From sequence record OM319461.1: a DNA stretch of 64,000 nucleotides. One strand, given 5' to 3'. Below, piece by piece: positions 1-64,000 of the stretch. Positions within the stretch are counted from its first letter, which is position 1. Each line of letters starts with the position of its first letter. Below the pieces are notes generated by a model, which was not told the DNA's origin, ran no database searches, and was given only the letters and a program-made list of their open reading frames with translations. Made by a program: the position numbers and the translations under genes.

Positions 1-514
1 CTGTTTCGTCACCATCGACGCGTGTCTGTTCTACAGCACTAGTCAATGGGAAGCCAGGTAAGCTAGTCTGGATGTACTCCCATTTAGTTACCGCAATGCC
101 AGAAGACATCGGAGTTTCTTGTTTAACTACTTCACCAGTTTCTTTGTTGATGTACTGTTTGTAAAGTAGACTTTTGTGCATGCCGTGCATAGTATAGACA
201 ATGATCCATTCTGGGTTAACCGTAACGGTCATGTTGCCACTGATGAACGAATAGTTCTCTGAATCCGTGATTGTAACGTCAGTGATAGTGTCGCCCATGC
301 GAACAACTTCGTCGCCACACTCGCGCTTAATGTTGAAGAAGTCAAGCAGAGACATTTCTTTAAACACACCGTAAACGTCAAGTGTAGTTAGTAGGCTAGA
401 AGACATAAAGCTGTCGAATCTACGTGTACCTAATAGAAGATCCAGTAGGCCTGTTTCTACTTTAGTTGCAGCTAGGAATTCGTTTACTTCTTTTGAAAAT
501 GTTTTAACAGTCAT
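1..514 (-). CDS. hypothetical protein, partial (runs off the left edge)
   Basis: Hand translation from ATG at 514 (MTVKTFSKEVNEFLAATKVETG...) stays open to position 2; a GGAG ribosome-binding site lies upstream. Not in the ORF track. Confidence 0.75.
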   Translation of the reverse strand, partial: MTVKTFSKEVNEFLAATKVETGLLDLLLGTRRFDSFMSSSLLTTLDVYGVFKEMSLLDFFNIKRECGDEVVRMGDTITDVTITDSENYSFISGNMTVTVNPEWIIVYTMHGMHKSLLYKQYINKETGEVVKQETPMSSGIAVTKWEYIQTSLPGFPLTSAVEQTRVDGDET

Positions 515-552
515 GAGAATACTCCGATTAAGATTTAGATAAAAATAATAAG

Positions 553-572
553 GAGGACGATTTAACGTCCTC
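553..572 (-). terminator. hairpin plus U-tract (terminator or leader attenuator)
   Basis: gaggacg-atttaa-cgtcctc 7-bp stem; A-rich run at 540-551 gives a U-tract on the minus strand. Confidence 0.55.
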
Positions 573-581
573 AATCAGTAT

Positions 582-612
582 GGTTATATAGAGATAAAGA
601 TTTCTTAAAACG
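582..612 (-). promoter_or_regulatory. phage early promoter (TTTTAA-N14-TATATAAC)
   Basis: ggttatatagagataaagatttcttaaaacg, closely matching 60930-60960 and 63913-63942; the core resembles the phiKZ early consensus TATATTAC. Confidence 0.7.
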
Positions 613-1138
613 TACCTAAGCACATCCAAAGCTTGTTTTCACCAAGGAACGGATGTTCGTTATCCATCAGGTCGATAACAACGAGTCTCCATTCAACAGA
701 GTAACTACCACCATGGTTGGTTAGTAGGAAATCTAATCGTACTTCCATGCCGGCGTCAAAGTATTCTTTGGCAATGGCCTCTACAATAAAGCTAGGTAGG
801 TCAACATGTCTTTCAATGTACCCGCCTTTCTCTAGTGGAATGGTTTGGTCGTGGCTAATGATAACCTCGTGCATCTCATCGGCATGTTCGATGTAAATGC
901 GGTCAGACGCATACAACTTTGGTTCTTTCGCTTGAGTACCAAAGATTTGTTTTGTTGACCAGATGCAACCGGATGTACACGGAGCTAACTGAATCGTACA
1001 TGTGTGCAGATTGTGTACTAGGCGATGTTCTTTTGTTAGGTCAGAACGTTTAGGAAAAAACATATTTAGCCTCTTTGCTTTGTGGGTTTGAGTTGTCACG
1101 TTTCTTTGAGATTTGGAAGACGGCTTCCACATCCACAT
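605..1138 (-). CDS. hypothetical protein
   Basis: 177-aa ORF; the real start may be the internal MFFPK. Confidence 0.65.
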   Translation of the reverse strand: MWMWKPSSKSQRNVTTQTHKAKRLNMFFPKRSDLTKEHRLVHNLHTCTIQLAPCTSGCIWSTKQIFGTQAKEPKLYASDRIYIEHADEMHEVIISHDQTIPLEKGGYIERHVDLPSFIVEAIAKEYFDAGMEVRLDFLLTNHGGSYSVEWRLVVIDLMDNEHPFLGENKLWMCLGTF

Positions 1139-2118
1139 CTTTTACCATAGAACGACAGTTCGTGAAGAAGCCGCCAGGTAGTGGTTTTAAGTCAACGTAG
1201 AATAAATTGCCGTCTGTAAAATACGGCAAGGCGGTTGGGTCAGTCCAGATAGATTGGCCGAGTACCATCGCTTGTTGGTCGGCTGCACGATAGTATTCTT
1301 CTTCAGTTACCCCATTAAACGGCCCAGGCTTGTCCATATTACGCAATAGACGTAACTCTAGGTCTTTGTTCACATAATGCACAAAACCGTGACATGGGTC
1401 TCCTGGAGCGTCTANGACAACGATCTCNGATTCGTACTTTTGNTTAAAGGTNGAGGTAACTGCACGNAACATTTCTTTNTGNGTACGNACNCGNTTCCAA
1501 TGCTTCTCGCCATCGTNTTCNCNGAGTATCCATTGNTGTTCCATGCCNGCNCGCTTNAAGATNATNNCNGTNCCNNNNGTTGATTCNGATGCNTNNGGNA
1601 NAGTCATNCGAATCTCTAGCNTNGGNTTTGACAATGCNTNGANNANTTCNTCTGTGCGNTACTGAACCCAATGGNACNNTCCAGCNACNCANNTCNCCAT
1701 CAAANTCNGCACACTCTGNAAACATTTTACGNACNTCNATNCCTGNNNNTNCNACCCAGTNCCANTTNTAACTCNCGNTCNANGNCNCACNNNTCNTCAT
1801 ANTGCATATGACATNAGTAAAGTCTTGATCGTACTTGGCATTACGAGGAGCACTGCCAAACAGATACCATTTACGATACCAGAGTGCATCATTGATACCT
1901 TCTAACGTTTGGTCTACATAAGAATGTTTACTCTTTTCCGCAGCCCAAGCTAGATGCTCCAATTCAGAAGTAAATGATTCCATGGTGTACCAAAGCTTTA
2001 TCTGCCAACGAGGAGACGTAACATAAAAGCGTTCAGTTGTTTCTTCGTGTTTGTTCCCCATTGTTACAATCATGTACCCAACGATTAACAAGGTAACAAG
2101 GATAATAATCGTACCCAT
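1050..2118 (-). CDS. membrane-anchored hypothetical protein, probably one gene split by an N-patch frameshift near 1800
   Basis: ORF 1444-2118 starts with a hydrophobic helix (MGTIIILVTLLIVGYMIVTMG) and degrades in the N-rich patch, where the frame of ORF 1050-1790 becomes protein-like. Confidence 0.5.
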
Positions 2119-2121
2119 CTC

Positions 2122-2403
2122 TTAATCCTCCAGATCTGCATATTCTTTGTAGAAATCTGCCAAAGCATCTACCGCTAGCTTTTCTTTTGTCTTTGCCTCT
2201 TCTCTCANNCCNTTGAGGTAGTTGCNCATNCCTTCATCTTCATACGCGATGACANCGATATTAGCCGAGATGTTTTGACANCGTTTACTTGCATTTACTG
2301 CGTCTTGACANAGTTTAATATAGCCTTCCAAAAAGTCAGCAACTATGTAAGCTGGTACATCACTGCGCACGGTACGCATAATGGCTAAGATTGTTTCAAC
2401 CAT
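2122..2403 (-). CDS. hypothetical protein
   Basis: ORF track 2122-2457; likely start MVETILAI at 2403 after an AAGGA site. Confidence 0.65.
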   Translation of the reverse strand: MVETILAIMRTVRSDVPAYIVADFLEGYIKXCQDAVNASKXCQNISANIXVIAYEDEXMXNYLXXXREEAKTKEKLAVDALADFYKEYADLED

Positions 2404-2462
2404 GATGGTTTCCTTAAAAATAAGATAAGAAAAGGATGTGGTTTTACCCACACCCAAATAGA

Positions 2463-2681
2463 TTATGCATTAGCCGTTGCACAGATAGACTCAGGATGAC
2501 GATCTGCATAAACACGACCACGGCGTTTAACTTTGAACTCCACAGTCACATTAGGCATTTCAGAGTCATATGGGATATGTTGCTCTTTGCCCGCGTGACG
2601 AACCGTTACCGGAGTTTTGAAGTTGAATCCACGTAATAGCGGATCTTGATTCGTTGTTGCGTTTTCATATATTACAAACAT
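2463..2681 (-). CDS. hypothetical protein
   Basis: 72-aa ORF packed in the operon. Confidence 0.6.
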   Translation of the reverse strand: MFVIYENATTNQDPLLRGFNFKTPVTVRHAGKEQHIPYDSEMPNVTVEFKVKRRGRVYADRHPESICATANA

Positions 2682-3259
2682 GCTTGGGCTCTCGTGTTAG
2701 AATTAGAACGTACGACGGTTAGTTGAGCATTGTAGCCACCTATAGTAAATGCTTCCCCTGTCATGCGAGAAACAAAAAGATCTACGGGTTTACCGCCCAT
2801 GGTTTTTGCAAAAGCATAGTCCGGGTTGAAGTCGTAGCCAGACATGCTGCCTGCTGGTAACTCATGCAAAGCCCAGCTTAACATTTCCCAGTCATGAGAA
2901 CGTTCACGGAACTCTGCTTCATGTGCAGGGTCTAGCTTGTGCTCGATTGCACCAGTCGCGATTTTGTACATGTGGTGCAAGTAAGTACGTGTTTTACCAA
3001 TAAGACCAGCCATATCCTGTAAAGCACGAATACGACGACCATAGTAACGCTGTGCATTTAAACGATCGTCACGTTTTACCTTTTCCATTGCGACAACAAG
3101 TCCCATGATCTCTTCGAACAATTCGTTAACTTCGATAGGACGACCAGCTTCCACAATCAATGGCAGGTAGCGCTGTTTAATAAAAGACGGTGGATTTGCA
3201 ATGATGTCTTTTACTTCTAGCTTGCGTTTATTTTTAAGATTTACACCTTTGATTTCCAT
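2672..3259 (-). CDS. hypothetical protein
   Basis: 195-aa ORF, GGAG ribosome-binding site, short overlap with neighbour. Confidence 0.75.
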   Translation of the reverse strand: MEIKGVNLKNKRKLEVKDIIANPPSFIKQRYLPLIVEAGRPIEVNELFEEIMGLVVAMEKVKRDDRLNAQRYYGRRIRALQDMAGLIGKTRTYLHHMYKIATGAIEHKLDPAHEAEFRERSHDWEMLSWALHELPAGSMSGYDFNPDYAFAKTMGGKPVDLFVSRMTGEAFTIGGYNAQLTVVRSNSNTRAQACL

Positions 3260-3269
3260 GATACTCTCC

Positions 3270-3926
3270 TTAACCGAAACTTACGTCTTTTGCGTCTGCA
3301 TAGACAGTGATATTGGATTCTTTGGCATCTGGGATAAGAACACCGTAGCCCAAGTCGAAACCGAAACCAGATTTCCAATGACCTTCGCCATGACCACCAC
3401 CACTCTCTGATGTGCTTTTGATCTTGACGTCCTCCATAGAAAGAACAGGGTTACCATCCTTGTCACTGATACTCAAATCGTACTTGCCCTTGGTGCTCAG
3501 GTAAACACGTCCGTGTTCTTTACAGTTGATCTCTGGCGCACCATAGTGACTCTGCACTGTAGCGCCCCATCGAGACGGAGTAAGAGTAAAGCTTACAACC
3601 TCCGGCAGATCCAACGGATCATTTGGACTAATATCGTCCTTGTGCCAACTGTAAATCAATGCGGCATTCGCTGCCAACCATTCTTCGGTGAGCATTGTGG
3701 TAACCTTCTGCCAGTTATCGTCACTTACCGCAAACAAACGAAGAACTCCAGTGTCACCATCAAACACAACAATGGCGCGATGTCGCCCAGCAGGGGCAGC
3801 TACATTAAAGTCGTTACCCATCCATAGGGTTTCTTCGCCAACCTGAACAAACTTACCATGGATTGTGATTTGTTTGCCATACATTGCTTCTAGTTTTGCA
3901 GATGGCAGTTGGTGAATGTGTTTCAT
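3270..3926 (-). CDS. hypothetical protein
   Basis: 218-aa ORF with ATGA-type coupling to the upstream gene. Confidence 0.75.
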   Translation of the reverse strand: MKHIHQLPSAKLEAMYGKQITIHGKFVQVGEETLWMGNDFNVAAPAGRHRAIVVFDGDTGVLRLFAVSDDNWQKVTTMLTEEWLAANAALIYSWHKDDISPNDPLDLPEVVSFTLTPSRWGATVQSHYGAPEINCKEHGRVYLSTKGKYDLSISDKDGNPVLSMEDVKIKSTSESGGGHGEGHWKSGFGFDLGYGVLIPDAKESNITVYADAKDVSFG

Positions 3927-4195
3927 AGGTAGATCTCCAGATCGTTTTGAATGTCTTCGTTAGTCCATGGTTGTTCGGTAAATACATAACCCATAACGTT
4001 AACACGGTGGATACCAGGTACAACAACCAAGTCTTCCTCGGTGTCGACAATTGTCCAGGTATGGGTATAACCCAGCTGAGGAGCTTGACCCATGATCGTT
4101 GTTACCCAACCGTACGTCTTTCCGTCATACTCGAAGAAAGTAGGCGTTGTTGTAGGAATGGGTTTGTACTGTTCTAGGAAGTCATGGAACATCAT
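3923..4195 (-). CDS. conserved phage hypothetical protein
   Basis: 90-aa ORF with motif YKPI...WTIVD...G.HRVN.MGY..TE.PW, recalled from uncharacterised phage proteins. Confidence 0.65.
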   Translation of the reverse strand: MMFHDFLEQYKPIPTTTPTFFEYDGKTYGWVTTIMGQAPQLGYTHTWTIVDTEEDLVVVPGIHRVNVMGYVFTEQPWTNEDIQNDLEIYL

Positions 4196-4719
4196 AACTT
4201 TTTCTCCTCTTCACGTTTACCGAATAGCCACATGTCACCGACATAGCGAGCCAGGTTGTCAGGATGGTTAGGGTCGCAGTTTACACCACCCATAGACCAC
4301 ATTGGGTTTTCTTCATAGTCCACCCATAACTCAGCAGCATTGCGTAACCAGATACCATCAACATGTTCTGTCTCTGGATTAAGTACATGAGAACGAAACT
4401 CTTCGTTATCAGCATACTCGCCATCAAGAGCTTTGCGGATATCACGAACTCGTTGTTCCATTGTACGTTGTTTAACCGGAGCTGGTTCTGGTATACCAAC
4501 AACAAAGTCAAATATATCGCGTTCGCGGTCACGATACATGAAGACTTTAGCTGTACCGTTGGCCATCTCTACATGGATGTGCACCTCGATAGAGCCTGGG
4601 CTGAAAACAGGTACTGCGTATTTCTTACCTGCGATGGTCAATGTCGCTTGATGTAAACGACCACTGCGCTGATGAAGTAACGCATACACCGTATCTGGTT
4701 CTAAATCTTTGATTAACAT
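4192..4719 (-). CDS. hypothetical protein
   Basis: 175-aa ORF, coupled stop/start. Confidence 0.75.
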   Translation of the reverse strand: MLIKDLEPDTVYALLHQRSGRLHQATLTIAGKKYAVPVFSPGSIEVHIHVEMANGTAKVFMYRDRERDIFDFVVGIPEPAPVKQRTMEQRVRDIRKALDGEYADNEEFRSHVLNPETEHVDGIWLRNAAELWVDYEENPMWSMGGVNCDPNHPDNLARYVGDMWLFGKREEEKKL

Positions 4720-4734
4720 AAGATAGTCTCTCTT

Positions 4735-5187
4735 TTAAAGTTCGCCGTGACAATCCGTTGCGATAGGATCGTCTGGCAGCCATTGTGCATAGAGTTCGAC
4801 AAGCAACTCGGAAGCCGGATTCATTGCTGCATTATTGCGCTTAAGTACGTCATAGATTTTCGCACGAGAATCTTGGGCAATCACTGCACGCATCAACGCA
4901 GTCTTTTCTGTATCATCCAGTTTACGTCGATTGCGACGAATGGCATCGTCTAGATAAATCCCCTTGTTGCAATCACCACAGGTAAACCAGCGACCAATCA
5001 TGGCTTCCCAATAGATGCCGCTAATGCCCATGTCATCTGTCAGGATTTGGCCAGTGCGCTCCAGTAAATGGAAACCATTACAATCTGGGCATTTGTAAAG
5101 AATACTTGCACGATGATTTCGCACAGAGTACTTTGGCGGGTGGATGTTTGAAAGCTCCGAACCCAATACACTTCCGATTGGTATCAT
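4735..5187 (-). CDS. zinc-ribbon-containing hypothetical protein
   Basis: Two CxxC pairs (CPDC, CGDC). Confidence 0.6.
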   Translation of the reverse strand: MIPIGSVLGSELSNIHPPKYSVRNHRASILYKCPDCNGFHLLERTGQILTDDMGISGIYWEAMIGRWFTCGDCNKGIYLDDAIRRNRRKLDDTEKTALMRAVIAQDSRAKIYDVLKRNNAAMNPASELLVELYAQWLPDDPIATDCHGEL

Positions 5188-5498
5188 GATAGATATCTCC
5201 CTGCTTGATCTACTTGTGGTAGTTCAAAGCACAATTTAATTTTCTTAACAGTATGATTCATGTCTCTCAACAAGACACCCCATTTTCGAGAATGCTCTGA
5301 GTCAGCAAGTTCCCACTTTAAAACTTCAAGCTCCATATCATGAAGCCGCATATCGATGGCATCTGGTGGCTTAGGTAAGCGCACCAAAACTGAACGATAA
5401 CTTAAAGGAGGAACAGACGTCTCATGTAAAATACGAGACGTCGTGATTAGCATCATCAGATACAATAGTATCCGTGCTCCCATTATTAAGCCACCCAA
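5184..5498 (-). CDS. hypothetical protein
   Basis: 104-aa ORF. Confidence 0.6.
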   Translation of the reverse strand: MGGLIMGARILLYLMMLITTSRILHETSVPPLSYRSVLVRLPKPPDAIDMRLHDMELEVLKWELADSEHSRKWGVLLRDMNHTVKKIKLCFELPQVDQAGRYLS

Positions 5499-5974
5499 GC
5501 CAAAACAGGCTTCTTGATTAGATCAGCAGCAACAAAGCCGGCATGTTCTACCAATGCTTCTTTATCTCCCTCAAGAGCCAACAGGCGATGACGAGACTCT
5601 AGTTCTGTATTGAGTACGAACTTAAGTGGACGGTCTCCCATGTGGCGACGCAGCTTGTTACGAGCTTCTTTTGTAAAGGCAAAAGAGAGCAATGTATTGC
5701 CAGCTTGGTCCATAACAGCGCGCCAGCCATAGGTAGATTCGATGTCACTGAAAATGCTCGCCATGTCTTTAACTGGGATGCCGCTGTTACCTAGGATTCG
5801 AGTCAGTTCTTTAATCGGATGTGCATCTGGAGAAAAGAACCCAACAGGAATAGTGGCCATGTGTACAAAGTCTGACTCGTGTAGGTCAGCAAGCAAAAGT
5901 GTATGGAGAGTAATCTCCAACTCGAACTTGTGTTTTACTTTTGGTTGCTTTAAGTTAACAATAGGGTTTGACAT
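5486..5974 (-). CDS. hypothetical protein
   Basis: 162-aa ORF. Confidence 0.7.
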   Translation of the reverse strand: MSNPIVNLKQPKVKHKFELEITLHTLLLADLHESDFVHMATIPVGFFSPDAHPIKELTRILGNSGIPVKDMASIFSDIESTYGWRAVMDQAGNTLLSFAFTKEARNKLRRHMGDRPLKFVLNTELESRHRLLALEGDKEALVEHAGFVAADLIKKPVLAWVA

Positions 5975-5975
5975 T

Positions 5976-6638
5976 TTAGATTACTCCAGTTGATTTTTGC
6001 CATTGGTCGAAACCAGCTTTAAAGGTAAGCATCTGCACAGGACCTTCATAATCGACAGGAATTGCACAGTCTACGGTTTTACCATTTTGATAGTTAGCGA
6101 CAAATGTACGTGCGGTGTTTTGCATGTTCAATGTGTCACGACAATATGCCTTGACGACATCGAGGTCTTTTACCAATGTTGTACGAGTACCAATCATTGG
6201 GCTGTGGTGTGCAATACGCTGTAGTTGCCAGAACAAACGAGAGAACTGCCAGAAATGCGCTAGGTACTTGTTCTCCAGAGCAATAACAGTACGATCCCAC
6301 TTGAATCCCAATGTTTGTTCTTCCCCACCATCCATAACAACGACGTGCTCGCGCAAGGTACCTTCAGTACGAACGTATGGCTTAAAACAAAAGTCATCGT
6401 CGTTCTCGTCTGCTGGATTGTGAGCAGCCACCATCATACGTGGCTTGAACTCTTCTTCTGCTCGACAGAAATCGATCCATTGACATAACAACGATTTAAC
6501 ACGCTGGATTTCAAAGTCTGTGCGGCGAGTAAGAATAACTTGTTTGTAACCAGACAGTGCGTCAATGGGACACATGCGAATAGGGAAGTCAGTATGTGGC
6601 TCCATCAAGCCAGTTTTAATCTCTAGGTTTGCGGTCAT
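5976..6638 (-). CDS. hypothetical protein
   Basis: 220-aa ORF. Confidence 0.75.
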   Translation of the reverse strand: MTANLEIKTGLMEPHTDFPIRMCPIDALSGYKQVILTRRTDFEIQRVKSLLCQWIDFCRAEEEFKPRMMVAAHNPADENDDDFCFKPYVRTEGTLREHVVVMDGGEEQTLGFKWDRTVIALENKYLAHFWQFSRLFWQLQRIAHHSPMIGTRTTLVKDLDVVKAYCRDTLNMQNTARTFVANYQNGKTVDCAIPVDYEGPVQMLTFKAGFDQWQKSTGVI

Positions 6639-6990
6639 GTAAATAGCCTCTCATTTCAGAAGGTAGGATAACCATACGTGCACATTCTCGTTCATTACAG
6701 ATTACATAATCGTAAACCGTAAATCCAAAAGACGCGTACCATTTTGTTAGGTCATAATCACTAGGACCAGGCTCGCGATTAGAAACCGTCTCAGAACACA
6801 CTGTAAGACGAACAGCAAAGAAGTCATAGGTATCTTCGAGATAAGCGAAGAAAGCGACCATAAGAGACGTACCGTTTCCCTCTTGCCGATGCTCACTATC
6901 AACTATGATTAGATCGAGTTCAACGGTTTTGTCCGATTCGATATACTCATAGTCAATCCATCCGTGCTCGTATTCGAATTTGGATTCCAT
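6616..6990 (-). CDS. GNAT-family N-acetyltransferase
   Basis: Motif A-like LDLIIVDSEHRQEGNGTSLM and motif B-like LTKWYASFGF; likely start MESKFEY at 6990 after GGAG (track ORF 6616-7038). Confidence 0.8.
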   Translation of the reverse strand: MESKFEYEHGWIDYEYIESDKTVELDLIIVDSEHRQEGNGTSLMVAFFAYLEDTYDFFAVRLTVCSETVSNREPGPSDYDLTKWYASFGFTVYDYVICNERECARMVILPSEMRGYLHDRKPRD

Positions 6991-6991
6991 T

Positions 6992-7474
6992 TTAGAATCT
7001 CCGTGGTAACTCGTTTTCTGCAAAAGAGAACGAAACATTTGCCTTGCCTTTTAAATCACTGATTCGTAAATCGCGACGATGACCAGACAAAATGTAGCGG
7101 TTGTTATGCCGCTCTGACTTTGTTACGGACACATCTTCAAATTCACCACTGATCTGAACAGCAAGATAATGATCTATCGTCGGGAGTTCATCTCGGATAG
7201 CTTCAATACCTGCCAGATCCATACGAATATAAACCATCAGGTGAGGTTCAAGATGGATGTAGCTTTGGCCCAGCTTTACTTCTTTTACCTCGTGACCCAT
7301 AAAAGAGTTAAAGGTAAAAGAGTTTTCTGCATGCCACTGTAGATGCTCGGGCACTTCTTTCGAAATACCTCGCAGCAGTGGAAAGCTCAGCCATTCTGTT
7401 TCTGTTGACAATGCATGATCAAAAACTGGTAAAGGGATCATCGACTTGATGACCGTTTTTGCAAGTTCTTCCAT
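6992..7474 (-). CDS. hypothetical protein
   Basis: 160-aa ORF coupled to its neighbours. Confidence 0.7.
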   Translation of the reverse strand: MEELAKTVIKSMIPLPVFDHALSTETEWLSFPLLRGISKEVPEHLQWHAENSFTFNSFMGHEVKEVKLGQSYIHLEPHLMVYIRMDLAGIEAIRDELPTIDHYLAVQISGEFEDVSVTKSERHNNRYILSGHRRDLRISDLKGKANVSFSFAENELPRRF

Positions 7475-8295
7475 TACTTACCTCGACGATTTGTTTTACG
7501 TGCTGCTTTGCGTACTTTACGCTGTTTGCGAATAACTGCCTTTGAACGTTTTGGCTTTGTATCGCGATGACGAATAATTACGGTAGAGTTACCGTCATAG
7601 TCTCCACCAATAGCTTGCCATTCAGGGTAGCAGTCTGTACCGAAACCTTCTGCAATGACTGATGCCGTAATCGCTGTATCTAAATGTCGTGTAGTTCTCA
7701 CTTTACCTACTCCAATATTAACGTGTGGTTTAGTTCTTTCAAATTTCACTGATCTGTCAGCCATGAGTTCTTCTTTGATTTGATTGTCGACCAGCTCTAC
7801 TTCCTCGTCGTCTTCTACGAGTCCGATTTCATCTACTGACTTAGACGTGAGAGAATCAATGACAGTGAAAGGATTTTCGATCTTTGCGATTTCTGCTGTA
7901 ACTAAATAATCGTGGATTTGTTGTAATGCCACTTTGTCTTTTGGACGATCCCATACTTTCTTTTCTTCCACAATCTGCTCGAGACTTTGCACGGCAAGTC
8001 CATCGATATAGACAACCTCTGGTGTTTGTTTCCAACCAAAGCCAAAATCAAAGTCACCGATTTCATAGCGGGTTGTTGTATGTGTAACGCCATTGCTCAC
8101 ATAAGTATCTTCTCTGCGTGACAAAGCATCACCAAGGACAAGAACAACATCTTCGACATAACAATCAATGTCGTTAGTTGTTTCTTTTACGCCGTGCATT
8201 ACCATACTTGTACCATGCAATAAAACAGGTTCAATACCAGGAAATTTTGCTTTAAGTTCTTGTACCTTTTCTACAATTTGCTTTTTGTTAAACAT
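7474..8295 (-). CDS. pol-beta-superfamily nucleotidyltransferase domain fused to an EF-Tu N-terminus-like peptide and a basic tail
   Basis: N-terminal HGTSMVMHG...T.DIDCYV and [12 protein letters not shown] signatures; residues [12 protein letters not shown] at 7711-7746; K/R-rich C-terminus. Confidence 0.7.
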   Translation of the reverse strand: [273 protein letters not shown]

Positions 8296-8331
8296 AATCG
8301 TTACCTTTGTTCAATGATTGATAGTCACCTC

Positions 8332-8361
8332 GGTAATATAGAGATTCTAGTTGGTTGAAAA
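8332..8361 (-). promoter_or_regulatory. phage early promoter (TTTCAA-N14-TATATTAC)
   Basis: The reverse complement contains an exact TATATTAC with TTTCAA at the same spacing as the other copies; it lies directly upstream of the nucleotidyltransferase. Confidence 0.7.
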
Positions 8362-8377
8362 AAAAAATAAAGAGGAA

Positions 8378-8405
8378 CCCCCACCTCCCGAAGGAGGCAG
8401 GGGGG
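8378..8405 (-). terminator. intrinsic terminator, UUCG loop
   Basis: ccccc-a-cctcc-cgaa-ggagg-ca-ggggg, with poly-A at 8358-8371 giving a U-tract on the minus strand. Confidence 0.8.
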
Positions 8406-8413
8406 GGGGGTAG

Positions 8414-8912
8414 TTATTCTGGAACCTGGATGCCATCAACATAGAAGTTATGAGTATACCAGCTATTTGTATTGGCCATGTATANNTTATNGNGCNNTGN
8501 TTCGTTTACNATGTCGANTNCAATAACACGCAANGCNTNNCATTCNTTNNNNGCNNANNNATCGTGNCTTACAATTGCNCGNCTGATNNGNTCNTAGNNC
8601 GGCATNTCGAAAGAAAGATCNTCAACATGCAGGCANCCTTCNNNNTCACGGGAAGAATGTCCAGCCCTCTAAACCGGTTTCTGTTATTACGCCATTGTTC
8701 TCCTCGACAGCTTTCTCGTTTTGATCGTCGTGGTCTGAACTGTACAGTACATTTACCGCTCCGTCCGCCTCCAGCGTAAACAAAACAATTGCTTCGCCGC
8801 ACTGCTGTGCAATGTTCGCGCCAATGAAATTATCTTCGTGGTCGATAACATTTACAGTTGTTTTAGCGTATGGTCCACCATGGCCTGTCTTCTTACAGAT
8901 TTTAACTAGCAT
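8414..8912 (-). CDS. hypothetical protein, probably one gene split in an N patch
   Basis: ORFs 8646-8912 and 8414-8605 flank the N-rich stretch 8480-8650. Confidence 0.5.
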
Positions 8913-8952
8913 TATAATATCTCCTATTGTGTTTTAAATTTGTGATTAATGA

Positions 8953-9861
8953 TTATTTACGGAATACGAACTCACGTGGAATGCGAGCCAAGCCAGATAC
9001 CGCAATCGAGATAACTCGATCGTCATGGTATTCAAACTCAGTACGCATGATACGACAACCACCGACATCCTTTGTTACATAAGAGATCTCGATGATGTTA
9101 CCGTTCTGTTGGTCTTTACGAACAAGAGTAAAGTCTTCATCTTGAATCTCCATGATGCCAGTATTCGGTTTCCATACTGTTGAACGCTTGCCTTCTTCTA
9201 CAGTCAAAACATCGTTGATGGTTTCATACAGCGTAGCCGTACTCACNGTTGACATGTTCTCACTTTGTTTAACAAGAGTATACGAACCAATGTTTTTCAA
9301 GCGACCGTGACCAAGTCCTGTCTTGCGACAAGGTGCTGTACCATCTGCTGACTTAGCAAATACTTGCTCGTATTGNGTATGGTTCTCTAAGAACTGATGC
9401 TTGCTCGATGTCGTGCAACTATTGTTCTCATAGTCAAACTCGCGTGTCGTTTTAAGTGCTTTGTTCGTAAGCTCCTCTCCAACTAACTGGAAGTTAGACT
9501 TATTATAGAAACGNACAAGGTGAGCGCGTTTCTTGATTGCCTTAGGAACAACATCTGCTAACTCNGTTGCAAACTCNACGTGAACCGTGGCCTCTTCGAT
9601 TTTGAATTGACCATTGCCCGCATCCAGGTATCGCTTGATGATATGCATCGTAGAACCACATTTACTAATGCGCATGAAACCACCTTTGATCTCATGCAGG
9701 TATCCAACNGGATGTGCAGATATCATCATGTTACAGAAGTCCTCGAAAGTACAGTCACGCGTTAGCATGATGTGCTCCATAAGGATAGCGTCTACAAGAG
9801 GAACGCTCATTANCGTAGAGATGTTTTGTGCAGTTTGTGAGTTATGGTATTGTTTAAGCAT
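8953..9861 (-). CDS. hypothetical protein
   Basis: 302-aa ORF, GGAG ribosome-binding site, beta-rich C-terminus. Confidence 0.7.
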   Translation of the reverse strand: MLKQYHNSQTAQNISTXMSVPLVDAILMEHIMLTRDCTFEDFCNMMISAHXVGYLHEIKGGFMRISKCGSTMHIIKRYLDAGNGQFKIEEATVHXEFAXELADVVPKAIKKRAHLXRFYNKSNFQLVGEELTNKALKTTREFDYENNSCTTSSKHQFLENHXQYEQVFAKSADGTAPCRKTGLGHGRLKNIGSYTLVKQSENMSXVSTATLYETINDVLTVEEGKRSTVWKPNTGIMEIQDEDFTLVRKDQQNGNIIEISYVTKDVGGCRIMRTEFEYHDDRVISIAVSGLARIPREFVFRK

Positions 9862-10209
9862 AGGGGTCTCCTTTACGATAGGTCTTATCGTGCTTTTNTG
9901 TAAATAACTATTGAACTGTAAGACGTGTCATTCGAGTAGCCGCTGCTTTGCGGATACGCGCATGTTTACGTCGGTTTAGGTAGTGATGTGANGCTCATTT
10001 CTTCNANCGCACCTGAACGAGTAATACGTCCCCATCTTCCCTTTGCNTTATTCCAGCCNACCATGCCAGGCTCTGAATAAAACAAGGCATCACCAGGAAC
10101 CCAAACAACAACAGGTCCCTTGGCACGCTTGATGCGATTCTCAATCATGGTTTTGCGNCGACGGATGTCGGTAGCACTTGACCAGTCAAGAAAAGCAACT
10201 GGGTCTTTG

Positions 10210-10755
10210 TCAGNTGCATGNGAGNGTTTTAGTCAACCATACAAATGCATGGGCAAACCAATCATCCGTAAACTCGTGCGTCATGATAAACGTAGTGGGT
10301 GCAAAAGCAAAGATAACCTTTTTGCCNCGCATCNCATCTAGACCGATGTCAGTAAAGTAGTCCGCAATTTCTCGNACGGACATATAGCGNACAGTCGAAG
10401 GCGTCTTTACGACTAGCTCATGCACGATGATCTCTGGATGATCTTTAACATANCCATGCCAAGTATGATCAGGCAGTGGACCATCATCNAGAATCTCTGC
10501 TGCTTGACGCATTGTCTCTGCAACTTCGAGTTGCATCTTGACATCTTCTTCCACCGCTTCCATAAGAGAGACTTCTTTCTTCTTATGGTTGTTAAGCANT
10601 GACTCATGAGGAGGAACACCACAGAACTTTTCCAAGTCCTCGATCATTTCTTCCTCTGTTCTTGTCTTGCTGTTAGTCATGCACCAGTAAACAATACCGA
10701 ATGCAAACAACACAGCAACAATCAACTCCCAGTTTTCAGTTAGATGTCTAATCAT
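10210..10755 (-). CDS. membrane-anchored hypothetical protein
   Basis: N-terminal WELIVAVLFAFGIVYWC; may continue into ORF 9966-10148 across N positions. Confidence 0.6.
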   Translation of the reverse strand: MIRHLTENWELIVAVLFAFGIVYWCMTNSKTRTEEEMIEDLEKFCGVPPHESXLNNHKKKEVSLMEAVEEDVKMQLEVAETMRQAAEIXDDGPLPDHTWHXYVKDHPEIIVHELVVKTPSTXRYMSXREIADYFTDIGLDXMXGKKVIFAFAPTTFIMTHEFTDDWFAHAFVWLTKXLXCX

Positions 10756-11008
10756 TTTCTGTACTCCGGAAAATCACGACAGTCGACCATCGGGGTATTA
10801 CGATGGCCGTTGATGTAACAGTTACCTGTTTCTAGGTTACGGATGATCTCAACTGTTTTGTCCACCTTTACGGANGAGTAGATNTCCCANCGNTCCANNA
10901 AGAANTCTTCNCGANCATCNNNGNNNTCGANNCNTTTTNCCTANNAACANNGTCCCAAGTGANATAAGNNCAATGANAATAATGATNCCAGGNAGGTTTT
11001 TCANGATT

Positions 11009-11686
11009 TCAGATCTTNNCATNTTNANTCTCCATTCTTTCTAATTTGCGATCTAGTTTGNTANCCAAGTCAATCATGTCTTGTGCCGCGATTCGGTTAG
11101 AGAATTTATGAACTGGCTTGTTTTTAACAGTATCCATCTTAATGACCGATGCATANTCTTTGGCNGTNATGATATCAGTGATCAGACCTTCTTTGTGCCC
11201 AGAGACAGTAAGATCAAACTGATGGGCTAGCACGGTGGCTTCGTTCTTTTGTTTGTGNCCTTTCGTAANNTGGTCCATTTCTTCCATGATGAGTTCTGTN
11301 CTGTTCANCGGATGAACATGAACACAAAACCAAATCCCGTTACTGATAAAGAAGACGCGACACANGCCTTCTGGNGTGCGNCCACANAAACTNCTTGCCC
11401 ANTCATCNATNACGCCNTGAATCATAAAGCGACTAAACTCATTNGCNAAGTCATGATTGACNAGTACAAGATCTTCTCCATCTGTTTCTTGTCTAGCCAT
11501 GCGATGCAATGACATGATATCCGGATGAATCTCATTNNGNTGTACNNNAGCAAAATTGCAGCGCTTTGGATCATCNGATGGAAAGACAACTTTCTTTTTC
11601 TTTGGCTTAAAGTAAGACCANAGCTGTTTCATTGCATAAACAATACAAACCAAGGCAATTGCCCCAAACGTGATTTTCTCGTACAT
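11009..11686 (-). CDS. membrane-anchored hypothetical protein
   Basis: N-terminal ITFGAIALVCIVYAM followed by the basic stretch KPKKKK. Confidence 0.65.
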   Translation of the reverse strand: MYEKITFGAIALVCIVYAMKQXWSYFKPKKKKVVFPXDDPKRCNFAXVXXNEIHPDIMSLHRMARQETDGEDLVXVNHDXXNEFSRFMIXGXXDXWAXSXCXRXPEGXCRVFFISNGIWFCVHVHPXNXTELIMEEMDXXTKXHKQKNEATVLAHQFDLTVSGHKEGLITDIXXAKXYASVIKMDTVKNKPVHKFSNRIAAQDMIDLXXKLDRKLERMEXXXXKI

Positions 11687-11699
11687 GGTGATTTCTCTG

Positions 11700-12173
11700 T
11701 TAGTGAATTTCTTTTACTTCGATGCGCTTCTGGAACCAGTATGGGCGGTTGAAGTAATGTTTNCTTANGGTACATGGCATTGTATCGACATGCAAATTAN
11801 GCTTGNCNNTACCANGAGGNATGTTTTCCGCATTAAGGATACAATCNTCNCANTGNTTGTTCATTCCGCCNTGTGANCCNACACAGGCCGCNCTNANGGT
11901 ACTCTCTGGATTAACGAACGATGTTTCAATTGCAAATCGTTTTGACTTGACGGTAATTAAAACATAATTGTCGTCCGTGATCACCAATGTGCGCCCATAG
12001 AGGTTAATGCGTTCTACGCCGTCTTCGGTTTGAATGCGAACCCAACGCTCCTGCCATTTACCAGGCATGCGTTCTTCTAACATGATGTTTTCGGAGGTTA
12101 CGAAAATGACGTCCTCTAACTTGGACGCCATAAATTCGATATCTCCTACAATCGGTTGTAGGATTTTAGCCAT
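11700..12173 (-). CDS. hypothetical protein
   Basis: 157-aa ORF; the C-terminal third is N-affected. Confidence 0.6.
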   Translation of the reverse strand: MAKILQPIVGDIEFMASKLEDVIFVTSENIMLEERMPGKWQERWVRIQTEDGVERINLYGRTLVITDDNYVLITVKSKRFAIETSFVNPESTXXAACXXSXGGMNXXXXDCILNAENXPXGXXKXNLHVDTMPCTXXKHYFNRPYWFQKRIEVKEIH

Positions 12174-13054
12174 TGATCTCTAGCTCCATTACTTGTCCGT
12201 NTTTAACCCACTTGTCGCCGACGTACTCGGTAGCACCNTANTGNTCGAGTANCTCNTCAGGNATNNNCACNTTAATCTTTTCNCCAGTNACGAGNTGGAT
12301 CTTNGTNGCNTNTAGNTTACGCATAGGNAACTCATCGATGTCNTCGAGTTNCTTTTCNTNTGCNTTNAGGAANTCACGATCCATGTCATCACAGTCCNTA
12401 AGGATNTTCCANGGAATACCACCNCTNCCATCNAAGAGATGGAAAANACGATCTTCTANNNTCGCNGTCANCAGNCANTGNGTNNTTGTANGATANGACT
12501 NNCCCTTGAANAGNACGTCAGCNTCTANGCCAAGTACATACTCTGCATCNTCNTTAAAGTTAAACCCNACACGNATTGGCTTTACTGCNTTNCGTACNGC
12601 NTTATGCANTTCAGCTACACGACGATAGATTTCNTCNTTGCCTTCGATTATNGCNGCATAGTGACCAAGGANGTNGGAANAAGAAGCCCATGGTAGATNN
12701 TCCATGACGTCNNNTTCTTCNGTACCNCCACCCCANAACTCAACGGCCATCTTTTCAGGATGCTCNACACTNTCGTCACCNAANCCTTTNGTNATNCCNC
12801 ANTCCCAGTCGTTCTTNGTGTTAACTGGACCNATCAANAGAAAGCCATGTTCNCTNACTGCCANTGTCGGTTTGAATNGGATTNTCNTCGGTAAAACGAA
12901 AACGTTCTGGAATCCACGGGATGTTTTGGATAATGACACATTCGAGCTCGACAGATGAGTCGGTGATTGCCACTGGAACAAAGCCATTGATGGCTACGAT
13001 GTTTTCGAGTTGCTGTTTACCTGCGTTCAGGTAGTTCAGTGTTGCTTTAGACAT
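12166..13054 (-). CDS. hypothetical protein, probably one gene with an N-patch frameshift near 12880
   Basis: ORF 12821-13054 has a strong GGAG site (MSKATLNYL...); the frame of ORF 12166-12987 looks protein-like only after the N patch. Confidence 0.5.
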
Positions 13055-13068
13055 AATGTTTTACTCCG

Positions 13069-14178
13069 TTAAAGTTTGATGTGTGAAAGATCAGATGGCA
13101 GCAGTTCGCCACGGATGATACGGCAATGGGTCCAATCGCTAATGGAAACACCACCAGTCGAGATAAACGCATCGGCAGGGATATTGCTGACACAGCTCTG
13201 TCCAACGATGACCCGACGATCAGGAGCAGTCTTTTTGATGAGTTCAATAAATGCCTCTGTGATTACTCGCATTTCCGTTGGATGCATGATGACGACGTCA
13301 GGTTTGTCAGATTCCAAAACCTCCCAAATGTTCTTTGGGTTGATCAATGGGTTAAGCCCAGTCATTGCGACCGGTACGCCACTGAACACAATCGTTTTGA
13401 TTTCAGGGTTATCATAGATCTCGCTATAGTCACTATGGTGGTCAACTTTGACCACCGATCGATAAGACGCGATGAGCTTAGGCATGACAGAAGTCAATGG
13501 GGCCAATAACCATGTTTTGTTTTTCGGTGCGCCTAGAACGACATCAATGTGCTCCAATGCTACACGTAATTGGTCAGCGGGCTGGCGATAGATCTCATCC
13601 ACGTCTGGTGATGTCAGTAAAGAACCCTGTCCATTGTTTTCAATAAACTTCAATGGGTTTGTAGAGATTTCCTTAGCTTGGCGATAGGTACGATTGCCAC
13701 ACGGTAAATCACCAAAGATCTCTACTGGCCATTCTGAATCTTTTGCATCTGAAGCCAGAATTTTACACGCTTGCGGATAAGCATAGATAGTCGCACGAAT
13801 GCGTGGATCCAAAGAGTCATGTTCTTTTGGTAGATACATACGAAACTCTTTCACGATACACATCGTTTTAAGTAGTAGATCTAAACCACGTGCATAAGTA
13901 TCGTAACTAAGATTAACTTCATCTGAATCCCAGCGCTCTTCGTCGACGTCAATTGAGATTGTTCTATTAGGACGTGCTTTTACAATCCCACGCTGAAACT
14001 CAGTGATGATGTAATAGTGCTTTGCCAAATCGATCAATACCGAACCAATGCGATCATTTTCTTTTATGCGAAACGCACGAGGATAGTTAGCGCCAAGTTC
14101 TAACGCCTTTTGTGGCTTCATCAGTACTGGCAAGAACTTACGAATAAATGAGTCATAACTAAAGGTAGATAGTTGCAT
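13069..14178 (-). CDS. hypothetical protein
   Basis: 369-aa clean ORF with a GGAG site; the C-terminal half is alpha/beta. Confidence 0.8.
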   Translation of the reverse strand: MQLSTFSYDSFIRKFLPVLMKPQKALELGANYPRAFRIKENDRIGSVLIDLAKHYYIITEFQRGIVKARPNRTISIDVDEERWDSDEVNLSYDTYARGLDLLLKTMCIVKEFRMYLPKEHDSLDPRIRATIYAYPQACKILASDAKDSEWPVEIFGDLPCGNRTYRQAKEISTNPLKFIENNGQGSLLTSPDVDEIYRQPADQLRVALEHIDVVLGAPKNKTWLLAPLTSVMPKLIASYRSVVKVDHHSDYSEIYDNPEIKTIVFSGVPVAMTGLNPLINPKNIWEVLESDKPDVVIMHPTEMRVITEAFIELIKKTAPDRRVIVGQSCVSNIPADAFISTGGVSISDWTHCRIIRGELLPSDLSHIKL

Positions 14179-14191
14179 GATTAATACTCCG

Positions 14192-14611
14192 TTAAGATAA
14201 CATTTCTTTTGCTTCAGATAAGGTAATACCTAAATCTTCTGCTAACTGCTTTGCTTCGCACAAGACTTCGGTTTTTCTACGTGCTTCAGTACAGGCAGTT
14301 AAGTCTTCGTTTTCAGTACGATACTTTTTCATCCTACTGCGCATCTTTCGTTCTTTGCAACACGCCACACATTGTTTACCCAAGGCATAGCGTAAAGACA
14401 AAGGAAGTTTTGTATTGTCATCTATAACAACAAAAGGATGATGCTTGCAAAGCTTTTCTGTAAGATAGTACGTAACATCTTTTTCTAAAGCTTCTTCACG
14501 AGACTCTGCGGCTGGCCACATAAAGGTATTAGTTTTACGTGTTGCTTTGTCTGTAGTGGCACGATTGATTAATTCCGCGCTGCGCCACAGCATACGTACA
14601 TATCGAATCAT
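14192..14611 (-). CDS. hypothetical protein with a Cys/His metal-binding motif
   Basis: REEALEKDVTYYLTEKLCKHH...CVACC matches a Y.T..PCK.GH...C..C motif recalled from phage proteins. Confidence 0.6.
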   Translation of the reverse strand: MIRYVRMLWRSAELINRATTDKATRKTNTFMWPAAESREEALEKDVTYYLTEKLCKHHPFVVIDDNTKLPLSLRYALGKQCVACCKERKMRSRMKKYRTENEDLTACTEARRKTEVLCEAKQLAEDLGITLSEAKEMLS

Positions 14612-14645
14612 AGTCGTTTCCTTGATTTAAGTTTGTGATCACATG

Positions 14646-14675
14646 GGTAATATAGAAAAGAAAAAAGCTTGAAAG
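14646..14675 (-). promoter_or_regulatory. phage early promoter (TTTCAA-N14-TATATTAC)
   Basis: ggtaatatagaaaagaaaaaagcttgaaag; exact TATATTAC core and the conserved upstream hexamer. Confidence 0.7.
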
Positions 14676-14676
14676 A

Positions 14677-14701
14677 ACCCTGCCTCCCGAAGGAGACAGG
14701 T
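14677..14701 (-). terminator. intrinsic terminator, UUCG loop
   Basis: cctgcctcc-cgaa-ggagacagg directly after the stop of 14708-15262. Confidence 0.75.
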
Positions 14702-14707
14702 ATTTTC

Positions 14708-15262
14708 TTAACGCTTGTTCAGTGCGTAGAATGCAGCAGCAGACTCGCCAAATAACTCAGCAATGTCATGTGCAACAAAATCAACAGGAACAAGATCACT
14801 AGCCGTCTTGTCATCCATCGCTTCAAACGACAAAGAAGATGATTCAACAAGTAGCTCAGTAAACAATAACTTACGACGCAATCTGTTGCGATTACGCAAG
14901 TAGGTTACTGCTAGTGGAATGCCATCTTCTCGACGGTATTTAGAGATGATTGAAATAAAGCGATCAACCGAGAAATCAAATTCGCCAAATGGCATCTCTG
15001 AAGTAGGGATATCGATCGATACACGCCATGCTCCTTCGAACTTGCGAACGTCGATGTTTTCCATATCGCCTACAAGTTTTTCTAGTGTTGAAAGACAAGT
15101 CGTTTCATAGCCATTAGCGACAAGATAAGCTGGACCAATTGCTTCCTTGATTTCAGGTTTGCCTTTTTCTGACAGCGCATAAAACAATGCTGTGATTTCT
15201 TTAGGAAGGTCAGTTGATTTATAAAAGCCACGAAACGCGGCAGTCTTTAAGTGTGTTTCCAT
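14708..15262 (-). CDS. hypothetical protein
   Basis: 184-aa ORF. Confidence 0.75.
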   Translation of the reverse strand: METHLKTAAFRGFYKSTDLPKEITALFYALSEKGKPEIKEAIGPAYLVANGYETTCLSTLEKLVGDMENIDVRKFEGAWRVSIDIPTSEMPFGEFDFSVDRFISIISKYRREDGIPLAVTYLRNRNRLRRKLLFTELLVESSSLSFEAMDDKTASDLVPVDFVAHDIAELFGESAAAFYALNKR

Positions 15263-16399
15263 TAGAAATTCTCTAGTGATTCGTTAAANTTNTNTGCTCC
15301 CTTAAANAGNTCNGNNGANATANNNGTAAGACTCTTGCANCGAGCATTNANCTTGTTNGCAAGNAANCCATNGTCCATNGACCAAAAGTAGTTTACTTGN
15401 GTAGGNCGATACTCTGAACGNNCNTGNTGTAANACNACNGTCTTNCCAGTTGCCTCNTGGATCTCTTTAGCAAACGCCATNGCTTTNCCAGCTAGNGCCG
15501 NAGGGAGAATNATGATAAAGTAATCTGCGTCAGATNCNATAGCCGCNNATACGTTATCNGGGTTGATTAAGTAACGTTGNTTTTCAACGATCGGGTAATG
15601 GTAGAAAGCACTGATCAATGCATTCTNAGGAAAACCTTCTTCCTTNAGAGTACANGGCTTNCANTNAGGCATCGGTAGTACNCGACGNTGTTCNTTAAAG
15701 TAGNCAGTNTANNCTANCANNGGGAACATNGANAGATGCAGNNNNTCATCGATCTCTTTGATGNNTTCCAAAGCNGANCGATANCGCTCTTTGCCAATGA
15801 TNGCNTCNATAAAGAAACGAGGCATNTTAGNNAGCTTCGTTTTACCTTTAATGATCTGTATCGGATCATTGATCAATTCCAGGGTTTCCGCTACAGTAGA
15901 GCCACCGGTNACACGNAGNCTNCNATANTCAGGNTCACTGAANNGNCCAACNGANTCAAAGTTACNNACACAGAAGAAGTCNAGGTTATCTANTAACAAC
16001 TTGTCTTTCTCTGCGTTTGGNGGAACACGATCAATCAGTGCGTANNTGTCACCNTTCTTGTAACACATGCGNGCAGCCGCTACTGCNAACTCACGNGANT
16101 GCCATAAANCATCATGNGAGATAGAAGCAGTCAGATAGCCTTCCATGTCTACNTTNGTTACAAAGTTTTCTTCNNCNTTCTCNTGNTGNCTNACNANGTC
16201 ANTGAAAGATGTCCTTGGCCATGTTTTCATANGAGAACGCNGAGCGAAGGATTTTNACNGCTGGGTGNCGATACTCATCCATTTTGAAATTAGGGTCAGT
16301 TAGTTTACCCAGTTCAAATAGGTCGTTAGGGTGAGCAAAGTTGCCGCAAAAGTCAACAAGGAATGGGAGGTGGTCGTTAAGGTTAAATGACGCGGTCAT
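15262..16399 (-). CDS. hypothetical protein, N-rich, probably one gene
   Basis: Start MTASFNL at 16399; the frame switches near 16270, at the edge of an N patch, into ORF 15262-16278. Confidence 0.5.
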
Positions 16400-16401
16400 G
16401 A

Positions 16402-16887
16402 TTAGTCTCTCTTTGTGGTCGTTACGTTTAAGCAGCCAAAGTACGCATGGGCAAGTAGCTTTAGTTTCTCGGTCTTGTTGCTTAGACAAATATTATCTTT
16501 GAATAACTTTGCCAATGTATCAGGAGTTAACAGCCCACCTAAGTCATCTGGTTTAATGATTCGCGGCGTAGGTTCGTATGGATCGCATGCGCCCATTGTC
16601 ATGTCAAACAGCTCTTTGTTTTTGAGATACTCTAAGTGGTCCTTGGCCAGATCAAGGTCAATATTGCATTCTTCAAAACAAATGTCTACACGGATCGTTT
16701 GGTCAATTACTCTGATATTACGTCCACCAACTACCACACCTATTGGTACGAGTTCTTCAATACAGAATTGTCGTGTTAGTGGCAAACGCCAGATTAATGT
16801 CGTTCTACCTAACTCCGGACATACATTTGCTGCCATGCCTATCTCAAAGATCTGTTGAGCAAATTCCTCAGGTGTTACTGCTTTCAT
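16402..16887 (-). CDS. hypothetical protein
   Basis: 161-aa ORF. Confidence 0.7.
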   Translation of the reverse strand: MKAVTPEEFAQQIFEIGMAANVCPELGRTTLIWRLPLTRQFCIEELVPIGVVVGGRNIRVIDQTIRVDICFEECNIDLDLAKDHLEYLKNKELFDMTMGACDPYEPTPRIIKPDDLGGLLTPDTLAKLFKDNICLSNKTEKLKLLAHAYFGCLNVTTTKRD

Positions 16888-16889
16888 GA

Positions 16890-17621
16890 TTACTTACTCC
16901 AGTTAGCTTCTGTTTTGCGTTTGTACGCACGAATGAGACCAGTGTAACCATCTCTGTGGTTCAGGTGGCCGATTGTTTCACCTACTCGTCCTTCGTAGAT
17001 CTTAGGTGTGATAAAAGTATCCGCATCAGGGATAACTGTATCCCACGCAGTGATCCAGATAAGGTTAGCTTCCGGTTCAAACATTTCATAAATAGAAGCA
17101 CCACCAATAACGACAACACGACGATTGCATTTCTCCGCAATCTCTAATGCAGCGCATTTGCCTTTAACAAAGAAAGCAGGGCCATTACTGCGCCCACGTA
17201 CACGCTGTGGTTCACTCGTAAGTACAATACATGTACGTCCAGGTAAAGGTTTCGAACCAATAGACTCCCAAGTCTTACGGCCCATAATTAAAGTACAGCC
17301 TTCAGTACGTGCTTTAAAGAAGTCCATGTCTTCTTTGTTACGGATGATTAAATCACCGTCTTTACCTAGCGCGCCTTTTTGATCGATGGCTGCGATCATT
17401 TGGATTTCTTGAGTCATTTCAATTGTCTCTTCTGGTATGTCGTAGTCAACAGGGAATTCAATTGCATTACCATTGTCGTCGTACGCAACTTCATAAGGAA
17501 CAACTGATGCAGTGCTTGGACCATTGGCCTTCTTGCAGACACCACCGAGGGATGTTTCGGTAGCGCGTGCATAACTGCGTTCGTTAGCTTGTTCTAAAAT
17601 TGCGTCAAATTGCTTTTCCAT
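16890..17621 (-). CDS. folA: dihydrofolate reductase with an acidic N-terminal extension of about 70 aa
   Basis: MIAAID..GALG, EDMDFFK..T, IMGRKTWESIG.KPLPGR..IVLTS, VIGGASIY and DADTF motifs. Confidence 0.93.
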   Translation of the reverse strand: MEKQFDAILEQANERSYARATETSLGGVCKKANGPSTASVVPYEVAYDDNGNAIEFPVDYDIPEETIEMTQEIQMIAAIDQKGALGKDGDLIIRNKEDMDFFKARTEGCTLIMGRKTWESIGSKPLPGRTCIVLTSEPQRVRGRSNGPAFFVKGKCAALEIAEKCNRRVVVIGGASIYEMFEPEANLIWITAWDTVIPDADTFITPKIYEGRVGETIGHLNHRDGYTGLIRAYKRKTEANWSK

Positions 17622-17680
17622 TCTGATTACCTCGTTGGATTAGACCATCAGATTTAGATGGTCTGTTTTAGTGGATGGGC

Positions 17681-18244
17681 TTATGCTAGTTTCCAATATT
17701 TGGCAAGATACTCGTCTGTAATGGAGAACATACATGTTGGCGACTTGTGTTCTTTTGTACAACGATAATATAAACTATTGATGTATAAAAGGTCATCTTG
17801 CTGGTAGTCATACCCAGGAGCGAAATACGGTATTTGTTTAACTCCAAATGACAGTGGGTCTGCACCAAAAGGACCCTCGTCCTCCTTAGGCAGCAGACTG
17901 ATATGATTTGCAAATCGCTTGTCGTGGATGACGATTATATCATCTGGTCTTACATACCGCGTCATGCTCTCCCTTACATGCTCTGGTACATCTGTACCCA
18001 CATAAAGTTTAAAGACGGGAGCCTCGGCCTTTGGTGTTTCAAACTCATATGAAAACTTGTACTTCTTAAAACTAGAGATGATTTGTTTTTCGCCCGTATC
18101 CAAGACCAAGAGAACATTGTTTCGATCAACAAGCTCTACTGCTTTTATTCCATGCCAGAGTCCATCAATCTCAACATAGCAACCACGAACTGATTCTGTT
18201 GATGCGATGATGTCGTGTGCGTTTCTTTCAAAGTGCTTTTTCAT
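17681..18244 (-). CDS. hypothetical protein with a C-terminal CBM5/12-like module
   Basis: C-terminal PYFAPGYDYQQDDLLYINSLYYRCTKEH...YW. Confidence 0.55.
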   Translation of the reverse strand: MKKHFERNAHDIIASTESVRGCYVEIDGLWHGIKAVELVDRNNVLLVLDTGEKQIISSFKKYKFSYEFETPKAEAPVFKLYVGTDVPEHVRESMTRYVRPDDIIVIHDKRFANHISLLPKEDEGPFGADPLSFGVKQIPYFAPGYDYQQDDLLYINSLYYRCTKEHKSPTCMFSITDEYLAKYWKLA

Positions 18245-18263
18245 AATGATTACCTCTTAAATA

Positions 18264-19235
18264 TTATTTTGTGCCAATGATTCTTTCGTACAGAAAACGA
18301 TGAACTTTGCCTGCTGCTACGGACTTTGCCTTAGCCTCTACCATGATGTCAAACTTATATGCAAACTCCCAGTATTGCTCTAAGTCTTCTGTAGAGATAA
18401 AGTCAGCATGCTTACAAAGCTCTTTAAAGTTCTCTGTGCCACGCGGAGAGCTAATGTGCATCTTAGGTCTACCTTTATCCTTCCACGTCTCTAAGACAGC
18501 ATAGAACTCGTCTGAGTTTAACCCGATGTGTGCTTTCTTCTCACAGCGATAATGATGAACGTCCAAGATCATGCGAATGCCGTTGTCTTGACAGATCTTT
18601 AATGTCTTGTCAAACCCAGCCGCCTTTTCGTCATTCTCCAATGCAATCCACGGAATCAAATGTTTTGCTCGGTCAGGAAACTTAAACGATTGTCCGTTTG
18701 TATGTATGCAGATGGTCACGTCATGTTCAGATGGATTGTAACCAAGCAGATTAAAGATATTGATCCATTTGGTTATATGACGTATCGCAGAATCGACTAC
18801 GTGGTCTTTGTCACTAAACAGTGTGATGTACTGACTCGGATGAACTGACAGACGTACGTTGTGTACTTTAAATAGATCACCTATCTTAGCAAGCCTTTTC
18901 GTCAGTAGTTCGTCAATAGGACCGGTATCATAAAGATGCATGTAGTCCGGATGATCTATTAGAGGAAATAGTTCTGAACTAAGACGAAGCATACAAGCCG
19001 TTTCAGGATAGAGACTGATAGTCGTACACTGTGCCTCTAGTGCATCTAAGTTTTCTACTAGCTTGTAATAAAGCTTGTCGTACTGTGCTTCTTCTGGCAA
19101 GTCTTTGATGTACTTGACTTTGATTGTACCGACTTTTGTATCAGCGCATTGAACCCAGGTCGTACCGAGTCCGTCTTTTGTATCTCGCCATTCTGTAAAC
19201 TGACAGGCGATACCGACTTTAAATGGCGTACCCAT
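18264..19235 (-). CDS. uvsE: UV damage endonuclease (UvsE/UVDE family)
   Basis: RLSSELFP, RLSVHPSQY, ALENDEK, LDVHHY, PKMHISSP, HADFI and DIMVEAKAK motifs. Confidence 0.93.
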   Translation of the reverse strand: MGTPFKVGIACQFTEWRDTKDGLGTTWVQCADTKVGTIKVKYIKDLPEEAQYDKLYYKLVENLDALEAQCTTISLYPETACMLRLSSELFPLIDHPDYMHLYDTGPIDELLTKRLAKIGDLFKVHNVRLSVHPSQYITLFSDKDHVVDSAIRHITKWINIFNLLGYNPSEHDVTICIHTNGQSFKFPDRAKHLIPWIALENDEKAAGFDKTLKICQDNGIRMILDVHHYRCEKKAHIGLNSDEFYAVLETWKDKGRPKMHISSPRGTENFKELCKHADFISTEDLEQYWEFAYKFDIMVEAKAKSVAAGKVHRFLYERIIGTK

Positions 19236-19265
19236 AAAACCTCACAAAAATAAAATTGATTTAGA

Positions 19266-19295
19266 AAGAGAGTCGACCCGAAGGCCGACTTCTTT
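19266..19295 (-). terminator. intrinsic terminator, UUCG loop
   Basis: agtcg-a-cc-cgaa-gg-c-cgact flanked by A/T tracts. Confidence 0.7.
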
Positions 19296-19298
19296 TAA

Positions 19299-20420
19299 TT
19301 AATGCCATCCAGAACAGATTATGTAGTTCTTGACAGCTTGCTTATCAAGGCGAAGCAACAGACGCTCCATACAAGTCATTGGTTTGTCAGACATCGCATT
19401 GTATGGCACTGGGTACTGCGTGCTAAAGTCCGTAGAACCATAAGTAACAGTAGATGTATAAACGTTACTAAAACCAAGTTTCTTTGGTTCGTATCGATAC
19501 GTCGCATTCCAATACGTAGTAGGTAAACGATTGATCGTAGTATCAATATCATACCATGGATATGCGTTACAGTAACGTGGACGGAAGAGGTTTGCCTTTA
19601 TTGCTGCTTCAATGAAAGGTTTAAACTCTTTGTTTCCAGAACGACGCAATAACTCTAGCTGGTACTCGCTGATTGTAATACCGCCTTCTACTTCATACAT
19701 CAGAGCAGCTGGAGCTTGTACATATTCAGCAGAACGATTGCGTTTTGTTTTAGAACGCATTTTTACATAAGTCGTACGATTTACATGCACCGCACGATAC
19801 ACTTTTACTTCACGGCCGATCTTGTTGATATCATCAACGTGGAAAGAACCCATGCGGTAATGTGTATAGCGGTTAAAGTCTACCGGTGTATGGTAGTAAT
19901 GTACGTCTTGTGCAAAGCTACGTCCATAGAACGGCACGGTAATGATTGGTTTTGTAAAGACATCCGGATACATAGACGAAGCCGTTGCACCGTAACGAGC
20001 ATTGCGGTTGANCATCAATAGTCGCTGCATGCGGTTNAAGTANTCGNTNTCTTCCANNATNNCTNTTTGNTGNGGCNTCAANTCTNNTTCGATTANTGAA
20101 TCCAANCCATANGCTACNGANTTACCCATTGTNCGNCCAGCCATANNAAGCTGNATGTCNGAACGNNNCATCCCAGTATGNGCACCATAGATGCGCGGCT
20201 CTGGTTTAGGNTGNTTGATNTACCCNCCCANTGNGTCAATCTTGATNGTTTCACATGCTGNNTNCAAAGCNNCNGCCATCTTTTCTCCAAANTCNTTCGA
20301 GANNATTTCTGGTTCTTTGAGGCGNGTTGGTGCCATCAAGCTTTCTGGGAATACNACATTGTTTCTGTTCATTCGTAGATCTGNCATGATTAAANTTCCG
20401 TNTCTGTTGAGTTTAGCCAA
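19299..20420 (-). CDS. hypothetical protein
   Basis: 373-aa ORF; the N-terminus is N-rich and may be fused with 20390-20845. Confidence 0.65.
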   Translation of the reverse strand: MAKLNRXGXLIMXDLRMNRNNXVFPESLMAPXRLKEPEXXSXXFGEKMXXALXXACEXIKIDXXXGXIXXPKPEPRIYGXHTGMXRXDXQLXMAXXTMGXXVXYXLDSXIEXXLXXXQXXXXEXXXYXNRMQRLLMXNRNARYGATASSMYPDVFTKPIITVPFYGRSFAQDVHYYHTPVDFNRYTHYRMGSFHVDDINKIGREVKVYRAVHVNRTTYVKMRSKTKRNRSAEYVQAPAALMYEVEGGITISEYQLELLRRSGNKEFKPFIEAAIKANLFRPRYCNAYPWYDIDTTINRLPTTYWNATYRYEPKKLGFSNVYTSTVTYGSTDFSTQYPVPYNAMSDKPMTCMERLLLRLDKQAVKNYIICSGWH

Positions 20421-20845
20421 TTAGTAAGTTCTGTTTCACGCTCTTTGCGTTTCGCTTCTTCCTCCAGCCATGCTGGATGATCAGTTAAGATCTTGCGATC
20501 NTTTACCGTGATGTAACCTTTTGGTGCAAATGGTAAAATCTTACTTTTGCCAATACGTCGAGCTAGTAATGGATCGTAGTTGTCGTTACCGTGTTCTACC
20601 CAGTCNTTGTATACATGGATCTCTCCAGTAGACANCANGATAGGTTGNCCTTGNTGTTCNCCGATGATGCGNCAAACATANTANGTCTTAGCGTAGTCAC
20701 ACGCAAGAAACGANCACTCTTTNACAAGCACTACNTTNTGATGCTTGCGGTGNTTACGAAACCAATACANNACNGNNTCNTGGTGNTTNGCATTACGGAT
20801 GCCGTGNTACAANGCCATNCCGCCGTANTTCTGNGCCNAAGTCAA
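20390..20845 (-). CDS. hypothetical protein (N-affected)
   Basis: 151-aa ORF; boundaries uncertain. Confidence 0.45.
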   Translation of the reverse strand: MTXXQXYGXMXLXHGIRNXXHXXXXXYWFRXHRKHXXVVLXKEXSFLACDYAKXXYVXRIIXEXQXQPIXXSTGEIHVYXDWVEHGNDNYDPLLARRIGKSKILPFAPKGYITVXDRKILTDHPAWLEEEAKRKERETELTNWLNSTXTEX

Positions 20846-20853
20846 NCAGATGG

Positions 20854-21492
20854 TTAAACTTCTCTTGTGTTTTGTTTTTCAANANNTTGCGAATCTTCAT
20901 TGATCTTTTCTCTCTNNTAAATAGGTGAACTAAGNACNCGNCGTAANTGNGANGCCGANGGCATGTTCCACTGCATNATACGCNNTGGNTTTAGCTTTTT
21001 CTGNGGTANCTTTTGNAGGATATCTNGNTCNGGNACGATCTTGTTGCGTACTGCGGCTTTCTTNGCNGTNACNTTTGCAACGTCNTGTTCNACAAGATAN
21101 AGNCCNGTTCTNTCNGCNGNAAGACGATCTACTTCTTTNTANACNTTTAANNCACAAAGNGNACGCCAATTCATTTCTCGTACCTGTTGNCCACGATGGT
21201 TACCGTTGATGCGATANCAAAGCAATTCAACTTCCATGGCTCTTTTCTCNGCATTCCATTTTNCAGGATGNACNAGATAGATAGCCACGTCTGACTTGTT
21301 GATGGCATCTCTTAGTTCGAGTATCTTGTAGTAAGCGTCTGCCGGAAGAATGATTCCACTAGGACGATTACGTTTCTCTTCGATCAATTTAACCAGAGAC
21401 TCTACTGGCCATGACATATAAAGAGAAGAAGGTTTTTCAATCCAGTTCGGAGTTAACATAACTGGAAACGGTAGTGCATTGATTAGTGCCAT
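20854..21492 (-). CDS. hypothetical protein (N-affected)
   Basis: 212-aa ORF overlapping the upstream stop. Confidence 0.55.
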   Translation of the reverse strand: MALINALPFPVMLTPNWIEKPSSLYMSWPVESLVKLIEEKRNRPSGIILPADAYYKILELRDAINKSDVAIYXXHPXKWNXEKRAMEVELLXYRINGNHRXQQVREMNWRXLCXLXXXKEVDRLXXXRXXXYLXEXDVAXXXXKKAAVRNKIXXXXDIXQKXXQKKLXPXRXMQWNMXSXXXLXXXLSSPIXXREKINEDSQXXEKQNTREV

Positions 21493-22019
21493 AATTCATT
21501 CTCCATAACTTCTACGTCTACGGCATGGCCNAGTGAAACAATACTTAACTCATGATCNTCATCTAACAATACNGATGGTGCTTCATAGATACGCTCTGGT
21601 CCCCATACGTGATTGCGATAAAANACNGTACGGAAAGCAGAGATACGTACAGACATTGACTTGTCAGAATTGCAGAAAGTACGAATAGCTGCACGATCAA
21701 GTTCTTTTGNATTTCGTAATCCTGAATCCATTGCGTCAATAAAAGCATCGGCCAGTTTCCAGCCAGTAATACTAAACTCTTCAGCGATTGTATCCAAAGC
21801 ATAAAAGAACTTAGTAATCTCACCATAGTCATAATGGTCCTNTANGTCACGCAGNAGGCGNNNNGGACNNATGTCGCACATTCTCTCGAATGCTTCACTT
21901 AAAACTATTCTGTCGCCTCTCTGTGCTGATTTGACNCATGCAGTTGGCATTTCAAATCCCTGTGGCTTTANCATGACAATAANGCCATAGAAATCTGCNT
22001 GTAAAATTGCGTTGTTCAT
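21483..22019 (-). CDS. hypothetical protein
   Basis: 178-aa ORF. Confidence 0.65.
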   Translation of the reverse strand: MNNAILXADFYGXIVMXKPQGFEMPTAXVKSAQRGDRIVLSEAFERMCDXXXXRXLRDXXDHYDYGEITKFFYALDTIAEEFSITGWKLADAFIDAMDSGLRNXKELDRAAIRTFCNSDKSMSVRISAFRXXFYRNHVWGPERIYEAPXVLLDXDHELSIVSXGHAVDVEVMENELWH

Positions 22020-22050
22020 TTTGATTTACCTGGTTTCGGATAAAAAGAAT

Positions 22051-22074
22051 AAGAGGAGCCGAGAGGCCCCTCTT
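22051..22074 (-). terminator. intrinsic terminator
   Basis: aagagg-a-gcc-gaga-ggc-c-cctctt with an A-tract on its left. Confidence 0.6.
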
Positions 22075-22079
22075 GTGTT

Positions 22080-23045
22080 TTATTTTGTTAGNGANANNGC
22101 NGCNGCTGTNNTNGCGATGTCTTTTGGCACCATAGGCTCGATTCGCCATCCTGATGTAATCTCATCTGGACGATCATAGTAAGCTTTGTTCCAGTACGTC
22201 TTGTTGTCTGTTGTTTCCATTAGACGATGGTAGTGAGCACGTACGCGTTCTTCTGCTTCCAGAGGAGCAGTAATCAAAGAACCCAATTCACGCTCTAGTG
22301 CAAGGTACTGATGTACTGCGCTTTCTACTTCGTATTGTGCACGATGGAAAGGTGCATCGTCCCAACACAGATAGTCTGGTGCAAGTTCCACTAACTCTTT
22401 GAGCATGCCGTCATCATCGCCTTTATTTGGAATAAAGATAGAAGCCACGTAACCACCGGAACAGTACATGGTGGAATGAACCGGCGCTTCCATTTCATTT
22501 AGGCGAGCGACCGGCGCAGAAACATACGGATGACGAGTTAGATCAGTTGCTACACGTGTTTGCATATACTCTGGTAACAGATTATTCATCTCAGCTAAAA
22601 CAAATTGATCTGCTTTAACAATAGGACGATTAATACTCAGAGTCACCATGCCTTTACCATGGAACTTGGCATTGTAGAAACTAAACACTTTATTCATCAT
22701 CGAGCGACCACGCTGGCGTGGAGTAAACACAAGTGAATCCTTGCCGTTCAGCATAAGGAACAAAGAAGACACCATTGTTTCGTTTGCATGAAACTGAACG
22801 CCTTCTTTATTGGTAACAGAAGGGATACGCAATACTTCACGAAAGAAGTACCATGGGTTATCACGACACTCAGTAATCACACGCTCTTGTTCCGCAACAG
22901 TAAGACCTGGATCATGNGGATCGATTGCTTCGATGNTGTCATCGATTTGNTGCAAACAGAAACCCCAGTTCTTAATGCCTGTNTTNTTCAGNCCCATTGC
23001 GTATTGAAAGAATGANTTGTTGTCTGTGCAGATATTAACGTACAT
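22080..23045 (-). CDS. truncated paralogue of the phiKZ-type terminase large subunit (ATPase N-terminal region)
   Basis: GIKNWGFCL...D.HDPGLT...ECRDNPWYFFREVLRIP...PRQRGRS resembles the N-terminus of phiKZ-like terminases (EC..NPWYFFRE, PRQTGKS); only 321 aa, with no room for a nuclease domain. Confidence 0.7.
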   Translation of the reverse strand: MYVNICTDNXSFFQYAMXLXXTGIKNWGFCLXQIDDXIEAIDXHDPGLTVAEQERVITECRDNPWYFFREVLRIPSVTNKEGVQFHANETMVSSLFLMLNGKDSLVFTPRQRGRSMMNKVFSFYNAKFHGKGMVTLSINRPIVKADQFVLAEMNNLLPEYMQTRVATDLTRHPYVSAPVARLNEMEAPVHSTMYCSGGYVASIFIPNKGDDDGMLKELVELAPDYLCWDDAPFHRAQYEVESAVHQYLALERELGSLITAPLEAEERVRAHYHRLMETTDNKTYWNKAYYDRPDEITSGWRIEPMVPKDIXXTXXXXXLTK

Positions 23046-23337
23046 ATTTGTTTTCCTCTCAGGAAGTTAAAGAAGATGCCCTCGGCACCACTATTAGAAA
23101 AGACAGAGATTANTTNCCGGCGTNTNTTGCTCGACAANCCTCAAGGTCTTGGATNGANTCATGATAGCAATTATANGTTTTACCGNCGACTTTTATATCG
23201 TGGCTNTGTCTTTTCTTGCNATCTTGTGTNCTTTTTCNGATTACNAAAGGNATGNTNNTNTANGNCTTTCCANCAATNTTTACTNTGGNCATTGTATANN
23301 CTCCATGCTATGTGATTATANTGTCATAATCCACATT

Positions 23338-23367
23338 GGTAATATAGANNACAAAAAAGAATGAGAC
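23338..23367 (-). promoter_or_regulatory. phage early promoter (TATATTAC core)
   Basis: The reverse complement of ggtaatataga contains an exact TATATTAC; it overlaps the terminator at the end of the giant gene. Confidence 0.55.
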
Positions 23368-23387
23368 TGCCCGAAGGCAGNCTCATT
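23360..23387 (-). terminator. intrinsic terminator, UUCG loop
   Basis: aatgag-a-ctgcc-cgaa-ggcag-n-ctcatt just after the stop at 23401. Confidence 0.8.
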
Positions 23388-23400
23388 AAAGGTTATTAAG

Positions 23401-26400
23401 TTAACAAGNAACACCCCATTGTGGNTGTAGTGCCGCGTTACCNGCAAAGCCCGCATTCAAGTCGAAACTTGTNGGAGCTACNGTTATCTTNGGAANACAC
23501 CANCNAGAGATNTCTTGGTTCATGCNAGGTTGCTCCAGAGAACATACCTGCCATGTNTGTAACTTCAGTAAANGTCCANGTAANAGGAANTGCATTGAAC
23601 GANGNNGCATCAGCAAACATGTAAGACATGTTCGTTNCTTTACCNGTTTGCCAGAAGTCNATNCCNNTNCCAGTAAACGCNGTTGCNCCANNGAACATTT
23701 CGCTCATNTCAAGNACTTCACCAAAGCTNAACCACANCATGTCTNGATCAAACTTAGGCGCGTTCTTNAACATTGCCTTNGCNTTNGTAATCGANNCAGT
23801 CTGTAGNGATACTNCTTGGTNAAAGATNGAAGCACCTTCNAACATAGACTCTGCGTNTTNNAGTGCNTTNGTACTTGCCCAGTTTANCATCGCNCCNTTN
23901 ACNCCNTCTGCCGAGCCGTTGTTAAACGCCACTGCATCATGGAAGATNAANGANAGGTCNGTTGCCTTNGTGAACTGAAGTGANGCTACGTTTTGGTTAA
24001 ACATTGCAGCTTCACTNAACATTTCNTTNGCAGTAGTNACATTACCNACNTCGAANGGAACNNCTTGGTTGAACGATNCNGCATGACAGAACATNCCNTT
24101 CNTACTTTCAACNNCAGCTGTATTCCAAGTCAGTGGGTTNTCACTTACACCTGGAGCNGANCCNTTGTTAAACACGAGAGCTTCTTTAAAGACGCTNGNC
24201 ATACTTATCAACNTTNGCNGTATCCCANTGATTCAANTCTTGGTTAAAGACNGAAGCACCNAGGAACATAGACNTGATGTCTGTNCCGGCCTTAGCAAAG
24301 GTCATGTTAGGCAATGGTTGGTTGAANGNCGTAGCNCTCTGGAAGACCTGGGTCTGTGNNNNAGAGTTAGCAAAGTTGATAGTCAATGGATTATCACTTG
24401 CTCCCGCNNCNGANCCNTTGTTAAACGCTGTTGCNCCATTNAACATCGAACGAACCGCNCNAACNGNNGAGAAGTCNAGGTTNTTGACGTCNTGGTTAAA
24501 CGATGTAGCATTNCTNAAGAAGAAGCTTACATCAAACGCTTTAGGGAANGTCCAGTTCGTTAGTGGTTGGTTAAACGCAGTTGCTCCNNGGAATACACCT
24601 TGCATGTATCCACCTTCCACTGTACTCCANCTNCCNACAGGCTGNTTAAAGCTTGTTGCGCCAGAGAACATGTTGTAGAAGTTAGTACAACGTGACATNT
24701 CCCATGNATCAATCTTACCNTTAAACGCGGTTGCACGTTCAAAGATAGCTGCTGCNCGAGTAGGAGCNAANCCAACCCAGCTTTCNANGTCNNGGTTAAA
24801 NGCTTTCGCATCNGTAAACACACGGTCTGCNTTTTCTACTGCTGANAGATCCCAACCAGAGATNTCTTGGTTGAAGTTTGCAGTGTCTCTNAAGATACCT
24901 GCGATCGATNTCAGATGNGCAGTTGCCCANGNTGNCATGTCACTCAGGATAAAGTCTTCACCAGNCAANGCATATTCAGCCGAAGTCGAGAANGTCATGT
25001 CAGTGTANNCNGCACGACCACCACAAGGACCAGANGGAATAGAATCATCACCAGANCCATCAGGTCTGATTACAACCGCACNCCATTTAGGTTTGTACGT
25101 GTTGCTGNTGAATTTCNTCCANAGTTCTTGACCGCCNGNATTAGCCAAGCGAGCAAAGTGNGCNTTACCGATTGTTGGGTATTCTACGATNACCTCACAA
25201 GCAGNAGTTACNCCNGCNACCTCGAAGCTTCCTCCACTAGTCANTTCTAGNGCACCAACACCATTGCTATCGACTTGGTANCTAAAGCCNTTGCCAAGAA
25301 CCGCATCNTTACCATTGNCNGTCATGTCCTCAATANAGCGAACTGTTTGACCTGCTNCNGTAACNGGAACNGTCTTAGCNNNNTCNTGCCACATGCGTGA
25401 TGTNTCTTGCATGTCGAANGCCGCTAGCATGCCTGTAGTATCGATGGTTGTTGTAGGTGCTTTAGTACAGCCTGCCATGTTAGCCCAATCAGGCAATTTC
25501 GCAGGTTGAGTAGCAATAGGTGCACCAGTCGCAAACGCGGTTGGTTCAGTTGTGATGTTTGGTACACACCAACCAGAGATATCCGCATCCATACTGTTCG
25601 CACCGCCGAACATGTTGGACATGTTGGTAGCACTACTGAAGTCCCAACAATTCAATGCCTTGTTGATACTTGTGTTACGGAAGATACGTGTAAAGTCAGT
25701 GATGTTAGAAACATCCCAGTTATCTAGGCCCTTACCAGTGAATGCCATAGCAATCCAGAATAGACCCGTTAGTTTCGTTGCTGATGGTACAAGCAGTTCG
25801 CTAACGTCCGCATCGTAGATGCTACAACGATATAGCATATCTTCATAGCTATCTAATACAGGAGCCGTCATCTTGATTGGTTGGTTTAACTTAAAACATT
25901 CTGCAAACATACGTTTAACGTTTGTAGCAGTCGGTAAGTTAAGTTCCATTGGTACGCCGACATTGTCAAACTCACGACAGTAGCCAAACATCGTATTGAT
26001 GTTATCGCCGCCGATTTGTCCGATGCCATTGATGTTTTGGTTGAACACATGACAGTGACTGAACATAAATGCCGTTGCTGTTGCATTCGATAAGTCAAAC
26101 GAACTGATGTCTTGGTTAAAGGCGTTCGCGTTGTTAAACATACTCATGAAGTTTGTACCCGCAGAGGTATCAAAGCTCAATGGTTTGTCATTACCAACAG
26201 TCGAGCCGTTGTTAAACACCTTAGCTTGCAAGAACATAAAGCTGAAGTTCGTGTTCTTACTTGTGTCCCATCCACTTAGGTCTTGGTTAAAGGCCCAACA
26301 TGCACGGAACGCCGAAGACATGTTTGTTGCGTTCTTCGTATCCCAACCTGAAACATCTTGGTTAAAGACTTTACAGTAACCAAACACACCGTTCATGTCG

Positions 26401-29400
26401 ACAACATTACCTACATCCCAATTACTTACGTCTTGGTTGAAGGACTCTGCTTCATAGAACAGTTTTGCAATAGTAGTAACTTGAGACAGATCCCATGATG
26501 TTAGAGGTACACCAGATAGGCCCGCTGCCTCGCCGTTGTTAAATTTGATCGCACCTTCCAACATAGACGCTAGGCGTGCATTACCAGCAATGTTCCAACC
26601 AGAAATATCGCGGTTGAAGGCAGCTGCATCATAGAACAAGAACTCTAAGTTAGCACCATCTTGAATTGTCCAGTTCATGTTCGGGTTATCACCGTTGTTA
26701 AACACGGTAGTTGCGCGGAACATGTTACTAAACGTAGTTACGTTACTTACATCCCAGTTGCCCACATCGACGTTCATCGAGTTAGCATCATGGAAGACAC
26801 TGATCATGTTGCTTACGCCAGACACATCCCAATCAAGTACAGAGGCTTCGCCAGGAGCTTTGCCGTTGTTCCAGTTGCGTGCGCGTTGGAACATGTTCTT
26901 GATTTCAGTTACGCCAGACATATCCCAATCAGATAGGTCGCCATTGAACTGTTCTTCGTTGTAGAACAAGTAAGCCGTACTCGTTGCTTTCGTGCCGTCA
27001 TATGTAATACATTGTTTACCACCTAGTGTGTCACCGAAGCCAGAAGCCGTAACTACAATAGGACCAAATTCTTGGCCGTTACCAAATGCACGGTTATAGA
27101 ACGAAAGTCCGGCGGCATTTGCTAAGTGTGGAATGAACGTATCACCGATGTTCGGTAGAATGAACGCAATATCTGCTGCATCAGTAATAGTCGGTACTTT
27201 TAATGGGTTGCTCAATCCGATAAAGATACACCCAGTACCATTGCTGTCTACGCCGTAACGAGCGTTGCTGCCCGAGAACTCTGCGTGGTTGTCATTACCA
27301 GACAAGTCGGTAATACCACGAACAACTTGACCTGCTGCTGTAACAGGAATTGTGCGTGCCGCATCCTGGAACAACGTACTGATGTCACGTGGGTCAAACA
27401 TAGCCAACATATTGTCAGCTGTAATACCACCGCCTGTGGTACAAGCAACACCCCAGTTTGGACCTAAGCCTACAGCGTTAACCGGAGAGTTAGTATCGAA
27501 GTTTAGAGGCTCACTAGCAATGTTGTTACCAACACACCAAGGCGAGATATTTTGACTAAAGGCTGCTGCATCACGGAACATACCCACCATGTTTGTTACG
27601 TTAGATACATTCCAACATGGCATTGGTTGGTTAAATGCCAATGCGCCACGGAACATTTCTTCCATATCCAAACAGGCTTCTGGGTTCCAACCAGATACAG
27701 ATTGGTTAAATGCCTCTGCATCCATAAACATGCGCGCCATTGTCGTCACTAGAGATACGTCCCAATGAGCCAATGACTGGTTGAATACGGCTGCACCATT
27801 AAACACGTCGCTTAGATCTGTAACAGCCGCAGGTAGTGTCATGTTACCAAGTGGTTGGTTGTATGACGCTGCTCTGTACATAAAGCCAGCCATGTTTTCA
27901 ACTTTACTGAAGTCCCAAGTATCCACGACTCCATTAAAGGCAGATGCACCACCAAACATGAAGCTCATGTCAACGACATTTTCCATTGACCATGCAGAGA
28001 TAACTTGGTTGAACTTAGCTGCATCAGAGAACATACGTTCTGTTGTAGTTGCAGTTGTCATTGTCCATCCAGTAATAGCTGTGTTGAATTCAGAAGCACC
28101 ACGGAACATATCCGAGAAGTCTTCACCGACATTCGGAGCCAACGCACTCACGTTCTGATTGAAAGCAATCGCTTCACAGAACATACCATGTAAGTTTTTA
28201 CAAACAGGTAGTACGAAAGAACTTCCGAATGCCGTATTAAATGCCCATGTACCACGGAACGCTTCGGCTACAGATAGAACTGCCGAAGTATTAATGTCAA
28301 CGGTACTGTTGAACGCTACTGCATCTTTCAGAATACGTTCGATAGTCGTTAGACTTGTGGTTGTTGTCCATGTTAATGGTCGGTTGAATGTTTGTGCGCC
28401 ATGGAACATATCGTTCATGTTTAGTGCGGCACTTACATTCCATCCAGCTACCGGTTGATCGAACACGGTTGCTCCCATAAACATTTCAGAGTAGTCAGTC
28501 ACCTTATCCATAACAAGGCTAGTTACTGGTTGGTTGAACGTAGTTGCATCTTTGAACATTGCTTTCGCAGTAGTCAATTCAGCTGTATTCCAACCCACAA
28601 GGGCACTATTGTAACTTGTAGCACCAGAGAACATAGATTCCATGGTTGTTACTTTGCTTACATCCCAAGCAGAGATGTCACCTGTGAATGCCGCAGCATC
28701 CTTGAACATAAAGCTCATGTCTGTGATAGAGACTGTAACCCAATCACTAATATCTTGATTGAATGAAGTTTCACCAGAGAACGTATGCGCCAATGAAGTT
28801 GTTACTCCGTCGGTGTATTGAATACACTCGAAGCCATTAACTGTGTTACCAGAACCAGATGCAGTAATGATCATACCAGCTAGGTTATGTGTAGCAGGTT
28901 TACCCCAATACTCGATACCAGCAGGATCTGCATCACGTTCGACAAAGGTAGTACCTACCCCAGGAATCAAGAATGCAATGTCTGCATCTACTGTGATGCC
29001 GGCCACTGTAGCCAAGGTATTGTCAGCTAACTCAATGTAACCGTTTGTACCATCTACCATGTAAGTAGCCGTACCAGTAAAGACAAGGTCGTTGCCATTG
29101 CCTGAACTATCCTCTACTACTGCGACTGTTTGACCAGCTGCGGTAACAGGAGAAGTTTTCGCTACGTCTTGGAATAGATGTTCGGTACTTGCCATTAGGT
29201 ATTGACCAAGCATGTTGTCGCCTGACGCAGTACCATTAACACATACTTCACCCCAACGTGGCTTATTGCCTGCCAATGCATCTAGTGCAGAGTCTTTGGC
29301 AAAGTCAGTCGGTTCTGACGGAATAGAGTTTACACACCAACCGCCGATGTAGCGATCAAAGTCTGTTGCTCCAGAGAACATCTCAACCATTGTTGTAATT

Positions 29401-32400
29401 GATGCTGTGTTCCAACAACCGATGTTTTGGTTGAAGGCACTTGCACCTGCAAACATACCCGAAGCGATTGCGACGTTAGAAACATCCCAAGTGCCAATAG
29501 GCTGGTTGAAAGCAACTGCGTTACGGAACATGTCTTGGGTAGTTTCTGCCGCAGACATACTCAAGTTACGTAGTCCAATGTTCAAACTAGCACAATCGCG
29601 GAACAATCCAGTAAACGTAGTTACTGTAGATGTGTTCATCGTTGCGTCTACACCGCCGTTGTTTAACAGAGCACAGCCAGCGAACATTTCTGTTACGTCA
29701 GTCACACCAGTTAAGTCATAAGACAATACGGCCGCATTTAGTTTAGAACAGTCTTTGTACATACGTTCAGTTGAAGTAACACCAGAGAAGTCCGGAACAG
29801 CCAACACTGCATTCAAGTCAGTACAGCCTTCGAACATACCAGTTACTTTGGTCAACGATGACATGATAAAGGTCATTGTACCTAGAACACCAGGCGCTTT
29901 ACCATTGTTAAACTTCACAGCATCGCGGAACATGTGCGTTGTGTCAGTAACAGCATTGAAGAGAACCGTATCGATCGATTGGTTAAAGTTACTTGCACCA
30001 TCAAATGCTTCTACAGCACTGTCTTTAATCATAAAGCCAGTAATGTCACAGTTGAAGGAAGCTGCATCTTTAAATACACGCTCGAACGAAGTCAATGCCG
30101 GAGTTGCCCATGGCATTGCTGGACCTTCTGAACCACCCAATACACCGTTGTTAAATGCCGAAGCACCATTAAACGCATCGTTGATTCGTTCAACCTTAGC
30201 AGGAATCCAAGATACAATCGAGCCGTTAAAGGACGTTGCGTCTTTGAAGATTGCTTGCATGTTAGTTACTTCGCGTACATCCCAGCCACCGATGTTACAG
30301 TTAAAGCCAGAAGCACCCTCGAAAGCACTACTCATGTTTTGCACGGTTGACGTATCCCAGTTTAATACTGGGCCTGCTGTACCTGCACTTGCGCCCGAGT
30401 TAAATTCCGGAGCAAGATAGAACATACTCGCCATGTCGAACAGGACACTAAATGTCCAGTCAGATACATTGCCGTTAAAGTTCGTTGCACCACGGAACAT
30501 AAACGATGTGTTTCCACAAGACGTCAAGTCCCATCCATCTACTTTCGGATTCATTTCTGAACGTGCAAACATACCACTAGCAGTAACAACTTTGCTCATG
30601 TCAAAGCCAGTTAGATCTGGATTCCAAACACCGGTATTGGCAAACATGCTCGTTACCGAAGTAACTTTGCTTGTGTCAAAGTTGGTTAGTTCACCAGACA
30701 TTGCCTTGGCACCGTCGAACATGTTGTTCATTGTACCAGCTGCTGTTGTCGTCCAACCGGATAGGTCAGAGTTAAACAATGCTGCACCTTGGAATGTTCC
30801 GTTAAAGTCAATAACCTTACTTACATCCCATGTCGAAACATCAGCTGTGCCTTCTGAATTCTTAAAGGTATCTTTAAGAGAAACCACATCAGCAGTATTC
30901 CATGTTGATAGATCTGCTTTGATTGCTTTCGTATCTTCAAATAGATGCGCTAGGTTAGTAACTGTTACACCAGAGAATGCCGTACACTCTGCACCAGTAA
31001 TCGTATCACCAGCGGCTTCTGTTGTGTACAGAATCTGAGAAACAACCAACTGCTCAGCTTTACCCCAGAATTCACCGTTACCAGATGTATCTTCGATTGT
31101 AACTACAGCCGAACCTACCGATGGGATTGTGAAGCCCACATCAAATCGATTCATACCGATAGTTGCTACTTGAAGACTTACTGTAGACGGTACGATCAAG
31201 TAATGTAAACCATTGGTGTCTTTCTTAAGTGTTGCAGTACCGCCAACAAACACACCGTGATTACCATTGCCTGACATGTCTTCTAGAGCTGCTACAGCAC
31301 CGTCAACGACTGCCGGAGTAGTACGTGACGCATCAGAGAACAAACCTTGTCCATCGACAATCGGGAAGACTGCCTGAGTATCTGCCGAACCTAGAGAACC
31401 AGGTAGACATGTACCCCATGGTGGAAGTTGTCCTGCTGTTAAGCCAGAGTTTGTCGAGAACCCTGATGGCGTTGAACTGATCTTAGGTACACACCAGCCA
31501 GACAGAGATTGACTAAAGCTAGTAGCGCCTTCGAACATAATGTCCATCCGGAATGCTTCTGGTGTTTTCCAACAAGTCAATGGTTGGTTAAACAGTTTCG
31601 CATTTTGGAACATGTTGTTCATGCGTTCTGCACTAGTCACATTCCAACTGCCAACCGGGGAGTTGAATGCTTCGGCATCAGTGAACATGAAATCAAAGCG
31701 CTTAACGTTTCCAACATTCCATGTTAACGGATTGCTATTGTCACCAACTGCTGCACCGTTATTGAACATTGTTGCTTCTTTGAACATATGGTTCATACCA
31801 ACAACGTTGCTCAAGTCCCAAGCATTTAGGTTCTGGTTAAACGCAGTGTTCATTGAGAACATGTAGTCAGTTGCAGTAACGTTAGACATATCCCACGCAG
31901 AGATATCGTGGTTCCATGTACTTAAGCCGAACATAGATTCAGTAGTTTCGAACGACGTGGTTACCCACTTGTCCAAAGGCTGATTAAACGCGGTAGCTTC
32001 GTAGAACATACCACCTGGGTTGGTGATAGTAGAAACATCCCATGCGTTCAGTGGTTGGTTGAATGCCGTTGCTGCCGTAAACATGTAGCTCGCATCTAGC
32101 ACGCCATTCATGTCCCAGCTACTGATGTCTTGGTTAAATACTTTCGCGTACGAGAACATGTAACTTGTATCAGTTGCTTCGGTAGTCTTCCAGTTACTTA
32201 GATCTTGGTTGAATGCCTCTGTGGATTCAAACATGAAACTAAAGACTTGTACTTTGCTTACATCCCAGTTGTTTAGCGGCTGGTTAAAGTTCGTACAGTT
32301 TGAGAACATACCAGAGATCGATGTTGCCGAACTCATGTCCCACATGTCTAAAGGCTGATTGAAGTTTGAACAGTTAACAAACATCCAATCAAATGTTTCA

Positions 32401-35400
32401 ACCTTGCTTACATCCCAATGCGATAGATCTTGGTTAAAGTCAGCTTCGTCACCAAATAGCGATTCTAGTGATGTTACTGTACCCTCTGCATAAGCCGCAC
32501 AATCAAAGCCACGAATGGTATTACCCGAACCTTGTTCAGTAATGATGATTGCACCTACATACAGATCTGCCCTTTTACCCCAGAACTCAACTGGACCAGC
32601 AGTACGAGAAACAAACGAGTCACCTACCCCTGGAATCAAGAACGCAATGTCATGACCAGTATTGATAGATGCTACTTCTATTTTCGCATTTTCTTTTACT
32701 TCAAGATAACCCAAGCCATTTACATCTTGACGGTAAACCGCATTGCCACCAGTAATGACAGCATGGTTACCATTACCTGAAACGTCGGCGATTGCCTTAA
32801 CAACATCACCAGGCGCAGTAACCGGAATAGTACGAGATTCATCTTTAAATAGAGAACTCATATCCATCGGGTTAAGGTTGGCCAGTTTGTTATCTGCCGA
32901 TACACCACCAGGAGGACAAGTACTCCACTGTGGCTGTACGTTTGCTTGGTTAACAAAGCTAGCTGGCGCACCAGTATCAAATGCTTCTGGTTTCGATGTG
33001 ATGTTTGTTACACACCAACCGGATAGGTCTTGCTCAAATGCACCTGCATCATGGAACATATGATCCATTAGGTTTGCACTTGTTGTTTTCCAACAGTTAA
33101 TGCGTTGGTTAAAGGCAAGCGCTTCGTGGAACATCCATGAGAAGTTACCTACCTTAGAAACATCCCAGCGACCGATAGGTTGGTTGAAGTTATCTGTTTG
33201 CTCGAACATGTTCGTTACGTTAACAGCAGACGAAGTATCCCAAGAGCCAATAGCACCATTAAAGATGCGTGCACCAGAGAACATCGCAGTAAACAGTTCT
33301 ACCTTGCCAGTATCCCATGTAGAGATATTACCAACAAAGTTTTCTGCATTCTGGAACGTAGAAGCCATGTCAGTAACAGATGACGTATCCCAGTTAACTA
33401 GGTCTTGACTAAACGCTGTAGCTCCTTCGAACATACTGCGGATAGTTGTTACCCCAGTCATTGTCCAACTGTCAAGTGGTTTGTTGAATGCAATCGCACC
33501 ACGGAACATTCCGGATGTGTTAGTACAAGCCGCCAAGTCCCAAGTATCTAACGGTTGGTCAAATACACGAGCATTGCGGAAAGTATCTTGCATTGCAACA
33601 ACATTACTTACATCCCAGTTGTTTAGTGGCTGGTTGAAAGAATGTGCATCTTGGAAGGTTCCCACCAATACACGCAGTGCGGTAGTAGTCCACCCACCGA
33701 TGTTTTGGTTAAACGATACTGCACGATTAAATGCCATCGCCATACTGGTAACTTTTGAAACATCCCACGTTGAGATATCTTGGTTGAATGCAGCAGCGCC
33801 CATGAAGATTGCCTGCATGTTAGTTAATACAGTAGTCGTCCATGTTAATGGTGCTGAGTTTGCACCTGCCGTTTCACCGTTGTTAAATGCTACTGCTCCA
33901 GCGAACATACCTTCCATCGTCACAACAGAAGAAACAACCCAGCTAGAGATATTCGCATTAAACGAACTAGCACCAGCGAACATACCAGATGTTGTTACTG
34001 CTGAACTCATATCCCATGCACTAATATCTTCGTTGAAGTTTACTGCGTTTTGGAATGTGCCTTCAAAGTTAGTTACACCTGTTGTGTTCAAGCCCGCTAG
34101 GGTACCGATGTTGTCTTCACCAGCAAACAAGTTTTGGAATGTTGTATTTCGGTTAGTGTAAGTTGGACCACACGAACCCATTGCCGTTCTCAGTGCTGCT
34201 TCATCAGCAGTACTCGGAGCAATCGTAATCGCCGAAACAAGGAAGGCCTCATCGCGATCTTCGCCAAAGATTTCACCTGTGGCTGTGTCACGAACAATTG
34301 AAACAATACCGTTGTTTACTAGGTTGAATACAATTAATGCACCGTCATTCATTCCGCCATATTGGATCGATTGACCATCGGCGAACTCTAGGTAACCATT
34401 ACCGTTTGCATCTTCACGATAAGTTGGAGCACTTGAAGCTTCACCCCACACCACATCATTGCCGTTGCCTGAACTATCTTCCAATAGCATTACCTTTTGA
34501 CCAGAAGTAGTTACCGGAGTAGTACCTGCTGCATCTTGGTAGAACCATTGTTTTTCAAAGCCAAGGTAAGTAGCAATAGAACCAGCTGCTGCCAAACCAC
34601 GTGAACAATCAGAACGACATGGATCTGGTGCTAGGCCCCATTGTGGTGGATTAGCTACATTAACAGCACCGAACAGATTTGGCTCTGCTGGTATATGCTG
34701 TACATCCCAACCTGCAAGATATGCGGTCATTGCATCAGCACCGTTAAAGAGGTTCGTCATGTCGGTTACGTTACTCACGTCCCAACGACAAAGCATCTTG
34801 TTGAATGCAGTTGCGAATTCAAACATACCGCGCATCGCTGTAAATGCAGAAGTATTCCACTTCTCAAGTTCGTTCACGCCACCGTTATCATACGATGTTG
34901 CGTTACGGAACATGTTGGTTACATTAGCAACTTTTGCCATATTCCAGTTGGCTAGGTTTTGGTTAAATGCGGATGCACCGTGGAACATAGATTCCATTGT
35001 GGTCACATTGCCAACATTCCAATTGCCAATCGGTTGGTCAAACACAGAAACAGACGAGTTAGAGTAGAACATAAAGCTCATGTCTGTTACGTTGCCAGTA
35101 GACCAATCAGAAACGTTCTGGTTAAACGCACGAGCGTCTTGGAACATTCTGTGTAGCGATGTAACGTTTGCTACTGTAAAGTTACCTGATGCCTCTGTGA
35201 GAGGCTGTAAACCATTGTTAAACGCATAAGCACCACGGAATAGTGAGTCCATTAGTGTTACACGAGCAGTATTCCAAGTTGCAATGTTCTTGTTGAATGC
35301 ACGAGCATCCATGAACATACCAGTCATGTTAATCGCAGAAGCACCTGTATAGAACACCCAGTTGCTTACGATAGCATTGAAGTTCAATGCTGCTTGGAAC

Positions 35401-38400
35401 ATGTGAACAAAGTTAGTACATGCAGACCAATCCATGTTAGCCATAGATGAACTTGCATTGTTAAAGCGACTTGCATCTTTAAACGCACCTTCGGCAGTTG
35501 TTACCGCAGCAACATCCCATCCGGCGATATTTTGGTTAAAGTTACTTGCCCCTTCGAACATATAACTGATGTCAGTTACTTTGCTCATATCCCAAGGTAA
35601 TGGCTGGTTAAATGCCGTTGCGTTTTTGAACATCCATTTTGTTGTCGTTAGTGCTGAGGTTACCCAGCTTGACATTGGTTGGCCGTACGCAGTTGCTCCT
35701 TGGAACATCCCCATTGCGTTTGTTAGTGCCTGTACATTCCACGCATCAATCGACTTGTTAAATGCACCCGCATCTTTAAATGCATAGGTAGCGTTTGTTA
35801 GTTTGCCTGTGTTCCATGCTGATAGATCCAGATTCATAGAAGCACAGCCGTTGAACATTGACTGGATCGAAGTAACTTCACGCATGTCCCATGTTTGCAC
35901 ATCGACATTATTAAAGTTCAAGTTACCAGAGAAAAAGTCGTTCATCGTTGCCTGAGTATTAGCCGCATAAACTTTAGCACGTTGTGACATCGTGTTATTA
36001 GCAGACGTCTTAGATGCTGAGTCTAGTGTTGTGGCAATACCTGCCATATCGGTTAGTTTGTGCACACCGACTGCGTTTGGAGTAAAGTAACGCTTAATAC
36101 CTTTACCGCCATAAAAGTCGATGTTGGTTGTTGTCATCTTACCACGGCCAACTACACCGATGATGTGATCCGCACGGCCATTGTAATCCACTACCATGTC
36201 GTGGTTAGGGCCGAACTCAAGATAACCAATGCCATTATCGTCTTCACGGTAGATCGGACGCTTAGCGTTATCTGGTTGTTGTAGATGACGTAGGTTACCA
36301 GTTAAGTCCATTATGAACGCAACAGGGTCACCCGGGTTTGCCACTGGGATTGTACGACCGATATCTTGCCACATGCAGTCTTTATCAGAACCACTATGGA
36401 AGAACTCAGAACGCTCAGTTAGACAGAAGCCACCCCAATAAGGTTGTTTTGCTGCATCGCCAGCCATACCTGCACCAGCATCAAAGTCAATTGGCTTAAC
36501 TGAGATTTGCTGTACACACCATCGAGAGATATCTTGGTCGAATGCAGTTGCACCATCAAACATATAGTCCATGGTCAAAACAGCACTTACGCGCCAATCG
36601 CCAAGGTCAGAGTTAAATAGTGGAGCCGAACGGAACATGTTTGTCATGTTCGTTACTTTGCGAACATCCCATGATGACAAGTCGCTGTTGAATAGCAATG
36701 CACCATAGAACAAGTCAGCCATAGAAACAACACTGCTTGTATCCCAACCACTCAAGTCAGAAACAAACTTAGCCGCACTCGTAAACGTACCCATCATAGA
36801 AACAGGAACATCTGTACGGATTGTCCATCCAGACAAATCAGACTCGAAGTTACTACAGTCTTTGAAAGCACGGTTAAAGCTACGTACCTTTGACGTTACC
36901 CAGCCACGCAAGTCAGACGTAAATGAGCTAGCACCATGGAAAGCATCATCCAAGAATTGTACATTGTCAGTTTTCCAACCAGACAAATCTTGATTGAATG
37001 CAACGGCACCCATAAACGTTTCTGTTAAGTCACCGACAATTGTCGTATCCCATCCAGAAATATCCTCATTGAATCGAACTGCACCTTTAAACAAACCACG
37101 CAAAGAAGCAATTGAGTTCAGACGGAAGTTAGACATACCGCCAGTTGCGTATTCTTCGTTTGCTAGCAAGTAAGAAATACTGCTTTGTAGTTCGGTCGTA
37201 TATGCGTCTGCACGTAACTGCATTGCATCACGGATAGAGCTTAGTTCTTGTGCTGTAAGTGCTGTGTCGGTTGCCACTGCCTCACCGGCCCAAATCCAAA
37301 CCTTTTCAGAACCACCTGCTGCCTTGATACCAAGTTTAGCTGGTCCATTTGGTTGGCCTTCCCATTGAGGAACACCGCGTCCAGCGATTGCCACCCAGTT
37401 ACGAGAACTGTCAGTAATCGAAGGCACAACAAAATGCTCATCGTTCGTGAAGACTAAGTAGCCGCGGCCGTTTACATCTTCTTGGTAAAGAGGACGTTTT
37501 GTTACATCTGCCTGAATACCATTGTTACCCTTACCAGAGATATCCCCGATAAATGCAACGCGCTCACCAGGAGCAGGTACACCAGAGCCATCTACGTTAA
37601 TGCCTAGTAGCTGTTTGATAGATGGATCATAATAACCATCCAACAATTCGCCCACACAAGGCTGGCCGAACAGAGGAACTTCTGTAGCATCCAGTTGACT
37701 GCTAACACCAAAGTCTACTGCTTCATCCGGAGTCACGTTCTTAACACACCACGTAATCAGGTTGTGATTAAACATGTATGCATTGTTGAACATGCGCATC
37801 ATACTTGTAACGTTTACTGTATCCCATAGAGAGATATCGTAGTTAAAGATAGATGCTTCACGGAACATTTCGTCCATGAGGATTTCAGAAGCATTAAACT
37901 GCCACGTAGCGATGTTATGGTTAAACGAGTCAGCTCCATAGAACATACCACGGAAGTCAGTAACGGCTTCTACATTCCAATTATCCAGGTCTTGTGCAAA
38001 GTCCTCGGCATCACGGAACATAAAGCGCATCGTTTTCGCAGACGACGTATCGAAGTGATTCAAAGGCTGGTTAAACACAGGCGTTGACATGAACATGCCT
38101 TCGAAGTTTTCTACGTTCGTAGTAACCCAGCTTGTTAGCAGTTGGTTAAATACTTCTGTGTTTTGGAACATACGTGCCATGTTACTGGCACTACTTGTAT
38201 CCCACCCCAATAGTGGTTGGTTAAAGCGAACCGCACTGCGGAAAGCTTCTTTAAATAACGTTACGTTACTTACATCCCAATTACCAATCGGTTGGTTAAA
38301 CTGACGGGCATTGAAGAACATACCTTCCATTTTCAGAAGTGAGGACGTATCCCAAGCAGTAATGTCACCGTTGAAGTCTGTTGCGTTTTGGAACATATAA

Positions 38401-41400
38401 GAAGCATCAAGCAATGCACTCATGTCCCAAGGCAGAGGCTGATTGAAATCAACAGCATCTTTAAACATACCGACCGCAGAGCGCAACGAAGAAGTATCCC
38501 ATGACGCCATTGGACGATTGTAGATTTCACAACCCGAGAACAGAAAGTCTGCATGTACAACACCAGACATGTTCCAGCTATCAATATCCCAGTCAAACTC
38601 CGTACGGTCTTCTAGAGCACAGCTAATATCACTTACTGCGCCAGGGGCGTAAAGTTTTGCCCAGCGACCTGCGGCTTTTGAAAGAACCAGAATATCAGTA
38701 GCAATCGGAGCACCGAAGTAAACAATCAACTGACCCATCTTGCGGGTAGCGCCTGCTTTTTCACGTGCTTTGAAATCAATCTTGAACGTAGTAGATGGAA
38801 CCGTAATGTAGTCACCCCAACCACCAACAGATGGAATGTTGTTAACCCATACACCAGTGCCAGAAACACCACTAACTACCAACTCGGTACTATCAGGGAA
38901 TTCAAGGTAACCTAAACCATCGGCGTCTTGACGATAAATCGGACGTTTTGCAACATCAGGTTGAATCGCATCCAAGCCTAGTTTACCGATGTCTTCTAAA
39001 ACAGCTACGCGATCACCAGGAACCGGGTTTGTTGTCTTAGCTTCGTCAGTAAATACTTTTGTGACGTCACCGGCATCATACCACAAGTCAGCCAAGTCAG
39101 CCAAACAGCGAGCACCCCAGATAGGCATGAAGTCAGACTGTAGCGGAGAACCAAACGAGAACATCGTTGGACCAGTTACCGGAATCTGCTTAACACACCA
39201 TGGAGTCAAGTCTTGGTTAAACACTGTCGCATTAAAGAACATGCGATCAAAGTCAGTAACCGTTGTTGTATTCCAGTTAGCCAAGTCTTGGTTGAAGACA
39301 AGGGCTGATTGGAACATCATTTTAAATGTCTTAGCCGATTCAGTACGCCATAGATTAAGTGGCTGGTTGAATGCTGCCGCACCAGAGAACGTACGATAGA
39401 AAGTTTCTACAAAACGCACATCCCAAGATTGAATCGGTTGGTTAAAGGCAATTGCCCCATCGAACACGCCGGCCATGTTGGTAACTGTAGTAGTAACCCA
39501 GTTATCCAATGATTGGTTGAATGCTACACTACCAAAGAACATTTCTTCGATTGTTAAAGCAGCTGACAAATCAAAATGATTCAGAGCACTATTGAATACA
39601 ACGGCACGTGCAAAGGCACGCTTAAAGTTTTCGACGCCAGAAGTATCCCACGTTGTCAAATCAGAGTTAAATTGATTCGAGTCTTCAAAGATCGATTCAA
39701 TGCTTTTAACTGTCGGACCAATCAAGTCAGCAACTGAGCTATTAAACAACGATGCTGCTTTAAATGTCGCCACTGCACTTTCAAGTACAGGAGCTGGACC
39801 AACCAACGGACGATTGAACGTTGCCGCACCGTGGAACATGCCATCGATCGTAATTGTCGATGAAAGATCAAAAGGTACTTGGCTATTGAACGCACGAGCG
39901 TCTTTGAACATATGTGCAAACGTAGTTACTTTTGCAGTATCCCATGGAAGATCGTAATTGAAAACCGAAGCGCCTTCAAATACACTTTCCATGCTAGTTA
40001 CATTAGACGTGTCCCATCCACCGATGTTTTGGTTGAATGCCTTAGCGCCAGCAAAAGCAAAGTCCATCTTTTCAAGCGACGTTGTTACCCAGCCAGAGAT
40101 ATCTTGGTTGAAAACTAACGTGTCTTTGAATAGGCCGACAATACTCTTGACCATGTCCATTTTCCAGCCAGAGATATCTTCATTGAAAGTATTCAAACCT
40201 TCTAGATAGTAATCCAGGCTAGTTACAGTACCTTGGTCGTAAAGAGTATAAGACTCTCCAACATACTCACTTGCCACGAGTTTCATCTCTGGCGTACAAG
40301 TATCTGCAAGAGCTACGAATTGACCGACGTAACGTTTTTGTTCTCCGGCTACACGAGGACCGATTGTTGTATCCGTATCGGTTACATGCAATACACCGAT
40401 ACCAGGGATAGTTTCCCACGTATGGTAATTATCACCGCCGTCTTGGTAAGACATGAACTCATCGTTATTGAATTCCAAATAGCCATTACCGTTAACGTCT
40501 TCGCGATAAGTCGGAGCAGTAGCCAATGCCGCCGTAGCGTGATTGCCTTTTGTTGTCAAGTCCAGCATCAAGCGAACTTTGTCGCCAGGCGTGGTAACCG
40601 GTACTTTACCTTCGGTATCTTGGAACAATGTACCAATCAAGTTAGCATTGTAAAAAGAATGTGCAAAGTACTTAAGACATGGCATTGCCCACTGAGGTTG
40701 CAACGCATCCACATCCTGCCAGCCAGCCTGTGTGTTATCATCAAAGCCATTTGGCTCATCAAGAATTAAACGCACACACCAAGCAGAAAGGTCGTATGAG
40801 AACGAACTAGCGCCTGAGAACATCTCAACCATATTTGTAGCTAAGTCAGTTTGCCACAGTGAGATATCTTGATTGAAAGCAGCTGCACCACGGAATGCTG
40901 CATTGAAGTTTGTTACCTTGCTTACATCCCAAGTAGTAACATTACCATCAAACACAATCGCGCCATCAAAGATACCGGCCATGCTTGTTACATTGCCAGT
41001 TTCAAAATGATCGAGGTCTTGATTGAACTTAACTGCACCCGCTGCGAAGTAACTCATGTCAGTTACATCATGAGTACGCCATCCAGTTAGCGGCTGGTTA
41101 AACTCAAGAGCACCACGGAACATAGCAGTCAGTTTTGTTGCACGTGATAAACGGAAGCTAGTTACAGGTTGGTTGAATACAGCCGCCCCGTCAAACATAT
41201 AACTAACGTCAGCCGTCAGACCTAAATCCCATCCAGAAAGCGAGCCATTGAATGCTACTGCACCCTGGAACATCTGAGACACGTCTGAAACACCGAACAT
41301 TTCCCAGTTAAAGAGATGCTGGTTAAATGCAACCGCATTGCGGAACATAGCTTTCGCTACTTTTAAGTTTGCGAAGTCCCAGTTGTTTAGCGGTTGGTTG

Positions 41401-41600
41401 AATGCACTAGCACCGTCAAACATACTTGTTGTATGCGTAACAGTCTGCATGTCCCATGACTGAATCGGCTTGTTGAACAATGTCGCACCGGCAAACATAG
41501 ATGACAAGTTTGTTTTACCAAAGAGCTGCCAATGAGCAAGGTCTTGATTAAACTCTGTGTCATTTAGGAATATGTATGCCAAAGAAGCAATCGTGTCAGA
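23401..41600 (-). repeat. DUF285 / PARCEL-type 25-27 aa repeats in 11 blocks
   Basis: Recurring MF..A..FNQ.L..WDVS.VT.M units; roughly 150 by length estimate, not counted. Confidence 0.9.
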
Positions 41601-42599
41601 TGGATAGCTATTGATAGCAAGTTCGTTGACTTCATCAAAGATCCCATTGAGTTCGTCGTCAAGTATATCTTGAGTCAAGAACAATACTTCGTTTAAGTTC
41701 CATGTTTTGTTTTCGCTTGGGAAGCGTGGGCCGATGCGATGCTCAGTAATGTCTTTGTCTTGGTTGAAGTAAGCCAAAGCACCAGTACCAGGAACACCCA
41801 GAATCTCATGTACTGCGGCTTTGTTTTCCGGAGTCTTTAAGATAAGGTGTTGGTCACCTGAGAAACGAATATAGCCGCTACCAGTTGCATCTTCAAGATA
41901 CGTCGGTTTTAGGTCGGCATCGTCCTGACGCAATACTGCATCACCGACAATGGACTTAACAAGACCTACTCGGTCACCGGCCTTACATGGCACACTGCCT
42001 TCACCATCAACAAAACAAACAAGGTCTTGATTGAATTGGAAGCGATAGCCACTATAGCCCTTTTCAAAATAAGCATCCACTTCACCCATGTTTTCAAACG
42101 GGTCGAATGCTTCTGGTACACCGCCCAAAAGAACGAACGCACCTTCTTCGATAGTTTCAAAGCGCTCTTCGCCTAAAACGTCCAGGTAGACAGTAGCAGA
42201 GTCAATATGACGCCCACTTGTAACTGCGGTCCACTGGACTGGATCAAATACACCAGCCTCTACCGGACGATTAGTGCCGAGTAGATTACCCAGCGCATCT
42301 AAAACGAAACTGTCTTCTTCGTAGTCACGCATAGGTTCATGACGTGCAACAAAGCCAGTTTGTAAAACTATCTCTTCCCATGCTTCTGGATTAAATTCTC
42401 CAGCCAGGATAAGTTTCTTTGAACGATAAACTCGATCATCATGAAAAACATAGCTTCCTTTTTGGAAGTTGTATGTAGGCAGGAAGTTAGGTATCGTGGC
42501 AGGTACGTCTTGCGCATTACGGTCTGCCCAGATAATCCAGTTTGTTGAATCCTGACTTCCTTGATGATGGAACAATCGAATAATGGTTGGTAAAGCCAT
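23401..42599 (-). CDS. giant (about 6,400 aa) modular DUF285/BspA-like repeat protein, putative virion fibre or adhesin
   Basis: 6137-aa ORF 24186-42599 with a GGAG site. Repeats continue in ORF 23438-24211 after a one-base shift (GTT-G-ATA-AGT-ATG) and then in the frame of 23401-23616, ending with the same cap motif (NQ.IS.WC...PQWGV.C-stop). Confidence 0.85.
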
Positions 42600-42611
42600 T
42601 AGTATTCTCCG

Positions 42612-44258
42612 TTAATATGTAATATGGACAATAGTGCCCGAGGACCAAAGATTTTTTCCATACGTTAGATTGAACGACGGGAAGAAGTACATCGTCTTGA
42701 TAACTTGTCTTGGGCTAATTTTTTCCCAGTTACCTTCCGAGTACGGACCAAGGCTACTTGCCTTTTTATGTCGAACAATTTCTTCGGATGGATCGAGGAC
42801 GAACATGTCCGGACTATATTGCATGTTTGCATTATGTTTCGGCACCAAGGCCGTTCCGGTTTGTAGTTCCTCCCAGTCTCGAAGGTCCCAAATTGAACCA
42901 CCGACTATCTCTGATAGCACAGTAGTAAACTTTTTCGTAAGTGTGTCCCACCCAAGGATACTAGGAGTACCTGTAACGCCCGCTGTGAGGTAATTACAGA
43001 CAACCGAATAGATTACACCATCGGATTCAAAGACACTCCACTGAGACGGACCTTGCGTCACAATGCCTTTGAATGGAACAAACGTTTCTGAAATTGCATC
43101 CCAAAAGAAGGTAACCGATAACGAGTCCGTATTGTTTTCACTTGTGCGGAAAACCGGAACGTTCATATAAAGGACATCGCCTTCTTCAAAGAAAGAAAGA
43201 TTGAGTACGGTACCACGTATGTTCGTGTCCGTACCTTTGTGGTCAAACTGGTCAGTTAAATCACGAACCGGAGACAAAGCTCCATTGTCGAACTTAACCA
43301 GTTTTAACCAATTGCTTTTTGTAGCCAGTATCCCATAGTAGCGACTATCAATCTCACGATAAGCAAAATGAGTTACTTGGTCATCGACAACATAGTCATC
43401 GACAAATCGCAGTGTTTTTGTTACATTGTCAAACAAGAGCGTTGACATCGTTGTCTTTCTACGATACTCATCATAACGAGCAAACGTAAGATAGATATTA
43501 CCTGCAATTACCTGTGTGGTCACATGCATTACTCGTTCAGTATCTTCGATCGTATATGTCGATACTGACTGTACTGTTTTTGACAACGGGTTAAACTGTG
43601 CAATGCTGATTTCTTGTTGTCCGTGCATCCCACTTACCAGGAAGTGTCGAGTACCCAGAGAAAAATAATAAAGAAAGTCGCAGGCTGCAAACTCAACGTA
43701 TGGTTCTAACACACCAGCATCAGTCAACTCATAGATTTCCGTTTTCGCTGTTTGTAACTTACCGGGAGCTCCGGTAATGAATACGCGTTCTCGGTCATGG
43801 ATTGCCACGATGTCTTCTAGTGCATGCGTCAGAGTATGAGTCAGTGTCAAACTACCCGTGGTATTGTCCCAGGCATAAACATAAAGATTACCCCCACCAA
43901 CAGAGGTAGGTGGTACTTCTTGATATTCTACTCGACGTGACAGTATGTTGTTTGAACTTAAAAGGAACTGTTTTCCTTTTACAGTAATAACTTGTGCATC
44001 GTTGATGAACCCTGGATTAGGATATGCGATGGTCGTTAGTTCTGGACGTGCGTAACCCTGCTTGGGTGTATTTTTACAAAACAGTAAAGTTGCTGCATTC
44101 AGAGAGATAACGTCATCGGGCTTATAGCTTTTGGTTGGATCAAAAGGACCGATTTCTTTCGGTCTAGGTAACAATGACCCTTCTGTCCATACTACATAAG
44201 GCAATGGCTTTAAGCCCTTGTCTTCTTTGTGTAATCGGACCGTATACTTACAGAACAT
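42612..44258 (-). CDS. beta-propeller protein (EAR/EPTP-like) with CBM-like terminal modules
   Basis: Likely start MFCKYTV at 44258 after GAGGA (548 aa). Blade-like motifs QGPSQWSVFESDGVIYSVVCNY...SILGWD...KF and CDFLYYFSLGTRHFLVSG. Confidence 0.6.
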   Translation of the reverse strand: MFCKYTVRLHKEDKGLKPLPYVVWTEGSLLPRPKEIGPFDPTKSYKPDDVISLNAATLLFCKNTPKQGYARPELTTIAYPNPGFINDAQVITVKGKQFLLSSNNILSRRVEYQEVPPTSVGGGNLYVYAWDNTTGSLTLTHTLTHALEDIVAIHDRERVFITGAPGKLQTAKTEIYELTDAGVLEPYVEFAACDFLYYFSLGTRHFLVSGMHGQQEISIAQFNPLSKTVQSVSTYTIEDTERVMHVTTQVIAGNIYLTFARYDEYRRKTTMSTLLFDNVTKTLRFVDDYVVDDQVTHFAYREIDSRYYGILATKSNWLKLVKFDNGALSPVRDLTDQFDHKGTDTNIRGTVLNLSFFEEGDVLYMNVPVFRTSENNTDSLSVTFFWDAISETFVPFKGIVTQGPSQWSVFESDGVIYSVVCNYLTAGVTGTPSILGWDTLTKKFTTVLSEIVGGSIWDLRDWEELQTGTALVPKHNANMQYSPDMFVLDPSEEIVRHKKASSLGPYSEGNWEKISPRQVIKTMYFFPSFNLTYGKNLWSSGTIVHITY

Positions 44259-44328
44259 GGTTTTGTTCCTCGTCTTAAAAATGGCCTGTCTAATAAATTT
44301 GCCAAAAGCATAAATAAAGAAATNCCCC

Positions 44329-44344
44329 CTGGCCNGATGGCCAG
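44329..44344 (-). terminator. probable intrinsic terminator
   Basis: ctggcc-ngat-ggccag with A-rich sequence on its left, after the helicase stop. Confidence 0.55.
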
Positions 44345-44361
44345 AGGAGNATTNCAGAGGT

Positions 44362-46409
44362 TTAATATTCGACGTCGTCNAGCTCGNNACCATTCTTGAT
44401 NCCGAGCATCTGGTCTACCATGTCTTTTGACCAAGCCATGATATCCAGGTTACGTGTACTTAAGTTNGGTTCACCANNNGTNTCNAAAGCAGCCGTGGTG
44501 ATTCTAACNGGNCCATCNTGTCCNAANCGAATNGCACGAGANGTNGCCTGNTCGAGNANNTANTCNCGNAANGGTTGGTCTACNAAGAAAACATCACTTG
44601 CTTCGGTAACNGGTACCGCAGTAGANAATGATTTNTANGTAGCAACNACNACCTTNNTATCCGAGTCNCGTTTAAAGNNATTGATGATNCGTTCAAAGTC
44701 TTTGTTCGTTTCACCGATAACNANNACNTTACCNATNCCNGANTCATCNAGNTANNCNNNTACTGCCTTAGCNACATCCACATAACTTGTAAAGACCATG
44801 ACTTTCTTACGTGCNGTTTCNANNACNCGCANNANACNCATNTGNGGNACCATTGCACGNAAAACAATCGATNCGNCGTCTTACAAGNACGTTACCNAAN
44901 GCNTCNCCTCTTACTACCAACAANAGGGTNCNATGGCGAGAGATAACATATCGAAACTCTTTACGGTCTTCGTTTCCTAAGAACGGCAACACATAATCAT
45001 CTTCGAACTTCTTACACCAACGAAGCTTTTCCATGTCATCCTGAATACTAAAGGCTTTATGCATTTTAGCATTGTAGGCATGATACAGCTTTAAAGCTTC
45101 TGGGTCATAAGTAACAAGGCGCAAAGCCTTCTCTACAAGACGAAGATAAGTTTCTTTAAATTGTGGGCGTAGTTCTTTATAGTACTCTACACGNTGAATG
45201 ATNTANNTGCGCAAGTCAACGCGNACAGTATCNAACAAGAACGGNTGGTGATTTGGAATNCGTACNTCTGANNGTNNNGTCGANNCGNGGGATATCNACN
45301 ACATCNTTNTTGTCGATNCGNTANGTAAACTTACCGATNCGGTTNGCNAGAACATCCAANGCACGTGCACGACTCGCTCCAAAGATCTNCACNAACGCNG
45401 GNNTGACTTCNTCTGTAAAGNANGGATCNATNGTNNACAGTATNGGAACNACTTCTTTACCNAGNGCNTTAAANGGNGTACCNGANGCCCACACGATNTT
45501 CATTGGNTTNGTTCGNTCNACGAACTCNANCAAGAANTGTGTACGGTTAGAAGTTANCTCATTNAAGTTNTGACTNTCNTCNATCCAAATACAGAANTCA
45601 TCACGNCCGATGAATTTGTNNATNAGTCGCTCTAACTTAANNAAGTANTCATANTGACANATAATGAATTCTTCTTTNCCNGTNGGNANTCCNCCNTNNA
45701 GNGANGTCCANTAGGTNGGNTTNTCNACGAAGTTANTATTAATTGTNNNNTCCCATACTTNCTNNACNGAGTTNAGGGGAACNATAAACAACGTTGTCTT
45801 TGCNTNCAAAGNNAACGATGTCATANACCCAGATAGGGTTTTACCAGTACCAGGAGGAGAAGCAAGTACTTGTCCTCTTAGTCCTTGGCTTGAGGTTCTT
45901 TCAGCAATAACTTCCAGAAACTCTTTTTGGTTAACCAGCGGCGTTACATTTAAACGCTTTAGGTTTTTATGGTGCAACTGACGCGGTTGCTCTGGCGTCA
46001 TTGTTGCTAGCCATGTCTTTTCCCGCAGTGCAGTCCGAATGCTCTCGAGGGTCATTTTGTCCGTACGGACTTTAGAGCCATCCTCGATCAATGCGGAAAG
46101 CATATAGTCTACTTCCAAAGCAAAAAACTTATGGCAGATAAAACTACGTGCATTCAGCTCGACAAAGATAGCCCCGCTTACACGTCCGGACTTCCATCGT
46201 CGTTGGATATCTCCGGCGAGGCTTCTCGCCCAGAATCCCATGACAGTGATGTATTCCCCTTCTTCCTTCACGCGTACGACGGGAAGGATATTCAGAATGG
46301 AATCAAAGCTTTCTTGGTCGTATTCGGGATCCATTGAATGCAATGAACCCCANTNGAANACTCTGTCTGCTGGAGATGCTTGAATCANGTCGATATCTAT
46401 AGTGGCCAC
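44362..46409 (-). CDS. superfamily 2 (DExH) helicase, about 680 aa, split across three frames in N patches
   Basis: Walker A SPPGTGKT; motif II codons atn-gan-gan-agt-can (compatible with IDESH) at about 45568-45582; motif IV KVMVFTSY; joins ORFs 45216-46409, 44807-45382 and 44362-44853. Confidence 0.85.
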
Positions 46410-46423
46410 TATATCATCTCCGG

Positions 46424-46756
46424 TTATGCGTTTACCTCTACTCCNTCGAAATAGANTTTACGCGGTTTAATGTTTAGATCGTGCATGACCTTTGCGAGGG
46501 NTAGTGCACTCTCCTCGTTNAGGTCAGTTAANTAAAGNGCGCTTAACTNCTTNAGCCTTTNTTGTTTGACGGAAAGATATCCCCGCCAAAAGTCTTCGGT
46601 NATNNATTGATNNCGATGNGANGCAATNACCAATCCNNNNTTNCCTATAAANTTNCCTAGNTGTGCANANNCAATNTCTTGNCCNTNCTCTCNNTCATNN
46701 ANTTCGAGNTCTAGTTCTGACAAGTCACTNAAACTTGTCGGGCCTTTTGTCGTCAT
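46424..46756 (-). CDS. hypothetical protein
   Basis: 110-aa N-affected ORF upstream of the helicase. Confidence 0.55.
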   Translation of the reverse strand: MTTKGPTSXSDLSELXLEXXXXEXXQXIXXAXLXXFIXXXGLXIXXHXXQXXTEDFWRGYLSVKQXRXKXLSXLXLTDXNEESALXLAKVMHDLNIKPRKXYFXGVEVNA

Positions 46757-46783
46757 AGCGTACTCACTTAGAGGTTGAACCTC

Positions 46784-47157
46784 TTACCAATCAGTAGCNT
46801 GNAAGTCAGTACCAAGATANATTCCNCCNGGNGAATACATCGATTTTGGTTCTTTGGANNTGTCCTTTTCTTTNTTGGCTTCTTTNAANCCNTACTCNNT
46901 TAANAACTCNTCCATNGTTACTAACTCACTACCNGTAGCNCGTGCCATCTTTTTCGCATTGGTTAAAACACGAGCATCAGTGAATGCATGCTCATGATTC
47001 CAGTACCACTGTAACATAGCTTGTTTTTGCTTGTCTGTAGCACTGCCTCGCTTTTTTTTTGATGCCACCCATGTGACGTGCAATATAACTGCGCCAACGT
47101 CCAATCTGCCATTCGTCTTCTGGTTTGCCTTTGTGCTCTATTTCACGACGTCCATAG
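46784..47157 (-). pseudogene. degenerate or frameshifted conserved phage hypothetical gene
   Basis: The frame FYGRREIEHKGKPEDEWQIGRWRSYIARHMGGIKK joins KRGSATDKQKQAMLQWYWN only through a +1 shift in the A9 run (47052-47060); the first frame has no start codon. Confidence 0.45.
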
Positions 47158-47172
47158 AATTAGTGAGTTAGA

Positions 47173-48135
47173 TTAAACGTCTTTTGGTAGACGGGGGAAG
47201 GAAGAAACAACGTGTTCGGTTTCTTTCTTTTTGCCAGGCGTCCATGCAATTGTTTCGTATTCGCCATTCTCGGCTTCTGCTGTACGAAAAGCAATTTCTC
47301 CCTCGGTTTGCTTGGTCTTGTTTTTGACAGCATGGTTTGTCAGTGTACCACAGCTAGGACTATAACGGATTATGTGTTCGGCCTTTGTGGAGACATACTC
47401 GATACGACCGGTGGTGGCACTTACATTATCATAACCATTCGCCATCAGAACGGTTAGTTGTTTGATACCGCCAGCGTCACTGTAAAGTGCAAATTGATTT
47501 ACTTCGCGTCCCGGTAGTTGAGCATACGTAAAGTTTTCGTCCAGTTCGACAATATGACCAACGGTAGGTATTGAGTCTGGGCCAACCGTCTTGATTGTAT
47601 GACAGAATTCACCGCACGTACCATGCGTGACGAAAGCCTCGCTGTTAGTTCCAGTTTTACTGAATACGACATGGCCTTTTGAACTATAACGATAAACAAC
47701 ACCTTTTTCATTGATCGGGTATAAGTCACTATAGGATCCGATATCTGCCAATACTTCTGGTACAGCTTCGACCATGTATGTTTCTCTGATGCGTAAGCCA
47801 CCATGTGCACCAAGCTTCATAGTAAGTAACCAGGCACCAGTATGGAACAACAGAATAAAGTCTCCATCTGAATCACGCAGATATTTCTGTGTTACTGCAA
47901 ATCGACTGTCGCCAGTGGCAATAACGAACGCATGATGAAAAGCACAAGGAATAGAGATACTCGTTTCTTTGATTACCTTGTGGAAATAGCATGCTGCCGG
48001 GATACTTTGAAAGAAGCGAGACAAGACATCGATATTCCAGGTAGCTTCTCGTAGTTCTTTGTTTATCTTCGAGTCAGACAGTTCCACCACTCTCGTGTTT
48101 ACTCTTGATAATTCAAAATCAGTATTCTTTGTCAT
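47173..48135 (-). CDS. hypothetical protein
   Basis: 320-aa clean ORF, beta-rich. Confidence 0.75.
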   Translation of the reverse strand: MTKNTDFELSRVNTRVVELSDSKINKELREATWNIDVLSRFFQSIPAACYFHKVIKETSISIPCAFHHAFVIATGDSRFAVTQKYLRDSDGDFILLFHTGAWLLTMKLGAHGGLRIRETYMVEAVPEVLADIGSYSDLYPINEKGVVYRYSSKGHVVFSKTGTNSEAFVTHGTCGEFCHTIKTVGPDSIPTVGHIVELDENFTYAQLPGREVNQFALYSDAGGIKQLTVLMANGYDNVSATTGRIEYVSTKAEHIIRYSPSCGTLTNHAVKNKTKQTEGEIAFRTAEAENGEYETIAWTPGKKKETEHVVSSFPRLPKDV

Positions 48136-48730
48136 CTTTGATTCCTAATAGCTCGTATAGAGCAGTTGCGTCTTCTTCGAAAAGAAGATTAAAGGTTGGA
48201 ATACCCATTGCTTTCGCCAATCGCACTGCAATCGCGGTACCTCCCTTGGGTGTTCCGTTTTTTGTGACTGGAGCATAATAAGCAACAAAGTCACTTTGAC
48301 TAAAGTCAGGCAAGACTACTTGAAAGACATTTCTAAGATACATGGCTTTGACCCCACGACTTAGATTGTGCAACCAGACAACACCGCAGTCCCACAGCAG
48401 AACTGAAGCTAATTGAGTCATAAATTCATCGAGTACATACTGTCTATCTTGTTCGACATAAAAATCCTGGAATCCATTCCATGGAAGTATCTGGTGAAAG
48501 TACTTGCCCCCACCGAAATACTCGTATGACTTTCTCCAAACAGTATCCATGCCCGGAGCAGCTCCTGACCAGCCCTCTATCGCGTTTTCTACACAATGTT
48601 GACTGATGAGACGCATATGTTTTAAAAGCCTTGGACGGAGCTCTACAGGGACTTCTCGTGAACCTATAAATGTTCCATTAGTAATCTTTTCCGAAGGATT
48701 TACATGCGAGTCTAAATCTTCTTGTTTCAT
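48119..48730 (-). CDS. DprA/SLOG-superfamily-like protein
   Basis: FIGSRE, SGAAPGMD, ILPWNGF, RNVFQV and GGTAIAVRLAKAMGIPTFNL motifs. Confidence 0.75.
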   Translation of the reverse strand: MKQEDLDSHVNPSEKITNGTFIGSREVPVELRPRLLKHMRLISQHCVENAIEGWSGAAPGMDTVWRKSYEYFGGGKYFHQILPWNGFQDFYVEQDRQYVLDEFMTQLASVLLWDCGVVWLHNLSRGVKAMYLRNVFQVVLPDFSQSDFVAYYAPVTKNGTPKGGTAIAVRLAKAMGIPTFNLLFEEDATALYELLGIKDDKEY

Positions 48731-49463
48731 CGACTAATACCTGTAATAAAACCTCACCGATGCGCCATGCTTCATACTCGTCCTTTTCTTCGGTATCAAC
48801 ATGAATTGCATAGCCGCCTGCTGCCTGCCATTCTTTTATGTTGACCAGATAGTCATCGACGAGGATTGCTTGAGGTTCAGCATAAAACTTCTTACCTGCA
48901 CTGTCTTCCGTATAGATGATATCAGGTAGCTTGCTAACGCCTCTTTCTTTTAAGGCCATTGTTAATGACTCTCGCTTACCGCGACGAATCGAACGTGACT
49001 CTCCGACTGGATCAACAGCAGTGAGGAACTTAACATTGATTCCGTTACCGATTAGTCTTACCGCCATATCCAGCCCGCGATTCATTGGTTCTAGATCACG
49101 GAAGAAATCTGGATACTTATCGTAGACCGCTCGCACCAACTTATCTTTGTCGGGGTGCTTATTCAGCTCATCGATATTTTTAAACTGTGGATATTCTTTA
49201 AGGATCTCTTTACGCCAGTTATGAGTAATGCCATCCATATCAAAATACACTACATATTCCTTGCCTGACCAAATGGCCTCACGTAGTTCTTCCTTGCGGG
49301 CAATCAAAAGAAGCATCTTGGAAGCCAGATCCATTTTCTTTATTTCTTCGTCGCGTGTTTCCATTCCCACATTACAACAGAAACGCATCTTTTCTCTAAC
49401 TGACGAAAAACTATTTAGTGCTTGTACTGCCAAGTCTTTGTTTGATTTTTGGATAATTGACAT
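48678..49463 (-). CDS. HAD-family 5'(3')-deoxyribonucleotidase-like protein
   Basis: YFDMDG, FFRDLEPM, FLTA and ILVDDYLVNIKEWQAAGG; likely start MSIIQKS at 49463. Confidence 0.85.
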   Translation of the reverse strand: MSIIQKSNKDLAVQALNSFSSVREKMRFCCNVGMETRDEEIKKMDLASKMLLLIARKEELREAIWSGKEYVVYFDMDGITHNWRKEILKEYPQFKNIDELNKHPDKDKLVRAVYDKYPDFFRDLEPMNRGLDMAVRLIGNGINVKFLTAVDPVGESRSIRRGKRESLTMALKERGVSKLPDIIYTEDSAGKKFYAEPQAILVDDYLVNIKEWQAAGGYAIHVDTEEKDEYEAWRIGEVLLQVLVDETRRFRLACKSFGKDY

Positions 49464-49517
49464 TTTATAAACTCCTGTGTTTTCTAATTTATTTTTACTC
49501 GACGTCAAAAAAGAAAG

Positions 49518-49541
49518 ATCCCCTGCCCGAAGGCAGAGGAT
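49518..49541 (-). terminator. intrinsic terminator, UUCG loop
   Basis: cctgcc-cgaa-ggcag core with an A-tract on its left. Confidence 0.75.
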
Positions 49542-49549
49542 ACTTTTTA

Positions 49550-49908
49550 TTATCGAATAATAGTAAAGGCTGTTGTGCCTGTACTAATTACACGAACCTG
49601 GGTGTTTGGCTGGATAACCAGATCCGCACCCGCGTTCGCTGTTTTGTTGCCCGGATCCAGTCGTACCTTCCGCAAAACTTGTATTAGGCGGGTTGTCTCC
49701 GTTAGCACGCCAAAGCGAACTCAGATGGAAAACAATTGTACCCGCTGTCTGTAGCTTTGTCTCGTCATAGTTAACAATGCCACTTCCCTCCGAGCCACCT
49801 CCAGTTCCGTCTGGGAAACCAGTCTCGGTAGGGTTCTTACCATAAGTGGTAGATTGCTTTTGTTGCATCATATACCAAAACCACAGAGTAAGGACGAATA
49901 TCGCTCAT
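49550..49908 (-). pseudogene. remnant of a fibre-like gene, broken across three frames
   Basis: GAGGA-led MSDIRPYSVVLVYD..., then ...IVNYDETKLQTAGTIVFHLSSLWRANGDNPPNTSFAEGTTG, then GNKTANAGADLVIQPNTQVRVISTGTTAFTIIR-stop just before a terminator; no Ns in this region. Confidence 0.5.
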
Positions 49909-50057
49909 TGTTCTTTCCTCAAATGAATGAAAAATTACTCGGTTCTGTGTCCGAGGAAAAGACTGATTTGGATATCGTAAAGCACATGTAAAACACTGAA
50001 CCAGACTATTTAATTTGATCGAAGCTATTGCGGTACAAAGGAAAAATAAAAACTACC

Positions 50058-50078
50058 CACTCCCTCTCGGGAGCAGGA
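50058..50078 (-). terminator. probable intrinsic terminator (GAGA loop on the minus strand)
   Basis: ctccc-tctc-gggag with an A-tract at 50042-50052. Confidence 0.55.
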
Positions 50079-50232
50079 TGATTCTGGCGGCGAAATTTTT
50101 CTTGTTATTACTGATTTCTATCTCTATTTCTCTCTTAGATGCTATAATTTCTAGCCTCTACCGTAGACCGGTTTTTCTCTATAATTAGTAAACCGATATG
50201 TTAAAAATGAAAAAAAAAAATAAGCGGAGAAG

Positions 50233-50260
50233 AACTCCTCTACCCGAAGGCAGAGGAGCT
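50233..50260 (-). terminator. intrinsic terminator, UUCG loop
   Basis: ctcctct-a-cc-cgaa-gg-c-agaggag, with poly-A at 50210-50220. Confidence 0.75.
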
Positions 50261-50264
50261 TTAA

Positions 50265-50639
50265 TTAGAACAAGTTTAATTGCTTAAACATTTCTACGTG
50301 AATGCGGTTAACCACACCATTGAAACCAAGTACTTCATAAGGAGCCACAAGAGATTCCTCATTGAACGATGTACTCACACGGACATGACAGCGACCTTTA
50401 ACATCGATTGCTACTAGACGACCGCGCTTCTCGCCCATAAGACGAATGTTAACGCCAGATGAAGTAGCTGCCATTTCGATGTTGCCCGCATCTAGTTTGA
50501 ACTCATTGTTCTTGATGCGACCCAACAGCGTAAACAGATGCGTACGCAGAGCTTGATTGATTTCTGGGTTGACTGTCATTAGATGAATTGAAAGATCGCC
50601 ATTTGAGTTGATCACTGTACCAGTTTCTAATTTTTTCAT
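50265..50639 (-). CDS. hypothetical protein
   Basis: 124-aa ORF. Confidence 0.7.
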   Translation of the reverse strand: MKKLETGTVINSNGDLSIHLMTVNPEINQALRTHLFTLLGRIKNNEFKLDAGNIEMAATSSGVNIRLMGEKRGRLVAIDVKGRCHVRVSTSFNEESLVAPYEVLGFNGVVNRIHVEMFKQLNLF

Positions 50640-50655
50640 TATTTAGTTTTCCCGA

Positions 50656-51477
50656 TTAAATAGTTTTTACTTTTAGTGTGCCCATACCTAGTTTAAGAGT
50701 CATGTATTCGCCTGACTCTAGAACTTCGGCCAACGGTGGTGTGTCTCCATTTGATTGGACATAAAGACCAAACTTCCCATCGTTTCTCTTGATTGAATAA
50801 GCATCCTTGCAATCACCAAAGACTGGTAACCAATAGCGGAACGCCATATCGACTTCACCGCCTGCGTAGTATTGGATACCATATGCAATAACTTCGCCTG
50901 CGTCTAGGTTTGGTTTGTCGACATCAAGATAGCTGGTATTGATCACAGCCGTAGCTGACAAGCGATCAGTTTCGGCATAGATGCGGTTTTCTGACAAAGC
51001 TACCAGACGACCCGTTGTAACATCACGATGATAGTACAGCTTCGTAGTTCCATTGCATTCACGAACACCATCCGTAATGCAAAGACGCCCGTTAATAATT
51101 GAAAGATTATATTGGGTAGTAATGTCTGGTTTTGCTGTGATGTCCGACAAGAGTACGGTTACCTGGCTGGTGACCACGTCTACTGCAATCTTGAACAATT
51201 CTGCTCCTGCTTCCGCACCACAGATCTCGACCAAATGTCCTTCGGTAGATTCGACTTTGATCTCGATGTCATGTGATTGATTTCGAAAGATACAAGCAGC
51301 AACCAAAGCATCAATGGCAGTAAAGTAACGACGATCGGCAAAGCCTCGTTGAGAGATACGATCTAACCAAAAACCCACGGCATGGTGGTTGGCAATATAA
51401 CTTAGTGTGAATGCTTCTACATCCATCGATTTAAAACCAGAAAGTTGAAGCTTTTGAATTCGTGTAAATTCTAGCAT
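50656..51477 (-). CDS. hypothetical protein
   Basis: 273-aa ORF, GGAG site. Confidence 0.75.
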   Translation of the reverse strand: MLEFTRIQKLQLSGFKSMDVEAFTLSYIANHHAVGFWLDRISQRGFADRRYFTAIDALVAACIFRNQSHDIEIKVESTEGHLVEICGAEAGAELFKIAVDVVTSQVTVLLSDITAKPDITTQYNLSIINGRLCITDGVRECNGTTKLYYHRDVTTGRLVALSENRIYAETDRLSATAVINTSYLDVDKPNLDAGEVIAYGIQYYAGGEVDMAFRYWLPVFGDCKDAYSIKRNDGKFGLYVQSNGDTPPLAEVLESGEYMTLKLGMGTLKVKTI

Positions 51478-51490
51478 GATAAATCTCCTA

Positions 51491-52000
51491 TTAAGAAAAT
51501 GTTGCGTCTAGGTTGTAACCAACACCGTTCAGTAGAACAATGATGTCTTTGTTAAGTGTGCGCGATAGTTTACCACCACCAGACAACTTAACGCTTTCTG
51601 CTGATACTTTCACAACGCTGGTCTTTAAGTTTACTTCGCCGACCAAATGAACTTCCCATGCTAAACGAGAGATTTGTTGTGGGTCATAATGACGATCAAA
51701 TAGGAAGCGACCTACTTCGTCTTCGATAGGTAGTTTCACTGTCATGTCTAGGAACATGTCGTCAAAGCCACCTTCTTGAGTAATGTAAAAAGTACTACAT
51801 CTGTTTTTAAGCGTTGTGCTGGCCACTGGGAACTCTTCGCCTTGTAGCTTAGCACGAAGTTCAAAGCTCTTTAGAATCACGACAGGATCAAGCACAGCGC
51901 GTTCTGGGATACGGTTGTTAGAAAGCACTGCTAGGTTATGCGGGAAGCCGAAAGAAAGAGGAGCTGTATCGATTGTTTCAAATTTTACACGTTTGATCAT
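51491..52000 (-). CDS. hypothetical protein
   Basis: Likely start MIKRVKFE at 52000 (AGGA site); the track's 52177 start runs through a promoter and a terminator. Confidence 0.7.
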   Translation of the reverse strand: MIKRVKFETIDTAPLSFGFPHNLAVLSNNRIPERAVLDPVVILKSFELRAKLQGEEFPVASTTLKNRCSTFYITQEGGFDDMFLDMTVKLPIEDEVGRFLFDRHYDPQQISRLAWEVHLVGEVNLKTSVVKVSAESVKLSGGGKLSRTLNKDIIVLLNGVGYNLDATFS

Positions 52001-52056
52001 GGTTTTAATTCCTGTGATTGAGTTTAAGATAAGGATTGATTGATTCAATCCATCTA

Positions 52057-52086
52057 GGTTATATAGAGATAAAAAGAAAATGATCC
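52057..52086 (-). promoter_or_regulatory. phage early promoter (TATATAAC core)
   Basis: aatccatctaggttatatagagataaa differs at only one position from the stretch beginning at 63903. Confidence 0.7.
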
Positions 52087-52108
52087 CCGCCTCCACATGG
52101 AGGCAGGG
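52085..52108 (-). terminator. intrinsic terminator
   Basis: ccc-c-gcctcc-acat-ggaggc-a-ggg with an A-tract on its left. Confidence 0.7.
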
Positions 52109-52116
52109 TATTGTGT

Positions 52117-53181
52117 TTATGCAAATGGGCTTACAGGGAAAGACAACTTCGAGTAGCGAGCCGGTACTTTGTCCCATAGACCTTTAGCACATAAGAAGTC
52201 CACTGGATTGCCAGCTTCGTCGCGGCGTAGCTTATAGGTGATCTTGTGTTGTTCACCTGTCTTGATTGACATAGAGCTACGTACCTTAAGGATACCTTCG
52301 TCATCGTACTCATAGTTAAAGACTGCACCAGGAGTACGCTTGATTAGCAACTGACCGGATTCGCCACGACATGCAAATGCCATTGGGAATTTACTGTCTT
52401 TTGTTTCACGATGTACTGTGTATCGAACACCAGTATTTTTACACTTGAAGTACTCTACGACTTTTGAACCATGTGGAGACATTTCGAAAAGACTAACAAA
52501 GTCAGTCATGTCCTTTTTCTGGATCGGCAAGTTCGTCGCAGTATTTGCGGCTAAAATGGCCGTTGTCTGACTAGCTAATAATGTACGGCATGCCCAGATG
52601 CTATGCTCGGATAATGCTGGGCGCAGTTTATCAAAGACAGCAAGCCAATCTTGATCGATTGGTGTTTCCTCATCAACAGCATGTGCATGACTATAGGTAG
52701 CCTCAGTGAAATTAGCACCGTATGTGGTTTCCGTAAAGTTAACGGTTTTGGCATGGACGGCATCCAGATGCATACTACGAATCAATCGTCCTTCTGTGTC
52801 GAATTCGACGATGCCCTCTGGAACTGCTTTATCTGAACTGCCTTTAGCACGGAACTCTTCACAGATCTTTTCCCAATGCATCGAGTTGCGCGACTCAGTA
52901 TAGCGGATAACTGCTATTGTATCTGGGAACTCCACGATCTCAATGATTGCGATTGGAAAGCAGTCGATATAGACGATCTTTGTTTGACTTGCAAACAGAT
53001 GAGTCTTCGGACGATCTACACCATTCTTTTCGTTGATTGGTGTCCATTGCGAAAGAGCTACTTGATAAAGATCAATCACTTTATTGTGGTAAAGCATTGT
53101 TAGGCTTTCCTGATTTAAAACCATTGATTGGCCGATAGTTACAAGAAAGTCGTTTGTTAGTTTGATGTTTTTGAAGTTCAT
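52117..53181 (-). CDS. hypothetical protein
   Basis: 354-aa clean ORF. Confidence 0.75.
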   Translation of the reverse strand: MNFKNIKLTNDFLVTIGQSMVLNQESLTMLYHNKVIDLYQVALSQWTPINEKNGVDRPKTHLFASQTKIVYIDCFPIAIIEIVEFPDTIAVIRYTESRNSMHWEKICEEFRAKGSSDKAVPEGIVEFDTEGRLIRSMHLDAVHAKTVNFTETTYGANFTEATYSHAHAVDEETPIDQDWLAVFDKLRPALSEHSIWACRTLLASQTTAILAANTATNLPIQKKDMTDFVSLFEMSPHGSKVVEYFKCKNTGVRYTVHRETKDSKFPMAFACRGESGQLLIKRTPGAVFNYEYDDEGILKVRSSMSIKTGEQHKITYKLRRDEAGNPVDFLCAKGLWDKVPARYSKLSFPVSPFA

Positions 53182-53215
53182 GGGTTTTGCCCTTATATAA
53201 AGATATATGAAAGAT

Positions 53216-53236
53216 GAGGGAGGTTCTGCCTCCCTC
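53216..53236 (-). terminator. hairpin, probable terminator
   Basis: Perfect 8-bp stem gagggagg-ttctg-cctccctc. Confidence 0.6.
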
Positions 53237-53253
53237 GATTGGGGTTTTATTAC

Positions 53254-53613
53254 TTAAAGCAAGATGCGTTCAGCACCGAGCTCTTGTAGAAAGAGATTGA
53301 ATCCATTGACCGTGCGTACATCCATCTCGCACTTTTCTTGACTCAGGATTGCCAGACTGACAGTTTCGTGTTGTTGTGTATCTAGCTCAACGAGTTCGAA
53401 GTTATAGCCTACGCCTTCTTCATATACGTTGTTTACACGATAGTGACCTTCGCGAAAATCGATACGAATATCTGATTTAGGTTCACGAAACAAAAACTCT
53501 TTTACTAACATTGCATTGCCCGCTGTTAGCGGCAGAACTGGTTTTGCCATGTCTGTTGCATTGTAGACAAATTGAGCTTGGTCTGAAAGACTACTGAAAT
53601 TAAGTTGATCCAT
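53254..53613 (-). CDS. hypothetical protein
   Basis: 119-aa ORF. Confidence 0.7.
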   Translation of the reverse strand: MDQLNFSSLSDQAQFVYNATDMAKPVLPLTAGNAMLVKEFLFREPKSDIRIDFREGHYRVNNVYEEGVGYNFELVELDTQQHETVSLAILSQEKCEMDVRTVNGFNLFLQELGAERILL

Positions 53614-53626
53614 GGTATTGACCTTC

Positions 53627-54349
53627 TTAGTCTAGTTTAAGATATGTCGGTTGGGTACCGTCACGCATTACGATATTGGCTGTGGCATCCACCACTTCTG
53701 GGATAGCTAAGTTAGTCGCCGCTAGGTTGGTTTCGTCTCCATCCAGAAAAACAATATCTGAGTTATCGATAGGTTTCGTACCATCTAGTTTGGCAGCCAT
53801 CGCTAGTTCAGCAAACGTCACGGTAATTGTTTTATCCATGTCGTTTTCTACTTCTACTTTATACCAGTTGTTTACCGATGGGAATAACTCACGGTTAGAA
53901 GTATGGCGGAACTCACCATCCTCAGAAACAATAATGCGACTCACGCCAGGTACGTGTCGATATGCACGATGGAATGAATGCATTATTGGTTTTGTGTATT
54001 GGTAGATGAACATACCTTGGCGTAGATGTGCTTCCGACTCTGCGATTACTTTGATTCCGATTTCTGGATCAAGCAACTGAGCATCGCTGATGACAGGGAT
54101 AGGACGGCGAGATAGACACCATAGCCAGAATACGCTGACTTGCTTGTCCACTGCTACCAGACCATCGATGTCTGTTAAAAACACATCCGTCCACGGGGCA
54201 TCGTCATCACGAAAGACAAACTTTTTGCCTGTCTCCGAATCCAATAGCTCAGTCGAACTAATTGCAAAACGCCCATCAGCAATAGAGCTGATGGTGCGCA
54301 ATGCACGATGTTCGTCAGTGGCTGTTCTATAAAGCTCTTGACTAATCAT
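53627..54349 (-). CDS. hypothetical protein
   Basis: 240-aa ORF. Confidence 0.75.
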   Translation of the reverse strand: MISQELYRTATDEHRALRTISSIADGRFAISSTELLDSETGKKFVFRDDDAPWTDVFLTDIDGLVAVDKQVSVFWLWCLSRRPIPVISDAQLLDPEIGIKVIAESEAHLRQGMFIYQYTKPIMHSFHRAYRHVPGVSRIIVSEDGEFRHTSNRELFPSVNNWYKVEVENDMDKTITVTFAELAMAAKLDGTKPIDNSDIVFLDGDETNLAATNLAIPEVVDATANIVMRDGTQPTYLKLD

Positions 54350-54356
54350 CGTTGAC

Positions 54357-54866
54357 TTAACCTTTCAGTGGTAAACGGTGACTGTAGCTGTAACGCACGC
54401 CTGGGTTAGCGATTGTCTTGCCTGCTACCTTTTCCACTAGACGCTCAGTTACTGCAAAGCGACCACAGTTAGTGATAGCAACTGGCGCATCGCCGACAAA
54501 TGCCACTTTAAGTGCCATCAGTGCATAGAGTGCCGCTAGGCGTTCTGTCTTAAGGATGCCCAGTTTTGTAAAGAAAGCATCGCGACTACATTCTGAAAGA
54601 ATATTGTCAAACGGTGTTTCTGTTGTGATCTCATCTACTGCCGTAGGTACTTTCTTAGAAGGACGGAAAGATACCGACGGGTGACGAGACTTACTACCTG
54701 GACGATAAACGAATTTACCGTAGCCAGTCACAGTGATTGACTCTTTCTCTTCTTTTACCAAGGCGATCATTTCTTTAAATGCATCTTGTGCCATGGTTTC
54801 GAACTTAGGGGTGATGTTCATTGCAGCGATTGCTTTAAGAACATCTTTGTTAGATAAACGTGCCAT
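54357..54866 (-). CDS. tandem HU/IHF-like DNA-binding protein (two domains in one chain)
   Basis: Domain 1 NKDVLKAIA...ESITVTGYGKF...VSFRPSK; domain 2 SRDAFFTKL...PVAITNCGRFAVTER...VRYSYS; likely start MARL at 54866. Confidence 0.65.
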   Translation of the reverse strand: MARLSNKDVLKAIAAMNITPKFETMAQDAFKEMIALVKEEKESITVTGYGKFVYRPGSKSRHPSVSFRPSKKVPTAVDEITTETPFDNILSECSRDAFFTKLGILKTERLAALYALMALKVAFVGDAPVAITNCGRFAVTERLVEKVAGKTIANPGVRYSYSHRLPLKG

Positions 54867-54881
54867 TGTTGAATTCTCCAA

Positions 54882-55736
54882 TTAAAGGATGTTAAAGTCG
54901 CCAGTCTGTAGCTGGTAACCTGGTGAAAGCTCAAGTAGTTTTGTAGCCATGTAAGCACGACTACCAAAGCGCATAATGTTGTAACGTGGAATTACTACGC
55001 TACCACCTTCTTCTAGGTGAGATGCATGCCACTTGAATGAGTTAAGTTTCGTACCTAGGTACATACTTACGTCCGGTGAAATATTCGCTACTGGCTTAGC
55101 TGGCATTTCGTTAGGCATAGTACCTTCGCCAACATAACCTACGAACATTTCATGGAAGGTTTCGATCTTGTCTGCATGGAAAGTACCTTCTGTCACTTTA
55201 CCACCAGGCAGGCCACGTACAAGTACATTAGCTAGCCATACTAGATCGTCCAGGATTGGTGCAATGATCTTTTCTTCCCAGCTACCACGGCGACGATATG
55301 CCACGGATGCTAAACGAGCGATCGCCATAGGCAACAACAACGCAATAGCACGCGCTGTCTTGATTCCTTCAGTTAACCATGGGTTAGATACTGAAGTGAA
55401 CAGGTGATCGTGTTCAGGATAAAAGAACGCAAACGTTTCAGAAGTAAAGCGACAGATGCCATTACGGATAGTATCCATCGTTGCTTTGGCTTTCTTGTTC
55501 GCATCGTGACTCTTGTCAAGTGCAATCGTGTGCTGACGGAAAGTCGTAGAGATGTGATACGCAGATGCGTCCAATAGCAACAATGCTACTGCTAGATCAC
55601 CTGTCGTATCTACACGACGGTTTTCAATGCGTGTACCTTCGTATACTCCGATGCGGCGTGCATTTGCTAGTACTAGTGCACGAGAAGAAAAGTTGTTGCC
55701 CAATGCAACTGCTTTTGAAATGTTATCAGCATTCAT
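54882..55736 (-). CDS. hypothetical protein
   Basis: 284-aa ORF. Confidence 0.75.
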   Translation of the reverse strand: MNADNISKAVALGNNFSSRALVLANARRIGVYEGTRIENRRVDTTGDLAVALLLLDASAYHISTTFRQHTIALDKSHDANKKAKATMDTIRNGICRFTSETFAFFYPEHDHLFTSVSNPWLTEGIKTARAIALLLPMAIARLASVAYRRRGSWEEKIIAPILDDLVWLANVLVRGLPGGKVTEGTFHADKIETFHEMFVGYVGEGTMPNEMPAKPVANISPDVSMYLGTKLNSFKWHASHLEEGGSVVIPRYNIMRFGSRAYMATKLLELSPGYQLQTGDFNIL

Positions 55737-55748
55737 GATGTGATTCCT

Positions 55749-56663
55749 TTAGAAATTTTGTTCGATGTCCATCGCCTCATCATAGCGAACGAAGAGAGTG
55801 ACGTATGTGTTTGAACCGACGATACCGTCCTGTTTGAGGTTTGCCCATTTCTGGAACTGCTTAATAGCTTCCTCAGTAGAAGGACCGTACTTGCCGTCGA
55901 CTTGATATGGTTTGGTTAGATAACCAAGTTTGAATAGCATGTGCTGTACGTTCTTCGTGAACTTACCGCGACTGCCACGTTTAACAAGACTAGTGCACCC
56001 TAGCTTGCTGGTATTACGGAATACAGAAATGTAAAACTCAGTCCAAGCTTTACGATCTTCTAGTCCGTGATAACCGCCATTGATAGCACGGGTTAAATTG
56101 CGTACGTCGTTTGCACCGGCAATCTCGATTAGAGTTTTACCGCCGCGTTTACGTGTTGCAAAGAAATCACCGGCTGCCCACCACATTGACTTAGCTTGGC
56201 GAGCTAAACGATCTGGATCACTCAGGAAGTCTAGACCAAACTTGCGTGTGATGTTCAGATAGTTGTTTCGACCAGTCAATTGAATAAGTCCACGGCCACG
56301 GAAGTTCCATCCATCGTCCGTACCCATTCGGTTGCCCATACGGCCATTGTAAACTGCATTAGCCAATGCTTGTGGATTACGAGCTACTTTACGAGCAGCG
56401 GCACGTGTCTTAAAGCGCTTAGGCCAAACACGCATTACTGCCTTTTCAGAGTAGTTAAGGTTTTCCATAAAGAAAGCAAAACCACCCGACTCATGTCTCA
56501 GTTGGCCGAGTAGATGTGCCCATTTCAAATCAGTATCAAAACCAAGTTTGACAAGATGATTGTAATGATCCTCAAAGTCATTGAGGAAGAAGAAGTCATA
56601 ACAGCTTTCCGAACAACTAAGTCGAATCGCGTTAATGATTTCTTGGCAGGTTGGCATACTCAT
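55749..56663 (-). CDS. GH19-family endolysin with a C-terminal PG_binding_1 domain
   Basis: QLRHESGG, ENLNYS, NGRMGN, DGWNFRGRGLIQLTGRNNY and INGGYHGLEDR; C-terminal LVKRGSRG...DGKYGPSTEEAIKQFQ...DGIVG..T. Confidence 0.92.
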   Translation of the reverse strand: MSMPTCQEIINAIRLSCSESCYDFFFLNDFEDHYNHLVKLGFDTDLKWAHLLGQLRHESGGFAFFMENLNYSEKAVMRVWPKRFKTRAAARKVARNPQALANAVYNGRMGNRMGTDDGWNFRGRGLIQLTGRNNYLNITRKFGLDFLSDPDRLARQAKSMWWAAGDFFATRKRGGKTLIEIAGANDVRNLTRAINGGYHGLEDRKAWTEFYISVFRNTSKLGCTSLVKRGSRGKFTKNVQHMLFKLGYLTKPYQVDGKYGPSTEEAIKQFQKWANLKQDGIVGSNTYVTLFVRYDEAMDIEQNF

Positions 56664-56743
56664 GCGTATCTCCGTTTTGTTGTTGGAAGATGTATTACAT
56701 ACTATTAAGTATTGTGGTCGAAAAAGAAAAGTTTAAAGAAGTA

Positions 56744-56771
56744 GGACCCCCTACCCGAAGGCAGAAGATCC
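56744..56771 (-). terminator. intrinsic terminator, UUCG loop
   Basis: cta-cc-cgaa-gg-cag core in an imperfect stem, with A-rich sequence on its left. Confidence 0.6.
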
Positions 56772-56780
56772 TTTTGGTTA

Positions 56781-58955
56781 TTACCAAACAAATGCGCGAC
56801 GTGGATCGTATTGACCAGTAGTCGCACGTGCTTTGTTTCCTAGTGCAGTAGTTAAAGCAGTCAGTAGATCATGCGCCGTTGCAGGTACAGGAATACCTAC
56901 ACCCATACCACGGATAGCACGACTAACTTCTTCTACTAGTGTCTGCGATGGCTGTGGTGCCAAGGAATGACCTAGAATAGCAGCTACAACAGAAATAAGA
57001 TCCTCGATAGAACGAGTTTCTTTTTCTACCAACATCTCAACAAACGCATTGATCGCCATGTGGTCTTGTGCCATATGCCCAATCATGACATTTACTACAG
57101 TTGATTCACCACTATTGATTGAGATCGGTGTAATTGTCAATGGCTGCAAAGCACCGCAAAGATTAGGGAACTCAATGTGTGTTCCTGGCTTAAGCGTTAA
57201 TGCAACCATTGTACCAGGAGTAAACATATGTCCACCTTCTGGCGTTACCTCGATCTTCGTAGTGACTGACTTGATGTGCTCCGCAGCATGCGTTGCATTA
57301 TGCTGGTATGTACCATGGCCATAACCCGCACCACCGTTAAAACCAAACTGTTGGTTATGCGCTGTACCAAACTGACCGCAGTTTGCCTGGAGGCGTTTTG
57401 CTAGCTTGTCGTTTTGTACAATTACAGCCATAGCCCAGTTAGTAAACTCATCCTTCAAAGCTAGACGACATGCTACCTCATGAGACGTACGACGACTCTT
57501 TGTAGTAACCGCATCGACTACCGCGAAGATAGCCAAACGATGTTTGAGGGTTACCCCGTCGTCTTGCACTAGGCGTTGCAGTTCACCAGAACTCAGGCGC
57601 ATCGCTCCATTAATAAACTTCTTAATGCCGCATAGCTGATTCAGACTGTGTGCTACTTTTTCTGACAGGCTGATCATTACACCTTCTGGGTGTGCCGCTG
57701 GATGATAGTCCGCCTGGTAGATCTCCTTGATCAAGCCACGTTCATCAGGAGAGATGATGTGAGCTTGTTTGGTTGTTGGTGCGACTTTTGATTTAACAAG
57801 GTCAGCGCCGCTATCCAGACATTTGTCCACAGGGATCTCACGCATCTTGAATGCAACAAATAAAATCATAGGAACTACATCGCTTCCGATACCTACACCC
57901 TGCAAGTACGCATCAACAGAACGCTTGACATCCGTAGCGTTAAGCATGCATGTACCAACACCATGAGACTCCCAGTAGCCGCGCTCACACAGTGCATTAG
58001 CAATATCTGCACCGATAGTAAAGTTCCAAACATTGTCGCCCGGCTTGCTGTTTAGCGAGTCAATGAAAGTACTAGGAAGACGGCGAAGCATTTCGATTGT
58101 TTCAGTTACGTAGTTACGAGTTAGTAGTTTGTTGTTCATTGTTTGTTCCTCTTTAATAGATTGTGATGTGGTGTGTGTTTTTACAGAGTCAGTTTTCTTT
58201 TGATTTAACTCTGATTGAGATTCGATCAATGCAGTGCGAAGATTCACAATACGATCATGGTTATCGACGTCACGGAAGAAGTCAACCCATGTGTCAGGTG
58301 TGATGCCATGCTCTTTTAGCATGCCAGGATAGTTGCCTTCGATTGATCCTAGGAACATCATTGTTTCGACATGTGGTGGCAATAGACCACAGATAATCGG
58401 ACGAGCAAACGCTACTGTGAGCGTGTCGTCGGTGATGGTCGTATTGAGTGATGTTCTGGCAGGCAATGATTCAGCAGCGAAATGGATTTTCATCAATTGA
58501 CTATCTTTAGGATCCAATGCGATTGACACCGGTGACAGTACAGTCGGCTTTTGAAGACGAGAACTATGACCAAATACACGGTTCAATTGGACCTCGATGG
58601 AGGCCGCATATGGAAGCTCGTCGACAGACTGTAATCCATAAAAGCGATGTTTGATCACCGTAGCCACGTGTTTGTTTGTATCGATTTCGGCAAAGTCACC
58701 TTTACAGATCATCAGTAGAATTAGACCGATGTCAGGAGTACGCTTACCCAGCATCATTTCGTGGATATGACCGATCGGGTAACTAACTGAATGTTTGATG
58801 TGGACATGAAAAACATTTTCGATTCGCTTGGCTGCGCTCGATGCAATTGTGAAGGTAAAAACTTCACAGCTGTCTTTGAATTCTTGGATATATGAAACAC
58901 TGTTCGTGATGTCTTTAAGAAAGCGAGCAGGCACGTTTAGTTTGATTGTATTCAT
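56781..58955 (-). CDS. hypothetical protein (724 aa)
   Basis: Long clean ORF, GGAG site, with a G/Q/N/aromatic low-complexity patch. Confidence 0.8.
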   Translation of the reverse strand: MNTIKLNVPARFLKDITNSVSYIQEFKDSCEVFTFTIASSAAKRIENVFHVHIKHSVSYPIGHIHEMMLGKRTPDIGLILLMICKGDFAEIDTNKHVATVIKHRFYGLQSVDELPYAASIEVQLNRVFGHSSRLQKPTVLSPVSIALDPKDSQLMKIHFAAESLPARTSLNTTITDDTLTVAFARPIICGLLPPHVETMMFLGSIEGNYPGMLKEHGITPDTWVDFFRDVDNHDRIVNLRTALIESQSELNQKKTDSVKTHTTSQSIKEEQTMNNKLLTRNYVTETIEMLRRLPSTFIDSLNSKPGDNVWNFTIGADIANALCERGYWESHGVGTCMLNATDVKRSVDAYLQGVGIGSDVVPMILFVAFKMREIPVDKCLDSGADLVKSKVAPTTKQAHIISPDERGLIKEIYQADYHPAAHPEGVMISLSEKVAHSLNQLCGIKKFINGAMRLSSGELQRLVQDDGVTLKHRLAIFAVVDAVTTKSRRTSHEVACRLALKDEFTNWAMAVIVQNDKLAKRLQANCGQFGTAHNQQFGFNGGAGYGHGTYQHNATHAAEHIKSVTTKIEVTPEGGHMFTPGTMVALTLKPGTHIEFPNLCGALQPLTITPISINSGESTVVNVMIGHMAQDHMAINAFVEMLVEKETRSIEDLISVVAAILGHSLAPQPSQTLVEEVSRAIRGMGVGIPVPATAHDLLTALTTALGNKARATTGQYDPRRAFVW

Positions 58956-58969
58956 GGTTATTTCTCCAA

Positions 58970-59272
58970 TTAAGCTTTGATGTGTTTAAGACCGCGCATT
59001 TCGATTAACATTTCACCGGCGGTTATTTTGCGTATTGAACCATTGGTGCGTTCGAATTCCAATTGAATATGACTAGGAGCTGCTTCGAAAGCCGCCAATA
59101 CAAGACTCGGTTGATTTTGATAGCTGGCGCGAGTTGCTAGCCGGTTAAGTATTTGTTTTACTGCTTCATCATCATCGAGCATTTTGATTTGATATGACAG
59201 ATAGCGATGAGGATAGACTTGGTGTCGATCTAGGTCATCCAGAATGTTTAAAGCTTTTGTTAATGAATCCAT
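58970..59272 (-). CDS. hypothetical protein
   Basis: Likely start MDSLTKAL at 59272 after CAGGAG. Confidence 0.7.
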   Translation of the reverse strand: MDSLTKALNILDDLDRHQVYPHRYLSYQIKMLDDDEAVKQILNRLATRASYQNQPSLVLAAFEAAPSHIQLEFERTNGSIRKITAGEMLIEMRGLKHIKA

Positions 59273-59334
59273 GGTTGTTTTCTCCTGGGGCAAATAATAA
59301 TCATAGATGCACCTCGTAAGATGCATCGAGTTTA

Positions 59335-60006
59335 TTACTTACGAAAGCCTTTGTAGATATCGATACCTTGGGCTTGCATGTTCTTTTTGTATTGCTCTAC
59401 TGCACGGCGTCCGATTTCACCGTGGAAGTTACGTTCTGCTTCTAGGGCAATACGAGGACACATTGAGAACTGTTCGTCCATCTCTGCAAGGGTTTGTAGA
59501 TTAATGCCCTGACGCATGAATACAAGACAAGTAGAAACCTGTAGTTTTGTATATGCGTACTTGGCTGCCTTAACAGAGACCGCTTCACGTTCTTGACAGT
59601 TGTCTACGGCTTCACCGAATGGTACTACCAGACTTACTGCTGCGTACATGTTGTCGCTATCACTGCGATAGTTACTAGGACGAGAATGTGAACGGTTGTT
59701 ACCAGCACCACCTGTAAAGATAAGTGTATTGGTAGGACAACCACCACCAAAGTTAATGCCGCCATCTGCTGAGTGAGAGAACGAACCATTTGTTTGGTGT
59801 GTTGCATTTACAACTGTGTTTGACTGTGAGCTATTCAAAGCCATTGTCGGTGACTGTTGTAATGTATTGTACTGCGATTGGTTTTGTGAACCAGATAGAT
59901 TAGAGTTACTATCACCACAGCCTCCAACCGAACAGTCGTTTGCGTTTGAACTAAACGAGAAAGAAGATAGTGAAAGTAAAGCAATAGCAATTAGATATTG
60001 TTTCAT
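59335..60006 (-). CDS. secreted or periplasmic hypothetical protein
   Basis: Start MKQYLIAIALLSLSSFSFSSNA, a signal peptide ending in an AxA-type site; contains several Cys residues. Confidence 0.75.
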   Translation of the reverse strand: MKQYLIAIALLSLSSFSFSSNANDCSVGGCGDSNSNLSGSQNQSQYNTLQQSPTMALNSSQSNTVVNATHQTNGSFSHSADGGINFGGGCPTNTLIFTGGAGNNRSHSRPSNYRSDSDNMYAAVSLVVPFGEAVDNCQEREAVSVKAAKYAYTKLQVSTCLVFMRQGINLQTLAEMDEQFSMCPRIALEAERNFHGEIGRRAVEQYKKNMQAQGIDIYKGFRK

Positions 60007-60082
60007 GGAAACTCCAAAAATAAAAGTTATGATAAAGACGGGGACCACCATCGGCAGCCCCCATCGAAAGCCTAATCAAAGA

Positions 60083-60844
60083 TTAGTTGTTTTCGTACCA
60101 AGTAGAAAACTCAGTGTCAGTAACAGTTGTAGAACGACCTTGGTCGTAAACGTTTAGATCAGATACGTCTACTTTAATAGACATGCCGTTTACGTCAGCT
60201 TTGTTAAGATCTTGACCGTTGATAGTGATTGCATTTGGATTGTCCAACATACGATCAGCCAGGATCATTACTGGTAGAGAAGTACCTTCAGAGTTTACAT
60301 CGATACCGTTGATGTTCGCAGTGAAGTCATTGCCCGGTTTAGAGCTACCGTTAGAACCTGTGTAACCTAGGTCAGTTTGAGTAGCGATGTCGATCTTAAC
60401 AGTTTTGATGTCAACTGTGTTGTGGTTTTGAGTTGTAGTTTCGCCATGAGTAGAACCCATGCGGTAACCTTGGCTGTTTGATAGACCACCGATAGCAACA
60501 GTCACATCACAGTTTTCGATACGAGTTGTAGTAACGCCTGTAGTCAGCTGATCGATCCTGCCGATGCGCTGAGTTACGTCTAGTGATACACCAACGTTTA
60601 AAGTATCGTTACCAGTACCTTGACAAGCTATATCGCCGCATTGATTGTTAACGCCATCCATTGCACCACCACGGTTTTGAGAGTAGTTAAACTCAAGACC
60701 GTTAGTTGTACCAGTTACGTGTTGATCAACGTTTACTGTTGTAGTCGTTGTACCTGTTGTATGAGTTGTTGATAGATCAACAGCACCAGCAGAAGCAGCG
60801 AAAAGAACAGAAGCGATAGCAGAAGTAAGAACTATAGTTTTCAT
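60083..60844 (-). CDS. secreted Thr/Asn/Gly-rich hypothetical protein
   Basis: MKTIVLTSAIASVLFAASAGA signal peptide; beta-strand-rich mature region. Confidence 0.8.
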   Translation of the reverse strand: MKTIVLTSAIASVLFAASAGAVDLSTTHTTGTTTTTVNVDQHVTGTTNGLEFNYSQNRGGAMDGVNNQCGDIACQGTGNDTLNVGVSLDVTQRIGRIDQLTTGVTTTRIENCDVTVAIGGLSNSQGYRMGSTHGETTTQNHNTVDIKTVKIDIATQTDLGYTGSNGSSKPGNDFTANINGIDVNSEGTSLPVMILADRMLDNPNAITINGQDLNKADVNGMSIKVDVSDLNVYDQGRSTTVTDTEFSTWYENN

Positions 60845-60929
60845 GATGTTTTCCTTAAGGATATTTAAAAGACATTATTGCCTGGGATAAAAATAATCAT
60901 TCGAATGATTGCATGCATATAATCATCCT

Positions 60930-60960
60930 GGTTATATAGACATCAACATTTCTTGAAACG
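60930..60960 (-). promoter_or_regulatory. phage early promoter (TTTCAA-N14-TATATAAC)
   Basis: ggttatatagacatcaacatttcttgaaacg differs from 582-612 at 4 of 31 positions. Confidence 0.75.
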
Positions 60961-60977
60961 CATAATAACCTGACAAA

Positions 60978-60996
60978 CCCATTCACACAGAATGGG
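60978..60996 (-). terminator. probable terminator
   Basis: cccattc-acaca-gaatggg. Confidence 0.55.
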
Positions 60997-61008
60997 CTTT
61001 ACATGTTA

Positions 61009-61209
61009 CTATAGATAGAATGGCTGAGGGCGGCTTAGAACTTCGCGTGCGGTTTCGAACATAGCCATTACCGCTGCTGGCTCTTGTGTGATCTTGCCCA
61101 GGTCTGCTACTGCATCCATAATAGATGCACGTTCAGTCGCATTGATGTTCAGCTCCGCAGTGATGCGTGCCATTTCATTGTCTACCGTGTTTTCAAATTG
61201 TGATTTCAT
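61009..61209 (-). CDS. small helical hypothetical protein
   Basis: Likely start MKSQFEN at 61209. Confidence 0.6.
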   Translation of the reverse strand: MKSQFENTVDNEMARITAELNINATERASIMDAVADLGKITQEPAAVMAMFETAREVLSRPQPFYL

Positions 61210-61293
61210 TTTAGTTTCCTCTGTGCTTATGACAATGTCATTTTCTGAAGTATCTCCCACAAAGCCCACTGGCGTCCCAATGAGCTTTAAGGG

Positions 61294-61701
61294 CTACTTC
61301 TTAGCCGTTTTGTTTTTGATGTCTGCTTCTACTTCGGCAGAAATCTTGTCAAGCATTTCTTTGTCAGACATGTGCTTGTAAAGATCGACGATAGCTTTGC
61401 GGTAAGCACACACTTCTTCGTCAGTTAGTGTTTCTTTGTTCTTAAGTTGAACATAAACGGCTACATAGATTTCAGCCTTCTCTGCATCCTTGATTGCTTC
61501 TTCTTTTACCTCAGGCAAGGCTTCTTTGATTTTAGCAATCGCGGCTTTTTGCTTCTCTGCTTTGGCATCAGCTTTTTCTGCCGAATCTTCTTTAGAGAAA
61601 AGACCAATGAACTTAGTCCATAGGTCACGGAAGAAGTTTGGTACAGTTACAGTAACAAAGTTTACTACTGCGTCTTTAACAGAGATTAGTTTAGTTTTCA
61701 T
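61294..61701 (-). CDS. MKTKL-family amphipathic-helix protein
   Basis: MKTKLISVKDAVVNFVTVTVPNFFRDLWTKFIGLFS followed by a charged helical region. Confidence 0.75.
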   Translation of the reverse strand: MKTKLISVKDAVVNFVTVTVPNFFRDLWTKFIGLFSKEDSAEKADAKAEKQKAAIAKIKEALPEVKEEAIKDAEKAEIYVAVYVQLKNKETLTDEEVCAYRKAIVDLYKHMSDKEMLDKISAEVEADIKNKTAKK

Positions 61702-61763
61702 AATGAGTTTCCTTTTTAGTGTTGTTTGGAGGATGGATGGGCATGTCGCCCATCCATTAAAGA

Positions 61764-62018
61764 TTATTGTTCTGCTGTATCCGCAGGTGCGTCAGCAGGT
61801 GCTTCTGGTTCAGAGGTGTCAGATTTCTCTTCGTCTTTATTAGAGAAGAAACCTTTTACCGCCTCAAAGGCAGAAGTAGCAAGACCTTTGATGCTTTCCC
61901 AAAGGCTAGTAACGTTTTGACTTTTAACCCAAGTCCATGCATTAGAGATAGCCGCAGGTGCAGTTTCAGTAACGAAGTTTACGATAGAGTTTTTGATTTC
62001 GATTAGTTTAGTTTTCAT
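61764..62018 (-). CDS. MKTKL-family amphipathic-helix protein
   Basis: MKTKLIEIKNSIVNFVTET...AWTWVKS...LWESIKGLATSAFEAVKGFFS. Confidence 0.75.
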   Translation of the reverse strand: MKTKLIEIKNSIVNFVTETAPAAISNAWTWVKSQNVTSLWESIKGLATSAFEAVKGFFSNKDEEKSDTSEPEAPADAPADTAEQ

Positions 62019-62046
62019 GATAAGTTTCCTTTTAGGTAAATTTGAA

Positions 62047-62652
62047 TTAGTTTGTTTCTGGCATGCGGAACACGCCGTGGTTTACAGAATAAGCGAGGCG
62101 ACTGATAAGGCCATTGATGATGTGGATCATCTTTTCTTTGTCGATGTACATTGAGGTCACAGGACCAAGTGCATTACGCAAAGAACTTAAAGCACACAAT
62201 AACGACATCTGTGTCGACAGCATGCGTTTTGTGTCGTCCTGATGAAGATACTCAGTACCAAGGATTTCGATGTTTTGGATTGCCTTGGTTACTTCCTTGT
62301 CCTCTGCACGAACAGCGTACAGTGCACTCAGGTGCTTTGTAATCCCAGCCAATACTTCTCGTACGTATTTGTTTGCTACTTTGTTTGCAGCAGACGAAAT
62401 GTCCGACTTTTGATCGATTGGGAACGACAGACGCGGAACAACACTAACTGGTTGTTGTGGTACTGCTACTGCCGGCTTAGCTGGAGCTTGTCTTCTGACT
62501 ACTCGTGTACGCTTAATTGGTTTTGGTACTTCCTGTGCCTGTGGTTTGGCAGGGGTCTCTTCCTTGACGAGTTTGGTTCGCCTAGGTTCGCCGTGACACA
62601 GGACCTCAAAGAAGGACTTAATGGCCTTCCAAAGATTCCTTAAGAATTGCAT
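62047..62652 (-). CDS. hypothetical protein with an N-terminal amphipathic helix and Pro-rich linker
   Basis: MQFLRNLWKAIKSFFEVL. Confidence 0.75.
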   Translation of the reverse strand: MQFLRNLWKAIKSFFEVLCHGEPRRTKLVKEETPAKPQAQEVPKPIKRTRVVRRQAPAKPAVAVPQQPVSVVPRLSFPIDQKSDISSAANKVANKYVREVLAGITKHLSALYAVRAEDKEVTKAIQNIEILGTEYLHQDDTKRMLSTQMSLLCALSSLRNALGPVTSMYIDKEKMIHIINGLISRLAYSVNHGVFRMPETN

Positions 62653-62653
62653 G

Positions 62654-63154
62654 TTATGATTCCTTCTTAGTCAACAGACGCAAAGCCGCTTTAGCTTCGT
62701 CTGCCAACATGAAATTATTGGTTAGTGTCACATCTTTCTTTGCATGCTTTAAAGCAGCACGAAGAATACGACGAGTAGTTTTGCGAGCAGTTAGATCATG
62801 ATCGCACTTTTTAGGAGATGGTAGTTTAAGCAACAGCTCATCGATACGGACACGTGAACGTTTGTCAGTCATAGACAGCTGAAGTTTCTTACCGTTCCAG
62901 TTTAGGGCACGCGCCGTGATGATCGAGATCTTTTTAGGTAGAGTCTCGATTACTTTTGCAAATGCATTTACCGCGTCTTTGAGTTCTGCTTCGGCAGGCT
63001 CTTTTTCAAGAGCCTCTGCTAACTTAAGTGACTCGTCGATTTCTTTAGCTTCGCCAAAGATTGTCCAGCCAGTCAGTTTGTGCAACCAACGAAAGACCGT
63101 GCGCTTAATCGTGGTCACAGTATGTTTAACTACTGTTAGTAATTTAGTTTTCAT
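62654..63154 (-). CDS. MKTKL-family amphipathic-helix protein
   Basis: MKTKLLTVVKHTVTTIKRTVFRWLHKLTGW. Confidence 0.75.
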   Translation of the reverse strand: MKTKLLTVVKHTVTTIKRTVFRWLHKLTGWTIFGEAKEIDESLKLAEALEKEPAEAELKDAVNAFAKVIETLPKKISIITARALNWNGKKLQLSMTDKRSRVRIDELLLKLPSPKKCDHDLTARKTTRRILRAALKHAKKDVTLTNNFMLADEAKAALRLLTKKES

Positions 63155-63169
63155 GATCTGTTTCCTTAA

Positions 63170-63586
63170 TTAAGCCACTGCCCATTCCTGGATGCGGCGA
63201 CGAAGTGCAGCGGCAGTACAAACAAAGCCAATCATTTCTTCTAGACCAGCCAGGATACGAAGTACCATTAGGTATGCATAACCGTAAATAAAAGTAAAGA
63301 CCGTAGCGAGTGCCACTTCAAATGCCCACATCAGTGGTGATGCAATTAGGCCAATTGGGTTAATCACAAGACATAGCAATGTGAGATAGCGAGCAGTATA
63401 CGCGAATGCTTTGATGGCATTCTTTGGCGATGGTGCGACAACCATAACTCCGATATACTGAACAGCCGCAAATGCACTTTCAAGAATACTGGCGAACACG
63501 CGTTTAACGAAACCTACTACGCCGTTCCATACTGTTTTGGCTGCACGTACTACGATATTGTCTTCTGTATTGATTTTAGTTTTCAT
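63170..63586 (-). CDS. MKTKI-family membrane protein
   Basis: Start MKTKINT at 63586; amphipathic AAKTVWNGVVGFVKRVFAS followed by hydrophobic segments. Confidence 0.75.
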   Translation of the reverse strand: MKTKINTEDNIVVRAAKTVWNGVVGFVKRVFASILESAFAAVQYIGVMVVAPSPKNAIKAFAYTARYLTLLCLVINPIGLIASPLMWAFEVALATVFTFIYGYAYLMVLRILAGLEEMIGFVCTAAALRRRIQEWAVA

Positions 63587-63664
63587 AATGAGGATCCTCT
63601 TAGGAATTAGTTTTAGTTTGCGCAAAATATATAATCAAGGCCCCGGCCTCGGAACCTTTGTTAT

Positions 63665-63799
63665 TTACTCTGCTACTTGGTGAGTTGTTGTTTCCATTAC
63701 ATGGTTGTTGTATGCTTCTGTGTTGTCTTGACCTACAGTGAAGAATAGTACTACTGCGATAAGACCCATAAGAACTGCATGACCGTTAGTGAATTTCAT
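63665..63799 (-). CDS. small membrane protein (44 aa)
   Basis: Hand-translated MKFTNGHAVLMGLIAVVLFFTVGQDNTEAYNNHVMETTTHQVAE; GGAG site upstream. Confidence 0.6.
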   Translation of the reverse strand: MKFTNGHAVLMGLIAVVLFFTVGQDNTEAYNNHVMETTTHQVAE

Positions 63800-63853
63800 A
63801 AGTAACTCCGATTGAATAAAAAGAAAAAATGGTTGTCGATAAAGGATAAGTTA

Positions 63854-63881
63854 CCTCCAGGAACCCGAAGGTTCCTGAAGG
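63854..63881 (-). terminator. strong UUCG hairpin downstream of a promoter
   Basis: cct-c-caggaacc-cgaa-ggttcctg-a-agg. Confidence 0.6.
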
Positions 63882-63912
63882 ATTTATTGGATTATATGTT
63901 CTAATCCATGTA

Positions 63913-63942
63913 GGTTATATAGAGATAAAGAATCGTTGAAAC
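63913..63942 (-). promoter_or_regulatory. phage early promoter (TTTCAA-N14-TATATAAC)
   Basis: ggttatatagagataaagaatcgttgaaac. Confidence 0.75.
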
Positions 63943-64000
63943 ACAATTCTATGCTTGGTATACCTGTATATAGAAGATGATCAATACGGCCAGAACCAGA

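Follow-up and report, generated by a model that had tools for sequence, protein, structure and literature searches.

An EF-Tu N-terminus look-alike joined to a predicted nucleotidyltransferase in a Vibrio jumbo phage, with stand-alone counterparts in other phages

The DNA considered here is a stretch of 64,000 nucleotides from record OM319461.1 (hereafter the window), in which one open reading frame at 7474-8295 encodes a small nucleotidyltransferase-like domain followed by a copy of the N-terminus of elongation factor Tu (EF-Tu). The frame reads as given in a preliminary description, including its EF-Tu-like 12-mer at 7711-7746 with 11 of 12 residues identical, and the acidic linker noted there between the two parts is likewise present. 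The gene and its immediate surroundings comprise the following features:

7474..8295, minus strand: whole fusion gene, 273 aa plus stop
7903..8295, minus strand: minimal Pol-beta-type nucleotidyltransferase domain (phrog_12854), residues 1-131, as predicted by alignment, AF2, Foldseek and PHROGs
7765..7902, minus strand: acidic linker, residues 132-177 (pI 4.1; 14 D/E, 3 K/R)
7636..7764, minus strand: EF-Tu N-terminus look-alike, residues 178-220, starting at Met178 (phmmer, NCBIfam, alignment)
7711..7746, minus strand: core of the look-alike, residues 184-195, EF-Tu identity 11/12
7561..7635, minus strand: short acidic segment, residues 221-245 (sequence composition, shuffle test)
7477..7560, minus strand: Lys/Arg-rich tail, residues 246-273 (15/28 K/R, pI 12)
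6992..7474, minus strand: downstream 160-aa gene, its ATG overlapping the fusion-gene stop (TAATG)
8303..8308, minus strand: weak Shine-Dalgarno sequence (AAGGT) preceding the ATG at 8295-8293
8332..8342, minus strand: promoter-like motif TCTATATTACC, which recurs after terminators
8378..8403, minus strand: intrinsic terminator (11-bp GC-rich stem, then a T run) ending the upstream transcription unit

The fusion gene is that of the Vibrio jumbo phage C-ZP2022/vB_pir03; the C-ZP2022 copy is identical and the vB_pir03 copy lies 2 nt apart (a synonymous change at K189, and I240T). These two phages, nearly identical to each other, are the only carriers found, and in both genomes the EF-Tu-like module continues the reading frame of the enzyme domain, this frame being open over 96 codons through the EF-Tu-like block and the tail. 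With the whole fusion as query, a word-indexed search returned the phage's own protein as sole match, and an exhaustive representative search returned enzyme-domain relatives plus two spurious repeat proteins, which were rejected as relatives of the whole fusion (P0003 as a tandem-repeat artefact, P0011 as a Gly-rich repeat protein). PADLOC and NCBIfam searches with the fusion gene gave nothing useful, no PADLOC family matching, Rfam gave no match, and no tRNA genes were found within the window. Separately, N runs are scattered through the deposited record in 13 clusters; a hypervariable region was briefly weighed and dropped, since runs that are in the deposited record itself and spread over 13 clusters are more likely due to consensus quality.

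That this is the first gene behind a promoter, as had been proposed, is in line with the upstream terminator and with TCTATATTACC, whereas the further qualification of that promoter as early would be conjecture; the homologue of the gene in phage phiR1-37, g077, is expressed constitutively. Within the window, TCTATATTACC has three exact copies, all intergenic, on the coding strand and after terminators, and four further copies with one mismatch, all on the minus strand; its copy number alone is not above chance. In phiR1-37, terminator and promoter are arranged alike ahead of g077, whose own RNA-seq-verified promoter carries TATATAATTAC at the position equivalent to TCTATATTACC; g077 is transcribed throughout infection and stands outside the 'early' class. 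As for translation, the fusion is likely the product actually made, because no internal ribosome-binding site is recognisable ahead of Met178: the Shine-Dalgarno pairing energy there (-1.8 kcal/mol) lies in the usual range for random internal ATGs and is weaker than that of 92% of the 25 gene starts examined. Given the TAATG stop/start overlap, the fusion gene and the downstream 160-aa gene are probably translationally coupled. The latter has no match in Pfam, NCBIfam, PADLOC or PHROGs, and the fusion-gene neighbours yielded nothing from PADLOC, NCBIfam or PHROGs and only sub-threshold GNAT and Lar-like matches from Pfam.

The assignment of the N-terminal domain to the nucleotidyltransferases is borne out by residue conservation, by a confident AF2 fold (pLDDT >90 across residues 1-140) and by structural comparison. 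Its key residues are G28-T-S, D42xD44, FD82FG and R117xKD120, so that the hG[GS/T] loop and the DxD on the next strand are present as H27-G28-T-S and D42-I-D44. In a 43-sequence family alignment, G28, D42 and D44 are invariant or near-invariant, and FD82FG is the family consensus and a candidate third catalytic carboxylate. All top Foldseek matches are nucleotidyltransferases, namely TM1012 (probability 1.00), JHP933 (1.00, second-ranked, with a TM of 0.22-0.26) and LnuA (0.91); PHROGs assigns the domain to phrog_12854 (E=1.5e-17), and Pfam DUF6036 stays sub-threshold (13-14.5 bits vs a 23.6-bit cut-off). We take this module, of LnuA/TM1012-like character, to be a small Pol-beta-type nucleotidyltransferase that is probably active. 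It occurs as a free-standing protein of ~130 aa in more than 40 relatives, all of which lack the acidic linker and the entire C-terminal extension. The closest of them, at 82% identity, is 135 aa long and ends at residue 135, and its contig (L003) holds no gene equivalent to the extension downstream, the neighbours being unrelated. The preliminary description had suggested that close homologues lacking the motif would betray a recent neutral insertion. For the enzyme domain such homologues do exist; yet, because the domain stands alone in so many relatives, including the one at 82% identity, the comparison of sequences shows that two modules became fused in this lineage rather than that a neutral insertion took place.

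The C-terminal module opens with the look-alike block, which corresponds to EF-Tu residues 1 to about 40, that is, strand beta1, a ruined P-loop and helix A. For residues 184-220 the sole match is EF-Tu, over its residues 4-40 and with two small indels. When residues 170-273 were compared with all PDB sequences by phmmer, all 41 matches were EF-Tu, aligned over its residues 3/4-40 with E-values from 6e-4 to about 1, and four NCBIfam EF-Tu models aligned residues 183-218 to model positions 4-40, at 12 bits vs cut-offs of 450-520. Local alignment against Vibrio EF-Tu scored 76, as compared to 21.5 +/- 4.6 for shuffled sequences (z~12), and the similarity is thus far beyond chance; in the six-frame translation of the window the core motif occurs a single time. 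The P-loop is destroyed, as had been claimed: GHVDHGKT has become G-KVRTTRH, two residues shorter and without the G1 pattern GxxxxGK[ST], and Pfam GTP_EFTU (PF00009) does not match the fusion protein even at E<=10. The G2 (RGITI), G3 (DxxG) and G4 (NKxD) motifs are absent as well, and EF-Tu similarity does not extend past about EF-Tu residue 40; a remnant of RGITI/beta2 in residues 221-250 was considered and rejected (shuffle p=0.93), and residues 221-245 have no detectable relatives. Judged by these motifs, GTP binding by the module is impossible and it is no GTPase. The tail (residues 246-273) is devoid of D/E and is modelled by AF2 as a helix, with pLDDT falling below 50 for residues 183-245 (54 for the FLC9-type protein described below); the module is accordingly not predicted to fold alone, as would be expected of a motif that becomes ordered when bound.

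Selection on the peptide can be gauged by comparison with host genes. The 36-nt segment hardly varies among 16 Vibrionaceae tuf genes (15 Vibrio, 1 Aliivibrio); from these, the phage core differs at 6-8 of 36 nt with one residue changed (V to I); the codon changes include CGT to AGA, and the longest exact run in common with Vibrio tuf is 9 nt. Among the phage copies, mean pS is 0.88 and mean pN 0.10. Furthermore, in 10 of 11 phage proteins residues 5-19 (EF-Tu numbering) are much better kept than 20-43, the latter range containing the P-loop that is invariant in real EF-Tu. Since the residues stay although change at synonymous sites is close to saturation, the data show purifying selection on the peptide and speak against fresh debris, in agreement with the earlier proposal that it is kept rather than a neutral remnant.

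The same proposal had regarded the peptide as a host fragment captured in this protein. A selected EF-Tu look-alike it is, by the above measures, but not a unique capture: at least six other phage lineages, with Vibrio, Burkholderia and Aggregatibacter hosts, carry small stand-alone ORFs composed of an EF-Tu N-terminus, a decayed P-loop and a Lys/Arg-rich tail. A search of phage proteins for the motif, as had been advised, hence finds it conserved elsewhere in stand-alone form, but fused only in the two near-identical phages. The stand-alone ORFs stem from Vibrio phages 207E48.1, 1.244.A/1.255.O, 150E35-1, Va2 and 2.058.O/3.058.O/henriette as well as from Burkholderia jumbo phage FLC9 and Aggregatibacter phages Aaphi23/S1249, and include:

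59 aa: NVP2058O_086, henriette VPDG_00052 and Aaphi23 ORF27
longer: 207E48.1 p0029 (126 aa) and FLC9 gp386 (107 aa)
longest: 150E35-1 P0089 (239 aa) and the Va2 'elongation factor Tu' (195 aa)

PHROGs groups the stand-alone mimics as phrog_27465, listed without function, and our literature search turned up no publication on them. The FLC9-type subfamily comprises 12 sequences with 55-77% identity to FLC9 gp386; neither the EF-Tu peptide nor the basic tail varies among them, and variation is greatest where the P-loop used to be. 150E35-1 P0089 and the Va2 protein retain ERGITIS/ERGITVS. ORFs fused to tuf 5' sequence in viral contigs L005-L007/L015 were weighed as attachment-site junctions and rejected, as they are FLC9 gp386 homologues and full small proteins. 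A profile search for further mimics was swamped by true EF-Tu fragments and yielded the FLC9-type set only, and across the lineages no conserved partner gene was found beside the mimic. By sequence, then, the look-alike is not a one-off and resembles a recurrent class of stand-alone phage ORFs. The module of the fusion may nevertheless be an independent capture rather than a member of phrog_27465, because the phrog_27465 HMM matches it weakly (E=0.034, 15 bits) and over the EF-Tu motif only; in a scan at E<=0.01, 10 of 11 sequences match, including the EF-Tu reference itself, and the fusion module does not.

A copy of the EF-Tu N-terminus that is under selection in many lineages, with the GTP loop discarded, therefore suggests that something in the infected cell reads the peptide. 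We favor, at a probability of about 0.5, the view that the module mimics the EF-Tu N-terminus as a selected peptide, or bait, which in this phage lineage has been joined to an enzyme. Such a bait would engage a factor of the host or of a rival element that recognises the N-terminal segment of EF-Tu, the basic tail could add affinity for RNA or the ribosome, and fusion to the enzyme would bring the bound factor beside the nucleotidyl-transfer active site. Action by mimicry, nucleic-acid binding by the tail and an enzyme acting on the bound partner are what we infer from this architecture. In folded EF-Tu most of the peptide is a buried beta-strand, and because of this burial a reader would need nascent, unfolded or cleaved EF-Tu, or else the flexible first ~8 residues. 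We know of no bacterial reader of the EF-Tu N-terminal peptide; to our knowledge, the segment is read only by the plant receptor EFR. The two modules may also be linked incidentally, given that the closest enzyme homologues work without the extension and stand-alone mimics without an enzyme or a conserved neighbor. A more far-reaching version, to which we give rather little credence, is that unrelated phages converged on, or retained, a ~16-residue EF-Tu copy and a basic tail against a host pathway that reads it (for example, surveillance of nascent or damaged EF-Tu), with the nucleotidyltransferase fusion of pir03-like phages disabling the captured factor covalently as a 'bait-and-modify' counter-defence.

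Other explanations have to be weighed against the bait. The preliminary description had itself considered that the peptide steers the enzyme to the translation machinery, in which case peptide and basic tail would direct it to EF-Tu, aminoacyl-tRNA or the ribosome, where a tRNA 3' end or a translation factor would be modified. The covalent fusion of the modules in what is probably the product made, the very basic tail, transcription from the gene's own promoter-like site and the fact that some Pol-beta-fold relatives act on tRNA ends would all suit such a targeting device; yet peptide and tail stand on their own, with no enzyme, in at least six other lineages, the enzyme occurs without the peptide in more than 40 relatives, and structurally it comes closest to LnuA/TM1012-type transferases of small molecules rather than to enzymes that modify tRNA. 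Nor do we know of evidence for tRNA or ribosome binding by EF-Tu residues 1-40 alone, and we consider targeting rather unlikely. The other earlier suggestion, that the module is a decoy soaking up a protease, kinase or sensor that acts on EF-Tu, would be a special case of bait reading and draws on the existence of defences that act through EF-Tu. Lit cuts EF-Tu at G59-I60. The type IV Thoeris caspase cuts it at R45/R59, and Avs7 binds its domains II/III. The ERGITIS/ERGITVS kept by 150E35-1 P0089 and Va2 is the region cut by Lit and the Thoeris caspase; this region, however, is lost from the fusion protein, and the known cut sites (R45/R59, G59-I60) fall outside the conserved peptide. The stretch conserved throughout the lineages, residues 4-19, is not known to be read by any defence, and with Thoeris cutting being promiscuous and the fusion protein matching no PADLOC family, a decoy in this narrower sense seems unlikely.

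Three alternatives remain. The peptide could be functionless debris, a stretch from the 5' end of a host tuf gene that was picked up through illegitimate recombination and is translated by read-through from the enzyme gene, and indeed the fusion is limited to one lineage whose nearest homologue ends at residue 135, Met178 resembles the relic of a former start codon and the block is predicted to be disordered. This is nonetheless very unlikely in view of the near-saturated synonymous divergence from tuf with 1 residue changed in 12 codons next to 24 decayed residues, the independent recurrence of the same constraint pattern in many phages and a frame open for 96 codons. An internal start at Met178 could instead release a free 96-aa mimic, so that one ORF makes two proteins and the fusion is incidental; the stand-alone relatives do begin with a Met 3-6 residues before the motif, much as Met178 is placed, but the Shine-Dalgarno signal ahead of it (-1.8 kcal/mol) does not rise above background, and we judge this improbable. 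Finally, tuf 5' sequences in several viral contigs might suggest that the tuf-like DNA or RNA matters rather than the peptide (as a recombination site, antisense or regulatory RNA, or translational enhancer). The contigs in question, though, hold members of the protein family or true tuf genes, the 9-nt run is the longest exact match to Vibrio tuf, codons vary freely among phage copies while residues are kept, and an Rfam match is absent, which together leave a nucleic-acid element with hardly any likelihood.

Few bacterial proteins are as abundant and as conserved as EF-Tu, which several defences and phage replicases exploit. Should a partner of the bait be found, it could reveal a new mechanism of host takeover or counter-defence and, at the same time, the function of phrog_27465; the nucleotidyltransferase fusion offers a handle on this partner because the enzyme may mark it covalently. 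If no partner exists, these proteins would still illustrate clearly how phages can domesticate a fragment of a host gene.

Comparison with known systems places each module in a wider context. With TM1012 (2ewr), the lincosamide adenylyltransferase LnuA/LinA (4fo1), phiR1-37 g077, itself annotated as LinA-like, and phrog_12854, the enzyme domain has in common the predicted fold and the G-[ST]...DxD signature, at 11-16% identity, whereas none of these small transferases carries a C-terminal extension. The kinship to AbiEii and MenT that had been put forward stands at the level of the superfamily fold, which these DUF1814 toxins and JHP933, a DUF1814-type protein, have in common with the enzyme domain; the best matches are nonetheless LnuA/TM1012-like, and no AbiEii-type family of Pfam or PADLOC matches the fusion protein. 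In contrast to the enzyme domain with its 131 residues, the toxins comprise ~250-300 aa with a C-terminal helical domain, and no antitoxin-like gene is recognisable among the neighbors. The mimic block corresponds to the EF-Tu segment (flexible N-terminus, beta1, P-loop, helix A) known as the 'elf18' region, but unlike EF-Tu proper it has no P-loop, switch regions, G3/G4 or domains II/III and sits inside another protein. The phrog_27465 proteins are closer in design, with a Met 3-6 residues ahead of KF.RT.PHVN.G (Met178 being placed likewise), P-loops in various states of decay and a Lys/Arg-rich tail at the C-terminus analogous to that of the fusion; they are free and small, whereas here the module forms the C-terminal part of an enzyme, and no similarity is detectable beyond the EF-Tu-like block. 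A further parallel is provided by phage-borne bL12 domains within larger polypeptides (Mizuno et al. 2019, PMC6375957), in which a piece of the host translation apparatus likewise resides in a phage protein; those are whole folded domains that retain their interaction residues, whereas the mimic is a sub-domain piece of ~40 residues.

The gene of interest encodes a nucleotidyltransferase domain that is followed by a look-alike of the EF-Tu N-terminus, and its extent and 12-residue EF-Tu-matching core had been given accurately in the preliminary description. The layout is as follows:

7474-8295, minus strand: fusion gene, 273 aa
7711-7746, minus strand: 12-residue EF-Tu-matching motif (translation of the ORF)
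Residues 1-131 of the fusion protein: enzyme domain
Residues 132-177: acidic linker
Residues 178-220: EF-Tu-like block, beginning with Met
Residues 221-245: short acidic piece
Residues 246-273: basic tail (15 of 28 residues K/R)

Vibrio phage C-ZP2022 (287.9 kb) has the identical gene, listed as a 'hypothetical protein', while the copy in vB_pir03 (286.3 kb) differs at two bases, one synonymous at K189 within the motif and the other causing I240T. The window and the deposited C-ZP2022 record agree in sequence, down to the scattered N characters (1079 in the window, in 13 clusters: 1415-1815, 8485-8645, 9247-12887, 15289-16268, 20012-25419, 44324-46940); these point to a mixed population or to a consensus of low confidence. 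Several ORFs of the window consequently translate with X residues; the fusion gene is free of N.

When residues 170-273 were searched against all PDB chains (phmmer), 41 sequences matched, every one of them an EF-Tu aligned over its residues 3/4-40. The same region is aligned by the four NCBIfam EF-Tu models, and the EF-Tu alignment scores 76 as compared to 21.5 +/- 4.6 for shuffles. The similarity ends at about residue 220. The P-loop, previously described as destroyed, is indeed substituted and shortened, no later G motifs are present in the fusion protein, and Pfam GTP_EFTU does not match it.

The main new finding is that this look-alike is not unique to the window phage. A tblastn search of phage genomes with the C-terminal 96 residues returned small annotated ORFs in other phages, and follow-up searches enlarged the set. 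Their translations are free-standing proteins of 59-239 aa that each start with Met, run within a few residues into KF.RT.PHVNVG.IGH, diverge from there on, and have a Lys/Arg-rich tail at the end. Such ORFs occur in:

Vibrio phages 207E48.1 and 1.244.A/1.255.O (Ackermannviridae)
Vibrio phage 150E35-1
Vibrio phage Va2
Vibrio phages 2.058.O/3.058.O/henriette 12B8
Burkholderia jumbo phage FLC9
Aggregatibacter phages Aaphi23/S1249 (within the nin region)
Coordinates of such ORFs: L019:2489-2869, L027:2001-2402, L028:1998-2717, L029:1575-2162, L020:2489-2668, L030:2001-2180, L021:1522-1845, L031:1501-1680
Coordinates in viral contigs (FLC9 gp386 homologues): L005:453-776, L007:2005-2319 (minus strand), L015:6842-7156

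IMG/VR pattern scans yielded four more FLC9-like copies, one on a 310-kb contig, and nine metagenomic clusters came from a profile search. The Ackermannviridae, 150E35-1 and Va2 proteins represent three Vibrio subtypes that are homologous over their full length; what the other lineages have in common is limited to the EF-Tu-like block and the basic tail. The P-loop is decayed or intact among the stand-alone relatives, with 150E35-1 P0089 and the Va2 protein retaining both it (altered to GHVDHGRT in Va2) and ERGIT(I/V)S. Some of these ORFs were deposited as 'elongation factor Tu', 'EF-Tu GTP binding domain protein' or 'P-loop NTPase', and PHROGs groups them as phrog_27465, with no function assigned. 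The module of the window matches this group only weakly (E=0.034) and may share its ancestor or stem from a separate capture. Its peptide-plus-tail arrangement either belongs to, or converges on, a class of phage proteins that is as yet unstudied and of which full-text literature searches found no description.

Across 16 Vibrionaceae genomes (15 Vibrio, one Aliivibrio), the corresponding 36-nt tuf segment is nearly invariant. The phage copy matches it at 28-30 of 36 bases, with a longest exact run of 9 nt; a single difference alters a residue (V to I), and the change from CGT to AGA amounts to two base changes. A comparison of the 12 codons among eight phage copies plus an E. coli-type tuf gives averages of 0.88 for pS and 0.10 for pN. 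In 10 of 11 phage proteins, retention is significantly higher at residues 5-19 (mature numbering) than at residues 20-43, a stretch whose P-loop is invariant in genuine EF-Tu. The FLC9-type subfamily, which is the best sampled (n=12, 55-77% identity to FLC9 gp386), shows no variation in the EF-Tu peptide or in the tail, and it varies most where the P-loop used to be. These comparisons together rule out a recent neutral capture and a function at the DNA or RNA level, and they show that it is the peptide that is constrained and not the binding of nucleotides. A captured tuf fragment devoid of function is contradicted by the selection data.

AF2 assigns pLDDT <50 to residues 183-245 and models the tail as a helix; the mean pLDDT of the FLC9-type protein is 54. 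The EF-Tu-like piece corresponds to strand beta1, P-loop and helix A of a G domain, a unit that is not known to fold alone, and the best fit is a motif that would fold upon binding a partner.

For the enzyme domain, 44 matches came out of an exhaustive scan of 1.84 billion representatives; 42 of them span residues 1 to ~131 and are mostly ~110-175 aa long, and the other two, repeat proteins, were spurious. In the family alignment, G28, D42, D44, D120, R117 and K119 are invariant or nearly so and FD82FG is the consensus, AF2 pLDDT exceeds 90 for residues 1-140, and strong PDB matches (Foldseek) are nucleotidyltransferases only (TM1012, JHP933, then LnuA). PHROGs lists the domain as phrog_12854 with no function assigned, and none of the AbiEii-type models in Pfam or PADLOC matches it. 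We therefore file it as a minimal Pol-beta-type nucleotidyltransferase and not as a member of AbiEii/MenT, which upholds the original enzyme call. A homologue, g077 of Yersinia jumbo phage phiR1-37 (L002:3951-4396, 131 aa), was annotated as LinA-like and has a promoter and a terminator to itself. RNA-seq verified this promoter and showed constant transcription of the gene; an antisense RNA, misc_3, that covers the 5' end of g077 is reported in the same paper (PMC4848604).

The closest enzyme homologue, P0002 (82% identity, 135 aa), ends at the usual family end point; on its metagenomic contig (L003), the next gene is unrelated and has a ribosome-binding site of the ordinary kind. Two further genes are common to contig and window (37% and 28% identity; L003:82-1319 versus 10273-12170), which makes the contig a distant relative of pir03-like phages; its local gene order differs. 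Residues 132-273 match no other protein in the exhaustively searched representative library, and joining enzyme and EF-Tu-like module is a lineage-specific novelty. Because the Shine-Dalgarno pairing ahead of Met178 (-1.8 kcal/mol) is at background level, no better than at random internal ATGs and weaker than at 92% of real starts, the protein made is probably the fusion, and Met178 is most readily explained as what is left of the start of a formerly separate gene.

Ahead of the fusion gene lie a strong terminator and a TCTATATTACC motif, and no other gene intervenes. This terminator (8378-8411, minus strand) starts with a run of 11 C, a homopolymer in which length errors or slippage could arise. 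Related features are:

8332-8342, 14646-14656, 23338-23348, minus strand: promoter-like motif TCTATAT(T/A)ACC, exact copies
582-592, 52057-52067, 60930-60940, 63913-63923, minus strand: the same motif, one mismatch
6616-7038, minus strand: weak GNAT-like ORF, 140 aa, second gene downstream within the same string (four Pfam models of GNAT acetyltransferases match below threshold, E 0.002-0.075)
4735-5187, minus strand: 150-aa ORF that weakly resembles the Lar restriction-alleviation zinc ribbon, below threshold (E 0.012)

The position of the three exact copies, directly after terminator hairpins and ~40 nt ahead of an ATG, makes the motif a candidate promoter of the phage; by count alone, its recurrence on the coding strand is not above chance. 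The order terminator, AT-rich promoter, gene is matched in phiR1-37. Downstream, the stop codon overlaps the start of a 160-aa gene with no function assigned. The neighbours have no PADLOC, NCBIfam or informative PHROGs match, and no gene consistently adjacent to the mimic was found across lineages.

Of the roles originally proposed, mimicry as such gains support from selection and recurrence, while steering of the enzyme to the translation machinery is weakened because each module occurs without the other. The Lit cut site in EF-Tu is G59-I60. Cleavage by the type IV Thoeris caspase, which is promiscuous, falls after R45 and R59 (bioRxiv 10.1101/2024.10.24.620036), and Avs7 grips domains II/III (PMC13581612). 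A decoy against such EF-Tu-directed defences is conceivable for the longer relatives, which retain the RGIT region; the protein of the window, however, has lost it, and the defences described so far act elsewhere on EF-Tu. We favour, at about even odds (roughly 0.5), a selected mimic of the EF-Tu N-terminal peptide that would act as bait, with the basic tail as its putative anchor, both fused here to a predicted active small nucleotidyltransferase.

The nearest parallel in the literature is provided by phage-encoded bL12 domains, which, like the block described here, are embedded in larger phage polypeptides (PMC6375957).

What the first reader, a model, noticed from the sequence alone, without database searches (positions are those of the whole stretch)
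23401..42599. 19-kb, about 6,400-aa modular repeat protein with 11 [spacer domain + DUF285 block + Cys cap] units
Seen: 11 spacer domains with consensus LFQD...PV...G..V..+.D.SG.GN.......Y..D..G.GYL.F (near 41900, 40550, 39000, 37550, 36300, 34450, 32800, 31300, 29100, 27300 and 25300). Each is followed by a block of DUF285-like repeats closed by WCV..I...P..F....P.WG..C. Module 5 lacks the first Cys (WDV) but gains a second just downstream (PCRSDC). Spacers 7-10 form a subgroup (DIAF.IP.VG, FWGK), with near-identical DNA at 32629-32652 and 28959-28982. Established: DUF285/PARCEL repeats occur in bacterial surface proteins and spread horizontally. Inference: a very long virion fibre or adhesin grown by module duplication, probably disulfide-capped; unusually large for a phage protein.
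Basis: partly seen in the sequence, partly recalled or inferred. Interest (0 to 1): 0.8.

Follow-up and report, generated by a model that had tools for sequence, protein, structure and literature searches.

The report
Giant modular repeat protein of jumbo vibriophage
A 19-kb gene of a jumbo Vibrio phage encodes a roughly 6,400-residue chain of 11 look-alike modules that is most likely an extracellular fibre or adhesin; the gene itself was already reported in a sister phage, but its detailed anatomy had not been worked out.

Summary
The window is Vibrio phage C-ZP2022 (OM319461.1, bases 62001-126000). On the minus strand, 23401-42599 carries one gene with a ~195-aa N-terminal domain and 11 modules. 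Each module is a ~150-aa beta-rich spacer, then 7-19 DUF285 units of 25 residues, then a two-cysteine cap.

In this record the gene is not one open frame. Two frameshifts lie in its N-rich 3' part and are probably assembly errors, because the sister phage vB_pir03 has an intact 6,417-aa CDS.

That orthologue was published in 2020 as a giant PARCEL/DUF285 ORF, so the gene itself is not new. New here:
- module lengths 1-6 are the same to within 1-3 residues in four phages;
- modules 7-9 are replaced (37-44% versus ~90% identity);
- dN/dS is 0.06;
- cap cysteines are lost or moved only in pairs;
- the spacer is distantly related to LamG-like proteins;
- the N-terminal domain recurs in smaller DUF285 paralogues and, split, in the co-transcribed propeller neighbour.

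Best reading: a disulfide-stabilised extracellular fibre or adhesin, probably virion-borne. Virion location is untested.

The parts
23401..42599 (-). Whole giant DUF285 gene (CZP2022_115 plus CZP2022_114 of OM319461.1). Broken in this record by two frameshifts in the N-rich 3' part. Stop codon at 23401-23403.
42015..42599 (-). N-terminal non-repeat domain (aa 1-195; the shared core is about 165 aa). It has no signal peptide and no Pfam, PHROG or PDB match. It is shared with the N-termini of smaller spacer+DUF285 paralogues and, split in two, with the upstream neighbour.
40677..42014 (-). Module 1: spacer 41592-42014; DUF285 block 40782-41591; Cys cap 40677-40781
39105..40676 (-). Module 2: spacer 40221-40676; DUF285 block 39201-40220; Cys cap 39105-39200
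37656..39104 (-). Module 3: spacer 38631-39104; DUF285 block 37752-38630; Cys cap 37656-37751
36423..37655 (-). Module 4, the shortest (7 units): spacer 37182-37655; DUF285 block 36522-37181; Cys cap 36423-36521. Modelled by AlphaFold2 with pLDDT 90.
34605..36422 (-). Module 5: spacer 35949-36422; DUF285 block 34710-35948; variant cap 34605-34709 (WDV in place of WCV, with two Cys four residues apart downstream)
32916..34604 (-). Module 6: spacer 34143-34604; DUF285 block 33018-34142; Cys cap 32916-33017. Identity to pir03 drops to 68% here.
31407..32915 (-). Module 7 (variable region): spacer 32472-32915; DUF285 block 31497-32471; Cys cap 31407-31496
29241..31406 (-). Module 8 (variable region; the longest, 19 units): spacer 30957-31406; DUF285 block 29340-30956; Cys cap 29241-29339
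27441..29240 (-). Module 9 (variable region): spacer 28797-29240; DUF285 block 27540-28796; Cys cap 27441-27539
25467..27440 (-). Module 10: spacer 26982-27440; DUF285 block 25572-26981; Cys cap 25467-25571
23404..25466 (-). Module 11: spacer 24984-25466; DUF285 block; terminal Cys cap 23404-23502. This module holds both frameshifts and many Ns.
42607..42610 (-). GGAG ribosome-binding site 8 nt before the ATG. Only 12 nt separate the start from the stop of the upstream gene.
42612..44258 (-). Upstream neighbour (CZP2022_116, 548 aa), called an EAR-like beta-propeller in the pir03 paper. It carries the giant protein's N-terminal domain split between its own N- and C-termini and is probably co-transcribed.
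23355..23380 (-). Terminator-like GC hairpin with a T-rich tail, about 20 nt after the stop of the full-length gene

Best explanation
The gene encodes a single ~690-kDa, very acidic polypeptide that works outside the cell as a long, segmented fibre or adhesin, most likely carried on the virion.

Shown:
- A ~165-195-aa N-terminal domain is followed by 11 modules.
- In each module a beta-rich ~150-aa spacer ends in a helix and leads into an LRR-like solenoid of 7-19 DUF285 units. A ~35-aa cap with a conserved Cys pair closes the solenoid.
- The scaffold positions of the 25-residue unit are nearly fixed, while the other positions vary.
- The N-terminal half (modules 1-6) has the same module lengths, within 1-3 residues, in four phages.
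- The C-terminal half is variable, and modules 7-9 are replaced wholesale between sister phages.

Inferred:
- The Cys pairs form disulfides after lysis.
- The N-terminal domain docks the protein on the particle. It recurs on several differently tipped proteins of these phages, as anchor domains of receptor-binding proteins do.
- The conserved half acts as a stalk.
- The variable solenoid faces and LamG-related spacers bind surface ligands of the host or its habitat.
For: - Identity and intactness: pir03 has an intact 6,417-aa CDS. P0002 (6,272 aa) and sm033 have the same 11-spacer layout or its first 9 modules.
- Selection: dN/dS is 0.06 at dS ~1 over modules 1-5.
- Fold: the AlphaFold2 model of module 4 has pLDDT 90 and pTM 0.85. 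It has 8 strands plus a helix, then the solenoid, then the cap. Foldseek matches viral 'BspA family LRR surface proteins' at E 1e-13 to 1e-17; LRR proteins are the best but weak PDB hits.
- Surface variability: unit scaffold positions differ in 0-5% of units between orthologues, other positions in 18-25%.
None is left with an odd Cys.
- No signal peptide and no RTX motifs; pI 4.4.
- Mosaicism: 88-95% identity to pir03 in modules 1-5, 10 and 11, against 37-44% in modules 7-9.
- Shared N-terminal domain in P0122, P0126, P0144, P0178, SM033_00002/00003, a Yong-phage protein and the neighbour.
- The spacer's N-terminal half matches a ~260-aa family that hits phrog_10356 'virion structural protein' and, weakly, PF13385 LamG_3.
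- Precedents: DUF285 proteins are packaged in AaV virions (PMC7507832). In the jumbo phages OBP and N1M2 the DUF285 gene lies between a virion structural gene and a baseplate gene.
- The gene forms a two-gene unit with its neighbour, bounded by terminator-like hairpins.
Against: - There are no virion proteomics or imaging for this phage group. The pir03 paper describes only head, neck, contractile tail and baseplate.
- The gene sits among helicase, DprA-like, repair-nuclease and terminase-like genes, not with the tail genes.
- OBP_145 is annotated 'hypothetical', not 'virion structural'.
- The disulfides are inferred from two independent evolutionary events only. Model coordinates could not be inspected.
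- The direct ConA-like fold test of the spacer failed.
- No ligand is known for any DUF285 protein.
Confidence: 0.5

Rival explanations
1. It is an extracellular protein that is not part of the particle. It would be made in the infected cell, freed at lysis or left on cell debris, and would act as a free adhesin, a decoy, or a matrix- or aggregate-binding protein.
For: - Cys-pair conservation and the lack of an export signal fit release by lysis as well as they fit virion carriage.
- The gene lies outside the structural clusters.
- The pir03 description mentions no fibres.
Against: - The N-terminal domain is shared by several differently tipped proteins, and a module length pattern fixed in four phages is easier to explain by docking onto a defined structure.
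- DUF285 proteins are found in AaV virions.
Confidence: 0.22
2. It is an intracellular scaffold. The LRR-like arrays would bind host or phage proteins inside the infected cell, for example as a sponge against host defence factors or as an organiser of replication.
For: - Its neighbours are replication and repair genes.
- LRR-type solenoids are general protein-binding scaffolds (established knowledge).
Against: - Paired conservation of cap cysteines is not expected in a reducing cytoplasm.
- Homologues are annotated as cell-surface proteins with T9SS and PKD domains.
- A 19-kb gene is very costly for an intracellular binder.
Confidence: 0.1
3. It is not a working gene: either a mis-assembled or decaying repeat array, or selfish PARCEL DNA without a protein function. 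The frameshifts would then be real.
For: - There are two frameshifts and about 100 Ns in the gene as deposited.
- PARCELs have been linked to mobile DNA (PMC2996958).
Against: - The orthologue pir03 has an intact 19,254-nt CDS, and the Logan protein P0002 is an uninterrupted 6,272 aa.
- dN/dS is 0.06.
- The DNA repeats are only 60-80% alike, so collapse or chimerism is unlikely.
- 71% of the Ns are at third codon positions.
- The helicase in another N-rich block is also frameshifted twice, which points to consensus quality.
- A terminator-like hairpin follows the full-length stop.
Confidence: 0.04

Closest known systems
ORF 200 of Vibrio phage vB_VhaM_pir03 (QNI21147.1, 6,417 aa), published as a 'putative PARCEL' gene (Misol et al. 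2020, PMC7765460)
   Same: It is the orthologue. It has the same 11 modules, the same lengths for modules 1-6, 88-95% identity in modules 1-5, 10 and 11, and the same neighbours.
   Different: Modules 7-9 are only 37-44% identical. pir03 cap 7 has lost both Cys. The pir03 gene is intact, whereas the C-ZP2022 record has two frameshifts. The paper reported only the size and the DUF285 hit, not the module anatomy.
[quoted passage not shown]
   Same: They have long arrays of the same 25-residue DUF285 unit (35-44% identity over the repeat part), are similar in size, and are presumed to sit on the cell surface.
   Different: The bacterial proteins intersperse PKD, cadherin-like and other domains and end in T9SS sorting domains. 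They cover only about 55-60% of a phage module, meaning the repeats and not the spacer. The two-Cys cap motif was found in only 2 of 118.
DUF285 proteins of other large viruses: OBP_145 and N1M2_118 of phiKZ-like jumbo phages; AaV_052 and AaV_382 of Aureococcus anophagefferens virus
   Same: They have the same repeat fold (Foldseek E 1e-15 to 1e-17). The AaV proteins were found in virions. The phage genes lie next to baseplate genes.
   Different: They are much smaller (140-2,000 aa) and carry one or a few solenoids. There is no sign of the 11-fold spacer, solenoid and cap module or of the shared N-terminal domain.
Sets of phage receptor-binding proteins that share an N-terminal anchor domain (multi-tailspike and branched-fibre phages; established knowledge, not tested here)
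   Same: One conserved N-terminal domain sits on several proteins with different distal parts, and the distal parts are mosaic while the proximal parts are conserved.
   Different: The known examples are trimeric beta-helix or fibre proteins encoded in tail modules. Here the body is an LRR-like solenoid chain, the oligomeric state is unknown, and the gene is not in the tail module.
LamG_3 / concanavalin A-like domains (PF13385)
   Same: The first ~70 residues of the spacer match, at E down to 1e-20, a ~260-aa protein family. Ten of about 49 scanned members of that family hit PF13385, the best at 1.3e-5.
   Different: The spacer itself gives no Pfam hit, is about 40 residues shorter, ends in a helix, and gave no ConA-like fold match.

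Membership tests
DUF285 / PARCEL / BspA-family repeat proteins (PF03382, TIGR02167) | Significant match to the PF03382 model | tested here: met
   931-1154 bits per third of the protein and 65 bits for the 3' fragment, against a cut-off of 25. NCBIfam PARCEL models also match.
DUF285 / PARCEL / BspA-family repeat proteins (PF03382, TIGR02167) | Tandem 25-residue units with conserved hydrophobic positions and variable hydrophilic positions | tested here: met
   75-nt spacing of the DNA repeats. About 134 units in the long frame and 143-147 in the intact orthologues. Trp at unit position 3 in 80% of units, Phe at 15 in 98%, Ala at 18 in 85%, Phe at 21 in 89%; other positions are variable.
DUF285 / PARCEL / BspA-family repeat proteins (PF03382, TIGR02167) | Dyad symmetry of the repeat-coding DNA (the 'palindromic' in PARCEL) | tested here: not met
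   Best self-to-reverse-complement match per 75-nt unit is 32.6, against 32.3 +/- 0.4 in shuffles. No DUF285-like units appear in antisense frames. The test is crude.
DUF285 / PARCEL / BspA-family repeat proteins (PF03382, TIGR02167) | Membrane or surface targeting (lipoprotein signal, T9SS domain or similar) | tested here: not met
   The N-terminus has no hydrophobic signal-like stretch. No sorting-domain Pfam hit. The protein ends right after the last cap.
Leucine-rich-repeat fold | Solenoid fold matching solved LRR structures | tested here: inconclusive
   The model is confident (pLDDT 90), but the best PDB hits are weak: TLR9 at E 0.025 and Nogo receptor at 0.05. No PDB relative was found by sequence.
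LamG / concanavalin A-like lectin domain (PF13385), for the spacer | Direct profile match | tested here: not met
   The spacers gave no Pfam, NCBIfam or PHROG hit.
LamG / concanavalin A-like lectin domain (PF13385), for the spacer | Homology through intermediate sequences | tested here: met
   The spacer profile finds 7,137 cluster representatives (E<=1e-3), mostly over profile positions 10-80. Ten of about 49 scanned ~260-aa members hit PF13385, the best at 1.3e-5.
LamG / concanavalin A-like lectin domain (PF13385), for the spacer | Jelly-roll beta-sandwich fold match | tested here: inconclusive
   The spacer-only model has pLDDT 73 and is poor in its second half. No PDB match has E<1. The whole-module search gives weak hits to ConA-like folds, and BFVD hits include proteins named LamG-like or ConA-like.
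Phage tail fibre / receptor-binding protein | Presence in the virion | not testable with these tools
   No proteome of pir03, C-ZP2022 or sm033 was found.
Phage tail fibre / receptor-binding protein | Gene located in the tail or baseplate module | tested here: not met
   The neighbours are a helicase, a DprA-like protein, a repair exonuclease, a terminase-like ATPase and a UV endonuclease. The pir03 tail genes are ORFs 2-11 and 51-52.
Phage tail fibre / receptor-binding protein | Conserved proximal part, mosaic distal part, and an anchor domain shared among paralogues | tested here: met
T1SS-secreted giant RTX adhesins | RTX nonapeptide repeats and a C-terminal secretion signal | tested here: not met
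   No GGxGxD motif. No such Pfam hit. The C-terminus is a Cys cap.

The most novel reading that the evidence does not exclude
This jumbo-vibriophage group may carry a previously undescribed kind of appendage system. It would be a family of proteins that share one ~165-aa docking domain: the 11-module, ~100-nm-scale DUF285 chain, the 1,100-1,200-aa two-module versions, and a propeller protein with the domain split around it. The giant member's distal modules would be exchanged as cassettes to retarget binding to host or habitat surfaces.
Probability: 0.3. Interest if true: 0.7.

Novelty: new variant of a known kind. Interest (0 to 1): 0.5.

Why it matters
DUF285/PARCEL repeats are widespread in bacteria, algae, giant viruses and, as one search shows, mostly jumbo phages. 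Yet the searches here found no solved structure for them and no paper reporting a ligand. Here the repeat occurs in a tractable lytic phage as a strongly conserved protein under purifying selection, with a clear module grammar and a natural 'swap' of three modules between sister phages that were isolated on different Vibrio species. If the protein is on the virion, it would be one of the largest phage structural proteins and a new fibre design: a chain of LRR-like solenoids. The shared N-terminal domain would then mark further appendage proteins in these genomes.

Tried and rejected
- PDB sequence searches with the spacer profile, a DUF285 block and the N-terminal domain gave nothing significant.
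- Foldseek against PDB with the whole module and with the spacer alone gave nothing below E 1e-3.
- Pfam and PHROGs on the N-terminal 200 aa gave nothing, so my impression of a chitin-binding-like (CBM5/12-type) motif is unsupported.
- A word-based search for the N-terminal domain through P0122 returned only P0122 itself.
The scan with the N-terminal domain found no relative.
- P0002 is too long for the contig look-up.
- The PARCEL dyad-symmetry test was negative.
- The RTX-adhesin idea was rejected.
- The chimeric-assembly idea was rejected.
- No paper on C-ZP2022 was found. The jumbo-phage comparative survey PMC7824862 does not mention DUF285, LRR or BspA.
- Model coordinates are not exposed by the tools, so Cys-Cys distances and module length could not be measured.
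Full report
**Source and state of the sequence.** The window is 98.6-98.9% identical to Vibrio phage C-ZP2022 (OM319461.1, 287,943 bp, host V. parahaemolyticus). The only differences are Ns, and the window corresponds to record bases 62001-126000. The deposited record itself carries the Ns. There are 1,079 in the window, grouped in blocks. Within genes about 70% of them fall on third codon positions, so they look like unresolved variant calls in a consensus.

The record annotates the gene as two CDSs, CZP2022_115 and CZP2022_114, both 'hypothetical'. The sister phage vB_pir03 (MT811961.1, host V. harveyi) has one intact CDS of 19,254 nt, or 6,417 aa. When the pir03 C-terminus is aligned to the window, it is covered by three colinear pieces in three frames. 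That means two frameshifts, with outer bounds 23404-42599. The pir03 helicase likewise maps to three frames in another N-rich block of the window. I therefore regard the breaks as probable assembly artefacts.

One slip: my first script printed the raw DNA and translations around the end of the long frame before I had recognised it as a break. Later scripts printed only counts and outer bounds.

**The observation.**
- An HMM made from ten window spacers finds eleven copies in C-ZP2022, in pir03 and in a third orthologue, P0002 (6,272 aa, from a Logan assembly).
- Each spacer is followed by DUF285 repeats.
- Each repeat block ends in a ~35-residue cap holding two Cys.
- The eleventh cap is the very end of the protein.
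- The details about module 5, the spacer 7-10 subgroup and the short near-identical DNA stretch are all confirmed.

The repeat unit has 25 residues and a 75-nt period. There are about 134 units in the long frame and 143-147 in the intact orthologues, with 7-19 per module.

**Is it a real, functional gene?** Yes.
- Between C-ZP2022 and pir03, dS is about 1 while dN/dS is 0.06 over modules 1-5.
- The DNA copies of the repeat are only 60-80% alike, so repeat collapse or chimeric assembly is implausible.
- Four independent assemblies share the layout: C-ZP2022, pir03, P0002 and vB_VpaM_sm033.
- The gene has a GGAG site 8 nt before its ATG and starts 12 nt after the stop of the upstream gene.
- A GC hairpin with a T-rich tail follows the full-length stop.
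- In pir03 a 10-bp hairpin separates the helicase from the upstream gene.

The upstream gene and the giant gene therefore look like one two-gene transcription unit.

**Structure.** It gave pLDDT 90 and pTM 0.85. After the cap comes a beta-rich spacer of about eight strands that ends in a 16-residue helix, then a regular solenoid, then the next cap.
- Against PDB nothing passes 1e-3. LRR proteins (TLR9, Nogo receptor) are the best hits.
- No PDB chain is related by sequence. I found no solved structure for the DUF285 fold.

Within the unit, the aromatic and aliphatic scaffold positions differ between orthologues in 0-5% of units. The intervening positions differ in 18-25%. This is the pattern of a fixed core with a variable surface.

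- 29 have both Cys;
- cap 5 lacks the first Cys but has an extra Cys four residues after the second, in all three phages;
- pir03 cap 7 has lost both.

No cap has an unpaired Cys. These are only two independent events, but both keep parity, which is what a disulfide predicts. The cap motif is rare in bacterial giant DUF285 proteins (2 of 118). It is present in the small spacer-bearing homologues.

**The spacer.** The spacers themselves give no hit in Pfam, NCBIfam, PHROGs or PDB. A profile of the eleven spacers, searched against 1.84 billion cluster representatives, finds 7,137 proteins (E<=1e-3). These fall into two groups.
- A few are small [spacer + DUF285] proteins.
- Most are ~260-aa proteins that match only the first ~70 spacer residues. 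These have no Pfam domain at normal thresholds but hit phrog_10356 ('virion structural protein'). Ten of about 49 scanned hit PF13385 (LamG_3, concanavalin A-like), the best at 1.3e-5.

One such protein lies in a bacterial chromosome, in a three-gene cassette beside polysaccharide-synthesis genes. The spacer is therefore a shortened, diverged relative of a LamG-like family by transitive homology. The direct fold test did not confirm this. The spacer-only model reached pLDDT 73 and gave no PDB match.

**Evolution of the modules.**
- Module lengths 607/527/483/410/604/563 are the same to within 1-3 residues in C-ZP2022, pir03, P0002 and sm033. This holds even though P0002 is only 41-59% identical.
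- In a tree of 33 spacers, S1-S6 form clean orthologous triplets. S7-S11 form one clade with scrambled orthology.
- C-ZP2022 and pir03 are 88-95% identical in modules 1-5, 10 and 11, 68% in module 6 and only 37-44% in modules 7-9.
- The C-ZP2022 versions of modules 7-9 have no closer relative among the sequences gathered.

A block of roughly 2,000 residues has therefore been replaced between two otherwise close phages that were isolated on different Vibrio species. In sm033 the gene is not annotated and runs into the end of the linear record with nine modules. The first CDS of that record carries four more modules and a terminal cap. The total may be 13, but that depends on how the record ends join.

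**The N-terminal domain.** Residues 1 to about 165 match nothing in Pfam, PHROGs or PDB. An HMM of the domain finds it at the N-terminus of:
- the smaller spacer+DUF285 proteins P0122, P0144, P0178 and SM033_00003;
- P0126, which lies right after the RNR beta gene, as pir03 ORF 287 does, and appears to be its counterpart;
- SM033_00002;
- a 586-aa protein of the Yong phages.

It also occurs in the 548-aa upstream neighbour, where it is split: its first part at the N-terminus and its second part at the C-terminus, with E 3e-18 for the whole protein. The pir03 authors called that neighbour EAR-like, meaning a beta-propeller. Pfam gives only a sub-threshold EPTP hit here. One domain on several proteins with different bodies is how anchor domains of receptor-binding proteins behave. 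That reading is inference.

**Context and precedents.** The neighbours are a helicase, a DprA-like protein, a repair exonuclease, a terminase-like ATPase and a UV endonuclease. This is not a tail module. The pir03 authors note that their genome is not modular overall, although the head and tail genes sit in subclusters.

DUF285 repeats occur in 96 phage records. Synechococcus (43) and Prevotella (15) phage records make up most of them, and nearly all those listed are jumbo phages, including Aeromonas, Pseudomonas OBP, Klebsiella N1M2, Sphingomonas PAU and Serratia phages. In OBP and N1M2 the DUF285 gene lies between a virion structural gene and a baseplate gene. Two DUF285 proteins were found in purified AaV virions (PMC7507832). 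Giant DUF285 proteins of 3,400-7,900 aa are common in marine Bacteroidota, where they carry PKD and T9SS domains.

**What is known already.** Misol et al. 2020 (PMC7765460) reported pir03 ORF 200 as a 19,254-bp PARCEL gene 'not described in phages up to date'. They noted that its GC content matches the genome and gave no function, proteome or module analysis. The gene and its DUF285 nature are therefore published. The following are added here:
- the module grammar;
- the Cys-parity argument;
- the LamG link;
- the fixed proximal and swapped distal halves;
- the shared N-terminal domain;
- the two-gene unit.

**Verdict.** This is a real gene under strong purifying selection that encodes a giant modular DUF285 protein. 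It is most likely an extracellular, disulfide-stabilised fibre or adhesin, probably docked on the virion through its N-terminal domain, with confidence about 0.5. It is a new architectural variant of a known repeat-protein kind in an already reported gene. Interest is moderate (0.5).

Noticed in passing
window 1415-46940, in blocks (for example 1251-2500, 8251-13000, 15251-16500, 20001-25500, 44251-47000): There are 1,079 N bases, also present in the GenBank record. About 70% of those inside genes are at third codon positions, so they look like unresolved variant calls. Genes in these blocks tend to be frameshifted.
   Followed up: partly
window 44365-46334 (-): The DEAD-like helicase is annotated as three CDSs in C-ZP2022 but as one 656-aa CDS in pir03. 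The pir03 protein maps to three frames, which means two frameshifts and no in-frame stops. This lies in an N-rich block.
   Followed up: yes
window 42612-44258 (-): The upstream neighbour is a 548-aa propeller-like protein. It carries the giant protein's N-terminal domain split between its two ends, which is a domain-insertion architecture. This is conserved in pir03 and sm033.
   Followed up: partly
window 22080-23045 (-): A 321-aa protein matches terminase large-subunit ATPase families (phrog_32359, E 5e-21) just downstream of the giant gene. It is separate from the large terminase subunit that the pir03 paper identified (its ORF 57).
   Followed up: no
L007 20001-34800 and L012 13-7539 (OV032902.1, Vibrio phage vB_VpaM_sm033): The giant gene is unannotated in this record and runs off the linear end with 9 modules. 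The first CDS of the record has 4 more modules and a terminal cap. The total may be 13 modules (about 7,400 aa) if the ends join.
   Followed up: partly
L011 and L009 (Logan contig SRR13169044_26700, 71.7 kb): One jumbo-phage contig encodes a giant DUF285 gene (product over 5,300 aa, cut by the contig end), a small RHS/YD-shell protein and two further spacer+DUF285 proteins (P0122, P0126). All of these apart from the YD-shell protein and the cut gene, whose 5' end is missing, were found to carry the shared N-terminal domain.
   Followed up: partly
L004-L006, 7738-9199: The ~260-aa LamG-like relative of the spacer (P0164) sits in a bacterial chromosome. It lies in a three-gene cassette (88, 268 and 131 aa) next to GDP-mannose and glycosyltransferase genes.
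   Followed up: no
window 29755-30420, 30433-31038, 33481-34161, 40233-40769 (+): Antisense ORFs of 178-226 aa lie inside the giant gene. None carries DUF285-like units. They are probably by-products of the composition of the repeat-coding strand.
   Followed up: partly
window 23315-23342 (-): A sigma-70-like promoter match (10 of 12) lies just after the terminator-like hairpin, ahead of a small N-rich ORF (CZP2022_113) and the terminase-like gene.
   Followed up: no

What the first reader, a model, noticed from the sequence alone, without database searches (positions are those of the whole stretch)
42225..44258. Shared anchor platform: a propeller is inserted into the module that begins the giant protein
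Seen: the giant N-terminus reads IPNFLPTYNFQKGSYVF...AGEFNPEAWEEIVLQTGFVARHEPMRDYEEDSFVLD...GVFDPVQWTAV. The upstream 548-aa protein reads IGPFDPTKSYKPDDVISL...[about 400-aa EAR/EPTP-like propeller]...IWDLRDWEELQTGTALVPKHNANMQYSPDMFVLD...GPYSEGNWEKI. The two genes are 12 nt apart. Established: EAR/EPTP repeats form seven-bladed propellers and are best known from animal LGI1 and TSPEAR. Inference: two paralogues use one docking module with different payloads, suggesting a modular appendage system.
Basis: partly seen in the sequence, partly recalled or inferred. Interest (0 to 1): 0.65.

Follow-up and report, generated by a model that had tools for sequence, protein, structure and literature searches.

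The report
Propeller inserted in phage fibre anchor
In a giant Vibrio phage, a 548-residue protein and the 6,137-residue repeat protein encoded 12 bases downstream start with the same tail-fibre-type attachment module, and in the small protein a seven-bladed propeller is inserted into a loop of that module: an unusual variant of the known design in which one anchor carries different host-binding parts.

Summary
The window is Vibrio jumbo phage C-ZP2022. The 548-aa gene (42615-44258, minus strand) ends 12 nt before the 6,137-aa DUF285 giant.

- **Shared module.** Both halves match in order: giant residues 4-62 align with 548-aa residues 4-63, and 67-139 with 455-527. With the insert removed, hhalign gives E 2e-14 and a score of 88; column shuffles reach at most 17.
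- **Insert.** The roughly 390 residues in between fold confidently as a seven-bladed propeller. Human LGI1 EPTP is the top structural match (Z 29.1), only slightly above WD40 propellers. Pfam EPTP matches 5 of 6 family members, but below threshold for this protein.
- **What the module is.** It is an N-terminal arm plus two CBM5/12-like mini-domains. These are a common tail-fibre building block. The closest solved relatives are the baseplate-anchoring N-termini of Agrobacterium phage 7-7-1 gp015 and Milano gp124.
The order helicase, ~550-aa gene, giant is conserved in 8 of 8 lineages. C-ZP2022 has five module carriers. One, CZP2022_27, has a different ~395-aa insert in the same loop. Relatives elsewhere carry DUF285, GH18-like or GDSL payloads.

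The docking-module reading is supported by homology. Virion location is untested. Earlier scan notes had already called the heads of the pir03 and sm033 giants tail-fibre-type. I rate this a new variant of a known kind.

The parts
42612..44258 (-). Gene for the 548-aa protein (CZP2022_116), stop codon included
   Evidence: ORF and translation. It is 100% identical to the annotated hypothetical protein of Vibrio phage C-ZP2022. Eight family members of 547-557 aa are known.
44070..44258 (-). N-half of the shared module (aa 1-63): the N-terminal arm plus the beta-hairpin of the first CBM5/12-like repeat
   Evidence: hhalign against giant residues 4-62: E about 4e-6, score 32.7, against a shuffled maximum of 14.3. 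Against the N-terminus of the CZP2022_27 family: E 1.2e-7.
42897..44069 (-). Inserted seven-bladed, EPTP-like beta-propeller (aa 64-454; confidently folded core 85-445)
   Evidence: AF2 pLDDT 80-90 with about 30 strands. Foldseek top 7 hits are all LGI1 EPTP, E 1.6e-13, TM 0.76. VIA-align Z 29.1, rmsd 2.6 A, 307 aa. Pfam EPTP matches 5 of 6 members, best E 5.4e-5; this protein scores 16.2 bits, below the 21-bit cut-off.
42678..42896 (-). C-half of the shared module (aa 455-527): last strand of repeat 1 plus the whole of repeat 2
   Evidence: hhalign against giant 67-139: E 5.6e-9. On cut-outs: E 2.9e-13, score 70.9, against a shuffled maximum of 19.8. An HMM of the giant module finds it at E 1.2e-10.
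42615..42677 (-). Short C-terminal tail (aa 528-548). The protein ends here, with no distal shaft or tip.
   Evidence: Translation and family alignment.
42600..42611 (-). 12-nt intergenic spacer containing GGAG, the ribosome-binding site of the giant
   Evidence: Sequence. The spacing is 11-25 nt in all eight lineages.
24186..42599 (-). Giant 6,137-aa DUF285/BspA-repeat protein (CZP2022_115)
   Evidence: ORF. Pfam DUF285 E 1.5e-42 from residue 317. The pir03 orthologue has 6,417 aa.
42495..42599 (-). Giant N-terminal arm (aa 1-35)
   Evidence: Conserved in all giants. Aligns with the N-arm of the 548-aa family and of CZP2022_27. AF2 predicts strands at residues 6-11 and 18-25.
42207..42494 (-). 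Giant CBM5/12-like repeats 1 and 2 (aa 36-131), uninterrupted
   Evidence: Internal repeat, hhalign E 4.6e-7. pLDDT above 90. Profile hit to 9rkv_M residues 27-120, E 8.9e-4. Foldseek top hits are 8fqc and 9rkv, followed by Vibrio COD CBM12 and ChiB ChBD.
41850..42182 (-). Third N-terminal domain of the giant (aa 140-250). It is shared with CZP2022_27 but absent from the 548-aa protein.
   Evidence: hhalign of P0010 458-624 against giant 69-248, E 2.5e-7. Also found alone in small proteins.
23438..24211 (-). Detached C-terminal end of the giant, split off by an N-rich, low-quality stretch
   Evidence: BLASTP against the C-terminus of the pir03 giant, E 2e-94, with many X residues from N bases.

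Best explanation
Both genes encode virion appendage proteins of the tail-fibre class. They share an old N-terminal attachment module made of a roughly 35-residue arm and two small CBM5/12-like beta domains.

In the giant, the module is followed by a third small domain and then about 11 DUF285 (LRR-like) units, giving a very long host-binding fibre. In the 548-aa protein, a seven-bladed EPTP-like propeller has been inserted into the loop between the hairpin and the last strand of the first mini-domain. The chain stops about 20 residues after the module, so the propeller is the only payload and is held close to the attachment site.

By analogy with the solved Milano and 7-7-1 fibres, the arms would reach into the baseplate or sheath junction and the mini-domains would form the proximal stalk of a trimer. 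The propeller's N and C ends lie side by side, which is what allows it to sit in a loop.

Shown here: the shared split module, the propeller fold, the homology to solved fibre N-termini, the conserved gene pair and the other carriers. Inferred: virion location, trimer state, the docking role and ligand binding by the propeller.
For: - Colinear profile match of both module halves: E 2e-14 with the insert removed, well above shuffle, reverse and off-target controls.
- The propeller model is confident and best matched by seven-bladed propellers, with LGI1 EPTP first in both aligners. Pfam EPTP matches 5 of 6 members.
- The module profile hits 7-7-1 long tail fibre gp015 residues 27-120 (E 8.9e-4) and Milano gp124 (E 0.06).
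- The AF2 model of the giant N-terminus (pLDDT 82) has these two as its top Foldseek hits.
- The papers state that gp015 residues 1-120 anchor to the baseplate core (PMC12796354). [quoted passage not shown]
- The module is N-terminal in several proteins per genome: five carriers in C-ZP2022, and four consecutive genes in sm033.
- In metagenomic relatives the module precedes DUF285, GH18-like or GDSL esterase payloads, which are typical of receptor-binding or depolymerase proteins.
- CZP2022_64, another carrier, matches PHROG tail-fibre families.
- The gene pair is conserved in 8 of 8 lineages, down to 21% identity.
Against: - No virion proteomics or structure exists for this phage group. The pir03 paper has none.
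- The neighbouring genes are a helicase, DprA and nucleotidase on one side and a terminase fragment on the other, not a tail module.
- The PDB sequence match is modest (E 8.9e-4). Global TM scores are low because the models are elongated.
- The two core repeats are generic. They also form long internal arrays in other fibres, so on their own they do not prove a docking role.
- The module parts of the 548-aa model have pLDDT below 50, so it is not shown that the split domain refolds around the insert.
Confidence: 0.62

Rival explanations
1. The module is a working carbohydrate-binding unit (CBM5/12 proper). It would bind chitin or a host surface glycan rather than dock the proteins on the virion. 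The shared N-termini would then be shared ligand binders.
For: The module repeats are profile-level relatives of repeats that pass Pfam CBM_5_12. The model matches the CBM12 domains of Vibrio chitin oligosaccharide deacetylase and the chitin-binding domain of Serratia ChiB (44 aa, rmsd 2.0 A). The hosts are chitin-associated vibrios. Some relatives carry GH18-like payloads.
Against: The module itself gets no Pfam CBM_5_12 hit even at E 10. It sits at the extreme N-terminus and always follows a conserved arm. The nearest solved relatives are fibre N-termini seen in place on baseplates. In tail fibres these repeats act as shaft units.
Confidence: 0.14
2. The 548-aa protein is not an independent appendage. 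It would be a co-subunit or adaptor of the giant, with the two homologous modules assembling into one mixed oligomer, for instance a heterotrimeric anchor. That would explain why the small gene always lies directly upstream.
For: Adjacency at 11-25 nt spacing holds in 8 of 8 lineages, down to 21% identity. The small protein contains little beyond the module and the propeller. DUF285 solenoids have no obvious need to trimerise (my inference).
Against: There is no direct evidence. The complex prediction could not be run. Other carriers of the module, such as CZP2022_27, _64 and _73, have no such partner next to them. The solved relatives are homotrimers.
Confidence: 0.12
3. The proteins are not part of the virion. 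They would be made in the infected cell, for example as secreted or surface adhesins or for an intracellular role, and the similarity would reflect reuse of a common fibre repeat.
For: The genes lie among replication and nucleotide-metabolism genes. No proteomic data exist.
Against: The similarity covers the N-arm and both repeats in the same order, not just a generic repeat. The module sits at the N-terminus in many paralogues, with payloads typical of receptor-binding proteins. It is homologous to fibre N-termini solved in place. Structural genes are commonly scattered in jumbo phage genomes (my own knowledge).
Confidence: 0.08
4. The similarity between the termini is chance, or the insert is not a propeller.
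For: Pairwise BLASTP of the N-halves alone is not significant (E 0.17). Pfam EPTP is below threshold for this protein.
Against: Profile scores are 2 to 5 times the best shuffled score. The family is conserved in eight lineages. The propeller model is confident, with Z 29 matches.
Confidence: 0.01

Closest known systems
Long tail fibre gp015 of Agrobacterium phage 7-7-1 (PDB 9RKV) and tailspike gp124 of phage Milano (PDB 8FQC)
   Same: The N-terminus has a short arm followed by small beta domains that match the module in sequence (E 8.9e-4 over 94 residues) and as the top fold hits. In both phages this region attaches a trimeric receptor-binding protein to the baseplate or sheath junction. A variable payload follows.
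   Different: Their payloads are a beta-helix plus a jelly-roll, not DUF285 units or a propeller. No domain is inserted in the module. The cysteine network of Milano is not conserved here. The hosts and phage groups are unrelated.
CBM5/12 chitin-binding domains (Pfam PF02839), and their tandem arrays in phage tail fibres (PHROG 9851 and 972)
   Same: The roughly 45-residue repeat has the same fold (ChiB ChBD rmsd 2.0 A, Vibrio COD CBM12). Module repeats tile proteins that pass Pfam CBM_5_12 and PHROG tail-fibre models.
   Different: The module itself does not reach Pfam CBM_5_12 at any listed E-value. There are only two copies, fixed at the N-terminus behind a conserved arm. Sugar binding is untested.
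EPTP/EAR seven-bladed propeller of human LGI1 (PDB 5Y2Z, 9KZC)
   Same: It is the best structural match in both aligners (Foldseek E 1.6e-13, TM 0.76; Z 29.1, rmsd 2.6 A over 307 residues). Weak Pfam EPTP matches occur in 5 of 6 family members.
   Different: Identity is 10-12%. This protein is below the Pfam cut-off (16.2 against 21 bits). Generic WD40 propellers score only 1.5 Z units lower. There is no LRR partner domain. Here the propeller is an insert in a phage fibre module, not a C-terminal domain of a secreted animal protein.
Multi-fibre phages whose receptor-binding proteins share N-terminal attachment domains (CBA120 TSP1-4, G7C, phi92)
   Same: Several proteins in one phage share related N-terminal domains and carry different distal payloads. 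The Milano paper likens its N-terminal domains to those of CBA120 TSP1 and TSP3.
   Different: In those phages the payload follows the anchor. Here one paralogue, and a second in CZP2022_27, carries a large domain inside the anchor. The comparison with G7C and phi92 rests on my own knowledge and was not tested.

Membership tests
EPTP/EAR repeat propeller (Pfam PF03736) | Score at or above the Pfam gathering cut-off of 21 bits | tested here: not met
   P0003 scores 16.2 bits, E 0.011. Five of six family members match at E up to 1, best E 5.4e-5. A profile of the family does not hit LGI1 sequences in the PDB.
EPTP/EAR repeat propeller (Pfam PF03736) | Seven-bladed beta-propeller fold closest to a solved EPTP domain | tested here: met
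   About 30 strands between residues 85 and 445. LGI1 EPTP is first by Foldseek (E 1.6e-13; the next family is at 3e-9) and by VIA-align (Z 29.1 against 27.5 for Ski8). The margin over WD40 propellers is small.
CBM5/12 (Pfam PF02839) | Sequence match to the Pfam model | tested here: not met
   No CBM_5_12 hit for any of six module sequences at E up to 10. Related repeats in other fibres do pass.
CBM5/12 (Pfam PF02839) | Small three-stranded beta fold like solved chitin-binding domains | tested here: met
   Foldseek matches to ChiB ChBD (44 columns, rmsd 2.0 A, probability 1.00) and to the CBM12 domains of Vibrio COD. Model pLDDT exceeds 90 over residues 30-130.
CBM5/12 (Pfam PF02839) | Binding of chitin or another glycan | not testable with these tools
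   Needs a binding assay.
Tail-fibre or tailspike N-terminal attachment module (Milano gp124 / 7-7-1 gp015 type) | Homology to the solved N-terminal region | tested here: met
   hmmsearch against PDB sequences: 9rkv_M residues 27-120 at E 8.9e-4, 8fqc_P1 at E 0.061. The top four Foldseek hits are these chains.
Tail-fibre or tailspike N-terminal attachment module (Milano gp124 / 7-7-1 gp015 type) | Position at the extreme N-terminus, followed by a variable payload | tested here: met
   Giant, SM033_00002, SM033_00003 and about 15 metagenomic clusters start with it. Payloads are DUF285, GH18-like and GDSL.
Tail-fibre or tailspike N-terminal attachment module (Milano gp124 / 7-7-1 gp015 type) | Trimeric protein attached to the baseplate in the virion | not testable with these tools
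   No proteomics or structure for this phage group.
DUF285 / BspA-like repeat proteins (Pfam PF03382), for the giant | Score above the Pfam cut-off | tested here: met
   144.6 bits against a 25-bit cut-off within the first 500 residues.

The most novel reading that the evidence does not exclude
The 548-aa protein and the giant may co-assemble through their homologous modules into a mixed anchor, for example a heterotrimer. A single 700-kDa DUF285 chain would then be mounted on the tail beside propeller-bearing partner chains. The loop of the first mini-domain would be a general display site into which this phage lineage has twice placed roughly 390-residue domains.
Probability: 0.12. Interest if true: 0.8.

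Novelty: new variant of a known kind. Interest (0 to 1): 0.52.

Why it matters
Shared N-terminal anchors with exchangeable tips are the accepted design of phage receptor-binding proteins. Large domains placed inside the anchor are not part of that picture.

Here the same loop of a tiny CBM5/12-like domain holds a seven-bladed propeller in one protein family. In a second family it holds a different insert of about the same size. The first family is always encoded directly before a 0.7-MDa fibre. That gives three things:

- a defined, testable handle on how jumbo vibriophages mount their giant DUF285 proteins;
- a natural example of a permissive display loop in a fibre anchor;
- a structural look-alike of the animal EPTP propeller in a phage.

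These phages infect the aquaculture pathogens Vibrio harveyi and V. parahaemolyticus. Knowing which proteins are host-binding appendages helps in understanding their host range.

Tried and rejected
- **The genome search 'own':** no genome is held for this window. I searched the three phage records through their loci instead.
- **PHROGs on the 548-aa protein:** no family.
- **Pfam on the module:** only noise, DUF5758 at E 0.03-0.19.
- **PDB sequence search with the 550-family profile:** no LGI1 hit, only a WD40 protein at E 0.75.
- **Word-based homologue search, with the single protein and with the profile:** only the six close members. The two divergent members came from the exhaustive search.
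- **Insert against insert:** the CZP2022_27 insert compared with the 548-aa propeller gives hhalign probability 1.4%, so no detectable similarity.
- **Protein atlas look-up of the CZP2022_27 insert:** no usable hit.
- **Complex prediction (548-aa protein with giant residues 1-250):** There is therefore no verdict on binding.
- **Chance similarity:** rejected.
- **Recent duplication:** rejected as the source of the shared module. The halves are only about 17-21% identical, and the split form is conserved in lineages that are themselves only 21% identical.
Full report
**Identity of the window.** tblastn of the 548-aa protein finds a 100% match in Vibrio phage C-ZP2022 (OM319461, 287.9 kb, host V. 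parahaemolyticus). It also finds 88% identity in vB_pir03 (host V. harveyi) and 38% in vB_VpaM_sm033. Window position equals record position minus 62,000, and the genes of interest lie on the minus strand. The 548-aa gene is CZP2022_116 and the giant is CZP2022_115. Both are annotated as hypothetical proteins.

**Checking the observation.**
- The ORF list shows the giant at 24186-42599 (6,137 aa) and an upstream frame at 42612-44393.
- The first 45 codons of that upstream frame run through N-containing sequence. The real start is the ATG at 44258, which gives 548 aa like all orthologues.
- The stop and the giant's ATG are 12 nt apart, with GGAG in between.
- BLASTP of the two proteins aligns 548-aa residues 462-522 with giant residues 74-134 (25% identity, E 3e-5). 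The N-terminal stretches score only E 0.17.

**Profile comparison of the two termini.** I collected the small family and the N-termini of the adjacent giants from six genomes and compared profiles.
- Giant 67-139 matches 548-aa 455-527 at 95.9% probability, E 5.6e-9.
- Giant 4-62 matches 548-aa 4-63 at E about 4e-6.
- With the middle of the small protein cut out, a single colinear alignment of 135 columns scores 88.1, E 2e-14.
- Forty column shuffles never exceeded 20. Reversed profiles and windows from inside the propeller scored no better than 15.

The module really is split in the small protein, by an insert spanning residues 64-454.

**The insert.** AlphaFold2 on the six-sequence alignment gives a confident all-beta core (residues 85-445, pLDDT mostly 80-90, about 30 strands). 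The module parts stay below pLDDT 50.
- Foldseek against the PDB puts seven LGI1 EPTP chains first (E 1.6e-13, TM 0.76 on the target). The next hit, a designed Kelch-type propeller, is at 3e-9.
- VIA-align gives LGI1 Z 29.1 (rmsd 2.6 A, 307 residues). Ski8, Trm82 and SF3B3 propellers follow at Z 26-27.5.
- Pfam EPTP is below the cut-off for this protein (16.2 against 21 bits). It matches five of six family members, best E 5.4e-5.
- The family profile does not reach LGI1 by sequence.

I conclude that the seven-bladed propeller is secure and that EPTP kinship is likely but unproven. Propellers as such are common in phage proteins.

**What the module is.** It contains an internal repeat: giant 41-79 against 89-128, E 4.6e-7. 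An exhaustive profile search with the first 250 residues of four giants gave 222 proteins at E up to 0.001.
- Many of these proteins have up to 18 matched stretches.
- Nine of the ten top hits scanned carry arrays that pass Pfam CBM_5_12, and six of the ten match PHROG tail-fibre families 9851 and/or 972.
- In nine of nine checked proteins, the module repeats overlap the Pfam CBM_5_12 stretch and tile the protein with a period of about 45-48 residues.

The core is therefore two CBM5/12-like mini-domains, a general tail-fibre building block, preceded by a conserved arm of about 35 residues.

**Closest solved relatives of the module.** The module profile hits two PDB sequences:
- the long tail fibre gp015 of Agrobacterium phage 7-7-1 (9rkv_M residues 27-120, E 8.9e-4);
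- the tailspike gp124 of phage Milano (E 0.061).

An AlphaFold2 model of giant residues 1-250, built on 20 sequences, has mean pLDDT 82 and exceeds 90 over the repeats. Its top Foldseek hits are these same two proteins. Next come the CBM12 domains of Vibrio chitin oligosaccharide deacetylase and the chitin-binding domain of ChiB.

The 7-7-1 paper states that residues 1-120 of gp015 mediate anchoring to the baseplate core (PMC12796354). [quoted passage not shown] Its 25-residue arms contact sheath and wedge proteins, and its globular domain spans residues 26-120 (PMC10811340). This is the main support for the docking reading.

An HMM of the module was searched in the three phage records.
- **C-ZP2022** has five carriers: the giant, the 548-aa protein, CZP2022_27, CZP2022_64 and CZP2022_73.
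- **CZP2022_64** (331 aa) also matches PHROG tail-fibre families.
- **sm033** has the 553-aa orthologue, then the giant, then SM033_00002 (535 aa) and SM033_00003 (1,165 aa). All four follow one another and begin with the module. The giant wraps around the end of the linear record.
- **Ten metagenomic relatives** with an N-terminal copy of the module were scanned. Their payloads are DUF285 in seven, GH18-like in two and a GDSL/SGNH esterase in one.

**A second insertion in the same loop.** CZP2022_27 has 1,227 aa and is annotated as a BspA family protein.
- Its residues 18-64 match giant 16-62 (E 7e-8).
- Its residues 458-624 match giant 69-248 (E 2.5e-7).
- DUF285 repeats follow.

The roughly 395 residues in between occupy the same loop as the propeller of the 548-aa protein, at giant positions 62-69. 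They show no detectable similarity to that propeller (probability 1.4%). Their fold could not be determined. Uninterrupted repeats are the rule in the proteins I examined, so the split form is the derived state.

**Conserved pairing.** The six close family members all lie in the order helicase, ~550-aa gene, 11-12 nt spacer, giant. Two divergent members found by the exhaustive search (21% and 26% identity) show the same order with 22-25 nt spacers. Their giants start with the same module at 100% probability. That makes eight of eight lineages. The two modules within one genome are only about 17-21% identical, so the duplication is old.

**Mechanism proposed.** Both proteins are tail-fibre-class appendages that use the arm and mini-domain module as their proximal, tail-binding end. 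The giant extends from it as a long DUF285 fibre. The small protein ends just after the module and presents a propeller from a loop of the first mini-domain, close to the attachment site. Virion location, trimer state and ligand binding are inferences.

The main rivals are these:
- the module binds sugar rather than the tail;
- the two proteins form one mixed assembly;
- they are not virion proteins.

**Earlier notes of this scan** describe the pir03 and sm033 giants as having a tail-fibre-type head piece, and describe DUF285 solenoids on tail proteins of other jumbo phages. My own tests of the head piece agree. I did not test the notes on other phages.

**Novelty and score.** No paper in the held library links EPTP or DUF285 with phage fibres, apart from the pir03 genome paper. 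Shared anchors with variable payloads are a known design. A large domain inserted within the anchor, found twice in the same loop and always paired with a giant fibre gene, is a new variant of it. Interest is moderate at 0.52.

Noticed in passing
Outside the window: OM319461 16958-20641 (L015:6959-10642, minus strand), CZP2022_27: A 1,227-aa BspA/DUF285 protein has the same module, split at the same loop by a different insert of about 395 aa. The third domain and DUF285 repeats follow. It amounts to a single-chain version of the 548-aa-plus-giant design.
   Followed up: partly
window 23438-24211 (-): A 257-aa ORF rich in X residues is the C-terminal end of the giant (E 2e-94 against pir03). 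Scattered N bases cut it off, so the true giant has about 6,390 aa, close to the 6,417 aa of pir03.
   Followed up: partly
window 44330-44420 and 44362-46409 (-): There are scattered N bases just upstream of the 548-aa gene. The DEAD-like helicase, intact at 656-689 aa in relatives, is split into three ORFs in C-ZP2022. This is probably assembly quality rather than biology.
   Followed up: no
L001 21674-36481 and L017 13-7539 (phage sm033): The sm033 giant runs off the end of the linear record and continues at its start as SM033_00001. The 3' portion, about 14.8 kb, is unannotated. Two further module-bearing genes follow it directly.
   Followed up: partly
Outside the window: OM319461 49364-61523 (L016:9365-21524, +): A block of ten plus-strand genes holds five paralogues of about 430-465 aa that match phrog_6368. 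It is bracketed by the module carriers CZP2022_64 (tail-fibre PHROG hits) and CZP2022_73, and may be a fibre or baseplate gene cluster.
   Followed up: partly
window 41850-42182 (-), giant aa 140-250: A third N-terminal domain is shared with CZP2022_27. It also occurs alone at the start of many small proteins of 244-302 aa in metagenomes. Its fold and role were not examined.
   Followed up: no
window 55749-56663 (-) and 22080-23045 (-): The annotated 'glycohydrolase' matches endolysin and chitinase-like PHROGs. A 321-aa ORF matches only the N-terminal part of the terminase large subunit.
   Followed up: no
L004 72-1364 and L005 1-5105: In metagenomic relatives, a weak GH18-like gene lies a few genes upstream of the pair. 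L005 also has a 1,515-aa protein there with weak BclA_C and Kelch hits, which suggests further fibre-type genes nearby.
   Followed up: no
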